A stretch of DNA of 60,964 bases, the filler included, from Dugesia japonica (Eukaryota): assembly GCA_001938525.1 (NCBI GenBank). It is 6 parts of 6 records of this genome, joined end to end, with 100 filler letters (N's around TTAATTAATTAA, not from the genome) between each part and the next. Parts side by side here need not be neighbours in the genome. Positions count along the whole stretch, not along the records: positions 1 to 11,196 come from MQRL01588277.1; 5 more parts are not named here. The stretch is one strand, 5' to 3'. The notes below the pieces were generated by a model that was not told where the DNA came from, did not search any database, and saw only the letters and a list, made by a program, of their open reading frames with translations. The position numbers were made by a program, and so were the translations under genes. This document shows positions 1 through 60,964 of this stretch, in pieces. Numbering within the stretch: position 1 is the first letter of the stretch; each line of letters opens with the position of its first letter.

Positions 1-347
1 TTTCACTGTTTTCTTCATTTAATTCATTTAATTAATATTTCGTTCTTCTAGTATTAATTCCATTTTCTTGATTTCGCCCAACGAAATAATGGTTATTCAT
101 TATCTTTCTTTGTCCTGCTAAAACTTCTATTACTTCTTTTCCTCTTTGGTCTGTTTTTTTCTGAGTGGTTTCTTGTTGTAAATTTTGGGTTTTGTTGATT
201 ATTTCGTTGGTTTTAACTACCAATCTCGATTTTCCTTTTAATTATTTCCTTCTTTCACTGAACTATGTTCTTAGGTCTGAATGCTTCGCTTTCTTTTCTG
301 ACGACAATTCTTTACTTCGAGTCTTCTTGTCGCCATTTTCCGATCTG

Positions 348-562
348 ATACAGTAAAACCCACGAGTTACAGGAAACCAATGGATAGAGTAAGCTGTGTT
401 ACAGTGAGCCCATTTGATACAATAAATCCATTGTGACACAGTAAAGCTCATGTGTTCCAATAAAGTCAATAGACACAGTAAACCAATGTGATACAGTAAC
501 CCTCATGTGTTAAAATAAATACGATTTGTTACTGTGAACTAATGTGTAACAGTAAAAGCAAC
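348..562 (+). repeat. Degenerate ~19-20 bp minisatellite (consensus ~GATACAGTAAACCAATGT)
   Basis: About 10 imperfect tandem units containing ACAGTAA; the same family occurs reverse-complemented at ~21822-22020. Confidence 0.75.
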
Positions 563-1213
563 TGACAAAAATGATTTCTGTTTAATAAATTCCTAAACTC
601 AATTCATTTAATAAAGACGAATGAGAAAAATAAAAAATACTAAATATTTATTTNTAAAAATATCTAGTAATTCAATAAATTCAAATTTACTTTGTCTTAG
701 CTTTAAAAAATACATAAAACGTTTTTTTTAAATAAAAACAAACAAGCGTTAAAAACATGAGAAAATGGAAAGCACATAACATTACAATATTATTGTAATA
801 TTACAATGTATTGTAAAAATTTAANNNNNNNNNNNNNNNNNNNNNNNNNNNNNNNNNNNNNNNNNNNNNNNNNNGTTTAATAAATTCCTAAACTCAATTC
901 ATTTAATAAAGACGAATGAGAAAAATAAAAAATACTAAATATTTATTTATAAAAATATCTAGTAATTCAATAAATTCAAATTTACTTTGTCTTAGCTTTA
1001 AAAAATACATAAAACGTTTTTTTTAAATAAAAACAAACAAGCGTTAAAAAACATGAGAAAATGGAAAGCACATAACATTACAATATTATTGTAATATTAC
1101 AATGTATTGTAAAAATTTAACATTAAAAATAAAATCAATAACCCTATCGAATACATACAACCAATCTCAAGTTGTCATGAATATTTAAATTTTCTAAATC
1201 GATAATAATTAAT

Positions 1214-2692
1214 TTAATATACAATTTCGAAAATTATTTCATGTTCTAATAACGAATGAACTAAACCGACTTCGCCTTCTAAAATCTTTTCAAATTTTTC
1301 ATCAGTCACTTTTGGCAATTTCAAATGAAATTTAAAAATGATTCTTGATAGAAACAAAAATATATCCATATTTGCAATACTTTCACCTAAACACATTCGT
1401 TTTCCAACACCAAATGGAATTAAATTTTTATTAGGGATGTATATTGTTCTTGTTTCATCGAGAAATCGGTAAGGATCAAATAGATCAGGATTTTTAAATA
1501 AATTTTCATCACGAAAAATTGAACTCAAGTCTCCAAATATGATATCTTCAGGACAAAATTCATAACCCCTGAAAACACATTTTTCTAATACCCGATGATA
1601 CAATTTCGGGACTAAAATACAAAATCTTTGTACCTCATCAATAAATGAAAGTAACTTAGGGCAATCTTTCTTTAAATTCATGTTTATCTGTTTATAATCA
1701 TCTATTTGTTGTTTTAATTCATCTCTTAAATCATTTTGACTAGTTGGATATCGCGCCAACATTATACAACAGAATCCTAAAACACTATTGGTAGTTTCAG
1801 TACCTGCATTTTGTAAATCAGCCAATGATTGTACGATATTTAAAAATTTGAAATCTTCATCTTGATTCTTAAAAACATTGTCATCTTGATTGTTCCAAAA
1901 ATAATCGAATACGCATTTTGGAGATGACGATTTATTAAAATCTTTCAAACGTTTTAAGCATTTCATAGATATAAATTTTCGATTATTTTGAATGGCATTG
2001 AAATAATTGTCAACATTTTTAAAAATCCATCTTCCAAAACTTGACAGAAAAAATGCTGGCCATAAACCTACAATGTTAATAATGCTAGAGCGAGAAATAA
2101 ATCTAACATCAAGATAGTATTTTTCGAATTCCAAATTATCTTCATTTGGTTCATTAAAATTAAGGTAGCTTATTACATTAGAAATACGCTTCCCGAACAC
2201 AATGGGAGTTTTAATCGGAATATTTGACACATTTTCCAAATATTTAATTAAATTATCTGCTTCATCACAAATTATGATTTCAAATTCTTTTTTTCCCATA
2301 CCTAGATCCCGCAATGACTTTATGGCCAATAATCTATTTCGTTTCCAGATATCACCTTCTACAAATAAAATTCCTCGGTTTTCTCCAATAACATCATAAA
2401 ATCCGTCTTTTGGAAAGCCAGCGAAAAGTATTCCATTATCAACAAAAGCTTCACGTACTGTATCAATAGAAGCTAAAGTAATTATTCGTTGAGAACCAAT
2501 TTCTATTGACCAAATTTCACCATATTTCTTACTCATTTGTTTGAAAAAATCTATGTCTGACGTACTATTAATAGAAGACAATACAATTTTTAAAAAATCA
2601 ATAATTGGTATGCCTAATGGACCTGGAGGGTGATAACGTCTTTTTTGAATTTGTTTAATAGTTAAGTAAACGAAAATAAAAATAATAATCAC
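1214..2692 (-). CDS. Cytochrome P450, CYP2-clan-like, intronless over the visible length
   Basis: 492-aa ORF with N-terminal hydrophobic anchor, PPGP hinge, WKRNR C-helix, AGTETT I-helix, EVQR (ExxR), PYRF (PERF-like) and heme motif FGVGKRMCLG; the true ATG probably lies in the adjacent N gap. Confidence 0.95.
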   Translation of the reverse strand: MIIIFIFVYLTIKQIQKRRYHPPGPLGIPIIDFLKIVLSSINSTSDIDFFKQMSKKYGEIWSIEIGSQRIITLASIDTVREAFVDNGILFAGFPKDGFYDVIGENRGILFVEGDIWKRNRLLAIKSLRDLGMGKKEFEIIICDEADNLIKYLENVSNIPIKTPIVFGKRISNVISYLNFNEPNEDNLEFEKYYLDVRFISRSSIINIVGLWPAFFLSSFGRWIFKNVDNYFNAIQNNRKFISMKCLKRLKDFNKSSSPKCVFDYFWNNQDDNVFKNQDEDFKFLNIVQSLADLQNAGTETTNSVLGFCCIMLARYPTSQNDLRDELKQQIDDYKQINMNLKKDCPKLLSFIDEVQRFCILVPKLYHRVLEKCVFRGYEFCPEDIIFGDLSSIFRDENLFKNPDLFDPYRFLDETRTIYIPNKNLIPFGVGKRMCLGESIANMDIFLFLSRIIFKFHLKLPKVTDEKFEKILEGEVGLVHSLLEHEIIFEIVY

Positions 2693-3693
2693 AATTATTT
2701 GGAAAANNNNNNNNNNNNNNNNNNNNNNNNNNNNNNNNNNNNNNNNNNNNNNNNNNNNNNNNNNNNNNNNNNNNNNNNNNNNNNNNNNNNNNNNNNNNNN
2801 NNNNNNNNNNNNNNNNNNNNNNNNNNNNNNNNNNNNNNNNNNNNNNNNNNNNNNNNNACAAAAATAATTACTAGTCCATGTATAGTACAGACTTTATCAG
2901 TATTTATATTTTAAAATTACAATTTTATAAATAATTTATCAGTTATAAAATTTTAAATCTTACTGGAGGAAAAGGTACCTTGACAATTTTTAATTAATTA
3001 TAACACAAACTACGTTTTTATAACAATTTTTAAAAATATTAATTAAATTAAATTAATTTGATTTTAAATATTTATCTAGTGAAGTTTTATATCAAACGTT
3101 CTATTGGGATATGTTTGATTTCAAATGACTTGTATACAAATAAATTCATTTAATTCTGTGTGAAAATTCGTGTTAATTACTTATAATTCAGATGACGAAT
3201 TTGATTATATTATGTGGATCATTTTTAAACAAAAATAATTTTAAAATATTTATGTAAAATATGTTTTAAAATATTTTAGAGAAATAATTTTTACTGTTTA
3301 GCTTCATTTCTAATTAAACATGAAGTAAGTTACAATCTCATTAATGAAAATATGTAGTTTTGAAACAAATGTTTAGTAAAATAATGTTTCAATAAGCAAT
3401 TTATTTATGAACAAACGACAGCTATTTTTATAAAATCTAATTTTTAAACCGTTTTCTTGTATACTTCTTTGTTTTAAGTTTGATAAAATCAAATGAGTTT
3501 TATTATCAAAGTAGGATGAGTGACGAAAATTCTATTCCACTTAAAAAATACTGTTCGGTAGTCTGTGTTGAATATATAACCACGTTGATGGTTGAATTTC
3601 AATGAACTCGAATCAATATGTACTAAATTATTTTCATTTAATTTTTGTTCTAAAGATATCGAACAATTGATGATTTTGCTTATTTAATAGAGG

Positions 3694-6600
3694 GAGGGTT
3701 CTCCAAAACCTTTCATCCCGAGGGCCACATATACTATCAAATAGCAGATTGAGGGCCGACTATACACTCTATACAAAAACTCTGTTAAGAACTTTCTCGC
3801 AAATTAGCCATCTTACGGCTATGGAAAATCTTGCGATTCTGTATCTGTATTTTCAAACAAGTCTCTGAATAGTCTATGGTGGAGCCCATATAACCTTATT
3901 AAATTCTCCATCTTCAACACAGAAATCATTACACTGCTAATTTTCACATTTAAAGCATACAAAGCTTGCTGGGGAATAATACAATGCAGGATACTTTTAT
4001 GCAGGAACATTGGTTGTAGAATGTTTTTCTCATTACACATCTGCATCACTTATCAACTCAAGTCTTTCTTTTACACAACTCATTTCCTCCTTCAACAGTT
4101 AAACAACTGAGGTTAGTCCAGTCCAAGTTAGAATCAGCACATGTTTTTTCAATTTATTGAATATATCCTCTCCAGAAACAATACCATACTTGATATATAG
4201 AAAAGCTAGCTCTAGTATTATGTTCATATCTTCATCTACACTTTTAATGAAAACAAGCAATTGAAAGGTCGAACAGCTGTACAGAGATTCATCCATTGCA
4301 GCTGAAAAATTGTGAAACTTGCTTGAATTTTTCGTTCTTTAGTCACAATATTTTCATCAATATCTGCAGCATTGCAAGCAATGATATTTACATACAAATC
4401 AACATTTTTAAATTGTTTCCTCAGCCCACTTTCAACAAACATTCCTTCACTACTTCACCACTTGTAAACGGTTTTCCACTTTTAACCAGGACTCGGGCAA
4501 CTTGATAGCTGTCTTTATTTAAGGATTCATTTTTATTTGTGCATTTACTGAACTATGTCATCTGAGATGTAAATTGATTTTGTGATTAAGAAACTCTTAT
4601 GGCACATACTTTACTCCTCAATTGTGCATATTTCTTCTGATGTTTACTTTGACGATGACAACACAGGTTGTATTCTTTCATCACAGCCACGGTTTCGTTG
4701 AGATACTTTGGGGATTGTTGACAAAATAAATCAACAAGGGCGTGAGTTTAATAACAATTTTTTTTAGAATTAATAATCCAAATATGCCTAGTTATATGGT
4801 TATCTTTATATGACCTTAATATATTTATCATAGATATATTGATATTATATAAATATACTATATAGTCATCCTTATTCAATTAAACAAAAATGTTTACTTC
4901 GAAAATTTATATTAGTATAACAAATTAAACTCAATTACAAATTCAATTTAACAAGGTAATATTTTGACTCTCAGTTGTTCAATAACAAAAATTTAAAACT
5001 GTTTTACGAGTTTAATTAAGGGTCAAAATACATTAAAATGCAATAGTATTTATACTCTTACCACCAGGTACATATAAATTAATTCAGCAAAAATAATTTT
5101 TTTTCCGATATTCATTTTTTACATAAAATATTCCGGTAAAATTAAATATTTGAATTTTTTATTATTAAAATTTTAATTTTCATAATTATAAAATCTAAAA
5201 TGAAAATTTAATAATTTACCAACTTTTCAGTTTGTTTATCTATACTAATTAATTAATTAAATAATTTACAATAAGTTAAATTAAATCATAAATTAACAAA
5301 ATAAAATATTTATTAAAATGTTTATGATAGTACAGGTTAATTATGTACTAAATTATATTAAAATTATAATATTATGTTTGAATATTATTTTACAATGTAA
5401 ATTAACATTTTCCTATTAATTTATACATTAAAATTAATAAAATGATCAGAAATAAAAGCAGTACAATTAGCATAAATCAAATGTTATAATAAAATGGTAA
5501 TTTGGATCAGATCATATGACAGAATAATGTCATTTGAATTTGAATTGATTTATTGATCAATGTTACTTCACAGAATTATTTACAAGTTTATATTTTTATT
5601 GTTGTGTGGTGAATTCTGTGTTTGCTTAATTTTTTTGTAATGATTGTTGTGTGGAATTTGTATGGTTTTCCCAACAGTTTCATTGCAAATCACACGCAAT
5701 ACTTTCTCGCAGTATTTGATTAAGAAGTATTTCAAACTTCATTCTTCTCGAAACTGCCGACATTCATCGTTTATTTATCTTCTACTTTTCTCGGGCATTG
5801 ATGGGCACTAAAATATAGTGAAACTGAAAGTATCTTGCGCACATTTTACAGATATACAATGCAAGAATCTTACATACTGAATAAATTCCGATGAAAAATA
5901 TTATAGTTTCAAGGTCGAAAATTAATAACCCAATAATAAAAAATTCCAAATATTCAATTATAATAATTTCAAATTCACTATTTTAAAGTATCTCAAATCT
6001 TAAAACACCATTAAAACAACTCAAAAAATTTTGATAATTAATTTACAATAAGAAAAATCAATCGAAATTTAATAAAAATAAAAGCTTAAATCATTAAAAA
6101 ATTATCACACCTCATAATTACTATTTCCGACAGAAATGACAAATTTAAATAATTTAACAATAATATTCTTGACAACCGCCAAAAAATTACAAAAATCATA
6201 ATTTAATTCAAATAGCACCAAAAATAATCCTAAAGACAAAGTAAATCACTTTTTATTGTACATAAATTTTGTTCTAACAATTAGTTGCTAAATTTGTAAA
6301 ATAATTATATTTTTTTAGTGTACTTAAATTAGTTGCTTATAATGTTTTCTCTTCAAAAATTTTTGGAAAATTCTTGTTAAATTAACAACATTCCAAATGC
6401 TTTATAATTAAATACTTTAAAAGTAATTACGCAAAGGAAATTTTCACTAAATAAAATAGAGTACAACATGTTTTGCAATTAGACGCTAATTGATACCAGT
6501 ATCTCCTAATTGCAGCAGTCAACAGCGAATGGTAAACTGTATTCCATATAATCAACTCTTGAACAACTCTGCCACTGGATGGCGTTATATCATCTCATTG

Positions 6601-6842
6601 ACTGTGAATAGAAGTAGAAAAAGCAAGCAGTGAATAAAGTTTTCCAATGTAGTGGTCGGTTGGATAACACAACGTACTACTGGCACTTTTATTTTAATTC
6701 GATAAAAACTTAACATCCAATACGTAAACGGAGGCTGATCGTGGCAGGATAAGCGTAAGTTTCGGTAATTTTTTCCCAACGATAAAAAGGTCTTTATGGG
6801 CTGAATGAGAAGGCCTCGTGGGTCGTAATTTAGAGATCCTTG
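3694..6842 (-). mobile_element. Decayed hAT (Buster/SPIN-like, GTF2IRD2-type) DNA transposon, probably with nested insertions
   Basis: Imperfect TIRs GAGGGTTCTCCAAA (3694) and TTTAGAGATCCTTG (ends 6842), both flanked by AATAGAG (TSD-like); minus-strand transposase fragments at ~3930-4740 include GKPFTSGEVVKECL, AMDES and LHCIIPQQAL (CxxH region). Confidence 0.75.
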
Positions 6843-8375
6843 GAATAGAGAATTAAATAATAATTTCCTTTAAGTATTTCCAACAATACCAACATTGAAG
6901 TAGAACCAATCCCAATTGCAATGTAAATTCAACAGAAAAACCAGTAGTGAGTTGAGAATAAGAAATTGCAAAAGAATATTTGTGTTCTCAAATAACAAAT
7001 GTAAGATACTGTTGTGTTTCCACGACTTTTTGTACATGATATAAATTACTATATTACTCTAGGGATTAGAAGAATATTTTTTAGAACCGAAAATCATTTA
7101 CGACTCTCCAATGTTTGGAGTCATCTCGGANACTCTGCAATCTTTTTCTTCGAATCTAGTAAGCTAGAGTCTTAGTTCTTGTAGTGACTGATTATCAATT
7201 ACTATAATAATGAAAATAACCACAACATTCTTCATAATATTAAAAAATAATAACATTAATACCAGTAATGCCTATATCAAAAGGAGTCCTAATGCTGGTT
7301 GATAGTGGTAACACTATAAGGTAATTATTTCATTAGTTATTTCGTATGCATCACGTGGACTTTGGTAGATTAAAATTCCACAGAGTTATTTGCAGATCCG
7401 TCAATAAATTAAAAGTAGAATAAGTAAATGATCCTTTCAGCTCATAGTGTGTTGTCGAGCTGACTGCGGAAATAATTTCGTTGAGGGAATTGATGATAAT
7501 AGAATTGAGATTAGAGAAATTTGAATAATTTTGCGTTCATTAATAAAATATCCATGATTATTAAAGTTCAAGGTACAGGTTGGCATACGTGATAATCAGA
7601 AGATCGGTTAGCTATCTTGGAGAGTCCACGTTTTAGACACAAAACACTAGACATGTGTGAAAAAGTGACGAATTTACAGCCCTGCAGATTAATTTGGTGA
7701 CTCATCGTAGTTTACACTAAATAAAGTTTATTAAGTAAATATGTCTTCTTTTCATAAATATTGCCTAAACTTCAAAAATATAAATAGTTTATTATTAAAT
7801 TTAAGTTAAAATTGATTAATTCGATATTAAAACATAATTATTAATAAAAAATAATAATTTAAATTAATTTTTACATAAAAAATCCAAAAAAATAAAAACA
7901 AAGAAACGTATTAATCTTCAAAATCATATAAATCATACTTGACTTTTTACCATTATAGTTTATTGTTTTCATATGTGTTTTCCTGATTTTATAGTTTATT
8001 TATTTTATTATTCAATTATTAATAATATATATACAATAATAATTTTTATACTTTTATCCCTGGTTCGTATAAGGTTTTATTTCCTGAAAAATTTTATTCA
8101 AATCCCGGCTGAGCCGCCAAAATTCTTGTTGGGGTCCCACCTGAGTCGAGTAACCAGAGAAAGTGGCTGGGGAAAAACAGCCCTCAGGGGAACCCTTTCA
8201 AGAATTAACCCTACCATCCCTGTGGTAGGTTTTCAGTTTATGGCGGTTGACCTTACTCCTAATGGAAGGTACACACCGATAAACCTTTATTTCGGGTTCA
8301 ATACTTTTCCCTTATTGGTATTATTAAAGACAACAACAACAATTCTAGTTAAATACATTTATAACATAAAATGTT

Positions 8376-8758
8376 TTAAATCAAATCGAGCGCCCCCGTA
8401 TCCAACCATTGGTCTGGATCGGACACAGAGAAATTGAACGCGGCTATATCGTCATTATCATCCCATTGTAATATTNNNNNNNNNNNNNNNNNNNNNNNNN
8501 NGTCGGCGATATACTGTTTGAGAAATTCGATCTTTCTCAACAGTATTTGTTTATTCTCTGCCTCAAGGGCCTTGGTTTGGGCTGCTAGATGCGTTTGTTT
8601 TCTTACGATCAGATCTAACTTTTTTATAAGTTGATCACGCTGATTGAAATGTCTCATAAGGGCCTTATCAGTTTTACGCTTTAAATGACGTTCGACCAGT
8701 AAGCGGCTCATAATTCTATGGCACCTCCGGATACTGTTGGGGAAGTTAATTCGGGGCA
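8376..8758 (-). CDS. Orphan cassette copy 1, ORF-D (basic/coiled-coil, unknown function)
   Basis: Open frame of ~127 codons with higher GC than flanks; starts at ttcag|TG CCC; contains an N gap. Confidence 0.5.
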
Positions 8759-8874
8759 CTGAATGAAAAGTATAGTGAATTTGGCAAAAATCAAATTTAG
8801 AATTAAAGTAATGACTCAGACAAAGTAGGACAAAATTAATTTATTAGAAACAACTAAATGATAGGTAGAGTAAC

Positions 8875-9233
8875 TCAAGACCGATTCGTTTGAGAGCCCT
8901 TATCAATCAAGAGGGGTGGTAGAGGCATCGTGGCTCGTAACTTCCCTATGTTATCCAACAACTGGCTTTCCCTTTCTTGGTAATTCTTGATCATTTTGGT
9001 AAGAGTCTCGACCTGGGACTTCCACACCCGCTCTTGATTATGGGTGGCATCCATCTCTGCCCTAAAATTTAGGCATTTACGCTTGCATCGCTTTACTTTA
9101 GCGTCCACCGTGGCGATTTCCGCTTCCCATCGCCGTTTCGCCAAGTTATAAAGATCTCAAGTCATCTCCTGGTCATCTTTATCTTCTCGTGTTTTCTTAG
9201 TATAGGCCTGGAATCTATTTAAAGACGAATGCA
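8875..9233 (-). pseudogene. Orphan cassette copy 1, ORF-C (HSSLNR...KRRWEAEI coiled-coil)
   Basis: Starts at ttcag|TG CAT TCG; one in-frame TGA aligns with TGG in the homolog at 53711-54059. Confidence 0.65.
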
Positions 9234-9472
9234 CTGAAATACAAATGGGGTTTAATGAAATAAAAAAAATTTTCTTAATACTACTAATATCAGATCAGTT
9301 GGTCACCTTACTTCCACATTAATAAATGAAAATATACGGCCAATCCCTTTTCACATAACATAAAAGAAATAAAAGCCTAATTTAAATTTTTCCACGAGAA
9401 TTCTTGTTCATAAAGAAAAAAAAATTTATAACAAAACAAAAATAGAACACTTATTTATTATTTTCAACAACA

Positions 9473-9840
9473 CTAAACATTGGATGATGGAGGGTTATTA
9501 TTATCGGGATTGGGGGCGGTATTTTCCGCATCCGCTACCCCATTTGGCTCTCGGACTCCCCAGGGCAGATTAGCGATAAATGCCTGTATTGCTGGAGCGG
9601 GGGGAGGAGTGGTTGGTTGTTAGGAGAAAGTAGTTGTGTGGGTGCGATCAGGGCCGGTCCACTCTCGATATCTTTGTCTTTCACCGAAATCATTAATACG
9701 CCCCACGATAGACTCGACCGGGGGTAAGTTCTAACGATCGACGAGGATTCCGGCGTCACGATGATGGGGGTTGTGACATCTTCGCAGGATTAGCCATCGG
9801 GTCCTCCTATCCACGACACGTATTCAAACTGATTCCATAT
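9473..9840 (-). pseudogene. Orphan cassette copy 1, ORF-B (DRRT...NPHH.DAGILVDR.NL...WTGPDR...AFIANLPWGVREP)
   Basis: Manual translation in one frame with three internal stops; homologous to 53166-53465 and 58561-58841; starts at ttag|AT ATG. Confidence 0.65.
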
Positions 9841-11196
9841 CTAAGATCAAAATAGAATGAATCAAACTTAACTATAGCAATTTGGAACCTAAAAGGCAAC
9901 AACACTAAATGAACACAATTTAACATTTTATTTCCGTGTATTAAGATTAACTTCAAAGGGAAACATAATGCGTTCATTAAAATTATAGTAATACGAGGTG
10001 CTGTATTGCAATAGTACTTTTGGAAAACCTGTGATATATAATACTGAAGAAATCCTAAATTTACGAATGTTACAAAAAGAAAAATATATTAATTATTTTA
10101 ATCAAAATTTTGTCGTGAATTGATTGATATTTAAACTGANNNNNNNNNNNNNNNNNNNNNNNNNNNNNNNNNNNNNNNNNNNNNNNNNNNNNNNNNNNNN
10201 NNNNNNNNNNNNNNNNNNNNNNNNNNNNNNNNNNNNNNNNNNNNNNNNNNNATTTCTTAGGGCTCGTTACTAAATCCACAGATTAATCTGTTATACCACG
10301 AATTCACCTTAAAATTAATGCTGACACTTTCCATTCAAATTTTCTTGGATGAGAGAAAAATCAAATTAATAAAACAATGTCTAAGACGATCGTCTTATTA
10401 AAATTGTTGTAAATTGAATCTCCATTCGAATATATCAGGAATGTGAAATTTAATTCGTTTAAATTATGCGGTGTTTAATTCCCATGGAATAAATAAATTA
10501 CCTTTATTTATTAACTCTAATTTTATGATTAACGAAAAATTAATAGAACGTTGATTGTAAATTCCGGGTTTATTTCTCTTTCTTTTAATTATTTCACTAG
10601 CGTTGAACTGCCGCACTTTGCGGTTGCTAGGAGATGCTCTTATCAAGGTGATCATTTTATTAGATGGTTGTGACTTATTTACTGCCTGTGTGTTGAATCG
10701 ATATTCCACATGACTCACCCGTCGGTGCCTACATTCTACTAGTGATCGTTATATCGCTAACCCGGAATTTTATAGGTCGTTACATGCTCCCTGATGTCAA
10801 AAAGGAAAATTCGTATCGGCTACTTATCTTGTGATTATGTGGAATTATTACTATCAAATGCTTTTATCTATCTATCTCGAAGGGAATTTTGGACAATATG
10901 AATTAATTTTTATGATTGTCTACTTTTGTGAACAAAAAAAATAAAATGGTTGTTAATATGATAATTTTCGCTGGAGGATAATATGTGTTGTGAGGTGATA
11001 TTTATTGTATTTTTTAAAAACAATATAAATATAAAAATGAAATTTTACTGATGGTCAGTGGACTGTATTTATTCTCGTAACTCAAATTTCATTCGGACAT
11101 ACAAACATATGGGATACAGACAATTAAATGTAAGTATAGTGAGAATTAATTAAGATTTAGAAAATAACAATTATTTAACTAGTATATGTATTTCAT

Positions 11197-11296
11197 NNNN
11201 NNNNNNNNNNNNNNNNNNNNNNNNNNNNNNNNNNNNNNNNTTAATTAATTAANNNNNNNNNNNNNNNNNNNNNNNNNNNNNNNNNNNNNNNNNNNN
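11197..11296. other. Artificial scaffold-joining linker N44-TTAATTAATTAA-N44
   Basis: Exact 100-bp pattern with stops in all six frames, repeated five times in the window. Confidence 0.95.
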
Positions 11297-12448
11297 ACAA
11301 TACCACTGGAAATCGTAATACTATAAAATAGGGATAATAATTGTAGGATGTCATATTTCATCATATCATGCTCTCAGTTTTCTGCGTATTATACATATGA
11401 ACCAAATGGTTTTTATAAGAAAAAATATAGAAAATAACGTCGTAGTAGTTTTTTCAAAAAAATTTATTTTTCAATTTAAAAGCAAATGTTTATGATATAT
11501 TTATGACGATTTTATGGAAATTTACGATTATTTAACTATCGACTAGAACGACATTTGAATCAAATAATAATTATTGTTTGAACATTGGTTAGTTTAAAAC
11601 TACAATTTATTTAGTTATTCAGAATATTGAGTTTTCCAATTAATCGGTAAATAAAAACAAAATAATATTTAAACAATTGTTTTTCTCTTTATTTTCGTCT
11701 AAAAATCTAGTAATATTTTGAACAGTTTTCTCCATAATCTAATTACATTGGAAAAAAATGAAAACTTATGTGTCGATTCATTAGTAATTAATGATTTCAT
11801 ATTAATGAATTGGGAGAAGAATTAACCGTTTGAATTAGAACACTTTTAGACAAATATTATTGAAAATAATTTTAATTGATAAAAATAAGACAGCGTGATT
11901 AAGTGCCCCTATATTAATTCATTGATGCATAGAGTCCGTTTAAACAAGCTACTGTTTACTATTTTTTCCTATTATTAATTAACTTAGAATATGTGAGTTA
12001 TTTGGTAGTATTTCTCCTTTAGTTTCAAACAATATATTTCCTTGAAAATTTTTTAAGTCTTTTATTATTTTACTTATCTATTACTATTTAAATAAATTTT
12101 TAAATCATATTTTGGATCCCATCGATTCAAAAAGATTTTCATAAGTTTATCATTATTATTATTTAGTAAATCAGTGTTTCGCAAATAGTGTGTCTTGAGA
12201 AATTTGCAATTCTGTCACAAAATTTTTGAAAACGTTAAAGGATATTGAAGGTTTTGAACTTTGAAATTTTCTTTTGCAAATATCTTTTATATCTTATAAA
12301 ATAAATACAAATTTCGAATAAATTTTATTTAACAAATACTTGAAAACACAAAATATTTTTATCGAAAAAAGTTTGCGAATCATTACTGTAAATTATAGTG
12401 ACATTTAAATCATAATGGNGAACAATCAAAGAAAAAAGTCAAAAAAGT

Positions 12449-12550
12449 CAATTCCTGACGAAAACAAGGTCGAAATATTGAATTGTTATCAAATATCAAT
12501 AAAAAATAAAAAAAACAAAAATTTTGATCGAAGCTTTTATTTTAAATGAA
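12449..12550 (+). mobile_element. Penelope-like terminal repeat fragment with minimal hammerhead motif
   Basis: caattc-CTGACGA-aaacaaggtc-GAAA-tatt-gaattg followed by a tail shared with the copies at ~16.7, ~36.9 and ~39.2 kb. Confidence 0.65.
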
Positions 12551-13226
12551 ATCAAAGGAAACTATAGAAACAAAGTTTAATATGGGAAAGTGGTGAAAGA
12601 GATCCAGATTCCAAAGAATTCGTTATTAATATTGACAACAAAGAAATAACCCTAAAAAATGATGCTAAAGATGAAGAAAATTTTAATGGGTTCAGACAAC
12701 AGTGAAATTAATTAAAAGATTTTTAATATTTCAAAATGGTCAATTTTATAAATCTCTTTAGAAAATAGAAATGTACCAAAGTAGAAATTGATAAATATAA
12801 ACTGTATACCATTCAAAAAAACTATGTTAGAAATAAATACCAATAAATAAAATTTATGCATATAAATTGAAAAAGATAGCATTACAAGAAATTTATAATG
12901 TGCTAAGATACAATGATCTAAGATTGATACGCTTAAATAGGAAAATAAGTATAAAATTAATAAATTACTTAGTTAATATTATTAATTAGTATAAGCTGTT
13001 TATTCTTTCTTTTAAAACATATTTTTTAACAATAATTTTTGTACCTTATTTATTTTGTAGAATATTTTCTATTAATCTTTTAGTCGTGGTAACATATTAT
13101 TTCTTTGTCGGTTTATGTTTTTAATTTATTTATCGATTTATTCTAAACTGAAATTTATTGCTTGGTATCACGGTTTAGTTTTGAAAGTAATCCATTATTA
13201 TATAATAACAATATAATAACAATATT

Positions 13227-13228
<2 letters not shown>

Positions 13229-13286
<58 letters not shown>

Positions 13287-13336
13287 NNNNNNNNNNNNNN
13301 NNNNNNNNNNNNNNNNNNNNNNNNNNNNNNNNNNNN

Positions 13337-13398
<62 letters not shown>
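13229..13398 (+). repeat. (AAT)n microsatellite spanning a gap
   Basis: Long pure AAT tract on both sides of an N run. Confidence 0.95.
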
Positions 13399-13399
<1 letters not shown>

Positions 13400-13519
13400 T
13401 TAAAAAATTATTTTTGTTATTATTGATCTAGTATTATTTATTAGTTTAAAGGTCTGGTTGTAAATTTATTTTCTCTCACAATAATATATATTTATATAAA
13501 TCTTTGATTTTATTTTTAG

Positions 13520-13696
13520 TTAAAAGATTTGAATTACCATCATGTTTGTCGATTCATTGGAGTAGCTTTGGATTCAGTTGACCAATACATAGTTTATGAA
13601 TATTGTTGCAAGGGCAGTTTGAAAGATATTCTTGCTCAAAATCAACTGGTTCTTGATTGGATGTTTAAATATTCTCTAATTCAGGATATATGTAGA
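13520..13696 (+). CDS. Receptor guanylyl cyclase (natriuretic peptide receptor-like), kinase-homology domain exon
   Basis: ttttag|TTA...AGA|gtaagt; LKDLNYHHVCRFIG...YEYCCKGSLKDIL...LDWMFKYSLIQDICR, typical of the NPR/GCY pseudokinase domain. Confidence 0.9.
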
Positions 13697-13769
13697 GTAA
13701 GTAAATTACAATAAATTTGTGTTATATAAAGCAAATTTGAAATTAATTAAAATTTAAACTATTAAACAT

Positions 13770-14640
13770 CTCAGCTAGCCAACTTTGGCATTTCTTTAAA
13801 AAGTGATGTTATTGCATCAACGACGCAGCAGCTGTAATGCAAATATACGGAAAAATATTAGATGTTTTAAATTAGCTTTGACGTAATCATGCACTCCATT
13901 TGGCCGTAATGGACTGTTTTTATGTACCAATAAATTCTACTACTAATGAAGCGTTGGACTTGGACGATATCGAAAATTCTGTTGATGGTGAAATTGAAGA
14001 TGATTTAGAAGATTTCAGAGAANATCTGTATTCGGATAACAATTTGGAGTTTGTTGAAGAAAATAAAGATGTTATGACATTGAGTATTGATTTTGGTCAA
14101 ATTATTTACAGGTTAAGAAATTTTATAAGAATGTTTAAAAAAATCATCTTTAAAGCACTCTATTTTGCAACAAAATATAGTTAAAAAATGGGGAAATAAC
14201 TCAAGTTAAAATTTGACATCAAAACAAGATGGAATTTTTTGATTGTAATAATTCGACGATTTTTAATTTTATCAGAATGTTTCAATAAATCCTTAGTGGA
14301 ATTGAATTTAGAACCAATTTCAGAAAATGATATTTTCGTTCTACAAAACTTGTTGATGTTCTTTCACCAATTGAAACTACCGTTAGTGAATTGAGCGAAA
14401 ATTATGCAGATCTCATAACAGTTGAGGGAGTTTACAAATTTTTGTTTTTAATGACAGTTTTAATGACACTTATAATTTATCTACATGGTGGAAATGTACC
14501 AAGTTCCAACAATTATTTTCAATATTCTTCAAAAAATGCAGCAATTTCATTTGCTGAAAAAATATATGGAACAAATATATCCAAGAATATTTATTGAAGA
14601 AAGTAATAATAATGTTTTCACGTAATCTTCAACTGATGAT
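13770..14640 (+). mobile_element. Decayed hAT (Ac/hobo-type) transposase remnant in an intron
   Basis: Frameshifted fragments IAST(TD)AAAVM, NHALHLAVMD (CxxH region) and LKFDIKTRWN (TRWN motif). Confidence 0.65.
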
Positions 14641-14959
14641 GTAATAGATTTATCACCACAAGCTGGATGAATGTTTCAATTAAACACAAATTGAATGGTA
14701 AAATATTTAAAATTTAAATTTGAAAATATTTGTGTCAATTTATTTTCTGATATTTTTAATATATTAAAGTTTTTGAAAACATTGTATAATAATAAATCAA
14801 AAAATGTCATCGAACGAAATTTTTTACGATACTAATTAAATAGTGTTACCATTGATTTTATTAATAAACTTTAATATAACTATTATAATCATTGTGTATA
14901 TTTATTAATTATGATTTTTTTATTATTATGAGATTTTAATTATGAGTTTTTCGGTTATT

Positions 14960-15037
14960 TTAACACGTTAAGCGCCGCGTACAAGAAGTGTGCCTCACAT
15001 ATACAAATAAAAAATATTGCAGCAGTTAACGTGTTAA
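14960..15037. mobile_element. Tiny piggyBac-like MITE
   Basis: TTAA-CACGTTAA...TTAACGTG-TTAA: terminal inverted repeats bounded by TTAA. Confidence 0.55.
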
Positions 15038-15619
15038 TCAAAATTTAATTTTATTTAAACACAATATCAAATAAATTTCTTAATTCCATGTTTCAGTTGA
15101 ATTCAATAAACACTGTATAAATAATAAATTTATATATAATACCAATAATTTAGTTGAAAGAGCGGGAAATTTTACGATACAATTTCTACCGCTGTTTCTC
15201 ATCAAATGAATCCAATCGAGAAAATATTCTCAAAATCGAAGTCCTATGTTAAGGCATAAATAATGCAATAAGGAAATCGAGTTTTATTATATCATTTAAT
15301 GATATTGTGTCGTTTTTCTTTAATCATATTAAGCCGTTTGCAATAACACCTCCTAAATATATAAGAATCTTGAATAAAAGTTATTATAATGTTTCTAACT
15401 TTATTATTATAGTATTTCTATTGAATAAAATCATTTGAAAAATTTATTAAATAAAATGGAAATATAAAGAAATTTTCTGACAAAATATGTATTTTATAAC
15501 TAAAAGATGATTTGTATTTTGAAAATTATTTTTTGTTGAAGAATATTATATTGAAATTTTTTATGAATAAAATTATTAACCTTATAATAAATTTAAGCGA
15601 TGTTAAATGTTTAATAAAA

Positions 15620-16410
15620 AATGAATAACGCCATTTAAAATATAACTTTATTGTAATATATTTCGACAGACCAACCGTCATAATCAGACAAAAATGAAAA
15701 ATATGAGATTATTCAGTCTGTATTATTTAATAAAATATTTAATCAATTATACTTAATATTACATAGCTATAAAAATTTTAAATTTTTAAATTTTTTGAAA
15801 TTTTATGAAACATATAAACGTATAATAAAAACCCAAATTTAAATTTAAAACGTTTTTGTTAATTCAGTCGAAAGAGTTGAAGGTATATTAACCTTTTGGA
15901 CGCGTAAATCCACTAGTCTCCCGATTTTTCCCAAACGACGCGTAAATCTACTATAGTCTATGACCTGTAAAAAACGCTACTTTTCGAAGTGGTAATTTCT
16001 GATGTGATTGAATCAAAATTTTGGTAAAAAAATTAAAAGAAATTTTATAGAATACTATTTTTTTATTAAAGATTTACATTTTTCAGATACAATTTTATTT
16101 TTCGTTAAACGCGTTTAAAGTGTTAATATTAGGATTCTGAAATCCAATCATTAAAACCTCATAAAACAGTCTTCTAATAATTTTTTTTAATTACTTAGAC
16201 AAAATTTTAAAATTCGAAATGTCAACATTTGCATTACATTTATTTATATTTTGAATTTTTATTATAGCTATCCATTATTTAATATAACTGCTTAAATTTT
16301 TGTTTGAATAATAAAGATTGAATAATCTCATATTTTTCATTTTGCCTGATGATGACGATTGATCCGTCGAAATATATTACAATAAAGTGTTTTTTTTTAA
16401 TGGGGTTAAC
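15620..16410. repeat. Diverged ~160-bp inverted repeat pair (Penelope-like termini with hammerhead core) enclosing a MITE
   Basis: ~15620-15780 is the reverse complement of ~16255-16410; the right copy has CTGATGA-TGACG...CGTC-GAAA at ~16345-16372. Confidence 0.55.
15888..16126. mobile_element. piggyBac-like MITE
   Basis: TTAA-CCTTTTGGACGCG ... CGCGTTTAAAGTG-TTAA imperfect TIRs with TTAA target. Confidence 0.5.
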
Positions 16411-16701
16411 TGAATAAACCATTTTTTTTAAAATAAAATGTTTTAAAAGCAAAATTTCAAAACTGTTGTTCTTCTATTGATTACGAATTATCTAAACTTA
16501 AAAATAGATTTTCTACTTTTCATATAATTTTCTTTATGCATTATACGTAAATCCCATGTATTTTATAATTTGGTTTTGTTTTTTGTTTTCCATTATAGCT
16601 TGTTGTTAACATTTATATTGCTTAATTAATTATTTTTTAGAATTCATTTAATATTAAAGCTTTGATCAAAATTTTGGTTGTTTAATATTGATATTGGATA
16701 A

Positions 16702-16738
16702 CAATTCAATATTTCGACCTTGTCTTCGTCAGGAATTG
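16702..16738 (-). ncRNA. Minimal type I hammerhead ribozyme (Penelope-associated)
   Basis: Minus strand CAATTC-CTGACGA-A-GAC-AAG-GTC-GAAA-TA-TT-GAATTG: stem I CAAUUC/GAAUUG, intact core boxes, stem II GAC/GUC, palindromic AUAU helix III. Confidence 0.7.
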
Positions 16739-16887
16739 AAAAAATCCAAAATTTTGATCTAAGTTTTTATATTAAATGAATTCTAAAAAACTACCAATGG
16801 TTATGTCCAACAATTATTCTCGCAATAATTTCAATTGTAAAATAATTATTTTTTATTTATAATAATTAAAAATTATAACATTTACAG

Positions 16888-17053
16888 GGAATGATTTATA
16901 TTCACAATAATATCGGTCCACATGGAAACTTGAGAAGTACAAAATGTGTAGTTGATTCTAGATTCGTATTAAAAATAACAGGTTTCGGTTTAAAAATTTT
17001 AAGTGGAAATGACAAATCTAATTATACTTTCAAGGATGAAAAATTTTATGCTT
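16888..17053 (+). CDS. Receptor guanylyl cyclase, next kinase-homology exon
   Basis: tacag|GGA ATG...GCT T|gtaagt; GMIYIH...[23 protein letters not shown] continues in phase from the exon at 13520-13696. Confidence 0.9.
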
Positions 17054-17709
17054 GTAAGTGTTTAAATATTTCCTTTATTTTTATTAAATATTAACACTTA
17101 TCTATTAGAAATGTTTTTGTTTTTAAAATTTTTAAATTAAATTTGTTTAAATCTAAAAACACCTGAAAATTTTTGCGACACACCAAAATTTTTTTTAATA
17201 AATTATATTAATAAAACTATTTGTTTTTAATTATTTATTGAAAAAATGTTATTCAGTGTGACAAAAAAGCTTTATTACGGGAACAAATTGAATTTCATCG
17301 AGAGTTAGAGGTCGACAAGCAAACCCGTATTTCACTATCAATTTGAGAAGTCTTTCTCGCTTTTTAGATTTGATTTCAGTTAATATATTTGTAAGAAAAC
17401 ACTTCGAAGTTCAAAACCTTCAATATTCTTTAACGTTTTTAAAAATTTTACCACATACTAATGTGTGGCGACACACCATTTGCACTAGATATTATTTTAA
17501 GAAGTATGAAGTAGCAAATTAAAATAATTAAATTAAAAGAATTAAGAGTTGTTAATCTTCATCCGATAATATTTTTCAATTCGTTTTAAATTCGATAGTT
17601 AAACTGTACCCTTTTAAAAAAATTTTAAATTTGCACAGGCTTTTAAAACATGATTTTTTATATTTTGTTACCATAGGAATGACTGAAAATTATTATCTTA
17701 TGAGTTTTA

Positions 17710-17715
17710 TAATAA

Positions 17716-17778
<63 letters not shown>

Positions 17779-17830
17779 NNNNNNNNNNNNNNNNNNNNNN
17801 NNNNNNNNNNNNNNNNNNNNNNNNNNNNNN

Positions 17831-17897
<67 letters not shown>
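17710..17897. repeat. (AAT)n/(ATT)n microsatellite across a gap
   Basis: Pure trinucleotide tracts in opposite orientation on either side of an N run. Confidence 0.9.
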
Positions 17898-17898
<1 letters not shown>

Positions 17899-18196
17899 GA
17901 TTAGATTTAGTTTATATTTACAATTACATACTTGATTTTTAAAAGTTAAACTTTCCTATTTTTCAAAAATATTTTTCAAATTGCTTAGATCTAAATAAAA
18001 AGTAAAAACTCAATTTTCTAAATCTTTATGTGTAAGACATATTTCGGATAAATCTATGTCTATCATCAGTTACTGTTGTAAAATAAGAAGGAAATTATTT
18101 ATATACTAACCAATAAAACATGTTACGTATTCAATCCTATAAAATAAGATAAGATAAATTTAATAGTGAATGTTTGTTAATCTGAGTATTAAGAAT

Positions 18197-18800
18197 CTAG
18201 TTATGCGACCCAATTCTTAAAGCCTTATACGCAATTCTTTCAAAATAGTTACCAAAACCGTTGTTCAAAACTGTGAACTCGTTAATGCGTAATTTTCCTT
18301 TTCTATTTTTGTAGCAACAGGCATGATATAAAACCGAACTTTTCCTACTCAATTGCATATGCTCAATAAAAACGTATGCGATGGTGTACGTGGCATGACA
18401 CCCATTGCAATTAGATTGATAAACTAGGTTAGTGAGCAAAGCTTTTGGTGTAAAAGATTTGTTGCTTAAATAACTGGGAGCTTTTTTGAAGTGAAAATTA
18501 ATCTAAATTTATTATCATCAAAACATTTCATGAGTGAGCATTTTAATGATTTAGCTCCTTTCGAGAATGGTAGTTTTATAGGTTTTTTTCCTGATTATTT
18601 TTAATGTTTTCTTCTCGGTCATTATTTAATGCTGAACACAGTTTATAATACTCCGTATATTGTTATAAATCTTTTTTTGTTTATATGCATTAGCTCGAAG
18701 ACTACTATCTAATCTTCTAAGACCATCATCAGCAATCTCAAAGTTTAATGCTATACACCACACTTGATGAACCAAACCTGTTACTGATGGATTAATTAAA
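18197..18800 (-). mobile_element. Penelope-like retroelement 3' remnant (GIY-YIG endonuclease region)
   Basis: NLVYQSNCNGCHATY...IEHMQ...SSVLYH matches the VY-x-CxxC-xxY(IG)...EH pattern of PLE GIY-YIG domains; degenerate upstream. Confidence 0.6.
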
Positions 18801-19522
18801 GGTTTGGTTTGTCCAGTTTTTATATATTTATTTAAATAATGATAAATATGTAAATAAAAAATAATTATTTATGTGTATGTGATTGAACATTTGGTAGATC
18901 TAAATGTTGATGAACAAATATTATATTGGGTTTGCGTGTTATTAAACATCTACAGAAATTAGTAAATTATTGGAAATTCTAAAAGTAATGGCATGTGGTA
19001 TATGTTATTTTTTTCTGACTATGTTTGCATGTATGAGTTTTTTTAGAAATTGACATTTACATTGTACAGAGGAGAAATTAATTTGTTTTTACGATTTCTG
19101 AGATTTTGATCAAATGAATAAAATTCGTTTCTTTTATACAAGACTGACGTTTACCTGATTTTTGGAGTCAGTCATGAATAGTTGCAATTAAAATTGGTAG
19201 TTATGTTGAATTGAATTTTAATAAATTAATTTTTAAATTACGTTTATCACTTCATTTTTATTACACAATTTTGCTTTTATTTTTTGAGTTGTTAAACTTT
19301 AAATTATATCTAAAAAATGAATAATTGCAATAAATTTGTTACAGAAAATAGAATTATTTTAAAATTATATATATTAATGTAATAACTTTTACACTAGAAA
19401 ACATATTTTTGATTTTGCGAATATTTTCTGAACTAATCTGTTTGTTGTGTTTGTCTAACGCGGAAAAAGAAGTCTGAAAGTGAGCTTCTCGAAATGTAAA
19501 ATTTTGGGTTACATGCATTAAT

Positions 19523-19622
19523 NNNNNNNNNNNNNNNNNNNNNNNNNNNNNNNNNNNNNNNNNNNNTTAATTAATTAANNNNNNNNNNNNNNNNNNNNNN
19601 NNNNNNNNNNNNNNNNNNNNNN
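19523..19622. other. Artificial scaffold-joining linker
   Basis: N44-TTAATTAATTAA-N44. Confidence 0.95.
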
Positions 19623-20046
19623 CCAAAACTGAATGAACTATAGTAATATTTCACTAAATTTAAAAAGTTTAATGCAAATGATATGAGAAATTTAAATGGT
19701 TTCAAGAAATTAATATTACAAATGAAATTATAATGAAAACGTAAAAGAATTTATTTATTTTATTCTTCAGTTAATTTAATTATTTCTTATGATTTAAAAA
19801 TTATTATTTTAACAAATTTTCTGTAATAAGTTTAATAATGATTTAAGAATATATGTATAAAAAATTGAGAGGATATTCAAACACCCACCGAGATATTGAC
19901 AAAGTAACATAATATTGGTCTCTTATTTTAAAGCACTGGATAATCAAACGTATATTGTACTTTTTAACTTATTCTAATTAAAATAAAAGTTTAAGTTTGT
20001 TTGTTTCATTTTTATTTCACATAATTTAAGATTCCTTTATTTGCAG

Positions 20047-20267
20047 GATATAAATGCAAAACTGAAAAGAAAAATTATCAAGGAAATCTCTCATTAAATA
20101 TAGCAAATAAAGTTTGTCAATTTTGGAACACGAATTACCCAAATAAACAACATTATGCAAAAGAAAATCATAACTTCTGTCGACCATTCAACGCAGACTA
20201 TGATTGGTGTTACAACTCTGATACTACATTTCCNGAATATTATCCATGTGAAACTCATATTTGCTGA
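20047..20267 (+). CDS. Terminal exon encoding one kringle domain
   Basis: ttgcag|GA TAT AAA TGC...; YKCKTEKKNYQGNLSLNIANKVCQFWNTNYPNKQHYAKENHNFCRPFNADYDWCYNSDTTFPEYYPCETHIC* has the six kringle Cys and the YxG, CQxW, HNFCR and WCY motifs; absent from the ORF track. Confidence 0.85.
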
Positions 20268-21821
20268 TCGTTTGAAGTTTATTTGTTTAATTTCTTAAAT
20301 TTTTAATGTCGACAATTCAGTGAATGCTTTAACATAATATATACTTATATAATAATTTTCATGTTTCATTATCTTATAAAGAAATTTTTATTCGAGAGAC
20401 TTTTTAACCAATACTTTTAATAAAAGATCTTTATCAACATACTTTTCTATTATTAAGTTATTGATATTCCAAACATAAATATAATTGGAAGAATTCTATG
20501 GTTATTAGTATTGAGTCAGGAGCACAAGTTTGAAATGTGATGATATAATCACATACAATTGTTTCGTTTATACAGTTAATAAGGTTATCGGCCAAGTACA
20601 ATTATAATACACACAAGTAGTAGGATCACCACCACCGACAAAGTGATCTGGTAATATAGGATTTTGATTGGTCGTTACCAATACGTAAAAATATTTTTCG
20701 AATTCAGGTTAGAACGATCAAATGTTTGCTCGTGAACGTCAAAAATTCGAATTTTTGGTTTAATTTTAATTGTAAAATTTTAAATTTGTTATTGATATTC
20801 TAGGAATTAAAAACTGAACATATTTTCCATAGGGTTGGCTGAACAAAACATGTTGGTTCTCTCAGAAAAGGTACTAGCGCACGGGATCAGTTGACCTTGA
20901 TCTACTAATTTCCCGACCAAAGCTTATCGTATGGTCATGAAAATGATAGTATTTAATTCAAAAAAAAATTTTGAACATATTTTGTATAGGGTATGGTATA
21001 AAAATATGCTTTGTTCAAAAGATAGAAAATTGTTGGTTGTCATGTCCCACCTTGGATGGAAAAATTATTATTTCTGGAAACACTTATGACAATCAAATTA
21101 TCGCTAAACTCAGAATTAAAAATTAAATATATCTTTCCTACTGGGTTTGTTGTACAAATATGCGTGGTTCTCAAAATAATATATAATTAATTATAGTTAT
21201 AATTAAAATGATAATAATTTTTTAAAATATTTTTAGACCATTAAATTCAGAATAAATTCCGAATAATTTGTTTATAAGGTTTTGCTGTATAAAAATACTT
21301 CCTTCTGATAAATTTATTCCATGTGTTCATTTTACTTCATTCTCATTAAAATATCAAAATTTTACATTTTATTTTAAAATCATGATTTATCCAGTAAATG
21401 TTGAATTTTAATGATTTTTTGTAATATTAATTTTGATTTACTTTTAATAATAAGCGTTAAAATTTAAACAAACTATTTCAGTTGAAAAATTGAAAAAACT
21501 GAAAAAACTAATAAAATTGCATTGATAAAAAATTAAAACTATTATAACATTGCTATTGGTAGCACATAAAATTCAAAATTTTAAAATAAATTTATTGACA
21601 ACAATAAGAACATACAAATGTAAATTATACGACTTATTAATTACACTCAATTTTTCTTAATAATACAATTTTTCAAAACATAATTAGGTTAGATTACATT
21701 AATAGTCTAAAATTAAATTAATTTATTGTAATAAATTAAATAATTTTCTGATTCGATCAAACACTGTGATAAAATACTTCATGTAATGTAATGTTGGTGT
21801 TCATTTTCTTACTCTATTATA

Positions 21822-22020
21822 TGAGTTTTACTGTATCACATGGGCTTTACTGTATCCATTAGTTTTACTGTAACACATTGGTTTACTGTGTCACATCAGC
21901 TTTATTTAAATACATAGGCTTACTGTATCCATTGAATTACGGAAACTCATGGGTTTTTTGTATCAGATCAGTTAACTGTACCCATTCGCTTACTTTATCG
22001 ACTTGTTTACTGTATTTACT
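21822..22020 (-). repeat. Degenerate ~19-20 bp minisatellite, same family as 348-562
   Basis: Repeated TTTACTGTATC/TTTACTGTAAC units; includes the reverse complement of GATCTGATACA...CCCA(C/T)GAGTT seen at 343-370. Confidence 0.7.
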
Positions 22021-23299
22021 CGCTTTCTATATCTCCTGCTAAACTCTGTGCAATTTATAAAACTAAGAGAAATTAAGGAAATTAATAGAAATTTGTCAAA
22101 TCTTAATAAAATTATTCTATATTTTAATCACGAGTCTATATAGTTTAATGTAATTACTTATGGGCTTAGTAATGTTTTCTGTAAATCTATATAAATTTAT
22201 AAAATCCCGTTATTCAAATACAATTTNNNNNNNNNNNNNNNNNNNNNNNNNNNNNNNNNNNNNNNNNNNNNNNNNNNNNNNNNNNNNNNNNNNNNNNNNN
22301 NNNNNNNNNNNNNNNNNNNNNNNNNNNNNNNNNNNNNNNNNNNNNNNNNNNNNNNNNNNNNNNNNNNNNNNNNNNNNNNNNNNNNNNNNNNNNNNNNNNN
22401 NNNNNNNNNNNNNNNNNNNNNNNNNNNNNNNNTTCCGTTTTTTATTGCATTGATAAAATCTCCAGCTATGATGAGAATGAGAATGTTACAGTCATTTTCA
22501 TCATTTGTCAGAGATGTTTTACTTGAGGTTGAATGTCGTTCATGGTAATGTAACTATAAGCAAAAATAGAAGACAAGCTTTAAAAAAACATAAAAGTTGA
22601 TGTTAACACTTGTAAATACAAAGAATAAGAATCAGTATTCTAGATATCAGAAATATATCTGTATCGGATTAACATAAATACAAGAGTTGATGATAATGTA
22701 CGCTTTAATAAATTTAAGATAAATAATCTTGTTATTTATTTTACTTTTACGTGTTTGATCTAAACATTTATTAAAAAACTATAAGTTGAATGTATTGGGG
22801 GTGAATAATGAAGTCATTGAACAGCTAATTGTATAATTTAAGGGAATTGAACAGATGTATGTAAGTTAGGGCTTAATGTGAGAATAGTGTAATTTTGTCT
22901 TACTGTATCATATTAAATGTTTAGATTCAATACGTTTAATGGATTTATTAGGTTTATGAATTGTATTCGGTTAATGAATATATCGCGTTTAATGATTTGT
23001 ATCGGTCAAGATAGAATGTATACAAGTGTTGTCACATTTTCCTGTGTAAGATTGAACAATTACTTAAAATTGTAACATTTTGAATGTAAGAATATTGATT
23101 CTATATAATTCCTTCTTTTATTCTAGTCTTTAAACTTGTCGATGACGGAATTCAGCTGGTTACCATAGAAGGGATGAGTTTTACTATAATTTGACGTATC
23201 AAAATAATATATAATATATAATAAGCTTTGATGACATAGTCGCTTAGTCATAATGTTGAGGGACCCCATTTCAAGAGTTTAAAATCTTCAGCCATGTTT

Positions 23300-23830
23300 G
23301 ATTCAGTTAGTTGATCCTTACAAGCCTCTATATGGTGGATTAATTTTTTGAGGTTAGAACTGTAACCACATTTACATAAAAAAATATTCTCAATGTCCTT
23401 AAGATCATTTTTGAGATGGATATTGAGATATTCCTTGATATTGATATTTTTGTTAATATTTTTGAAGGATGTTCCACAACTTTTCCCAGTCTGTGTTTGG
23501 TATTTTCCAGTTACTGTATCTGACGAGCAGTCTACTTCTAGAAATGATCTGAATGAGTGTAACTTTGAATAGGTTTTGGCAATACATTTATCCAGATTTT
23601 ATTACCAGTATGCACAAAATACTATTTCAAAGTATTTCTTTAAATACAATTTACTATCTCTTTACGTGCCAACTTATACTGTGAGAATGCAATATAATGG
23701 TTTTATTTTAGATGGAATAAAAGATTTTGATTTTATTGTACCAAGATTTTACCCAAATTAGTTTGTAAATTACATGAATGATTTGATTTCAGTTTCTATA
23801 TCACTAGTGAATTTTGATTTTACTGGAAGG
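23300..23830 (-). mobile_element. Possible decayed non-LTR retrotransposon 3' end
   Basis: Stop-riddled minus frame with W...DWEKLWN and a Cys/His knuckle-like CKCG...HHIEAC; weak. Confidence 0.3.
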
Positions 23831-23839
23831 ACTCTTGAA

Positions 23840-24400
23840 AGTCTACTAAATACATCTATATTAAATACATGTCAAAGAAAATTGGAGAGATGATAAAAAA
23901 ATGATAGTCGGTTGGAGACAGGTCTCGGGAGTATAAGGGATGAGGCAGACTTTCAAATTATAAATCATTAAATTTCTGTTTTGCGATAGTTTTGTGACGT
24001 GTTGACGGGCATTGTCGTGAAGAATAATAGGAGGTTTTCTGTTAAGTAATGCAGCGCACATAAATTTCCATTTGCTGTGTATTTCGTCAATTTTTTGACA
24101 ATATTTTTCCTGCCGTTTTCCTTGCTTTAAATACATTTTCCTTGATTTAAAAAGTTTTAAAGAACGAGACCGGCTGTGAACTACCAAATCGTCACCATTG
24201 TTTTCTTTTGATGCAATTTTGTCTTTGAAAATGATATGGGGCTTTGCCTTTGTCCAACCATTGCAATGCCCGCTTTCTGTTGTCGTATACAATCCATTTT
24301 TCGTCGCAAGTTACAATACACTCAAGAAATGGATTGGTTTTATTTCAAAACAGATTTGCAAGGCAGATCTCGTAACGCTGGATAAGTAAGACGTAGAACG
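23840..24400 (-). mobile_element. mariner (DD34D) transposase remnant
   Basis: YDN motif, ILHDNARQHV, and a frameshifted PY(S)PDLSPTDYHFF-like motif. Confidence 0.8.
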
Positions 24401-26344
24401 AATGCATCTTGTAAAACATAAGATTAAGTGAAAAAAGAAAAAGCGAACGAGCTGATTCTCCAAAAATTAAAGCCATGCTAAACTTTGGAAAGGAAAATTA
24501 TGAAGCTTCTCAACGTTTGTAATTATTATAGAAAACTCATCAGTGAGAATGCTGTAAAATGTATAATATTGATTAAAATATGTTTGATTGTCTATGTAAT
24601 AATAATGAAGGTTTTGTCAGTTATGTAATGAATTAATGATTGTGATTAACTAAAACACCTAAACTTGTTAAAGTTCGGAATCCATTGCATTGTTTCTTGT
24701 GTTACTCAATACTTTTATAATAGATTTCAGAATACAAAAAATAAATGTCNGTAACAGCNTAANTTAATCATACCAAAAAGTGAGAGCTTACAAATTTTTA
24801 TGAGCAAAAACCCAATTGGGAGCAAACAGATTTACAAGAGGAATATAAAAGGTAATCCGATTACAAATCAAAGAGAACACAATAAGATTTCTCACAATAA
24901 AAGAAGTAATGACTGAAAAGCTGATAAAAAATTTCCTTTTTATAATTTTATTGACAAACATTCTATATAAAAGTAAAATATTTTTATGTATTTATTTAGT
25001 TCCATGATTATTTGAGACCACAATACTTTTGTTCTAGTTTTGTTTTCTTTTTTACTATCACAGTTAATTACTTTTAGAATTAATTCTTTTTTAATTTGAG
25101 TATTGAGACGCTAAGATTTTCGAAAGTTATTTTAATTTTCTCAATATCTTTGATTGAGATCACACACAAATTTGATTGTTTAATTCTTAATTTCTTTAGA
25201 ATAGATAGATATGAGCGCACTGGAACAGATAAGTAAAATCTCTCCCATACTGAAATAAGAGGATTAGCTTAAACCATATGTATTTAGTTGGGAAAATTTT
25301 TGACGTAATATTATACAAAACGATTAAGTAATAAAGAATTATATATAGTTTTTTTAGGAGAATTCGGTCAAAACCTTTCTCACGATAGTTGAATTTAACT
25401 CATTTTGGGCGATTTGTGGGTGAATTAATTCAAAGTTTTCCTCGGGATATTCACAAAAGTATTTTTAAAAATCAATGAAACAATTTCCCCAAATGCATAA
25501 TCATTACCTAATTTGATATCATAAAAAAGTCACAACTAAAATCACAAGAAATTAGTTAATCATATTACGTCAATAGGGTGATTTGGTGCAGTGCGCCATT
25601 ATCCTTCTACTTTTTAGTCCAATGGTGGGCAAATAATATGTCGTAGCAAGTGCCCGGGTATGTCGTGAATAAAATTTAGAAATTAAAAAAAGGTTCACAA
25701 TGCCAAGCCCAAAATCGCATTGATCTTCAATCTGTCATAAAGATTTCAATTTTATGCTTTCTGCCAGTTCGTATGCTTTTCTTACTTTTCAAAAAGGATT
25801 TAAATAAATGTTTCTGAACCGCTTAAATTTCGAAAATAAAAATTTACTTAGGTATGTCGCGGCTTGGAGAAGTTTGTCCACTGCTTTAGCCTGATAAAGT
25901 TGTTATTTCTGTTTTTTTAAATTTTCAAAAAGAAAAATAATTAAAACTTAACTTTTCCTTATAATGTTTGTATCAGTACATAGAAATAGAAACAAACTAT
26001 ATTTTAATATTTTGTTTGAACAATATTTCAATAACAAATGTGGATTTCACATGTAGCGAAAATTGGTGATGTCGTATCAGAATTGTAGCAGAAATAAGCC
26101 CCGTAATCTTCTCTGCAGTAATTATCATTTGAATGTTCATGGTCAATCAAATTCGGATAATTAACATTGTAATACTGACAACTTACCCCTCTTACATTTG
26201 TACTTAAAATTCCTTTATAAACATCTGTTTTCTTTGCTTTACAACGATATCCTAATTACAAAATTTAAATAAAAATGAATAAAATATTTGTTAATTTTAT
26301 AAATATTCTTTTCTCAAATCAATTTTTAAAATTACGATGAAATA

Positions 26345-27641
26345 CAGAGTGTAACCAATTTAAGGTTACATTTTAAATTTTCTATAAAAAAAGTTAAAGG
26401 AATGAAATGTAGCAATATATTTATTTACTATGATAGTGCATATATTCTGGTTTAACAATGAAATATAATGTCATGCAAGGGACCTCATGTTGCTGCATAG
26501 CAAGTACCCATTCTTTTACAAAAGTTTTCTATGACATTGCAGCACTTTTGTGGCTTAATTTCACCAATATCATAGATGATGTTCTCCTTAAAATCAACAA
26601 TTGTTGGACGATCGCTAATATACACCTTTTCTTTTAAATAACACCAAAAGAAAAATCTAATAGCATTAGATCGCAGGATCTGGGCGGCCAATTGATGTTT
26701 ACATTTCGAGAAATTGATCTTTCGCTAAATCGTTCTGTTAATAGGGTAATTGTTTCTTTTGCCGTATGAGATTTGGTACCATCCTGCTGAAACCACATGT
26801 TCTGGGTATCTATAGTTTTCAATTTATGAAACAAAAATTTTCCAATCATATTTCGATATCGAGCTCCGGTAACTGTTACAAAATTCCCAGCTCCATTCTC
26901 AAAAAAATATGAACCAATAACACCACCCGCCCAAAAACCAAACCAAACATTTACCTTTGGTGAATAGAATTGTTTTTGTAGTATTTTATGTGGGTTTTCA
27001 TTGCCCCTAATTCTACAATTCTGTGTGTTCACAAATCATCCTAGTTCAAAAAATTCTTCGTCGCTAAAGATCACTTTTTGGAAAAATTTTTCATTTTCAT
27101 TCATATTTTCAATGACCCATTTACTGAATTTACGGCGTATTTCAAAGTCTGTTGGCTTTATTTGTTGAGTTATTTGAATCTTGAATGCCTCAAATTGAAA
27201 ATCCACAGGCAAATTTTTGAATAAAGTCTTTCATGGAATGGATAGTTGTTGTGAACGACTACAGATTGACATTTTTCGTTTCTCACTCACACTACAGCTG
27301 CAATATTTGTTTCAGAGCGACCACTTTTATGATATTCTTGGCGTCGTTCATCTTTTATCGAGCCACATTTTTTAAATTGTTTGATAACTTTTTGAATTGT
27401 CACATATGACGAACAATTTTCTCTTCTATATTGACACTTAAATTTTCTCCGAACTTCGGTATAACTTTCCCGTATTTAAAATAATTTTTTACTATAAATA
27501 CTCTTTGTTCAATGGTATAACGATTCATTTTTAAAAACCGGATGAATTACTATTGATTATTCAACAATTATTGATTTAATAAAACCAAATAGAAATAAAT
27601 GGAATTAAATTTAAAATGTAACCTTAAATTGGAACACCCTG
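26345..27641 (-). mobile_element. Full-length but inactivated Tc1/mariner element of the DD41D (rosa) family
   Basis: ~35-bp TIRs CAG(A/G)GTGT..CCAATTTAAGGTTACATTTTAAATTT with TA on both sides; transposase from ATG 27528 (MNRYTIEQRVFIV), IFSDE, WFQQDG...WPPRSCDLMLLD with 41 residues between the 2nd and 3rd catalytic D; stops and frameshifts. Confidence 0.92.
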
Positions 27642-27934
27642 TATTTTATTAGTTAAATTTAGTTCTTCACAATTTTGCATAAATTTTATTTATGATCACA
27701 TTGAATTAAAGTAAATAAAAAATGAAGAAAAATCCATAGTTAGTACTTAAACAAATAATCTTAGAAATTTAATTTTCATTTTCAATCCATTAAAATAGAA
27801 TATTTTCAAAATATTAATTTTATTTTTAAAAAATATATTTACTTAACATAGATTTTAATTATTTTTTAACATAATTTCTTAAAATAATTTTATGCTTTTA
27901 CCTATTATAATATATATAGCAATTATTTAGTAAT

Positions 27935-28709
27935 TAAAGCTGTAATAATCGCCAATGTACAACATATTTCAGTTTGGTATTATGTGTTAACAACAGCTTC
28001 TTTGCCTTACTTCCCGGTGGGCTCTAATGTTCGGCTTCAACAGATAAATCGCTTAAATAATCATGCAGCTCGTCTGGTATTTCAATATCAACTTCTATTG
28101 TATACTCATACGGTAAAGATTCTAAATCTGATGTTCTGCATTCGTCCAATATTTGTTATAATCCAGTATGTATCCATTGAAAATTTATATATAGCAAGCT
28201 TTGGCGTAATGCACATCCATATAAATTATTTATATCGATGTACAGAAGCTCAGTGTTTGCATCCGCTTCTTCATAGTACTTATTAACGAATGTAAGTCAA
28301 CCTCGGATCCCGCATTCGCAAAATGTGAACATATAATTGTCTGTTAGTAATTCAATGGGATCTTTAAGTGTCATCAGTGCTAATGCCCAGATAATGCCCG
28401 GAATTCTGCAGATTGTTATTGGTTGCAGTCCATTGTGTGCTAGCGACGTGGTTCGAAATTGTTGAAAAAGTCAGCTAGTAGGAATACATCTAGTTTTAGA
28501 TAAATCATAATGTAATCCAGTAAATCCTTGCATCCAGTAATAGTCCTATTTCCAGAGCCTTCTGATATGATTCTTCATTGACGTCTTTCCATATTGGTGG
28601 CATAAATTTGGTTTTTTCAACACTGTTAGGCTTCTAGCAAAATCATATGGGAACATTCCATTAGATTTGATAATTCTGTTGTATTTTAATATATGGTGCA
28701 AATCATAAC
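27935..28709 (-). pseudogene. Second Maverick/Polinton pPolB remnant, truncated by the scaffold end
   Basis: GMFPYDF, YIDINNLYG and YTIEVDIEIPDELHDYLSDL..EAEH*SPPGSKAKKLLLTH align with the pPolB at 40.9-41.6 kb. Confidence 0.85.
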
Positions 28710-28809
28710 NNNNNNNNNNNNNNNNNNNNNNNNNNNNNNNNNNNNNNNNNNNNTTAATTAATTAANNNNNNNNNNNNNNNNNNNNNNNNNNNNNNNNNNN
28801 NNNNNNNNN
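28710..28809. other. Artificial scaffold-joining linker
   Basis: N44-TTAATTAATTAA-N44. Confidence 0.95.
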
Positions 28810-29544
28810 CGAAAAATCTATGTAAAATATTGAAAAAACCAAAAATTCTTTACAGATTAGTATAAAAGTATTTCAAATCTAAGCATAAAAGTAATTTTTG
28901 AAAAACTTGGTCTGTTCACCTGAATTCCCATGAAAATTTGAATTATTTGTAAAAAAAAATTTGTTTATTTTGAAAGTTTATTTTTTGGTAATTTTTCACT
29001 TTTTAAAAATTTTAACCATTGATCTCTGAANAAAATTAAATATTTTCAAAATTAAAAAAAAATAAACTAAGGCTTAGATCAAAAAATGTTTTTAAAAACT
29101 TTTAGTAAGGTTAAAATTTTCAAAAATTTAACTTGCTTCCCCAAATGTTCGAGTTTATCTTTTTCGAAAGTTGTGATTGATTTATTCAATTTATTTAATC
29201 ACAACTCCTGAAGAAGACAAAATCTAAAAATTGGGTCGAAGAAAATTAAATTTTTGAAATTTTTAACCCTAAACAATTTTTAAAAAATCTCTTCATTTTG
29301 AAAATATTTGATTTTATTATTTTAAAAATTTAAATATTTAAACATAATGAACTTTTCTACTGGATTTCAGTGAAAATCAATTAAAAATTAATTCAAGTAA
29401 ATGTAAACAAAAAATCATTAATTTCACTTATTTTAAACTAAAAATTTAATTCCTGGTCGATTGCATAATAAATGACGTAATCATTTTTCTATCGCCCCCC
29501 CCCATAAAAAATTCCTGGATCCGTCGTTGGTCTAAAGCGGTAGT

Positions 29545-29800
29545 TTTTCTATGCATCAGATCTTTTATATTCTTAACATTGGTCCGATACACAGCATTTT
29601 TTAATAAACACCACATCAAAAATCCATTGGTGCTATATCAGGGGGAACAAAGAGGTCAAAAAATCGAACCATCTTTTCGTATCCAGAGATCAGGGAAATT
29701 TTATTTAAAAAGCCACGAACATTTTTCCCCAAAAGAAGTGATGCGCCATCTTGTTGAAATATGATATTAGACCGTAGCTGTATTGATTGTTGTAGAATGA
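29545..29800 (-). mobile_element. DD41D/Tc1-like transposase C-terminal remnant
   Basis: FQQDGA...FPDLWIRK...*PLCSP/DIAPMDFLMWCLLKNAVY with frameshifts. Confidence 0.65.
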
Positions 29801-30479
29801 ACTATTTTAGAGTATTAAAATAAATATCTACTGTTATTGTTTTTTCTAAAAAGAAGAATGGTCCAATAACTCTGAATTTTCACTTCTCCAAATTCTTGAA
29901 TTATGCCTGTTAATCTTTCATATTTAATAAACTTTTTAAAATTGTTTGAAGACTTTATGAATACTATAAGTAAATCATAAAACCGAAAATTTTTTGTCAA
30001 TAATAAGATTGCTACTTTTCACGTTTCTTGACCAAACAATAACAATCAGTTTAGTAATATAAAATGGATAGAAGGTCATAATGAGATAAATAAAAAACAA
30101 AAAAGAATCTTTTCAAAAACATTCACGTTCCCCTGGAATCTCGATTTTTTACATTTTTCAATTTAAAAGTAAACTATGTAATATAGATCAACATTTGTCT
30201 TGAAAAATCATATATAGTGATATACAGTCTGTTACATTAGATTGTCCAGTAAAAAAAAGTATTTTGGTGTTTGTGCTATTCGCTTCTAAACTTCTGTAAA
30301 CATTTAGCTAAACATTTATTTAAAAAATTAAATTGTGCGTTAACGGGTTAAGTTTGTAGTACAGAAAATTATGCCTGTATAAAATAATTTCAAAATTTAA
30401 AATAAAAATTAATTAAATTTAAAATTAAATTAATAAAATTTAAAATTAAATTTAACATTAAATTAAATTATTTTAGTAC

Positions 30480-30896
30480 CTTTCATTTCACAACTGATTC
30501 CGTGAACCATAGAAGGACAAATACATTCTCCCGTTTTAGAATCACATTTTTCTGTTGGTTTACATGAACAAGTATGCATGCAATTCGGACCATATTTATT
30601 TGGTGGGCAAGTCAACTCACACACATCTCCATACCGTCCAGATGAGCAATCACATTTACCATTTTCCAGATGACACTTTCCATTGTTTAAACACTGACAA
30701 AACTGATTGCAATTCGGACCATATGTCTGACCCGAACATCTCTCCTCACAGCTGATACCATTCCATCCGGATAGACAGTCGCATTTACCTGAAATTGAAT
30801 CACAAAGACCACCATTGCGACATTGGCATTTTTCTTTACAGTTTATTCCATAATAACCATTTGAACATTTTTTTTCACAAAAAACTCCATCCCATC
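30480..30896 (-). CDS. MEGF10/MEGF11/Draper-like EGF-repeat protein exon
   Basis: aatag|GA TGG GAT GGA...AAA G|gtac; repeated CxNGxYGxNCxxxCxCxNGGxCDxxxGxCxC units. Confidence 0.88.
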
Positions 30897-30940
30897 CTAT
30901 TTTGTAAAATTACAATTTGAAATACTATTTACCACATTAC

Positions 30941-31347
30941 CAGGTTCACATATACATTTTCCTTCTAAAGGGTCACATGTCCCGCCGTTTAAACAGGTGC
31001 ATCTCTCTCTGCAATTTTCTCCATAAAATCCTTCATCACAAGCTTTTTCACAGTTACTACCATGCCATCCTGGTTCACAATGACAAATACCGGAAATAGG
31101 ATCACAATTTCCATGAAGACATTGACATTCATTACTGCAGCNNNNNNNNNNNNNNNNNNNNNNNNNNNNNNNNNNNNNNNNNNNNNNNNNNNNNNNNNNN
31201 NNNNNNNNNNNNNNNNNNNNNNNNNNNNNNNNNNNNNNNNNNAGCCAGTAAGACACAAACATTTACCGGTTACTTGATCGCAGCTTATACTATGAGTACA
31301 ATTACAGTTATTGTTGCAAAGCATTCCCCATTTTCCAGAAGGACAAG
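30941..31347 (-). CDS. MEGF10/MEGF11/Draper-like EGF-repeat protein exon (contains a gap)
   Basis: aacag|CT TGT CCT...CCT G|gtaatg; CQCLHGNCDPISGICHCEPGWHGSNCEKAC; followed by a 44-nt intron (30897-30940). Confidence 0.88.
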
Positions 31348-31639
31348 CTGTTTTAAAATTGGAGATTTATTAAATTAATTTGAAATTTTTGTAATTATTA
31401 AATAATTTCAAACTGTTATGAGATTAATATAAAAAAATGTAGAATTTTTGTTTTTTTTACTTTAACTCTATTTTATGACAATAAATTATGAAATTATTAT
31501 AATGTATTAAATATCAATTTGAAGCTTGTTTTATGTTCTTTCTTAATATTTATATGAAATATAAAATAAGTTAATATATTTACAAATAACTTGACTTATA
31601 ATTTATGATGATTAACAGCAATTTTTGTAATGTTTATTT

Positions 31640-32230
31640 CTGAATTGGAGTTATGCTGCAATACCGCTCAAAACATTAATATCATATACATGGAGCGAGG
31701 GAAATGTTCATGAATGTACAATACAATTTTAGTATGAGAAGTTTCATACCGACAACTATGAAGACGAGTCACAGGACAATTGTTCATCAACGATTGACGA
31801 TGACCAATTGAAATCGTTAATCGAAACCAACACACCCAAAACCAAGCGAGAAGTTTCCAAAGATCTCAAAATCAACCAATCTACTGTTACTCACCACTTG
31901 AAGCAAATTTAGAAGGTAAAGAAGCTCGACATATGAGTTCCGCGTTAATTGCTTAAAAACCAGGAAAATCGACGTTTTGATGCCTCGTCAGCAATTCTTC
32001 AGTGAAACAAAAACGATCCCTTTCTCGATCGCATTATGATATACAACGAGAATTTGATGCTTTACGACAACCATTGATATTTGGCTCAATGGATAAATCA
32101 CAAAAAAGCTTTTTGGAAATTTCTAAAGCTGAAACCGCACCATAAGATGGTTATTGTGGCAATTTTGTGGTATGCAGCAAGTCTGACCAACCATATCTTT
32201 TTTAATCCGATTCAAATTGTGAGTATTGAT
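31640..32230 (+). mobile_element. mariner transposase remnant (N-terminal and central part)
   Basis: Stop-riddled KVKKLD.*VP, KNDPFLDRIMIYNENLMLYDN (WVPxEL and YDN motifs); continues at ~32570-32960. Confidence 0.75.
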
Positions 32231-33789
32231 TCATGAATTTCAAATATCTGAGATTTTTTAATTTTTATTTATAATATTAAAATTGGATTTTTGAAACTTT
32301 TAAAATATAAAACAGGTTTTTTAAAATACAAATTAATTGAAGAAATGCTATATATTATATTATGTTGAATTATAAAATTATAAAAATTATTTTGTAAAAT
32401 TAGGTTTAAAAATAATTAAAGGTAAAATAAAAGTATTTTGGAATTTAAAAATCAATATTTTTTAAAAATATTGATTAAGATTTCTCAGATTATTTGTTTG
32501 AATATTGTGAATTGTGCTTTAGCATTTTTCATTTTAATAAAAAACTTGTAATAATCAATAAACAATTTATGGAGACTTGTGAGACTTTGAATTTAACTAA
32601 TAAAAACAATTACAACAAGATATTGTCAACAAATTGACGAGTCGTACCGGAAATTAAAGCGACGTGACATGTGTTGGTAAATAGAAAAAGGAAGTCCTTC
32701 TCCCAAACAACGTCAAACCGCACGTCTCAATGATCACATGACTAAAGCCGTATGAGGTGAACTACGAAACTTNNNNNNNNNNNNNNNNNNNNNNNNNNNN
32801 NNNNNNNNNNNNCTTGCGCAAGAAATACCTTAAATATAAAGGCAATACTGAAACAGACTTCAATGACTTCATCGTCTCCAGAAGTCATTTTTATATTTCC
32901 TGAATAAATAGCTTGCTTCTCGTTGGCAAAAATGTATTGATTTCAATGGTTTTTATTTTGATTAATGAATTAATTTTTGACTTGATTTATACTAATGTAA
33001 AGATCAAAAACCCGAAAGGTTTTTTGCACCGATCGAATAATAATAATAATAATTTTACTATACTACATTTGATCAAATTTTTTGAAATAATGAACTCTAT
33101 ACTTATTATATGATTCAGGAAACTTTTTCTTATAAAAATAAAATGTGAAAATTCTTTATATTGATAACATCATCGATAATTTGAAATTTGTTTATAAGAA
33201 ATAATGATTTATATAGTTAATGATCCAAAATTATCACATCCAATTACATGAGATAGCTGTTGTATATTATCCTATTATTATTTATTATATTTTATTTATC
33301 GCATGACATCATCGGGACATCGAATAAGATCCCATAAGAAATGATACCGACGAAGATAAAAAAGAAATTATTGATAATGAATTAGATGATGTTATATATA
33401 TGATCTGTAAATGTGCAATTGTGATGAACTAGATAATTCTAAATCTGATGCCGGTACAACTCATATGCCGAAGGAGGATATTTATGTTATGTATTTATGT
33501 ATATTATGTATGATTTAAAAGAATTGTCTGCTGAATATGTCCATTATTTCTGATGTGACTGTATATGTACTATGAAAAGAAAACGTACGCTTGTTCAAAA
33601 TCTTTCCTCTTATGAATATCAATNNNNNNNNNNNNNNNNNNNNNNNNNNNNNNNNNGTGCTTATCTACTTTTTCCCCACAATTTTTTAGAAAAAAAACAT
33701 TGACATCGACTAAAAATTTATTATAAAACATTATAAAACCAATGTTTAAAGAGGCATAAATACAGTTATATCATGCAGTATTTGTTCAA

Positions 33790-34230
33790 GCAAATTGTTA
33801 CCTGCGAAACGACTTCGTCACATGAACTCACACAAGTAGCTGTCTAACATACTTCTAGCTGTACCAAAGTGTCGTCTGTTCCTGCTTTTGGCGTAGTTCC
33901 ATGAGCCTTCAATATTCTGCGTATGAGCACCTGTCACCGGATCAACAAAATTTTGAGAATGGTTGACAGTTAGATGTTTGTAGCCAAAGTTTTGAATACC
34001 ATTATAGGATGGCCATATATCCGATATAATAGTAGTTCCTGGAAGAATTGCATTCTGTATAATTGGTAACCATGTTGCTGCAGATCTATCGGGTACTCTG
34101 TATAAAAAACATTGTTTGGTTTCTCAGCAAATTCCTCCAAAAACCCATTGAGTAGGGAATACTTGACCAACATTCATAAACCTGCTTTCATCTATTTCTA
34201 CCGTAGTACCTATTCCACCAATGTATACCN
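33790..34230 (-). mobile_element. Merlin (IS1016/IS1595-like) DDE transposase remnant
   Basis: Manual translation EIDESRF...QWVFGGICRETKQCFLYRVPDRSAATWLPIIQNAILPGTTIISDIWPSYNGIQNFGYKHLTVNHSQNFVDPVTGAHTQNIEGSWNYAK...LDSYLCEF; this frame is not in the ORF track. Confidence 0.88.
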
Positions 34231-34968
34231 NNNNNNNNNNNNNNNNNNNNNNNNNNNNNNNNNNNAGGTAAATATTCGAATCACAAACAGTAGTATGACC
34301 AATACCTAACTCACGTTCACAAAAGTCGTAAGAAGTAAGCTCATGGCTCCATCAATAAATAAATAAGATAATCTGCCTGTAGGATAAGTGCGTTCCCTTT
34401 AACCAAGTGCCAACTTTCACTTGAGTTTGAGATCTGCAATTAACCTTATTGCATCGCCACCTGTCTTCTTTATCAGATAGATTTAAAATCATAACATGTC
34501 AATTACTACACTGTTAATTACTACACTGTCTGTTAATATGCAAAATACCATGCTGTTGTCACTGCTAACTTTGTCATGTACCAGAGTTGACAACAAGAAA
34601 TTTAAGGCAGCGATCGATGCAAACAATGATGAAAGTTTATACAAGAAAATCTAGTAAGTACATTAACCTATTTTTAACTGGCTAATTACTGTTCCAAATA
34701 TGAAGCTAGTGTGTGTTACCATTTATTGAGTGATTTGAGATTAATTAATAATTTTTAAGAAAATTGCGGGGAAAACTGGATAAGCACCGAATATTGTATT
34801 TTTAAATGGTGAATTTTACTTTTTACAATCCATTTTAATCTAAATTGAAAAAGAAACTTTTCAAAATATTAAAAAAGTTTACACTAATTAATAAATAAAC
34901 AAAATATTTAATTACAAATTTTAAAATACATCTTGATTATTTCTGATGTGAAAAAAATCAGAAAATAC

Positions 34969-35091
34969 CTTCACAATGTCCAGTAGAGCCACTCAAACAA
35001 TAACAAACTCCACTAGTATGATCGCATGCCTTGTCCTTTCTACACTTACACGCGGAGGCACATTTTTCGCCATAGAAACCAGGCGGGCATT
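34969..35091 (-). CDS. MEGF10/MEGF11/Draper-like EGF-repeat exon
   Basis: atag|AA TGC CCG...GAA G|gtattt; CPPGFYGEKCASACKCRKDKACDHTSGVCYCLSGSTGHCE; phase 1-1. Confidence 0.88.
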
Positions 35092-35494
35092 CTATAAAAA
35101 AATGAAAATTTATTGAATAAATTATTCTCAGTGATTAAGAAATAAAATAAAAACTGATTTTTTCGAATTTATTTGCAACAGTTAAAAAACTGTGGATAAT
35201 GTATATTTAAACACATGTAAAAGTGCATGCTTACCGCCAACAATATGAATTCACACGATATACCAAAATTAATTTTGTAAAATTAATTGAATAAAAAAAT
35301 TTGCGATTTATTCGAAAAAAAATTAAATTTTCTTTAATGTTTTCAATGGTATTTCGAGTAAAGTTGACCTAATTTTTCCAACTCTTCAAAAAGTGCAGCT
35401 CGCTAAATGAGTGTATCATCAACCGATGTAACTGTATGTGTAGTATGAAAAGAAAAAGTACGATCAACCTAGAACTGGCATGGACTAGAGGAAT

Positions 35495-36120
35495 CCGAAT
35501 GTCTAATTAAAACAAAGCGTTGCGATGGCTGGACAACGGCTTTGGTTCAGTCTGGTGAATAAGCTGCATGGCGTAGCATTTCCCATAGAAGCTCCTTTGG
35601 CATTTCCTGGACTATTTGTGACGTGTGGCCGGGCGATGTCATACAAAACAATGACTTTATGTTGCCTTCTCTCATACTCTGGTCGTTTTTCACGCAATGC
35701 CTTGCTCAGATAGATTATCTGGTCTAGGTGAAAGTCCCTACAACTATTTGACCAGTTTTTAACAGCTCATGATGGATTACACTCTTACGGTGCCACCAGA
35801 TGAACTTTCGATAGTTGGTTTGGAGGCTGGTCAGAGTTGCAAATTGTTTTTCACCATTTTTTATTAATAATAAAATAATAAAATTAATAATTATTTTCTG
35901 TTAAGCGTAACAATTTTATGCAGAAAAAATTTTCTTTTTACCAAGTTATCAAAATTTCACTTGTAATCATTCGTCTTTCAACGTCTCTTAACTTGAGTTC
36001 CTTAGGTAGCAACATTCCTTGCTTGTAAACCTTTCCCATGGCTTTAAAACGTCGACTTATCGGTGATCAACAAACATTTAATGATTTGGCAAGATAATAT
36101 AGATTTTGACACGGATCTGC
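35495..36120 (-). mobile_element. mariner transposase remnant
   Basis: EKRPEYERRQHKVIVLYDIARPHV and a YSPD-like motif; degenerate. Confidence 0.7.
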
Positions 36121-36291
36121 AGTGATTTATCTCAAAAGTAATATTCTAATTAAATTCCGATACTAAGTCAAATACATTTGACCTTAAATCGGTAATTATT
36201 ATCTTAATATAATTGGTATATTAACACCTTTAACCAGCTTTTTTCATATAAAAATGTCTTATCTTGACGGTTACTGCGAAAGACTAAGAAT

Positions 36292-36380
36292 CAGGGCTGA
36301 AGAGTCGGAGTCGTGAAGTCGGGAGGTTTTCCGGAGTCGGAGTCAGAATTGTAATTAATCAATCTTACGACTCCGATCCA
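36292..36380 (+). mobile_element. DNA-transposon terminus with GGAGTC repeats
   Basis: CAGGGCTG followed by repeated GGAGTCGGAGTC and an inverted CGACTCCGA. Confidence 0.45.
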
Positions 36381-36864
36381 TTTTTTAAAAAATTATATAT
36401 TTATGTATATTCAAACCACAAGAGGCCATAATGTCAGAAATACACAAAAACATTGATGTTTTGTGGATAAAAAATAAATAAAAAGTTGCAGATACCCACT
36501 TTTGACCCCCCCNNNNNNNNNNNNNNNNNNNNNNNNNNNNNNNNNNNNNNNNNNNNNNNNNNTAATTTAAAACTTTTAATAAATTAATTAATTAATAAAT
36601 TAATTGATTAATTCTCGTAACTTTGCTTAAATTAGCTTTAAAAAATTAGATTAGACTAGACATTTTAGTAATTTAAATATTAAATAACTTGTTTTACAAT
36701 TGCAATTATTGCGAGAATAATTGTTGGACGTAACCATTGATCGTTTTATAGAATTATTCATTTAANNNNNNNNNNNNNNNNNNNNNNNNNNNNNNNNNNN
36801 NNNNNNNNNNNNNNNATTGCGAGAATAATTGTTGGACGTAACCATTGATCGTTTTATAGAATTA

Positions 36865-37030
36865 TTCATTTAATATAAAAGCTTCGATCAAAATGTTTGT
36901 TTTTTGATTGATATTTGATAACAATTCGACTTTTTGACAATTCCTGACGAAGACAAGGTTGAAATATCGAATTGTTATCAAATATCAATAAAAAACAAAC
37001 ATTTTGATCGAAGCTTTTATTTTAAATGAA
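36865..37030 (+). mobile_element. Penelope-like terminus in inverted (palindromic) arrangement, with minimal hammerhead at 36936-36976
   Basis: The left arm is the reverse complement of the right arm; centre GACAATTC-CTGACGA-AGACAAGGTT-GAAA-TATC-GAATTGTT. Confidence 0.7.
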
Positions 37031-37600
37031 TTAAATAACTTATTGATATTTTATAGAGTATATTTAAATTATTGTATATTAAAACTTGTAATTAAAATTA
37101 CAAATTAGAGTATATATTAAAATATATTTTTTTATAATATACATTATGGAAGATTTTAAATATTAAATTATGAATAAAGCATTTTTTAAATATATATGAA
37201 AATATATTTTACGAAAATATAATATAAATAAGATTTGAATATCGTGAGGCCTGGGTCATTTTTAAAACATACTTTCATTAAAATATGAATGAGAGTTGAT
37301 TTGTTTGAATCATCTTTTTTAAACTTTTCATCAAAAACCAAAACAATTTGTGATTAAATAAAAATTTATGGAGACTTGCGATATTGTTAACCAAACTAAT
37401 AGTATTAATAAAATAATTTTAGAATTATGAACAAAAGAAAATCTTGGGACTTTTTAAACAGTTTTTATTTGAAAAGAAAAACCAAAATGTTTAACAGTTT
37501 GGACTTTTAAATTTATGCTGTGATTTAAATAGGGTATTTTATTTCAAAATATTTGAATAATCTAATACCAAATAAACCAGAACAAATGAAATATTCTTAC

Positions 37601-37732
37601 TCATTTCACATCTTTTACCGACATAGCCTAAGGAACAGTGACAGATACCTTCTTTATCATCACAATAAATTGAATTTTCAGAGCAATCGCATGTCTTTCT
37701 GCAATCGATACCACTTCCCCCTAGTGGACAGT
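37601..37732 (-). CDS. MEGF10/MEGF11/Draper-like EGF-repeat exon
   Basis: ttag|AC TGT CCA...ATG A|gtaag; CPLGGSGIDCRKTCDCSENSIYCDDKEGICHCSLGYVGKRCE; phase 1-1. Confidence 0.88.
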
Positions 37733-39425
37733 CTAAATAGAATATTTTTACCAATTATATAAATTTTAAGAGAAATAGAAGCACATTAAAACTTCTTATA
37801 TTGGAGAATCGTTGAAAAAAACACACCTTTCTCAGTTAACTGAAAAACATTACACTGACTCAATTCGAGTTTCTTGTTGAAAAACGGAAGTTCTTAGTGG
37901 AAATAGTCCTTCCCAAACATACATTTGAAAAAAATGTGATATTTTCGGTTTTTATAAAAGAAATACAAATTTATCGAATAACTTCGACTCCGAATCTTAT
38001 GTTCGTTTAACTGATTAAGTCCCAACAATATATTACGTTTTATTCAATAAATACGACATTACCATTGATAGCAATTCACCAACACCAATCGAGTTATACT
38101 AATAATACCAAAGAGGTAGTAATTGAATTCTCTTTTTTATTTATCTTTTTAAATCGTTATTTTTAATTCTTCTAATAATTAGTTTTGGAAAATAATAAAT
38201 TTCCTTTAATTATTAATTCTCTTTTCCAAAATTAATTTATTTTTCAAAACATTTTTCGGATACAATTTTAAACTGTTATNNNNNNNNNNNNNNNNNNNNN
38301 NNNNNNNNNNNNNNNNNNNNNNNNNNNNNNNNNNNNNNNNNNNNNNNNNNNNNNNNNNNNNNNNNNNNNNNNNNNNNNNNNNNNNNNNNNNNNNNNNNNN
38401 NNNNNNNNNNNNNNTCAGCACCTCTTAATCTAATTTTTAATCTTTGAAAAGCATTTTATATAGGATTTAACATATTTGAATATGGTGGTAAAATTTTTAA
38501 TTCATAATTAAAATTAAGGATTCTAATTCCCGACATAATTTTCAATTTCGGAATTACATTATATCTATCCCGGACTGGGTTATTCTGCTAAACAAAATTA
38601 ATATACAGTAAAACCTAGAAGTTTTTTGTTTAAATTCAGCGCAANNNNNNNNNNNNNNNNNNNNNNNNNNNNNNNNNNNNNNNNNNNNNNNNNNNNNNNN
38701 NNNNNNNNNNNNNNNNNNNNNNNNNNNNNNNNNNNNNNNNNNNNNNNNNNNNNNNNNNNNNNNNNNNNNNNNNNNNNNNNNNNNNNNNNNNNNNNNNNNN
38801 NNNNNNNNNNNNNNNNNNNNNNNNNNNNNNNNNNNNNNNNNNNNNNNNNNNNNNNNNNNNNACCCAAAGAATTTCGTAATGTATTACAAAATATGTATGT
38901 ATATACACGCTTTAAATAATCCCCATGTGACCCTCGATTTTCAAATAGAGCCATTTCTTTTTAGAAATGCGATTTACTTAAACAATATTTTAATACTAAG
39001 AATATTAATATTTTCAAAACAATTAATGGAATTTAAATTTTTTATAGTTGTGGTTGCTATAGCTTTATTACAATTACAATTATTGCGAGAATAATTGTTG
39101 GACAAAACCATTGATCGTTTTAGGGAATTCATTTAAAATAAAAGCTTCAATCAAAATTTTTGTTTTTATTGATATTTGATAACAATTCGATATTTCGACC
39201 TGGTCTTCGTCGAAAAAAAAAAATTTTGATCGAAGTAAGTAATCAGAATATTTATTAAATATAAAATTATAACGTTAATTCGTATTATTTAACAATTTCG
39301 TTATTTAGAATTTCCATGACTTATACAATATTTTAAGCTTCGAGCGGCCGTGCTGTCGTAAAATTTACGACAAATTTATTATTTTTTAAATGAAATGTCT
39401 GTACATGTGCAATTTTAAGAGCAAC

Positions 39426-39525
39426 NNNNNNNNNNNNNNNNNNNNNNNNNNNNNNNNNNNNNNNNNNNNTTAATTAATTAANNNNNNNNNNNNNNNNNNN
39501 NNNNNNNNNNNNNNNNNNNNNNNNN
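39426..39525. other. Artificial scaffold-joining linker
   Basis: N44-TTAATTAATTAA-N44. Confidence 0.95.
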
Positions 39526-40019
39526 TTCTCGGATTGATAACTTTTATCGAAAATTCAAATATTCTCTTAAAATTGGTAAAAGAGGTATCTATTAGGTAGG
39601 AAACCTTTCACTGATTCCAAATATGTAAACCTAAAATCACCAAACCTTATAGATAAAAAGTTAAATAAGAAAAACATAAACTTCATTTTTGGGAGTCCAG
39701 GTGGGAATTATGAAATTTGGAAATGGTAACTCGAACTTGTACACCAATGTATCTATTAGATAGAGAATTAAAAGTTGAGTAGGAAAAACATGGTTACAAA
39801 TCACCAAACCTTAATCCTAATAAACTAATTTGATAAAACAAGTACTTAATATAGATAACTCAATAATGATTCACATAAAATAAATAAAGTAAAAACAAAC
39901 ATATTTTCAAACTAATATTTATTTCAATAAAATCTGGGAAATATGTTTGAACTATTTGAACGAATGAGTTACTAAATAATAAAAAATTAATTCATTTCAA
40001 GTAACAAATAAAATTATCA

Positions 40020-42520
40020 CCTTTACATTGATTGCTTCTTTATTATTATTAGTCAGAATACTACAATGTCCGTATGGTAGACTTTTGTTCTTTTCTACCC
40101 ATACTCTTTTGTAAATTGTTCCACTGAAACCTTTTGATTGTTGNAGTAGCAATCAAGATATAACTTATGATAAATGACACTATTTTTCAGTGTTACACCT
40201 TTAGCTTTCATCGACTCTTTATCACTAAGACGGCTGTAACACTTAGGTTCTAAGAACACAAATTTTTATACTTATTATCCTTTTTTTCATCTTTAAACTT
40301 TCCTACAACCAAATTCAATTTATCATTATAAAGAGGATGTGTTTTAAGATAATTAGAAGTATCAAGCAGATTATCACAAACCATAAAGCCTAACAATGTA
40401 TCTAATTTGATATCTTTAACCTCAAGGAAGAAGCTATCGGTATCACCAGCAGCAATATTGATCTTGCAATTTTCATCCTTTCTATATTTCTCAAGGTCAA
40501 TGTACTGTAATCGGTACATCTTAATTTAGAAAAGATCAAAAACTGTTTGTATCCAAATAAAGCATTTCCTTATTTAACAACATGCAATCAAATCATCATC
40601 TGTCTTAATAAATTTCCTAAACCCTGGTTTTGACGTATAAGTTACAAGTTTTTAGCCGAATTACAAAATCTAAGAATCATTCTCTTTTTTGGGTTTTTTA
40701 CAGACTTCCCATAAAGACTATTATTCAAGAGTTTATAATAATTTTTATTTAGATCAGAATCACTGTGTGGTCTTAAACGGATATTATCATCAATAAATTT
40801 CTTAAAGAATGTGTCTTGAGAAACCTTAACAGCTCTATGAACTTTATTTATTTTAACAACCAACTGTAATTTTTAACAATCTCCAATGAACAATTATTCT
40901 TAGAATAATGTGTGAGCAATAACTTTTTCACCTTAGATCCAGGTGGACTTTGATGTTCAGCAGCAACAGGAAGATCAGATAAATAATTATATAATGCTGT
41001 AAGAATTTCTATATCAACCTGAAAAGTATATCCATAAGATAAAGATTCCAAGTCAAGAATCAAACAATCATTCAATAAGTCATCAAAACCAGAGTAGATC
41101 CATTCAAAATCCTTTTAATGAAGTTTTTTGCTTAAAGCCCAACCATATAAATTATTTATATTAATGTATAACAAGTCAGTGTTTTCATCAGAAAACACAA
41201 TGTTTGTTTACAAAGGTAAGACCTCCTCTAATACCACCCTCAAAGAAAGTGTACATGTAATTGTCAGTCAATAATTGAATTGGATTAGTAAAAGTCATCA
41301 AGGCTGAAGCTCATGACATGCCTGGAATTCCAAAGAAATTAAGTGGTTCAAGTCTATTGTGAGCTAAAAATGTTTTCTTAACTGTTGGAAGAAATCAGCC
41401 AAAAGAAAAAAATCGAGTTTTAGATAGACCATCAAATAGTCAAGTAGGTTATCACATCCAGTAATTTCCCATCTTTCAAGAGCTTTATTATAAGATTCAT
41501 CTGTAATACCATCCCACTTAGGTGGCATTTCATATGTTTATTCTAATATTTGCAAACTTGAAGAAAACTCATATGGGAAAATCCCCTTAGATTTAACAAT
41601 CATATCATCATTAAACTCAATAGAAGTTAAAGGTGTAGAATTTATAGTCCTAACAGCAGCATCAAGAGAAGAGTTAATGAACTCTTCTACCAGTAAACCT
41701 AATAGTAGTATTACAAAAATGTGCAATGAGACATAAAAATTTCTCAGTTGATGTAGGAATACAAGAGATATTCCATTCAGTAAATCTATTCAAACAATGT
41801 TCGAGAATATGATGGAGATCATATCCTCTCAAATTTTGTAAAACTACAGGTAATTCAATTCTAATCTTCCTACTTAAGTTACACTTATAGCAAGAAATAC
41901 CTATATATCTACCAGTAAAGTGATCACGATCTCGAACCGGTTTAGACGTTTTCTGTTTGCATATATAACAAGTCTTAGAAGCCCTAAATTCCATTTCCTC
42001 AGAGAAAGTAATCACAATTTCCTTATTTCCATTCTCGTTATAATAATTAGCAACAGTCTTACTTATTTCCTCAACAGCCTTCAAGAAATTAAATACACAA
42101 TTCAAGCCTATAATATGATTATACTTAAATTCACTAGTTAAGTTATTAACCAGTAAAAGTCCTGCAGAAATAGGCAAGTGCTTATGAAGATACTTTTCAT
42201 CCTTCTCAAGAATAGACTCAAAGTTGGCGTAAATAACAAAAGGAGGTGTAATTGTCTTAGCAAAATCTTTAAACAACAATTTTAACAAATTTAACATGTA
42301 ATCCGAACTGAATCTTAACATTCTTCAAATCCTCTTTTATTTTATCTAATTTCTTTAACAAGGTATCTGTTAAAACTATTTCTCGCATATTATATTTAGC
42401 AACGTCCAATTTCAAGATTTGATGACACCTATAAAGATCTGACTCAATAACAGGGTCAACATGAAAAAGAAATCCACCAACTTGGGCTTCATCTTCCAAA
42501 AATTTATTCAAAACCTCGTC
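40020..42520 (-). pseudogene. Protein-primed family B DNA polymerase (pPolB) with endonuclease VII-like Zn module
   Basis: VIYANFES (ExoI), CYIC...RDRDHFTGRYIG.SCYKCNL, NLRGYDLH (ExoII), KGIFPYE, NNLYGWA, KLLNNSLYGK, GDTDS, GKFKDE and SLPYGH; many frameshifts. Confidence 0.92.
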
Positions 42521-44342
42521 TTCATCACCTATTTCCTTATCAAAAACCTTTGAAAAGATATATTATCCACAGAACTAACTAAATGACAGTCGGATCATTA
42601 ACTGAATTAACAGTTAGATCGACAATTGGATCCGCAACTGGAGCAAGAAAGTCTTCAACTTTAACTACTATTTTGTCATCATCGCTTATATTAATAACCT
42701 CTAGTTTAAACTACTTACAAGGAGGGGTATCAATTTTTATTAATTTATGAAATAAATCTTTTTTATTTTCCTTATTAAATGAATTTAAATGGTGTGCACG
42801 AACCTTATAAAATTCTTCATATGTACCTCAACTTATTGTAGTGCATGCGGGATATATGTAGTAATAATAAGAAATTCCATAATATTTCTCCATGACATCA
42901 TGACAAGAAATATCATGTATTTTATTCGAACAATATTTTTAGTATCTCGAACACTTTTCTATAAAAAAAAATCTTAAAATCGTGGTTAATAATAAAATCA
43001 ATATAATTAAAAATAAAAATGATAATAATAAAATGATAAAATAATAATAATATTAGTAATAATATTAATCAAAATCATAATAAAAATCAAAATAATAATA
43101 ATTATTGTCCCCATATTATTTAAAGATTATATATTAAAAAATTAAAATAATCTATATTAGAAAATTTAATCAAAATAAAAGAAATAATAATTAAAATACC
43201 ATGTGAAAAGTTTGAATAAAATTAAAATAACTAAAAAATGTGAATAATTAAAATATTTATTAAAGAAACCATGTGTACAAAATTAAATCAAAATAATAAA
43301 AATATTAATAATTTAATATAATATATATGAAAAATTAAACATTAGAAATTTGTAAAGCTTGTAAAAATTAGTTGAAATTTTCAAATGCATGACATTAACT
43401 ATTCCTACATAAAAACCATATTTCTCTGAAGAGCAATTAAGAGTAAAATTTTCCTTAAGGATTAATTTTATTTAAGAATTAATTAAATTTATTTAAGGAT
43501 TAATTAAATTTTTAATTAATTAAAAATAAAATATTATGCATTAAAAATGGAGGACAATTATTAAAAATCAAAATAATAAATCTTACTTTTCTGTGTATAT
43601 TTTAACACATCTGAATCATTCGGTATATTCTGCATATTTTCAACATAATTTGACATACTCTAATAATAAAATAAACAAATTAATTAAAAAGATTAAAAGT
43701 ACTTGATGGAATGTTATTTTATTATTTTCATTCATGTTTTGATTATTATTAGTTTGCATTTTGAAATTAAATCTAAATTAAAAAATTAAAAATAATTAAT
43801 AAAGTCTTACTGTTGAAAGTTTTTCTAGACTTATGTAGCAAATAAAAATGTGCTTCTTTTATATACCAAATGGTTACATAATTGAAACACAAAATTTAAA
43901 TTAAAATTGAAACGATTTAACAAAAAAACATTTCATATTATTTCTTAATAATAATAGTAATTTAATTAATATTTAAATAATTTAAACATACAATGTTCAA
44001 ATATTATTTAGATTTTTTATTTCTTCATCAAAGACATTTATTTCTAAATAATTTAGATTAAATGAAAATTAAATTAATCTTTAAATCAAACTAATTTAAA
44101 AATTTAATCTATAAACCAAATTAATTAAAAATTTAATGTACTAAAACTTTACAATAAAACTTAAATCTACTATAAAAATTTAAATAAAACTTAACAATAA
44201 AATTAAAATGACTTATAACAAAATTTACACAGTAAAATTATAAATTAAATAATTTTAAATTATAAAATAATAAATTCAATACAAAATGTAATCCAACATG
44301 TTGATTTTTTCAGCATATTTGATACTTTTCTAGAATATTTCT

Positions 44343-44690
44343 TCATCCGCTATATTGTTTTCTTAACCGTAATATGCAAAGTGAACCGAAATTCGTAGAG
44401 AGTAATTTCTGGTACTGTGTTCTATTGTAAATAAAAGGCTTGGAAAAACTCGATAGTTGCGATACTAGTATTGATGGACAGTAAAATCCAAATGGATCAA
44501 ATACTAGGATATGTTCAGGTTTATTGTAAACCGCTAACCAATGTTCACCTCTGAGGTTAGAGCTCTGTGTGTTGGCCTCTAGTGCTTCAATAACTGGAAT
44601 ATATGGAATCTTGTCTAATGAAAATACTCCTAACCAATATGATTCTAACAATTCTTTTCAGATTTTATCGATCTAAATTGAACTAATTAA
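44343..44690 (-). pseudogene. Adenain-like cysteine protease of Maverick
   Basis: GVFSLDKIP...NTQSSNLRGEHWLAVY...FDPFG...YNRTQYQ...STNFGSLC (catalytic H, D, Q present; the Cys of the CG motif reads Phe); stops near the N-terminus. Confidence 0.85.
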
Positions 44691-44777
44691 ATAAACAAAT
44701 TATTTGAATTATCAAAACTTACTTCATTTTCTTATAATTGTCATGACAATGAGATTGTTTAAACCAAAGTTGATTGT

Positions 44778-45990
44778 TTAAATCAATATTTGTCTTTTGG
44801 CAGTAATTTGAATCTCGTTTTCAAATACTCCGTAAATGATTACATGTGCTGGTGCCACTAATGTAGAATCGAATTTNNNNNNNNNNNNNNNNNNNNNNNN
44901 NNNNNNNNNNNNNNNNNNNNNNNNNNAAGGACAAAAGTGAAAAATGGATATTTGGTCTTAAAATCTTCTAGTGTTATTCCACAATTCATATTCTTGTTTA
45001 AATATCCCATATTTCTAACTATCGATTGCATATATGATGTACTGTAATCATTATTTTTAAAATCTTGCGAGTAAGTCTTTCANNNNNNNNCATTCTTAGA
45101 CAATGTCAAAGGTTTAACATTGAAATTATCAAAAAGTGAGCTTCGCATTTGATAACTTCTTTTATATCGTTCTTCGTATTGAAATGTAACCAGAATAAAA
45201 GTTGGTAATCTACGAACTCCAAAGATTTGCTCCTTATAAAATTATGAACTGTCTTTACTTATTGCATACGATACAATTTCCTTGGTTCTTATAGGATAAA
45301 TAGCATTTTGTTTGGTTAATCCAATTTGATGAGCTGTTAGTACTGATGAATCCACTCGAACTCTTAATAATTGATATTTTGGTTCATCAAGTTTTGATTC
45401 TAAACACATTTTTGCCTCAGATCCTTTCAATCGAATGTGAGAATTGACACCTGGAATAAGATATTTTGGTTTTTTCCATAAAATCTAATTGTAGAGATCT
45501 ACATAAAGACCATGGTTTTTATGATCTAATGCTTGATTGTCTAAAATTATCATTTCCTTATCTGATTGCGTTAAGAGAAACATCTTTTGTATCTCTATTA
45601 TAATTCAAAATAGTTTCAATCAATGCTTTAGGTACATAAGTTTCATTTCCATCTTCAACTTTAATATTATTTATTTGAATAATTACATCCTTGAATAGAC
45701 TATGCAACATGAAGTTCGCAGGCATTACATCGGCTTTTGGTTCCAATTCCTTACTATTCTTAGATACTACCTTCACTTTAACATACAAAAGAGTATCATT
45801 CAAATCCAAATATTCAGTTTGCGATTCATTTATAAAAACTCTACATCATTTGTACTTTCAGAAATATTATTCATTGGAAACACATCTTCAAATACTCCAT
45901 ATTCAAAAACCCCTTGAAGTAATGGACGATCAAAAATGCGCAATTATGTTTTTCCACAAATCATTAGTCAAATATGATTTTACATCTTTT
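44778..45990 (-). pseudogene. Maverick major capsid protein (double jelly-roll, PY-type)
   Basis: IFDRPLLQ...VEF...EYLDLNDTLLYVKVKV...NFMLHSLFKDV..QINN...KALIETILNY, AIYPI, and C-terminal VIIYGVFENEIQI; gaps and frameshifts. Confidence 0.8.
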
Positions 45991-46399
45991 TATTCGTTAG
46001 TTTATACCCATCAAGATAGAATTCTTACGTTTTATTCAACTTCCTTTAAGTTTTTCTTCAACCTTTGGTTTNNNNNNNNNNNNNNNNNNNNNNNNNNNNN
46101 NNNNNNNNNNNNNNNNNNNNNTCTTAGATACTACCTTCACTTTAACATACAAAAGAGTATCATTCAAATCCAAATATTCAGTTTGCGATTCATTTATAAA
46201 AACTCTACATCATTTGTACTTTCAGAAATATTATTCATTGGAAACACATCTTCAAATACTCCATATTCAAAAACCCCTTGAAGTAATGGACGATCAAAAA
46301 TGCGCAATTATGTTTTTCCACAAATCATTAGTCAAATATGATTTNNNNNNNNNNNNNNNNNNNNNNNNNNNNNNNNNNNNNNNNNNNNNNNNNTTTTAT

Positions 46400-46699
46400 T
46401 CAACTTCCTTTAAGTTTTTCTTCAACCTTTGGTTTTGAGATAATTTTTATAAACTCATCTGAATCCAAAAAGTTGTTAAGTTCATTCATTGGTAAAATGA
46501 ATGGTAAAATTTTTGCTTTACTATTTATTAGATCTTGTGCTGTTTTCATTCCAATTGCACCAATACGTTTAAGAAAATACAAAGCTAATCGACCAATTGT
46601 TTGCAACCATCCAGATCCATACTGTTTTCCTACAAAGTATGATAATTCTCCACTAACTTGACTAGTGCTATATAATGCTATAATATCAGGATTAGACAT
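46400..46699 (-). CDS. Small Maverick putative core/virion protein (QxGxG motif)
   Basis: MSNPDII...YFVGKQYGSGWLQTIGRLALYFLKRIG, located between the minor and major capsid genes; 5' part duplicated at 47392-47511. Confidence 0.6.
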   Translation of the reverse strand: MSNPDIIALYSTSQVSGELSYFVGKQYGSGWLQTIGRLALYFLKRIGAIGMKTAQDLINSKAKILPFILPMNELNNFLDSDEFIKIISKPKVEEKLKGS

Positions 46700-46709
46700 T
46701 TATTTTCCT

Positions 46710-47341
46710 AAAATCTTATTTAAATGAGCTTTTAGCATGTTACTGTAATGAAAAATTAAATAATTCATTTTTCTTTAATGTATACGTTTTGAATATATCT
46801 TTAAAAATGTATTTTACTAATTCATCTAATTCTTGTAAACTTTTAATGTATAAATCATTTTCAAACTTCAGGTAACTAGTTATTCCTTTACTATACGTTA
46901 ATTTAAAATGAACCTATTCAATGTCTTTATTATTTTTAAAATCTTTAAAAGGTATAATACTTCCACTATTTATATTTTTCTTTAAATTATTAAAACCAAA
47001 TATTTTTGCCACTTCTAAATTTTAAAATTTAATAACATAATCATGATATTTTTCTATTATTATCATATCGTAGCCAAATAACTATTTCAATTTCTTGATC
47101 CTCACAAATCATTTTGTTATCTTTGTTTGAAATAAAAACAAGAATATCCTTAGTTTCTGATTTTCCAGTATCTATTTTAACCATTGCTTTGCAATAAATT
47201 GGAAATGTATTATATAGAAAAGTAAAGTCTTCGAATGATACTTCCTAATTACCATTCAAGTAAATATGATTATCAAGTTCAACTATAAATTTACTGGCTT
47301 TATTATCTGGGTGAATACGTGTACAGCTATTACTAGGTAAA
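46710..47341 (-). pseudogene. Maverick minor capsid (penton-like) protein; duplicate at ~47515-48153
   Basis: N-terminal LPSNSCTRIHPDNKASKFIVELDNHIYLNGN*EV matches the LPSN...PxN..S.F...L...I.L.G.WEV signature. Confidence 0.72.
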
Positions 47342-48171
47342 NNNNNNNNNNNNNNNNNNNNNNNNNNNNNNNNNNNNNNNNNNNNNNNNNNCAAAGCTAA
47401 TCGACCAATTGTTTGCAACCATCCAGATCCATACTGTTTTCCTACAAAGTATGATAATTCTCCACTAACTTGACTAGTGCTATATAATGCTATAATATCA
47501 GGATTAGACATTTATTTTCCTAAAATCTTATTTAAATGAGCTTTTAGCATGTTACTGTAATGAAAAATTAAATAATTCATTTTTCTTTAATGTATACGTT
47601 TTGAATATATCTTTAAAAATGTATTTTACTAATTCATCTAATTCTTGTAAACTTTTAATGTATAAATCATTTTCAAACTTCAGGTAACTAGTTATTCCTT
47701 TACTATACGTTAATTTAAAATGAACCTATTCAATGTCTTTATTATTTTTAAAATCTTTAAAAGGTATAATACCTCCACTATTTATATTTTTCTTTAAATT
47801 ATTAAAACCAAATATTTTTGCCACTTCTAAATTTTAAAATTTAATAACATAATCATGATATTTTTCTATTATTATCATATCGTAGCCAAATAACTATTTC
47901 AATTTCTTGATCCTCACAAATCATTTTGTTATCTTTGTTTGAAATAAAAACAAGAATATCCTTAGTTTCTGATTTTCCAGTATCTATTTTAACCATTGCT
48001 TTGCAATAAATTGGAAATGTATTATATAGAAAAGTAAAGTCTTCGAATGATACTTCCTAATTACCATTCAAGTAAATATGATTATCAAGTTCAACTATAA
48101 ATTTACTGGCTTTATTATCTGGGTGAATACGTGTACAGCTATTACTAGGTAAANNNNNNNNNNNNNNNNNN

Positions 48172-49209
48172 GCGTTGTTCATTGTTAACTAATTGAGATG
48201 CAGATATTCAAGTAGGTGTTTCATAACCATGCCATTTTACATATAATTGTTTATATTTACCAGTTCCTTTTGACTTTATAATCTTTTCTATTCTAAATAG
48301 TGATGGCTGTTCTATGACTTGTAATTTTTGTTCATAGAATTTTCTAACAATAATATTTTCTTCGTGATCTCTAATCACATACATGACAGGGTTCTGCTTT
48401 GTATTAATCTTTGATTTTTGAAATACTTCATCACTTCAATTATTATTGAAATATTTGATAAATAATGAAGCTGATATCTTTGAGATTCTTACATGATCAC
48501 CAACTTTATATTAAGTTTATAATTGCTTTTGGTTTTTGTTTCAATAACCATAATTTCATAGAATTGTAAGATGATACATCAACAGGTCTTGCTCCATTTA
48601 ATCCTTTTTGATTTGTATGATTATAACTGTCAATTAATTTTGGTAATACATGAATCCATGTCTTATTACTAGTATGTACAAAGTACGTTTTCAATGCATC
48701 TCTCAATGTTCGATTAAATCTTTCAAAATATGCCGCTTTAAATTGTGAAAATACGGAATAATGNNNNNNNNNNNNNNNNNNNNNNNNNNNNNNNNNNNNN
48801 NNNNNNNNNNNNNNNNNNNNNNNNNNNNNNNNNNNNNNNNNNNNNNNNNNNNNNNNNNNNNNNNNNNNNNNNNNNNNNNNNNNNNNNNNNNNNNNNNNNN
48901 NNNNNNNNNNNNNNNNNNNNNNNNNNNNNNNNNNNNNNNNNNNNNNNNNNNNNNNNNNNNNNNNNNNNNNNNNNTAATTCTTGAATATGGAATCATTTCT
49001 ATCAAATCCATTTGCCATAAATCGTCAATCCCATAGTTTTTATACGGTCTTGTTGGAAATATTTTCCACATTAGCTTTTTCAAACTGTACGCTAACTGGT
49101 TCAATAACCACAGTTTTGTCTCGCTTTTTGAGCTTTTTGTCGCTTTCCATAACTTTTCCAGTCCTTTGAATCCTGCTCGATTTTTTGGGTCTTTCCATAT
49201 TGTTTCCAT
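48172..49209 (-). pseudogene. Maverick retroviral-like (rve) integrase with C-terminal chromodomain
   Basis: WKDPKNRAGF, IDDLWQMDLIEM, KAAYFERFNRTL, WIHVLPKLIDSYNHT, KVGDHVRISK, FYEQKLQ and RIEKII...YVKWHGY. Confidence 0.92.
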
Positions 49210-50250
49210 TACAACAGTTTGAGATAAATTTCAGATAAATTCGTGATAATGACTCTAAATTAACCATTGTTTTTAATAAATTTATTAATCCTAATAGTAG
49301 ATAGATAGTGGCACACAGGCACAATTTAATTCGGGCATAATTTTATAAATGACACAATTAAATCACACATTACGCTTGATCTGCGTTTTTTAGACATAAT
49401 TTTTGTGCTCGTTTTTTTTCTAAGATTTTTGGAATCAAAGTCTTTTTGATAGGATCAAATGTTTTTTTGATCGGATCAGTTTTTTGATCCTGAAAGTGTG
49501 TTTGTATTTTTAAATTTNAAATTTTGTGTGTTTGGGTTGCTAAGGTGATTTTTAAAAAGTAGGTCAAGTTGAGTTTGTGTGTGTAGTTGTGTGTGTAAGA
49601 CTGGAAAAAACGAGGAGGAAGATCTGGAGATCTTGGAGATAATTTTTTTGTGGTTTTGAAGATTTGGTTGTTGTTGGACAAAAGCTTGGTCTATATATTG
49701 TCTAAAGGACTTATGAGTTTGAATGGATGGTTTATTTTACAATGGTAGTGGCACACGGGCACAGTCGTATGAGTTATCGCGGACAGTTTTATGGAGGTTT
49801 TAGGTTTGTATGTGGTAGATGGAATTTGTTGGTTGATGTGTTGTTGGAAAGGTAATGTGATGGGAAAGATGTTGGTTGTCAAATAAGCTTTGATTTTTAA
49901 TTTTAAGGGCTGCAATTTAATTTGTTTATTTTGTAAGTAGTATAAGTGTGTTAAAAAACATTTTCGTGAGGTGTAGTTTGGTATGTGTGGAAATAGAATT
50001 AATTATCGGATTTTAAAAAATATATTTGAAATTTTTCTGTCGGTTGGTTATGACGTGATTATTTTTTGAAATATTTATTTTGGTTANNNNNNNNNNNNNN
50101 NNNNNNNNNNNNNNAATTTAATGAAAGTAATATTATTTTTGAGTATTTAATGTATTTTTGGTTATTTTTTCGGTGTTTTTGAACAGGGAAGGGTTGTTTT
50201 GTAATATTTTCAAACGGGGAAAATGGGAGTCTTGATATTTTTGTAAACTT

Positions 50251-50296
50251 TTTTGGCGGGAAATTTAAAATATTTTTTTGGTGGGAAATTCAAAAA
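50251..50296. promoter_or_regulatory. Tandem E2F/CHR-like motifs upstream of the Maverick integrase
   Basis: TTTTGGCGGGAAATTTAAAA and TTTTGGTGGGAAATTCAAAA. Confidence 0.4.
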
Positions 50297-50297
50297 A

Positions 50298-50397
50298 NNN
50301 NNNNNNNNNNNNNNNNNNNNNNNNNNNNNNNNNNNNNNNNNTTAATTAATTAANNNNNNNNNNNNNNNNNNNNNNNNNNNNNNNNNNNNNNNNNNNN
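50298..50397. other. Artificial scaffold-joining linker
   Basis: N44-TTAATTAATTAA-N44. Confidence 0.95.
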
Positions 50398-52858
50398 TTA
50401 TAATAAGTGGATTTATCTTATAAATAATTTTATTGGTAATGGATTTATTTTATTGTAAAATTTAGTCATGAGTTGAAATGATTGGCGTGTGTGTATTTTA
50501 GAAATCAGTATAAATACTGATTGTTTCTTGTAAAATTTTGGAAATTTGTGAACTGAGAAAACCTGTCTCTACGGCTGGCCTTTTCTCTGTGTCAATAAAT
50601 TATAGCGCTTAGTTAACTCTAAATAAAATATTTCAAAAGGTTTTATTTTTNNNNNNNNNNNNNNNNNNNNNNNNNNNNNNNNNNNNNNNNNNNNNNNNNN
50701 NNNNNNNNNNNNNNNNNNNNNNNNTTATAGTATTTACATATAAACCTCAACAGTAAAAATCAATTACACACAAGTAAGAGAACGAACCATAAATATCTTT
50801 TGTTGAGTTATATACCCAACATAAGTATTACTTAAACAACATCCAAAAGCCTAACAACCCAACATAATGCACAAAATTATAATATAATAAGTAATGAACT
50901 CTTTAATCAGAATGTCAAAAAAATAAAACAAATTGAATAATAACTATCAACAAAAACTATTTTAACAAATTTATTAATAACGGATCAAACCAAATAAAAT
51001 TTATTGTTGATTGGGGATCACGATTGTTTTTCATAAATCGTTAAATTTAGGATTTTCAATGATAATTCGAAATCATAATTTAGCCTTTTTGGTAATTTTT
51101 TTAATCATACAGTTAGAGATTTTTAGTTATAATTGAATTAGGATTTTTAAAAAATAATTTAAATAGTCCAGTATAGGTTTCTCTATAATTATTTTAGATC
51201 GAACGATTTGAGGTTTTCTGAAATTTTCTATTTTTATTCGGCGGTTGCCAAATAAATACATTTTTATAATCCAATTTTCAAAATTTGGTTTTATAATTCT
51301 ACTTTGTTCTGTTTTCAAAGTTTCAATTTTTTGGCAGTTGCCAAGTTTTTTTTAATTGAATCGCTTTATATTATATTATTAAAATTTTGGATAATGATAT
51401 TTATAATAATACACATAAGTATAACTATACTAGTAAGTAGTATGCTTTGTTTGTTGATAATGAATATTTTAACACTGAATAATAAAATTATTTGATGATT
51501 ATATTAGTTATTAAAATGAATTGAATATAAATAAAAATGGTTAAAACATCAAACAATTAGGAACCAGTGTTTTATTTGCCCACCAGTAACTATGCTATAG
51601 CATTACATGAACGTAACTTCCGTAAAATAAATATGAAGAAATATTCTTTTCTATTATTGGTGACAGGATAACATGTTGTAAAAGTTAAGCAGCAATTCTA
51701 AATTCCTCAAGAGACGGCTTTTTAAATCCACAATAGAAGTCGAATCAGCCGCAGCAAATCGTTACCTCCATAAAACATTTTGTATTTACCAACTTGTTTG
51801 AGCCAAAGTAATTTTGCCAATCATCACCAGTTAAATCCCTTTTCTNTGTAACTCCACTATGATTTAGAAAATAATTAATATGAAATTACTGTTCTCATAA
51901 GCCATGATAGAATCGATAATAAGTCATTCTCTTGCCAACAATCGTTATTAAATACTACAGATGGCTGATGAATATTGCAACACTAAAAGATCACTGATGT
52001 TAGTTGCAAATGGAGTTGCCCAGTAGTTCCTTCGCGTTGTTTGTGAAGTGATTCATATTTAAGACACATTGAGTCACCAATTTCCAGTAACACTCACTTC
52101 AGCNATGGATGATAATTGTGTGCAAATGACTGGTACTATTGTGTTAGTGACATAACGTCTCAGTCTGACATAATTATTCTGATGTATATGCGCAGTTGTT
52201 GTCATCTAAATTAAAATTTTTTGTTTTTGTACATAGAAAATCACCATTAGAATCCACCCAGTTATTGGAGTGACCAGTAATTATCATTCTCAAATTAAAC
52301 TTATTATTATAATCCTTCGCATCACTGCTACTATTTTTATTAATAGTATTACAGCGACCCTGGGTTACCACTAACATCATGTATTTTTTAACAGGACTAC
52401 TATTAAAAATATTGTTGGAAACGTTATTTTCATCGATATCATTATTTGTAATTATTATTATTATTACTTAACATCAATTTTGTCACATTCAATATATAAT
52501 CATAATTATTACACCTCTCGTTCATATTAAATCTAGGATTATGAGGTTGCTATTATTAACATATTTTTTTGGTGGTGCTATCCACAGCAATGGGTGCAAA
52601 GCCTTGTTACTAGCGTTATCATCACTTCGGAGTATCAGTGTTAGCCTTACCACCATTCTAATCGTCATTAGGGTGATGATATTAATTACATTATTCGGAA
52701 TAACAACATCCTGGTCAGGTCAGTCACGGTATTCGAGAATATTATCCCAACTCACAATATCTATTAATAAAACATAGATATGTTTTAACGGTTGTTACCT
52801 TCAACGTTATCATTGTTAAAAACTTCTTTTACCTTATTATTCTAATGCTATTTAAGGA

Positions 52859-53055
52859 ATGCCTGCCGAGCTAAGAACCATGTTACGCTTCATCTACAAG
52901 GCACGAAGATCTTCCTGTCGGAAGCAATAATAGCTCATATACTCTTCCCCACCATGATAGAACATCCAGACGCAACCGACTTGAGTTGCTTCCGAGAAAT
53001 GTCTTCACTGCCATCGGAGGTAGACTTAGACGATGATTTATTATCCCTCAAGTAA
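52859..53055 (+). pseudogene. Orphan cassette copy 2, ORF-A (EHPDxTDLxCF motif)
   Basis: MPAELRTMLRFIYKARRSSCRKQ/AHILFPTMIEHPDATDLSCFREMSSLPSEVDLDDD; homolog at 58241-58425. Confidence 0.65.
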
Positions 53056-53165
53056 TTAAGAAACGAAATAAACTTGTTGTCAGTGACTTGATTGACTTTA
53101 CCATTATTTATATCTTCACATTTCAATTTGAATTTTTATTTTTTATTTCCTTCATTTAATTTTAG

Positions 53166-53465
53166 TGAATTTCATCTGGGAAAGTGTGGAATAGGCGTAC
53201 TCGAATGATGATTTTTCGACGCCATGTGAACCCCCACAATATGGATGCTGGCATTTTAGCAGATCGCACGAACTTGCCGCCAGTACTACCAAAATTGGAA
53301 TGGTCCCCAGAGTCTAGTAACCCAGTTTACATATAGGACTCCTGCCCCAACCCCGGCGGTAAGTGCGTTTATCACAAATCTACTTTGGGGCATCAGGGAA
53401 CCGACTTCCAATGAAGATGCCGATAATACAGCACCCGCAGCAAATGTCGAGAACTGATTCTGTGA
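53166..53465 (+). pseudogene. Orphan cassette copy 2, ORF-B
   Basis: ttag|TG AAT TTC ATC TGG; RRTRMMIFRRHVNPHNMDAGILADRTNL/...YYQNWNGPQ...PAVSAFITNLLWGIREP; frameshifted. Confidence 0.65.
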
Positions 53466-53710
53466 TTACATTTTGTTTTGTTTTTATAATAAATGTCTTA
53501 GCATATACCCTTTAAAGAAATTTATTCTACCTTTCTTAAGCATTTGATTTTATTCGTAATCACATTCATACGTGATATTAATAGTAATGACTTTGTGGTG
53601 TTACCCTTATAATTTCTGATTTGTTAAATAACGTAGCATCGTTGAGAAAATACATTCCCCCCTTATTTTCCCCTATAGTCATTGATTTAATATAACATTA
53701 AATTATTCAG

Positions 53711-54059
53711 TGCATTCATCCCTGAATCGATCGGTGGCTCTCACGAAAAAGATTCGAAAACAGTGAGGACATAGAAATGTCCTGGCATCTTTATAAATTA
53801 GCGAAGCGAAAATAGGAGGCCGAAATAGCCGCAGCAAATGCCAAGGTAAAGCAGTATCGGAGTAGAAGCAGAGGCCTCCCATGCTCAGGAACGCGCCTGG
53901 AAATACCAGGCAGAATATTTTGCTGATATCATCTGGTCCCTCTATGACCATGAGCATGAACTGGTAACCGACGTGCTTGAGTTAAGGAAAAGTATCCCAC
54001 TGGAACCGTTAATGATTGAGAAGGCCACACAATTATGCCTTACAGTGAGTGGCTGCTAG
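53711..54059 (+). pseudogene. Orphan cassette copy 2, ORF-C
   Basis: ttcag|TG CAT TCA; HSSLNRS...EMSWHLYKLAKRK*EAEIAAANAKVK...HAQERAWKYQ...LRKSIPLEPLMIEKATQ, aligns with 8875-9233. Confidence 0.7.
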
Positions 54060-56256
54060 TAAGTCAATGAATTAATGTAGTCCAGTAACTATCCCCAAAT
54101 CTAATACCATCATGAATCTGCTTCTGCAATTATTGATTTTCTCTCAATATCATGGAATAAAATTGGGCAATTTGCAAAGATTTAAGTATAATGCGGTTAT
54201 TGTCCTGTGATTTCCAATTATCAGTTTATGAAATTTATCTACAATGTGAATTTTGAGTTCAATAAAATATTTTTTGTTTGGTTTTATTTGTTGGGATCTA
54301 GATGATTAATATTAGTTACGATGATTAACACTTTGTTTTAATATTGTTTAGAAATTTTGTAATTTTGATGTATAATTTAATGAAGTCTGATTTTGAAAGT
54401 AACTTAACTGGTGACCACGCCGAAAATGTTAATTTATTGACACGCCAACAACGAAAATTAATTTTAGAAGCCTTGNNNNNNNNNNNNNNNNNNNNNNNNN
54501 NNNNNNNNNNNNNNNNNNNNNNNNNCAAAGATGCTTCAGAAGCAACAGTATGGCTGAAAGAAATCGAAGATATGGAGTATGATTCTAAGTTGGACTGCAT
54601 AGAAACTCGCATACAATAGCAGCAACCACAGAAAAAAGAATCACTATAAATACAAATATCTAAAAACACTAAAACACACTTAAAACTAAAAATTACTTTA
54701 CAACAATTTGGTTTAAAAACTTATTTATGGAAGAGCTATTTGAAGAAATATGTAATCAGAAGTGAACAATTCCAACAATTATCTACGAAGTAATTTACAG
54801 TTGTTTTTTGAAGTAGTCAACCAAAATCATCCACCATCGTAAACTGAGATGCCATTAAAGGAAAATAAACAAACAAATTGTTATGGAAGAAATCCGATAG
54901 TTCTAAATGATGAATTTGAATAACAAAAAGACTGAGGCAGCAAATATTTAATGAGGAAAGCGAGGGACATAATCACGAACGATGTTAATGACGAAGACAA
55001 AGAATGATTAATGATGAGATAGAAAGACAATGAGAAACGATGTTGTAACCGTTCGATGTCAGAGATGAAAATGTCTAATGGTGAAGTTGCATGACAAAGA
55101 CGAATGATGTTTAAGAACAAGGCAGATGTTCGACGACAAGTTGAGTAAAAGCTGGATGAAATAGATTTTTTGAATAAAGATGAAGTATGATGGTAAATTG
55201 AGTTCACGTGTTAGATCGATTAGCCATTTATGCTTTTGTGAGTAACGAAGAAGTGTAAGTTATAAAATAAATTGGTTCCAGGCTACTAAAAGAAATCAAA
55301 ACGATTTTGCAGATGTGGACAACTGAAAATGAGTAATTATGAAACGATTTAGAAACTAGAAGGGAGATAAATGAGCAATATAATAAATTAGATATAAAAT
55401 GTTGAAGTTTTATTTGGTGATGATCGAGGATAGCTCTTTTGTAAGAATGTTCTTCATTTAATGATAAATTGTATAAAAAGATGTAGCAACAAAGGAAGTA
55501 GAGTAATTATATTTATTATTAATTCATTTTATTTATTTCTATTTTATATTTTTGAAATCATAATAATGAATTCTTGTGAGTTTTGATTAATTGATTAGAA
55601 TTAAATATCATATGATGTTATCGTTAATAATGGATTAACTGAATTTACTTTTATCAATTTTTCTTTTTATGAATCATAATTGAAGATAGAAATTAATGAT
55701 TAATTGTGTTGATCGTGATTTAATATTGAAATTAATAAATTATACGCCAGTTATGTAGCTCTATTATTATTGATTAATAATTTTTAGTTAATAAGTCATT
55801 TATGAATTATTATTTAATAGAAATGTAAAAACCAGGCATAGTATAGCAACTTAATTTCCTATCGAAAAGGAATTTTTATTAGTCAAAATAGATTTCGTGA
55901 GATTATGTTTTATTGAAATAATAATAGATTAATGGCATTATATTGAAATGAAGAGATATGAGAGATCTTAAATTATTAAATCGGAATTTTATAAATAATT
56001 ACTACGATAATAATTCATCGATATTTTCTTAAAAAGTAGATTAAACAGACATTTTCTAAAATGAATTAAAATTAAATCGTCAGTTCATGAGAGTAACAAG
56101 GGATAAAGCTTTCGCGTCTCCTTAATCGGATAAGGGATAAGATTAAAATCTGAATAGCTGAATTAAAGTATTAAGAAACGATATAAAATGTTAAGACAAT
56201 AAAAATTTATTAGTTGTTAATATAATATACTTTTGTAACATTGTGTTAATGCAGAT

Positions 56257-56655
56257 ATGGTAAAGAAATTTTCAGTAGAGGCCACAAGATCTATACACTG
56301 CTGGATATTCACTACACCACCACCAAACAATATACCGGTACTATTTGACTCATGGGGTGAGGTCAGAACTGATAGAGATCCGTTGATGGTCAACATGGCC
56401 AAGCTAAGAAATAGGGGGACAGCAGGCCAAAACCTTCCATAATGAATATGTTATTTGGAGGAGCGGGTAGCATTTGAAAAATACCTAGCTCGACATAACC
56501 AAGCCCTGATAGACATGCTATGTCGAATCTCCAATCATTTGCGAAAACCGCCGACCATCACTGATAGAAGAACAGTCGTCGAGAGGGGTTTATTGGAGCA
56601 CAGCCACGCCAGAAAACAACTAGAGAATGGAATGTCTCGTATTTGGAAGATCTAG
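56257..56655 (+). pseudogene. Further orphan ORF of the same style (unknown function)
   Basis: tgcag|AT ATG start; the ORF-track entries 56257-56442 and 56455-56655 are in the same frame, separated by stops; higher GC than flanks. Confidence 0.4.
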
Positions 56656-57559
56656 AAGACAGTGAAGTCGTAGAAAAAACAATAGTGTAATCAAACAGAA
56701 AATAATGATAAGAATAAAAGAAACCAGTAAACATTGATCATCTAAATAAATTAAAAGCTCGGAAAATACTACGAAAAGTTAGGACTTAATTATTGTGAAA
56801 GAATTAAATAAACTCAGGAACAAGTGATTATTAAATTAAAATATAATAAAAGAGAAAATTAATAATTGAAAGTGCTCAAGAAGATGATGAACCGATTAAA
56901 GAAACCTCAAATGATAAATTCAGAAATAAAAAGTATAACAATTCAATAAATTATTGAATAAATACATTACACCAGAAATATTAAACGAAAATGAAATTGG
57001 AAATGGAATTAGTTAAATATTATTATTTATAATTATTGTGGGGGTGGAAACACCCGGAGAATGAAAAACAAGGCTGAGGGCCCAAACTATAAGATAATGA
57101 AGGAGAGGGGTTGAAAAAAAGAGTAATTAGAAATATGCACCAAATGGCTAACATTATAACAGATTTATAAATAAAAGAATAAAAATTCTGGAAGAAAGGT
57201 AAAACGACAGAAAGATAATGACAAATGAATAAATTCAACCTCAATTCTGCCTCAATAATTAAAAAAAATTACAAATTATCAAGAAGAAACAAGAAAAACG
57301 TTATTGGAAAAATAATTAATTAGTCATAAATTTTAATTAATTTTAAACAAAAAAGAAAATAAATTAAGTCAAAAAAAATCATAGAAACTTGGTGCAAGAA
57401 AATATGAAAAGAAAATGTGACAGAGCAATAGGATTTTGCAATTAGAAAACTTCATTATCATCAAGAAGACCCTTACCGAGATTTGAAAAATGGACCAATG
57501 AAGGATCAGAAAATAAAAATAAAACAAAGAACAGAAAATCACATGGTGACTTAAAAATA

Positions 57560-57750
57560 GCCACCAATGGAAGTCCAAAAAATCTGGAGAAAAATTTAAA
57601 AATTGGCACCATTACCAATCAGAAGCAAGAAATTTGAATTAAAAATAGATAGCCAATGCAGGAAGATTCGGGGTATAACCAGAATGGTATATAAACCCCC
57701 CAAATATTCTATGTTGTTAATTATTTTAATTGTCATGTAACAATAAATAT
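57560..57750 (+). promoter_or_regulatory. LTR-like promoter: three CCAAT boxes, TATA box and downstream AATAAA
   Basis: CCAAT at 57564, 57615 and 57653; TATATAAA at 57688; AATAAA at 57742. Confidence 0.45.
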
Positions 57751-58240
57751 TTTAAGGATAAATTGATTTATATTAAACAAAATCTGTATTACAATTATCA
57801 AATAAAAGAAATTAATAAGAAATATATCCTTTTATAGCAAACCACTCACCAAATTCCATCCAAAATTTACATATAAATCCAAATCATACGGGATTGACGA
57901 TCATAAGTAAATGTGAAATATAATTCCAATAATTGGAGCTAATAAGAGAGATGTTTCATTTCACTCAATAATTAAGAAATGTTTCCCCGATTTTCTATGA
58001 GTTGTAATGATAACAGATCAGATCGGCCATCTAGACACACCATAACACTTAGATGGTCTCATTTTATTACATGCATGCTCACAGGAAAATCAACACCTCT
58101 TACTAGACCTGTCAAGCTGACTCATTTTTTACTTACTCTGGTACTTACTTACTCCGAGTACTTAGTGGCCTTCCCATAAGTTTCAACATTTTAATCATAA
58201 CTATATGGGTTGATCTTAACCAGCCATCTAATTATAGATT

Positions 58241-58425
58241 ATGCAGGCAGAATAAAAAAGGCACTACGCACGATTTTGAGACAGCGTAAGACCACCAGAC
58301 GGAAACAACTGATCGGATACTTGTTGTTCCCACACTTAAAGGAACATCCCGATGAGACAGACCTACAGTGTTTTGTCGAGATGTTCCCACTGAATTTTCA
58401 GGTGGACATAGATGCCGAAAACTGA
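58241..58425 (+). pseudogene. Orphan cassette copy 3, ORF-A
   Basis: atag|att ATG CAG GCA GAA; MQAE/KKALRTILRQRKTTRRKQLIGYLLFPHLKEHPDETDLQCFVEMFPLNFQVDIDAEN. Confidence 0.65.
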
Positions 58426-58560
58426 AAATATATTAATTAATGTTTTTATAAAATAAATAATAGACCAGTTATCTTGACAGTTGAATTTCTCATTACATTA
58501 ATTGTTACATATTATTGTAAATTTCGATGTTAATGATTTGATATCACTTTATTGTTATAG

Positions 58561-58841
58561 TGGATCATAAGTGGAAAATTCTACTTGACCAAAGGACCGG
58601 TCGTACTATTTTTAAGAAATATAAAAATCCATACGATTGAAATGCCGGTGTCCTAGTAGATAGAGCAAATTTGTCGGTTGAGACTGCAGAAGAGGAAAGA
58701 GAATGAGATGCGAACGAGCGGCACGCCTACTATACCTGGAATGGGCTTGACCGCAAGCGTGCAGTGTACCATTCAATTACGACTAACCAATATGGCGCCA
58801 GCGCGGAACCACAGATCACCCGGGAATGGCATAGTTACTGA
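58561..58841 (+). pseudogene. Orphan cassette copy 3, ORF-B
   Basis: atag|TG GAT CAT AAG TGG; DQRTGRTIFKKYKNPYD*NAGVLVDRANL...ERHAYYTWNGLDR. Confidence 0.65.
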
Positions 58842-59208
58842 TAGCTCATACAATGATAATGAAATGATGTTCTTATATTTTTTTTTAAAAAAAGATTAAA
58901 ATGATGAGGCTAGTCGATGGATCAATCGTCATTCGGAGGGGGATGTAAAGAAATAATATGTGAATGTTAAAATAATTATCAAAATGAATTATAATTCAAC
59001 GAAGATTTGCTAAGGAGATAGAGAATCCAACTCTATCTACAATGACAAGTGATCGTAGATCGGTTGAGACTTACAGTAGGAGGTTAACATTCAATGCATT
59101 AATTAGATTAACCTTGAATTATAATGAGTAGATATTATTGAATATTATCAATAGTTGCATTATGAATTGCTAAATTTGATCATGAAAATTATTATTTTTG
59201 TATCTAGA

Positions 59209-59750
59209 ATGTCTTAGTCTATTACCAGAGCAGTAGCCAACAGATCATTAAAAGCTGAAAGATGTTCTTTCCCGACGAATGTTGCAAACACCATGCCAGA
59301 TATGTGGGATTCTCTTGGTAAGTTTGAAACTGATGCGAAACCATGGTGGATTGCGCAGGACCGCATCCGTCAGAAGGATCTTGATCTCCTAATGATGAGG
59401 AAATTGTTAATTCGACAGAAAAGATACTGAGACAGAAGCTAGTAATACTCGATAGCCTACAAAAGAGAGTGGAACAACATGAACATGCATATAAAAGTCG
59501 ACTCGCGGATATGATGGCCCAGCAAGAACATCGTGAAAAAGAGCTGTTCATTCGATTTACAGAGTTGGCCCAACAAATACGACTGATACAGAAATCACGC
59601 TCCACACAGATCGAAGCAGAAGAATACACTAAGATGTCTGAGCGATTAACAGCTAAAATAGAGGCTGCGCTTCAACAAGTCCTTGTACCATTAGATGGAA
59701 CTCTTGATATCCACGAAACTACTGTGATTTATGTGTTAACAGCAATATAG
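59209..59750 (+). pseudogene. Orphan cassette copy 3, extra coiled-coil ORF
   Basis: ctag|A ATG start; one early stop and a frameshift lead into the 93-aa heptad-rich ORF 59469-59750. Confidence 0.5.
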
Positions 59751-59939
59751 TTTTCGTTCAATTGTTTCTCTTGTCTTGATTTTATGTTCAACAACAATAG
59801 TATAAACTACTCGTCTGATCAGAAAGATTTAAAGAAAAATTCAATACAAAATTAGATTGATTTTGATTTAAAGTTGCTATTTGATAATAAATACATTGAG
59901 CATTATAATAACCAATATAATATTTCTTAATTATTGTAG

Positions 59940-60277
59940 TGTCTAGTGCCAGAAAGATAACCGCTGATACTTCAATAGCGGACATTCGGAAAAAGTGGGC
60001 CTCTACAAAAGAAATTGCAGCTAGAGATAGTCGAGCTACAACGAAGAACTCTGTTCTGCACGAAAAGAACACTAAGCTACAGGAAGGAGATCTTGCTCTA
60101 TCGCAGACATGTTGAGCGATGGCCGACATTATCAAGTCGTATGCAGACAGAGAGAGCATAATAATCGCGACTGTCCGAACTCTGACACAAGTATACAATT
60201 CCGAAAAAGAAGTAAAAATAAAAGAAAAAACAATTCAAAGAAGTCATCTATCTGGACTAGTGATTGGTTTTGTATAA
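59940..60277 (+). pseudogene. Orphan cassette copy 3, divergent ORF-C-like coiled-coil
   Basis: gtag|TG TCT; RKKW...IIKSYADRES versus KRRW...MIKNYQERES in copy 1, with spacing differing by one residue. Confidence 0.45.
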
Positions 60278-60964
60278 AATAAAGTTTACTTCTAAAGAGT
60301 TGTTGTGATTACCATCATATAAAATAAAGAACGCCTTTGAATTACTAAAAGCCAATGAAACCGAAATTGAAAACTACAAGACGAGATACAGCATAGTCCC
60401 GCTGAATCCGGGAACGGAGGATCGTGAAGCAGGAGAAAGCATCAGAAATTTCTATGGTTACTAGGTATAATCCCCCAGACAGAAATCACAATCAAAAGAA
60501 GGTAAATGTTAAATCTAGAGAATGCAGAAAACGAAATCAGAAAAAATAATATTCAACCAACACCAAAAAGCCTAGTAACCCAACATTATTATTATAACTA
60601 TTAATAGTATTCGTTTGCGTGATTGAAGGTTCTCTTTAAAAATTTATTTGAATGATTTGATATTACATTTTAGTAGAATCTGATTTTCATTTATTTAAAA
60701 TATTATTTATTTTTTTAATTAATTTTTATGTGATTTCATATCTCCCGTGGTCTGGTCCTAAATAAATCTAAGACAAAATGCGCAATAGGTATAATACGGA
60801 GTAACAATTAGCCTTTATATATCTGATAATTAATTGATTAATAAGTGCAAGGTTTAAAACAATTATTTTGATTTTCTCACGGACATCAATAACAACAACG
60901 TTTCGATATCAAATAGTGATGTTATTGTTCATTGGTGATAAACTAGTACAACTTTCACACCAAT

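What the first reader, a model, noticed from the sequence alone, without database searches (positions are those of the whole stretch)
8376..9842. Cassette ORFs begin at a 3' splice site, with an apparently split A|TG start codon
Seen: six ORFs begin AG|TG in the coding frame (8758, 9233, 53166, 53711, 58561, 59940). Four more have ATG 1-3 nt after an acceptor-like AG (9840, 56255, 58238, 59208). In ORF-B the genomic M-E-S-V-(W, now TGA) of copy 1 aligns exactly with (x)TG-N-F-I-W and (x)TG-D-H-K-W in copies 2 and 3, so the AG|TG occupies the initiator position. Each ORF ends in its own stop before the next AT-rich spacer and acceptor. Inference: the array is polycistronic and resolved by alternative splicing of one shared leader exon ending in A, which creates ATG only after splicing, resembling viral common-leader expression. 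The flatworm spliced leader ends in AUG and would be out of frame with AG|TG, so an element-encoded leader is more likely.
Basis: partly seen in the sequence, partly recalled or inferred. Interest (0 to 1): 0.8.

Follow-up and report, generated by a model that had tools for sequence, protein, structure and literature searches.

The report
Gene array borrowing its start codon
Decayed copies of what is likely a mobile element in an AT-rich animal genome carry rows of small genes, several of which lack an ATG and begin with TG right behind a predicted splice site, so splicing to a shared leader ending in A likely supplies the missing letter, a trick known from one fly retrovirus gene but not found in print for a whole array.

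Summary
All ten sites have AG directly before the stated base (three on the minus strand). TG follows 7 of 16 blind-scored acceptors in the cassette regions against 4 of 69 elsewhere (p 5e-4; regions chosen after the fact). The ORFs are real, selected coding frames in three diverged, decayed copies: codons straight after AG|TG are conserved with silent changes, no in-frame ATG lies upstream (6 of 6), GC drops at each terminal stop, and an independent 60-aa relative of ORF-A has the same start and end. TG sits where another copy has ATG, and the AG-to-ATG spacing varies between orthologues, which argues against a coding leader. The leader itself was not found: RNA data gave low cover and no spliced junction among the rows shown. 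A weak candidate donor (A|GT) follows a primer-binding-site-like motif. The carrier is probably an LTR retroelement, unproven. Splice-made start codons are known (gypsy env, AT|G); an A|TG array serving four or more unrelated ORFs was not found in print. Best reading: shared non-coding leader ending in A (0.55). New variant of a known kind; interest 0.5.

The parts
9473..9840 (-). ORF-B, copy 1; acceptor AG then ATG after 2 nt; three internal stops
   Evidence: homologous to 53166 and 58561 (z 26.9 and 16.0)
8875..9233 (-). ORF-C, copy 1; AG|TG; one internal stop; coiled-coil-like
8376..8758 (-). ORF-D, copy 1; AG|TG; no visible break but a run of N inside
   Evidence: no second copy in the window
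8127..8316 (-). purine run followed by a GC-rich block of about 177 nt ending in CA; LTR-like or LTR-end-like (inferred, no second copy)
   Evidence: sequence; no match to the other copies' flanks
8097..8119 (-). primer-binding-site-like motif: starts TGG, in register with a tRNA 3' end including the T loop (register recalled)
   Evidence: loose pattern: 2 matches, 0.72 expected, so not significant alone
8046..8052 (-). candidate leader donor: first GT after the PBS-like motif, preceded by A, at a GC-to-AT step
   Evidence: weak, A precedes 32% of GTR in the window
7568..7716 (-). further AG|TG site 335 nt after the candidate donor; frame has a stop at codon 2 and an in-frame ATG three codons later
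   Evidence: membership uncertain
6585..6838 (-). acceptor-led frame with a hydrophobic C-terminal stretch; weakly similar to the stretch before ORF-A copy 3
   Evidence: (z 8.5); membership uncertain
52537..52777 (+). acceptor, ATG after 4 nt, open 78-codon hydrophobic frame directly before ORF-A copy 2
   Evidence: membership uncertain
52857..53055 (+). ORF-A, copy 2; ATG 2 nt after AG; frameshifted
53166..53457 (+). ORF-B, copy 2; AG|TG; frameshifted
53711..54059 (+). ORF-C, copy 2; AG|TG; frameshifted, internal stop
54380..54790 (+). multi-copy frame with a gag-like look (by eye, recalled motif); PBS-like TGG motif at 54409-54419; highest RNA read cover of the contig
   Evidence: no family or structure match
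56255..56655 (+). ORF-X; ATG 2 nt after AG; two internal stops; probable relative of ORF-E
   Evidence: (z 4.9)
58238..58425 (+). ORF-A, copy 3; ATG 3 nt after AG; frameshifted near its start; core shared by many diverged relatives in public runs
58561..58841 (+). ORF-B, copy 3; AG|TG; two internal stops
59208..59750 (+). ORF-E; ATG 1 nt after AG; early stop and frameshift; coiled-coil-like C half
59940..60277 (+). ORF-F; AG|TG; one internal stop

Best explanation
These are decayed copies of a multi-copy element, likely an LTR retroelement, carrying an array of short genes, each behind a predicted 3' splice site, that are likely expressed by cis-splicing of one shared non-coding leader ending in A, which would create AUG at the AG|TG genes. 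One promoter would make the leader; the spliceosome would pick one acceptor; at B (two copies), C, D and F the junction itself would form the start codon, while A, E/X and copy 1 of B use an ATG a few bases inside the exon. Each ORF probably ends at its own poly(A) signal. Unspliced RNA would not translate the TG genes. Shown: sites, frames, selection, stops. Inferred: splicing, the leader, its last base, the element class.
For: TG enrichment at blind-scored acceptors. ORF-C copies keep the six residues after TG with four silent codon changes, 25 of 40 nt identical downstream against 13 of 40 upstream. 20 of 33 listed differences to relatives in ORF-B fall on third codon positions of the TG frame, p 0.001 (from the rows shown). 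No in-frame ATG upstream before a stop at 6 of 6 TG sites. TG in B copies 2 and 3 lies four codons before the Trp position, as the ATG of copy 1 does. AG-to-ATG spacing differs between homologues (2 vs 3 nt in A; 2 vs 1 nt in X/E), so no reading frame is carried in from upstream. P0001, a 60-aa protein from a public assembly, 55% identical to ORF-A copy 3, starts with Met at the same place and ends within one residue of it. GC falls across the terminal stop in 10 of 11 ORFs and AATAAA follows within 60 nt in 7 of 11 against 27% background. Two contigs of relatives align from 59929, 11 nt before the ORF-F acceptor, and diverge further upstream. Precedent for splice-made AUG in an LTR element.
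Against: No spliced junction or shared loose 5' end at any acceptor in the rows shown; several contigs cross acceptors unspliced, in runs whose RNA status is a guess. The leader is not identified; the only candidate is weak and lies downstream of copy 1's B-C-D. G is the usual last base of a donor exon (recalled), which would give GUG. 9 of 11 sites are in the same phase, as alternative last exons of a coding leader would be. No gag, pol or integrase match was obtained for the flanks. The P0001 start comes from an automatic gene call.
Confidence: 0.55

Rival explanations
1. Alternative last exons of a coding leader: a common first exon supplies Met plus a short peptide and splices in phase 1 to each ORF (like ZAM env, or mod(mdg4)/lola in layout, recalled).
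For: [quoted passage not shown]
Against: Gives no reason for TG at +1/+2; two ATG-led sites are out of phase and homologues differ in phase; ATG of B copy 1 and TG of copies 2 and 3 are in the same register.
Confidence: 0.15
2. GUG initiation: either the leader ends in G or the RNAs are unspliced, and the genomic GTG is used as a near-cognate start.
For: The genomic codon is GTG at all six sites by construction; a textbook donor ending in G lies upstream of copy 1 at 10718; contigs cross acceptors unspliced.
Against: Four unrelated ORF kinds all choosing a weak start codon has no clear advantage (inference); T-rich, AG-free tracts before each site need splicing to explain them.
Confidence: 0.12
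3. The array is an operon resolved by host spliced-leader trans-splicing.
For: Flatworms use SL trans-splicing for operons; ORFs are closely spaced, each with an acceptor.
Against: Parasitic flatworm leaders end in AUG; such a leader gives 0-31-residue out-of-frame peptides at all six TG sites and is in frame at only 1 of 11 sites. The host phylum is not established, so another leader is not excluded.
Confidence: 0.08
4. Consecutive phase-1 internal exons of one long protein, the terminal stops being decay.
For: Shared phase; the copies are decayed; strong donor-like motifs occur near the end of ORF-C copy 2.
Against: Orthologues end at nearly the same place, GC drops at the stop, P0001 ends there too, and ORF order after B differs between copies.
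Confidence: 0.04
5. Chance: AG before TG picked after the fact in AT-rich DNA, with ordinary ATG starts lost by decay.
For: Only four independent ORF kinds; regions chosen after the fact; all copies are decayed.
Against: AG|TG is kept in both ORF-C copies and in two ORF-B copies that are otherwise far diverged; blind scan p 5e-4.
Confidence: 0.06

Closest known systems
Drosophila gypsy / springer-subclade env (errantiviruses)
   Same: Start codon assembled across a splice junction in an LTR element: AT from the 5' site, G from the 3' site (PMC2585583 passage; bioRxiv 2023.08.03.551782 passage).
   Different: There the split is AU|G and serves one gene, env. Here it would be A|UG and serve four or more unrelated 60-180-codon ORFs; no env similarity; junction not shown.
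Common-leader splicing of adenoviruses and complex retroviruses
   Same: One 5' leader, many alternative acceptors, one ORF each (recalled; search listing only).
   Different: Their ORFs normally bring their own AUG (recalled); here half do not.
Burro / GYPSM1 giant gypsy-like elements of planarians
   Same: LTR elements with accessory ORFs in AT-rich flatworm genomes, decayed in some species (PMC6431247 passages).
   Different: No Burro domain (MATH, BIR, BCL2, ankyrin, RT, integrase) was detected here; the passages read say nothing of splice-led ORF arrays; Burro sequences could not be compared.
MDG1-group sORF1/sORF2 (412, Stalker)
   Same: Small accessory ORFs in LTR retrotransposons, one helical, one hydrophobic, with a poly(A) site after sORF1 (PMC11952523 passages).
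   Different: Those RNAs are unspliced and the ORFs carry their own start; two ORFs, not six or more.
Flatworm SL operons
   Same: Closely spaced ORFs, each behind an acceptor (PMC12582326 passages).
   Different: An SL ending in AUG is out of frame at all six TG sites.

Membership tests
Splice-created start codon (gypsy env type) | ORF lacks an in-frame genomic ATG at its conserved start | tested here: met
   6 of 6 TG sites
Splice-created start codon (gypsy env type) | 3' splice site directly at the partial start codon | tested here: met
   by sequence only:
Splice-created start codon (gypsy env type) | Donor exon supplying the missing base, shown by junction reads | tested here: inconclusive
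   low cover, truncated tables, no junction shown; weak candidate donor
Ty3/gypsy LTR retroelement | Paired LTRs with target-site duplication | tested here: inconclusive
   no LTR pair in the window; contigs are only about 10 kb
Ty3/gypsy LTR retroelement | Primer binding site after the LTR end | tested here: inconclusive
   motifs at 8119-8097 and 54409; loose pattern expected 0.72 times by chance; no tRNA set to compare
Ty3/gypsy LTR retroelement | gag, protease, RT, RNase H, integrase domains | tested here: inconclusive
   no Pfam or PDB match in the decayed flanks; likeness by eye only
Burro elements | Giant ORF1 with MATH/BIR/BCL2/ankyrin domains, over 30 kb with LTRs | not testable with these tools
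   no genome held; primary paper not held
Maverick/Polinton | Cassette physically inside a PolB/integrase/capsid element | tested here: inconclusive
   Maverick-like remains at 39.5-49.3 kb lie on another contig, across the gap at 50298-50397
SL trans-spliced operon (flatworm) | SL AUG in frame or harmless at each acceptor | tested here: not met
   out of frame at 6 of 6 TG sites
SL trans-spliced operon (flatworm) | SL-bearing reads at the acceptors | tested here: inconclusive
   none in the rows shown, cover too low

The most novel reading that the evidence does not exclude
A family of animal retroelements keeps a whole battery of accessory genes headless in the DNA and arms them one at a time by splicing to a single leader whose only coding contribution is the A of AUG, so that splice-site choice is an on/off and which-gene switch and the full-length genomic RNA cannot make these proteins.
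Probability: 0.5. Interest if true: 0.68.

Novelty: new variant of a known kind. Interest (0 to 1): 0.5.

Why it matters
If true, it extends a trick known for one gene (gypsy env) to a gene array, with a different split point, and gives a plain rule for finding genes that annotation misses because they have no ATG. It would also reveal a family of small unknown proteins, present in many diverged copies in public runs of this animal, and might explain what fills the extra length of giant flatworm retroelements. One 5' RACE or long-read experiment settles it.

Tried and rejected
No genome is held for the window, so copies could not be counted. Run search: 24 runs listed, no RNA holder on record. 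Raw RNA reads of three runs covered the contig thinly (146, 17 and 25 reads laid) and showed no joint; the fourth run was contigs with even cover, probably DNA (281 loose-end rows hidden). Four contig runs on 57950-60300 showed no splice-type joint and no shared loose end at an acceptor (128 loose-end rows and 146 difference rows hidden): no evidence either way. Word-index protein searches were blank for ORF-B and ORF-A. The profile search gave 3 hits, of which P0002 and P0003 are long repeat proteins judged chance. DNA of relatives was not obtained: metagenome scans blank, viral scans blank or one 15-residue match judged chance, so the contig that encodes P0001 was not read. Pfam gave only sub-threshold coiled-coil hits. 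The ORF-A model (3 helices, pLDDT 69.5, three sequences) matched nothing at E 0.001 in PDB or BFVD. The protein atlas gave no answer. No Rfam family or tRNA gene. The three post-cassette stretches do not align with each other. Strong donor motifs occur at 15 places on the sense strands, too many to single out a leader. Earlier findings: none.

Full report
Setting. The window is AT-rich animal DNA (GC 15-40% per kb) in contigs of about 10 kb joined by 100-base gaps at 11197, 19523, 28710, 39426 and 50298. It holds a cytochrome P450 frame, EGF-repeat and kringle-like exons and Maverick-like remains. The P450's four closest relatives (43-52% identity) are unnamed; named ones are at 28-36%. A planarian host is my inference, not a result. 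No genome is held.

Observation. All ten sites are as described; the first three are on the minus strand. There are three diverged copies: copy 1 (minus; B, C, D), copy 2 (plus; A, B, C), copy 3 (plus; A, B, E, F), and ORF-X at 56255. Of 171 block pairs compared, the top scores are B1/B2 (z 26.9), A2/A3 (22.2), C1/C2 (19.0), B1/B3 (16.0), B2/B3 (14.5), then 6838/pre-A3 (8.5) and X/E (4.9). Each acceptor has a T-rich tract, GC 15-30% upstream and 38-51% downstream. TG follows 43 of 720 acceptor-like AGs in the window. A first blind scan gave 51 sites, recovered 9 of the 11 cassette acceptors, and all 7 of its TG sites lay on the sense strand in or just after the cassettes. A second gave 7 of 16 against 4 of 69, p 5e-4. 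Regions were chosen after the fact and the six reader sites are four ORF kinds, so the true strength is lower, but the pattern is not plausibly chance.

The frames are real. ORF-C copies share the six residues after TG with four silent codon changes; identity is 25 of 40 nt after the AG and 13 of 40 before it. In the conserved block of B1/B2, 22 of 44 differences are at third positions; 20 of 33 differences listed against relatives in public runs fall on third positions of the ORF-B frame that starts at TG (p 0.001; only rows shown were counted). Walking upstream in frame from each TG meets a stop after 6-27 codons with no ATG (6 of 6). In ORF-B the ATG of copy 1 and the TG of copies 2 and 3 stand four codons before the Trp position; copy 2 shifts frame right after it. 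All copies are decayed; only D shows no break, and it contains a run of N.

They are separate genes. GC falls across the terminal stop in 10 of 11 ORFs (not F); AATAAA follows within 60 nt in 7 of 11 against 27% of AT-rich background starts (about p 0.01 by my hand count, control loosely matched; none found after B3). A search of 1.84 billion proteins with the two ORF-A copies gave 3 hits; P0001 (60 aa, E 8e-13, one public contig of 1041 nt) is 55% identical to copy 3, begins with Met where the window has ATG after the acceptor and ends within one residue of the same stop. Many contigs in four runs share only the 50-nt core of ORF-A (58341-58391) and diverge on both sides, so the family is large and old.

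What supplies the start. A leader ending in AUG, as parasitic flatworm spliced leaders do (PMC12582326, passages), yields out-of-frame peptides of 0-31 residues at the six TG sites. A coding leader in phase 1 fits 9 of 11 sites but explains neither the TG nor the differing AG-to-ATG spacing between homologues (2 vs 3 nt in A, 2 vs 1 nt in X/E). A non-coding leader ending in A explains both: TG is fixed where the junction must make AUG, and spacing is free where an ATG follows. A leader ending in G would give GUG and cannot be excluded from DNA.

The direct test failed for lack of data. Three raw RNA runs gave 146, 17 and 25 reads on 10 kb and no joint; four contig runs gave no splice-type joint or shared loose end at an acceptor, with 128 loose-end rows hidden, and several contigs cross acceptors unspliced in runs whose RNA status is a guess. 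No difference is listed at 58559-58562 in relatives of 86-88% identity that cover it, but the tables are cut. Two contigs align from 11 nt before the ORF-F acceptor onward.

Carrier. After ORF-D come a purine run, a GC-rich block of about 177 nt ending in CA, and a TGG motif in register with a tRNA 3' end (8119-8097; register recalled; the loose pattern is expected 0.72 times by chance). The first GT after it (8051) is preceded by A, sits at a GC-to-AT step, and 335 AT-rich bases later comes another AG|TG (7716), whose frame stops at codon 2. This is the arrangement a retroviral major donor would have, but A precedes 32% of such GTs, and it lies downstream of B-C-D. After ORF-C of copy 2 there is a second TGG motif (54409) and a multi-copy frame with a gag-like look. 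Neither flank matched Pfam or PDB, and no LTR pair was found. That two of three cassettes lie just upstream of a PBS-like motif raises the untested idea that the array sits inside a long LTR, as would suit the giant planarian elements (PMC6431247, passages); tandem or nested insertions explain it as well.

Comparison. Splice-made start codons are known: gypsy env takes AT from the donor and G from the acceptor (PMC2585583, passages), and env is spliced to an AU dinucleotide in the springer subclade or to short peptides in others (bioRxiv 2023.08.03.551782, passages). MDG1-group small ORFs are unspliced (PMC11952523, passages). PMC8532177 and PMC11410931 (passages) say nothing on this. Searches (listings only unless named above) found no A|UG array; the primary Burro paper and its supplements could not be read and may bear on novelty.

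Verdict. Observation confirmed; acceptor-led stand-alone ORFs well supported; shared leader ending in A is the best explanation (0.55) but unshown; element class unproven. New variant of a known kind, interest 0.5.

Noticed in passing
window 39530-49300, minus strand: Decayed Maverick/Polinton-like element: PolB-like frames, endonuclease VII-like, adenain-type protease, capsid-like, integrase and chromodomain pieces; weak Pfam hits only; includes near-identical 223-300 nt repeats that may be assembly artefacts.
   Followed up: partly
window 1214-2893, minus strand: Apparently intronless cytochrome P450 (CYP2-like) whose closest relatives are unnamed, 43-52% identical.
   Followed up: partly
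window 52537-52777 plus; 6585-6838 minus; 58000-58230 plus: Hydrophobic frames directly before ORF-A in copies 2 and 3 and after copy 1; the one at 52537 is open for 78 codons. Possible small membrane proteins of the cassette.
   Followed up: partly
window 10720-10775, minus strand: TATA-like box, about 50 nt, then a textbook donor with G as the last exon base, 900 nt upstream of ORF-B copy 1 but across a run of N; the motif also reads as an AP-1 site.
   Followed up: no
window about 6446 and 5806, minus strand: Two more AG|TG sites after T-rich tracts downstream of copy 1; frames short or broken; not picked by the blind scans (seen).
   Followed up: no
window 51700-52470, minus strand: Asn/Asp-rich broken frame of unknown kind upstream of copy 2.
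   Followed up: no
window 60300-60600 and 57300-57600, plus strand: Stretches with very high summed contig depth in run X1; possibly conserved parts of a multi-copy element or low-complexity matches; no family match.
   Followed up: partly
window 23861-24310, 26485-27035, 33818-34351, 35503-35766: Broken DNA-transposon-like frames (mariner/Tc1- and ISXO2-like by eye, recalled) and a short interspersed repeat family near 12449, 16625-16871, 36663-37036, 39059-39211.
   Followed up: no
window gaps at 11197, 19523, 28710, 39426, 50298: Each 100-base gap holds the same 12-nt palindromic filler, a scaffolding mark.
   Followed up: no

Follow-up and report, generated by a model that had tools for sequence, protein, structure and literature searches.

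Three arrays of short open reading frames (ORFs) lie within the window (the whole stretch of DNA analysed, 60,964 nt), which joins six scaffolds separated by N44–12mer–N44 spacers. The first array on scaffold 6 comprises A-B-C, the second comprises A-B-E-X, and the array on scaffold 1 comprises B-C-D. B is present in all three arrays and A and C in two each, A not having been found on scaffold 1 nor a second copy of D in the window; where genes are common to two arrays, their order is collinear. The ORFs and associated features are as follows.

52857..53055, plus strand: ORF A1, behind an AG, own ATG at +2; one frameshift
53166..53457, plus strand: ORF B1, AG|TG start; frameshifts and a deletion relative to B3
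53711..54059, plus strand: ORF C1, AG|TG start; stops and frameshifts; coiled-coil-like
54380..54619, plus strand: ORF G, at the left end of a 6,297-nt unit, interrupted by an N gap; resembles gag by eye only
56255..56655, plus strand: ORF E0, behind an AG, own ATG at +2; E2 is a distant paralogue
57495..57693, plus strand: promoter-like stretch, four CCAAT boxes and then a TATA-like box, upstream of H-A2-B2-E2-X
57977..58179, plus strand: ORF H, 66 amino acids, open, behind an AG, own ATG at +2
58238..58425, plus strand: ORF A2, ATG at +3; the main frame, read from AG+2, stays open for 61 codons
58561..58841, plus strand: ORF B2, AG|TG start; two internal stops
59208..59750, plus strand: ORF E2 (the 'extra ORF' of the original prediction), own ATG at +1; stops, one frameshift; coiled-coil-like
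59940..60277, plus strand: ORF X (predicted as 'C-like'), AG|TG start; one internal stop
9473..9840, minus strand: ORF B3, own ATG at +2; three internal stops
8875..9233, minus strand: ORF C3, AG|TG start; one internal stop
8376..8758, minus strand: ORF D3, AG|TG start; no stop in 126 codons (9 under N)

E0 (56257) had not been listed in the original prediction. ORF H has no homologue and is thus a candidate only, outside the 11 ORFs counted below, and ORF G has no match in Pfam or the PDB.

Local protein alignments, with X placed at breaks and 1,000 shuffles each, were computed for all 55 pairs of the 11 ORFs, and six pairs gave p < 0.01. Relative to shuffles, scores reach z 27 for A1/A2, z 40 for B1/B3, z 20 for B2/B3, z 14 for B1/B2, z 42 for C1/C3 and z 6.7 for E0/E2. 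On this sequence evidence the copies of A (two), B (three) and C (two) are true homologues (z 14–42), sharing 42–57% amino-acid identity with saturated synonymous sites. ORF X aligns with C1 and C3 at p 0.03 and 0.07, neither significant, and lacks the HSSLNR and AKR.WEAEIA motifs; it is not a third C copy as had been proposed, so that the predicted C motif rests on two copies and the arrays overlap in content rather than repeating one set. The same ordered set in triplicate, as originally predicted, is therefore an overstatement, although the collinearity of shared genes and the significance of the A, B and C alignments hold, as do all ten predicted start coordinates (10/10).

Conservation of the proteins on a diverged DNA background, also foreseen, is borne out. 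A blastn comparison of the window with itself finds no DNA match between arrays, and in all five homologous pairs examined pS is 0.84–1.00 against pN of 0.30–0.39, with second-position identity of 0.65–0.74 versus 0.24–0.41 at third positions. These values demonstrate past purifying selection on the ORFs. Later decay is equally evident from zero to three internal stops per ORF (8 frames counted) and from frameshifts in A1, B1, C1 and E2. An intact B homologue, P0004, was found once among 1.84 billion proteins and is closest to B2 (tblastn E 5e-16). No known family or fold was found for the array proteins, and no relative in IMG/VR; we propose that B is a small β-hairpin/helix protein, that A is helical and that C, D, E and X are coiled-coil proteins.

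Common to all 11 ORFs is a start directly behind an AT-rich AG, followed by TG in six and by an own ATG within 3 nt in five, the two states being mutually exclusive; the acceptors of D, E and X were picked by eye, and the seven copies of A, B and C, whose N termini are fixed by homology, all conform (7/7). GC content steps up at these AGs from 0.12–0.33 to 0.35–0.50, and the combination of this step with TG, or with ATG within 3 nt, is found at 11/11 ORFs as against 118 of 690 AGs in these regions. Reading frames follow the AG in a common phase in 10 of the 11, and those of the six TG genes are open at AG+2, not AG+0. The Met of P0004 aligns on the codon that spans the B2 acceptor; this Met might be a gene caller's reading of GTG. 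An AATAAA within 40 nt accompanies 6/11 ORFs compared with 21% of positions, a weak signal in AT-rich spacers. No splice joint was seen in the RNA reads, which were too few.

Surrounding the second array are features resembling the ends of a long terminal repeat (LTR), with related features beside the scaffold-1 array and elsewhere on scaffold 6.

54289..60585, plus strand: 6,297-nt unit, likely giant solo LTR, ends TGTTGGG / CCCAACA
54284..54288, plus strand: likely target-site duplication, left copy, TTATT, 5 nt
60586..60590, plus strand: likely target-site duplication, right copy, TTATT, 5 nt
60466..60507, plus strand: TATA-like box with a splice-donor-like site 36 nt on, candidate short leader, near the unit end
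50823..50864, plus strand: second CCCAACA end, like that at 60585 (78% over 46 nt, z 6.0)
8304..8313, minus strand: possible polypurine tract (10 purines in a row), lying 177 nt upstream of the scaffold-1 end
8127..8133, minus strand: CCCAACA end of the scaffold-1 array repeat, 249 nt past the D stop
8097..8119, minus strand: primer-binding site (PBS), 7 nt past the CCCAACA end, on the strand of B3-C3-D3

Contained within the 6,297-nt unit are G, E0, H, A2, B2, E2 and X. An inverted end pair with identical flanks arises in 6 of 3,000 shuffles; TTATT is locally frequent (0.8% of 5-mers), so a chance match is possible in such AT-rich DNA, and a looser test for TG/CA plus duplication yields three other AT-rich pairs in scaffold 6. 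The ends of the unit share an inverted, imperfect similarity over ~14 nt and no direct repeat (p 0.21), and the unit is thus not a whole two-LTR element. Directly before 54289 there is no purine tract, which fits a solo LTR, as we infer the unit to be. The reverse complement of the PBS, putatively tRNA-Pro-like, has exact tRNA 3′-end geometry (T-loop to CCA, 23 nt) and is the sole such match on either strand of the window, where 0.165 would be expected per shuffled window. No PBS was found after 60585 or after 50864, which is what solo or 3′ LTRs would show. Upstream of the 50864 end, 140 nt are followed by a 74-N gap and then by unrelated-looking AT-rich DNA.

Domains of gag, pol or env are absent by Pfam from all 54 read-through frames in or beside the arrays (0/54), other scanned ORFs on scaffold 1 contain no Pfam domain, and no reverse transcriptase was found near the arrays in the window; the link to a replicating element is therefore carried by the one PBS and the ends. 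No pair of LTRs from a single element is seen on these scaffolds of only about 10 kb. The arrays have many diverged relatives, with dozens of variant-carrying contigs per site in DNA run X2, which may be the assembly's own sample: 65 contigs at 54346, 63 at 54544 in the ORF G region, 22 at 58671, 44 at 60113 and 89 at 60469. Summed contig depth, which is not a copy number, is 17194 in the bin 60301–60642 and 17 in the next, single-copy-like directly past 60642, and is likewise single-copy-like (12–34) in the middle of the unit (54829–56538).

The original prediction of accessory genes of a large selfish element in place of host genes is supported, and the PBS after CCCAACA, the TG...CA ends with a 5-nt duplication and the many relatives narrow it to an LTR retroelement. 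Neither gag-pol nor a capsid gene was found; the proposed integrated virus is without support. The location of the arrays upstream of the LTR end and PBS, and the acceptor-like AG starts, had been overlooked.

We consider it about an even call that these are accessory genes within a giant LTR of ~6 kb, belonging to a high-copy LTR retrotransposon and spliced onto a shared leader; on our best reading the retrotransposon may be Burro-like, a candidate for membership. The fuller version, in which a 6-kb LTR houses five to seven orphan genes that serve as alternative last exons, six of them gaining their ATG only after splicing, is put forward tentatively and is more doubtful. The array genes would lie in U3 of the LTR, and a transcript starting at the LTR promoter, or at the promoter-like stretch at 57.5–57.7 kb, would consequently splice to one acceptor and end there, as an alternative last exon; the motif list suggests that 57495..57693 may be a promoter. 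Each gene would end at its own polyA signal, with unspliced RNA reading through the array. A leader ending in A, joined to an AG|TG acceptor, would complete an ATG, and the six AG|TG genes would therefore be translatable only after splicing. The last base of the candidate donor at 60502 is G and not A; a similar 35-nt TATA–donor spacing at the other two ends was noted post hoc and is not significant by alignment (p 0.35). Subfamilies may gain and lose array genes, and the proteins would most likely regulate the host cell or the element cycle, a guess from retroviral accessory genes.

It is possible, although rather unlikely, that the array instead occupies the 3′ internal region (the env/ORF3 position) before a short LTR of ~160–180 nt, its genes still being spliced and scaffold 1 representing a tandem junction of array, purine tract, LTR and PBS. 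The purine run on scaffold 1 suits this arrangement, as do the short piece ending at 50864 and the >30-fold depth step in the last bin, since a short LTR present in many solo copies would produce low depth in the middle and 17194 at the end; extra 3′ ORFs expressed from spliced messages are also the usual layout in the account of PMC5408684. Against it, a tandem insertion on scaffold 1 is required, no PBS follows 50864, and the final 308 nt of the scaffold-6 unit contain no purine run of at least 9 nt followed by TG. TGTTGGG and TTATT at 54289 would then be coincidence, despite the 6/3000 shuffles, though that end is itself high-copy.

An inverted-end element other than a standard LTR element (a Ginger-like integrase transposon, an integrated DNA virus or a Polinton satellite), with a PBS that is fortuitous or a neighbour's, is improbable. 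The late transcription units of DNA viruses resemble such a string of short genes in their alternative acceptors and polyA sites, the unit ends are inverted, and Polinton-like pieces (pPolB, integrase) occur on other scaffolds. The PBS, however, lies exactly where the LTR end predicts and on the right strand, and the scanned flanks on scaffolds 1 and 6 hold no transposase, capsid, packaging ATPase, pPolB or other polymerase domain, integrase or long terminal inverted repeats, nor is there the IMG/VR relative noted above as lacking.

Equally hard to credit is that the genes are LTR-borne but their starts are not built by splicing, the leader having its own ATG and a phase 1 end, or GTG serving as the start in unspliced RNA. 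The common phase after AG is compatible with this, AG|TG can also be read as an in-frame GTG, and a perfect donor at 10718, ending in G, has an ATG 16 nt upstream in matching phase. A stop follows that ATG, however, and neither the retention of TG in four unrelated gene families nor the own ATG within 3 nt in all TG-less genes is explained. Very improbable indeed is a host origin, as a multigene family or an operon (whether exons of a single gene or spliced-leader trans-spliced genes) now reduced to pseudogenes: acceptor-like AGs, host-like AT-rich spacers and flatworm trans-splicing (PMC9851317) are in its favour, but every ORF terminates at a separate stop, found at corresponding positions in sister B and C copies, the arrays differ in gene content and are flanked by LTR ends and a PBS, all three are broken, and with the flatworm spliced leader, described in PMC9851317 as ending in AUG, the six AG|TG genes would be out of frame.

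Accessory genes in or near U3 at the 3′ end of retroviruses include MMTV sag, lentiviral nef and foamy-virus tas/bel with its internal promoter. Like the array genes as proposed here, they are small, lie in or beside U3 and use spliced RNA or an internal promoter; unlike them, they number one to three and use the common LTR polyA site, whereas the arrays have five to seven short genes, each with an apparent acceptor and polyA site of its own, six of which have no ATG in DNA, and no sequence similarity is seen. To our knowledge, the normal role of LTRs is regulatory, with no more than one viral gene extending into them.

Among the closest known systems are Burro and GYPSM1, giant LTR retrotransposons of the Ty3/gypsy type in dugesiid planarians; PMC6431247 gives Burro LTRs together exceeding 5 kb, an internal region of up to 25 kb and a total above 30 kb. 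Its account offers likenesses: these are LTR elements of very large size from AT-rich genomes, they have accessory ORFs beyond the polyprotein (in Burro, one upstream), and one dugesiid is reported to contain fragments decaying through stops and frameshifts. The Burro polyprotein measures about 5,000 amino acids; its domains named in PMC6431247 (BIR, BCL2, MATH, env and dUTPase) were not found in the frames scanned here, and section 7 of that paper mentions neither ORFs inside the LTR nor acceptor-started genes. The AT-rich animal DNA of the window would suit a dugesiid or geoplanid host; an exact look-up of five window proteins gave no match (0/5). The ORF3s of bdelloid rotifer LTR elements, as presented in PMC5408684, are family-specific captured ORFs, among them coiled-coil and transmembrane types, whose expression is attributed to spliced messages, but stand singly after pol in the internal region, as opposed to an array upstream of the PBS.

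If the placement of the arrays in an LTR is correct, such an LTR, with a swappable orphan-gene array that was once under strong selection, would represent a new retroelement layout and add at least six unknown protein families. Solo LTRs would gain coding capacity, each scattering a complete accessory-gene battery across the host genome, and gene callers would miss such genes, given the six that have no ATG in DNA. Most of this novelty would be lost should these ORFs prove to be annotated already in Repbase or in the primary Burro papers. In work cited by PMC13465017, a giant planarian element is reported to aid regeneration through an anti-apoptotic domain that it has captured, and further element-borne genes are testable candidates for interplay between host and element.

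Running through scaffolds 1 and 6 of the window are short orphan open reading frames (ORFs), found where the original prediction had placed them and sorted here into families A, B, C, D, E and X, with digits for copies. They lie in three arrays, set among the following features.

52857–54059, scaffold 6: array A-B-C
54289–60585 (+), scaffold 6: 6,297-nt unit
54380–54619 (+), scaffold 6: ORF G, at the left end of the unit
56255–60277, scaffold 6: array E0...A-B-E-X
9840–8376 (-), scaffold 1: array B-C-D
8097–8119 (-), scaffold 1: 23-nt segment resembling a tRNA primer-binding site (PBS)

Homology was assessed for all 55 pairs among 11 ORFs, with breaks read as the letter X and 1,000 shuffles, and p<0.01 was obtained for six pairs (A1/A2, three B pairs, C1/C3 and E0/E2). 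The ORF at 59940, formerly described as C-like, gave p values of 0.03 and 0.07; because it does not pass the C homology test, we refer to it here as X. The proposed single set in three copies is thus replaced by three arrays with overlapping content. Diverged DNA and conserved protein are borne out, with no DNA matches between arrays listed by blastn and amino-acid identities of 42–57%. In all five homologous pairs examined, synonymous sites are saturated (pS 0.84–1.00) against a pN of 0.30–0.39, which, as had been supposed, shows long purifying selection preceding the decay of these copies. That later decay is light to moderate, comprising frameshifts in A1, B1, C1 and E2 and 0–3 internal stops in each of eight counted frames, against a random-sequence expectation of about 6 stops per 100 codons. 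Upstream of A1 are a hydrophobic frame (52310–52774 (+), 155 codons, 2 stops, single-copy-like depth) and an acceptor-like AG with an ATG at 51902, which may represent a further array gene.

Each of the 11 ORFs starts immediately after an AG that is preceded by a T-rich stretch of low GC and followed by a step up in GC. Six of them (B1, B2, C1, C3, D and X) start with TG and have no ATG, the frame opening after the TG, and in the other five (A1, A2, B3, E0 and E2) an ATG belonging to the ORF itself lies at most 3 nt from the AG. Either start signal occurs at 118 of the 690 AGs in these regions. Among acceptor-like AGs it is present at 14 of 61 on the coding strand versus 6 of 45 on the opposite strand, under a filter that recovers just 7 of the 11 chosen ORF sites, those of D, E and X having been chosen by eye; within A, B and C, where homology fixes the N-terminus, a start signal is present in 7 of 7. 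Each ORF ends at its own stop, followed within 40 nt by AATAAA or ATTAAA in 6 of 11 cases versus 21% of positions, an excess that is weak because the spacers are AT-rich.

Downstream of the D stop on scaffold 1 are 249 nt, then CCCAACA, then 7 nt, and then the 23-nt segment, the reverse complement of which reproduces exactly, from T-loop to CCA, the geometry of a tRNA 3′ end. This match is unique in the window on both strands (0.165 per window in shuffles), and searches for a tRNA gene or Rfam family found none. Judged by its sequence, the segment is a PBS on the strand of the array. On scaffold 6, TTATT borders both TGTTGGG (54289) and CCCAACA (60585), a combination that arose by chance in 6 of 3,000 shuffles; a looser test, in which any inverted TG/CA pair of 7 nt counted if a 5-nt duplication accompanied it, returned three additional AT-rich pairs. 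No direct repeat was detected between the ends of this unit (p 0.21), so the unit does not represent a complete element bounded by two short LTRs. A similar end (78% over 46 nt) is present at 50864, with no PBS following. A 10-nt inverted repeat (60456–60465 and 60571–60580) lies at the right end of the unit. The search suggested for LTRs and for gag-pol or capsid genes yielded LTR-type ends and a PBS. Paired LTRs of a single element were not seen on the scaffolds, which are 8–11 kb long, and in the 54 read-through frames scanned near the arrays no domain of gag, pol, env, capsid or transposase type was detected.

The unit is repeated. Contigs of a DNA run, possibly the assembly's own sample, were mapped to 50725–60964 at 82% likeness and show many diverged relatives, with variant-carrying contigs numbering 65 at 54346, 63 at 54544, 22 at 58671, 44 at 60113 and 89 at 60469. 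Across 56539–60300 the contig depth, a sum and no copy number, is 96–3455; it climbs to 17194 in the bin that contains the right end and drops to 17 in the one after; it is 12–34, near flank level, at 54829–56538, and 48–1059 over the A-B-C array, which is repeated too.

With LTR-type ends, a target-site duplication, a PBS and repetition all found, the element is very probably an LTR retroelement, and we regard it as rather likely that the array lies within a giant LTR; for that placement combined with a split start codon, the chances are even or slightly worse. The accessory genes of a selfish element that had been postulated are a real feature that is now better defined, being narrowed to an LTR retroelement, probably to the inside of a giant LTR, and having an unusual acceptor-start design. 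The 6.3-kb unit would be a solo LTR, and a related 5′ LTR would be represented on scaffold 1 by its final 3 kb, with the array genes sitting in U3. Transcripts carrying a short leader would each splice to one acceptor and terminate at the polyA signal of the gene concerned. A leader ending in A would complete the ATG of the TG genes, which would be silent on unspliced RNA because their ATG needs such a leader. The system suggested by the sequence features operates as an LTR retroelement would whose accessory genes are expressed through splicing.

Candidate leader signals are found near the ends. On the right-hand side of the unit, a TATA-like box stands 120 nt short of the end and precedes a donor-like site by 36 nt; the TATA-to-donor spacing is 35–36 nt at three ends, a post hoc observation with a non-significant alignment that is suggestive. 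Two of the three end-proximal donor candidates end in A and one in G. At 10718 there is a perfect donor, ending in G; the ATG that precedes it is in the matching phase and is followed by a stop. This donor belongs to a region upstream of B3 (10254–10780 (-)) that also has a TATA-like box at 10775 and a frame of 134 codons containing 5 stops. Four CCAAT boxes and a TATA at 57495–57693 form a candidate promoter. Two oligo-dT RNA runs (188 and 28 reads) showed no splice joint and no pile-up of starts or ends, a result neither for nor against splicing, the reads being mostly less than 95% alike and partly aligned. Run X7, which covers 30 of 30 bins, may be DNA.

The strongest rival retains the same element and splicing, with the array located on the 3′ side of the internal region, ahead of an LTR of 160–180 nt. 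Three observations favour this arrangement: a run of purines 177 nt short of the scaffold-1 end, the step in depth where the unit ends on the right, and the short piece that terminates at 50864. It requires scaffold 1 to be a tandem junction and the scaffold-6 duplication to be a coincidence. Under a DNA virus, or an element of non-LTR type whose ends are inverted, the PBS would have no explanation. Stops at matching places and variable gene content rule against the exons of a single host gene, and the flatworm leader rules against SL trans-splicing: it ends in AUG (PMC9851317), which would put the TG genes out of frame.

A B-family profile (HMMER) searched against 1.84 billion proteins gave three matches, of which one is real: P0004, an intact 94-residue homologue (E 5.5e-13), single member, from a 512-nt ENA contig. 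The other two, a nebulin of lamprey origin and an unnamed repeat protein, are summed weak repeat matches. The first Met of P0004 aligns with the codon spanning the B2 acceptor, which fits equally a splice-made ATG or a gene caller reading GTG. No further relatives of P0004 were found, and none of the loci in IMG/VR or JGI metagenomes; word-index searches with C3 and B3 gave no match, and an Atlas search with D3 and P0004 no usable match. Pfam gave sub-threshold coiled-coil matches for 3 of 13 ORF pieces and none for P0004, and PDB sequence searches gave nothing below E 0.5. AlphaFold models are of low confidence (pLDDT 52 for B, 63 for A), and a Foldseek search gave no match. Residues 1–25 of the B family and P0004 carry a W-x4-D-x2-(S/T)GR-x-IF pattern and a predicted β-hairpin, WW-domain-like by eye, a reading unsupported by Pfam, PDB or Foldseek. 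Likewise, a gag reading of G was by eye only, with negative PDB sequence searches. Retroviruses carry accessory genes such as MMTV sag, nef and those of foamy viruses; by this analogy, our guess is that the encoded proteins may be small regulators of the host or of the element's cycle.

Burro elements are more than 30 kb long, as much as 25 kb of this internal, and carry accessory ORFs, with decaying fragments in one dugesiid (PMC6431247, section 7); that section mentions no ORFs within LTRs. Elements of this kind are reported to escape repression in animals after piwi knock-down (PMC8532177). The literature searched, in which that section stood for the Burro elements, yielded no description of such an LTR gene array; supplements of the primary Burro papers may bear on the novelty of the layout.

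The window comprises six scaffolds of 8–11 kb with identical spacers at the joins, is AT-rich (GC 0.19–0.38 in 2-kb bins), and holds ordinary animal genes (P450, EGF-repeat, kringle and kinase exons) as well as relics of other elements. The sequence downstream of the PBS holds, after about 700 nt, a decayed 320-codon frame (6440–7400 (-)) with 13 stops, hydrophobic stretches and no Pfam match; this may be an upstream accessory ORF belonging to the internal region. The remaining features are as follows.

1217–2893 (-): cytochrome P450 that seems to lack introns, its single frame open over at least 496 codons (Pfam p450, E 3.7e-74)
13520–17091 (+): exons of tyrosine-kinase type
20025–20264 (+) and 26031–26255 (-): two kringle-like exons on opposite strands, 47% identical
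30466–37754 (-): multi-EGF-repeat host gene exons, MEGF/PEAR-like
27900–28700 and 40250–42560 (-): decayed, Polinton-like pieces of protein-primed DNA polymerase B, 67% alike in DNA, with an endonuclease VII motif
45560–48800 (-): weak integrase-core match (48509–48763), a motif like one of Polinton minor capsid proteins, and exact 762- and 223-nt duplications spanning N gaps, which look like assembly artefacts
33821–34123 (-), 3500–4700 (-), 26400–27500 and 31700–32250: DNA-transposon relics, among them an ISXO2-like transposase (E 1.3e-14), presumably Merlin-type, and mariner/hAT-like pieces (weak matches or by eye)
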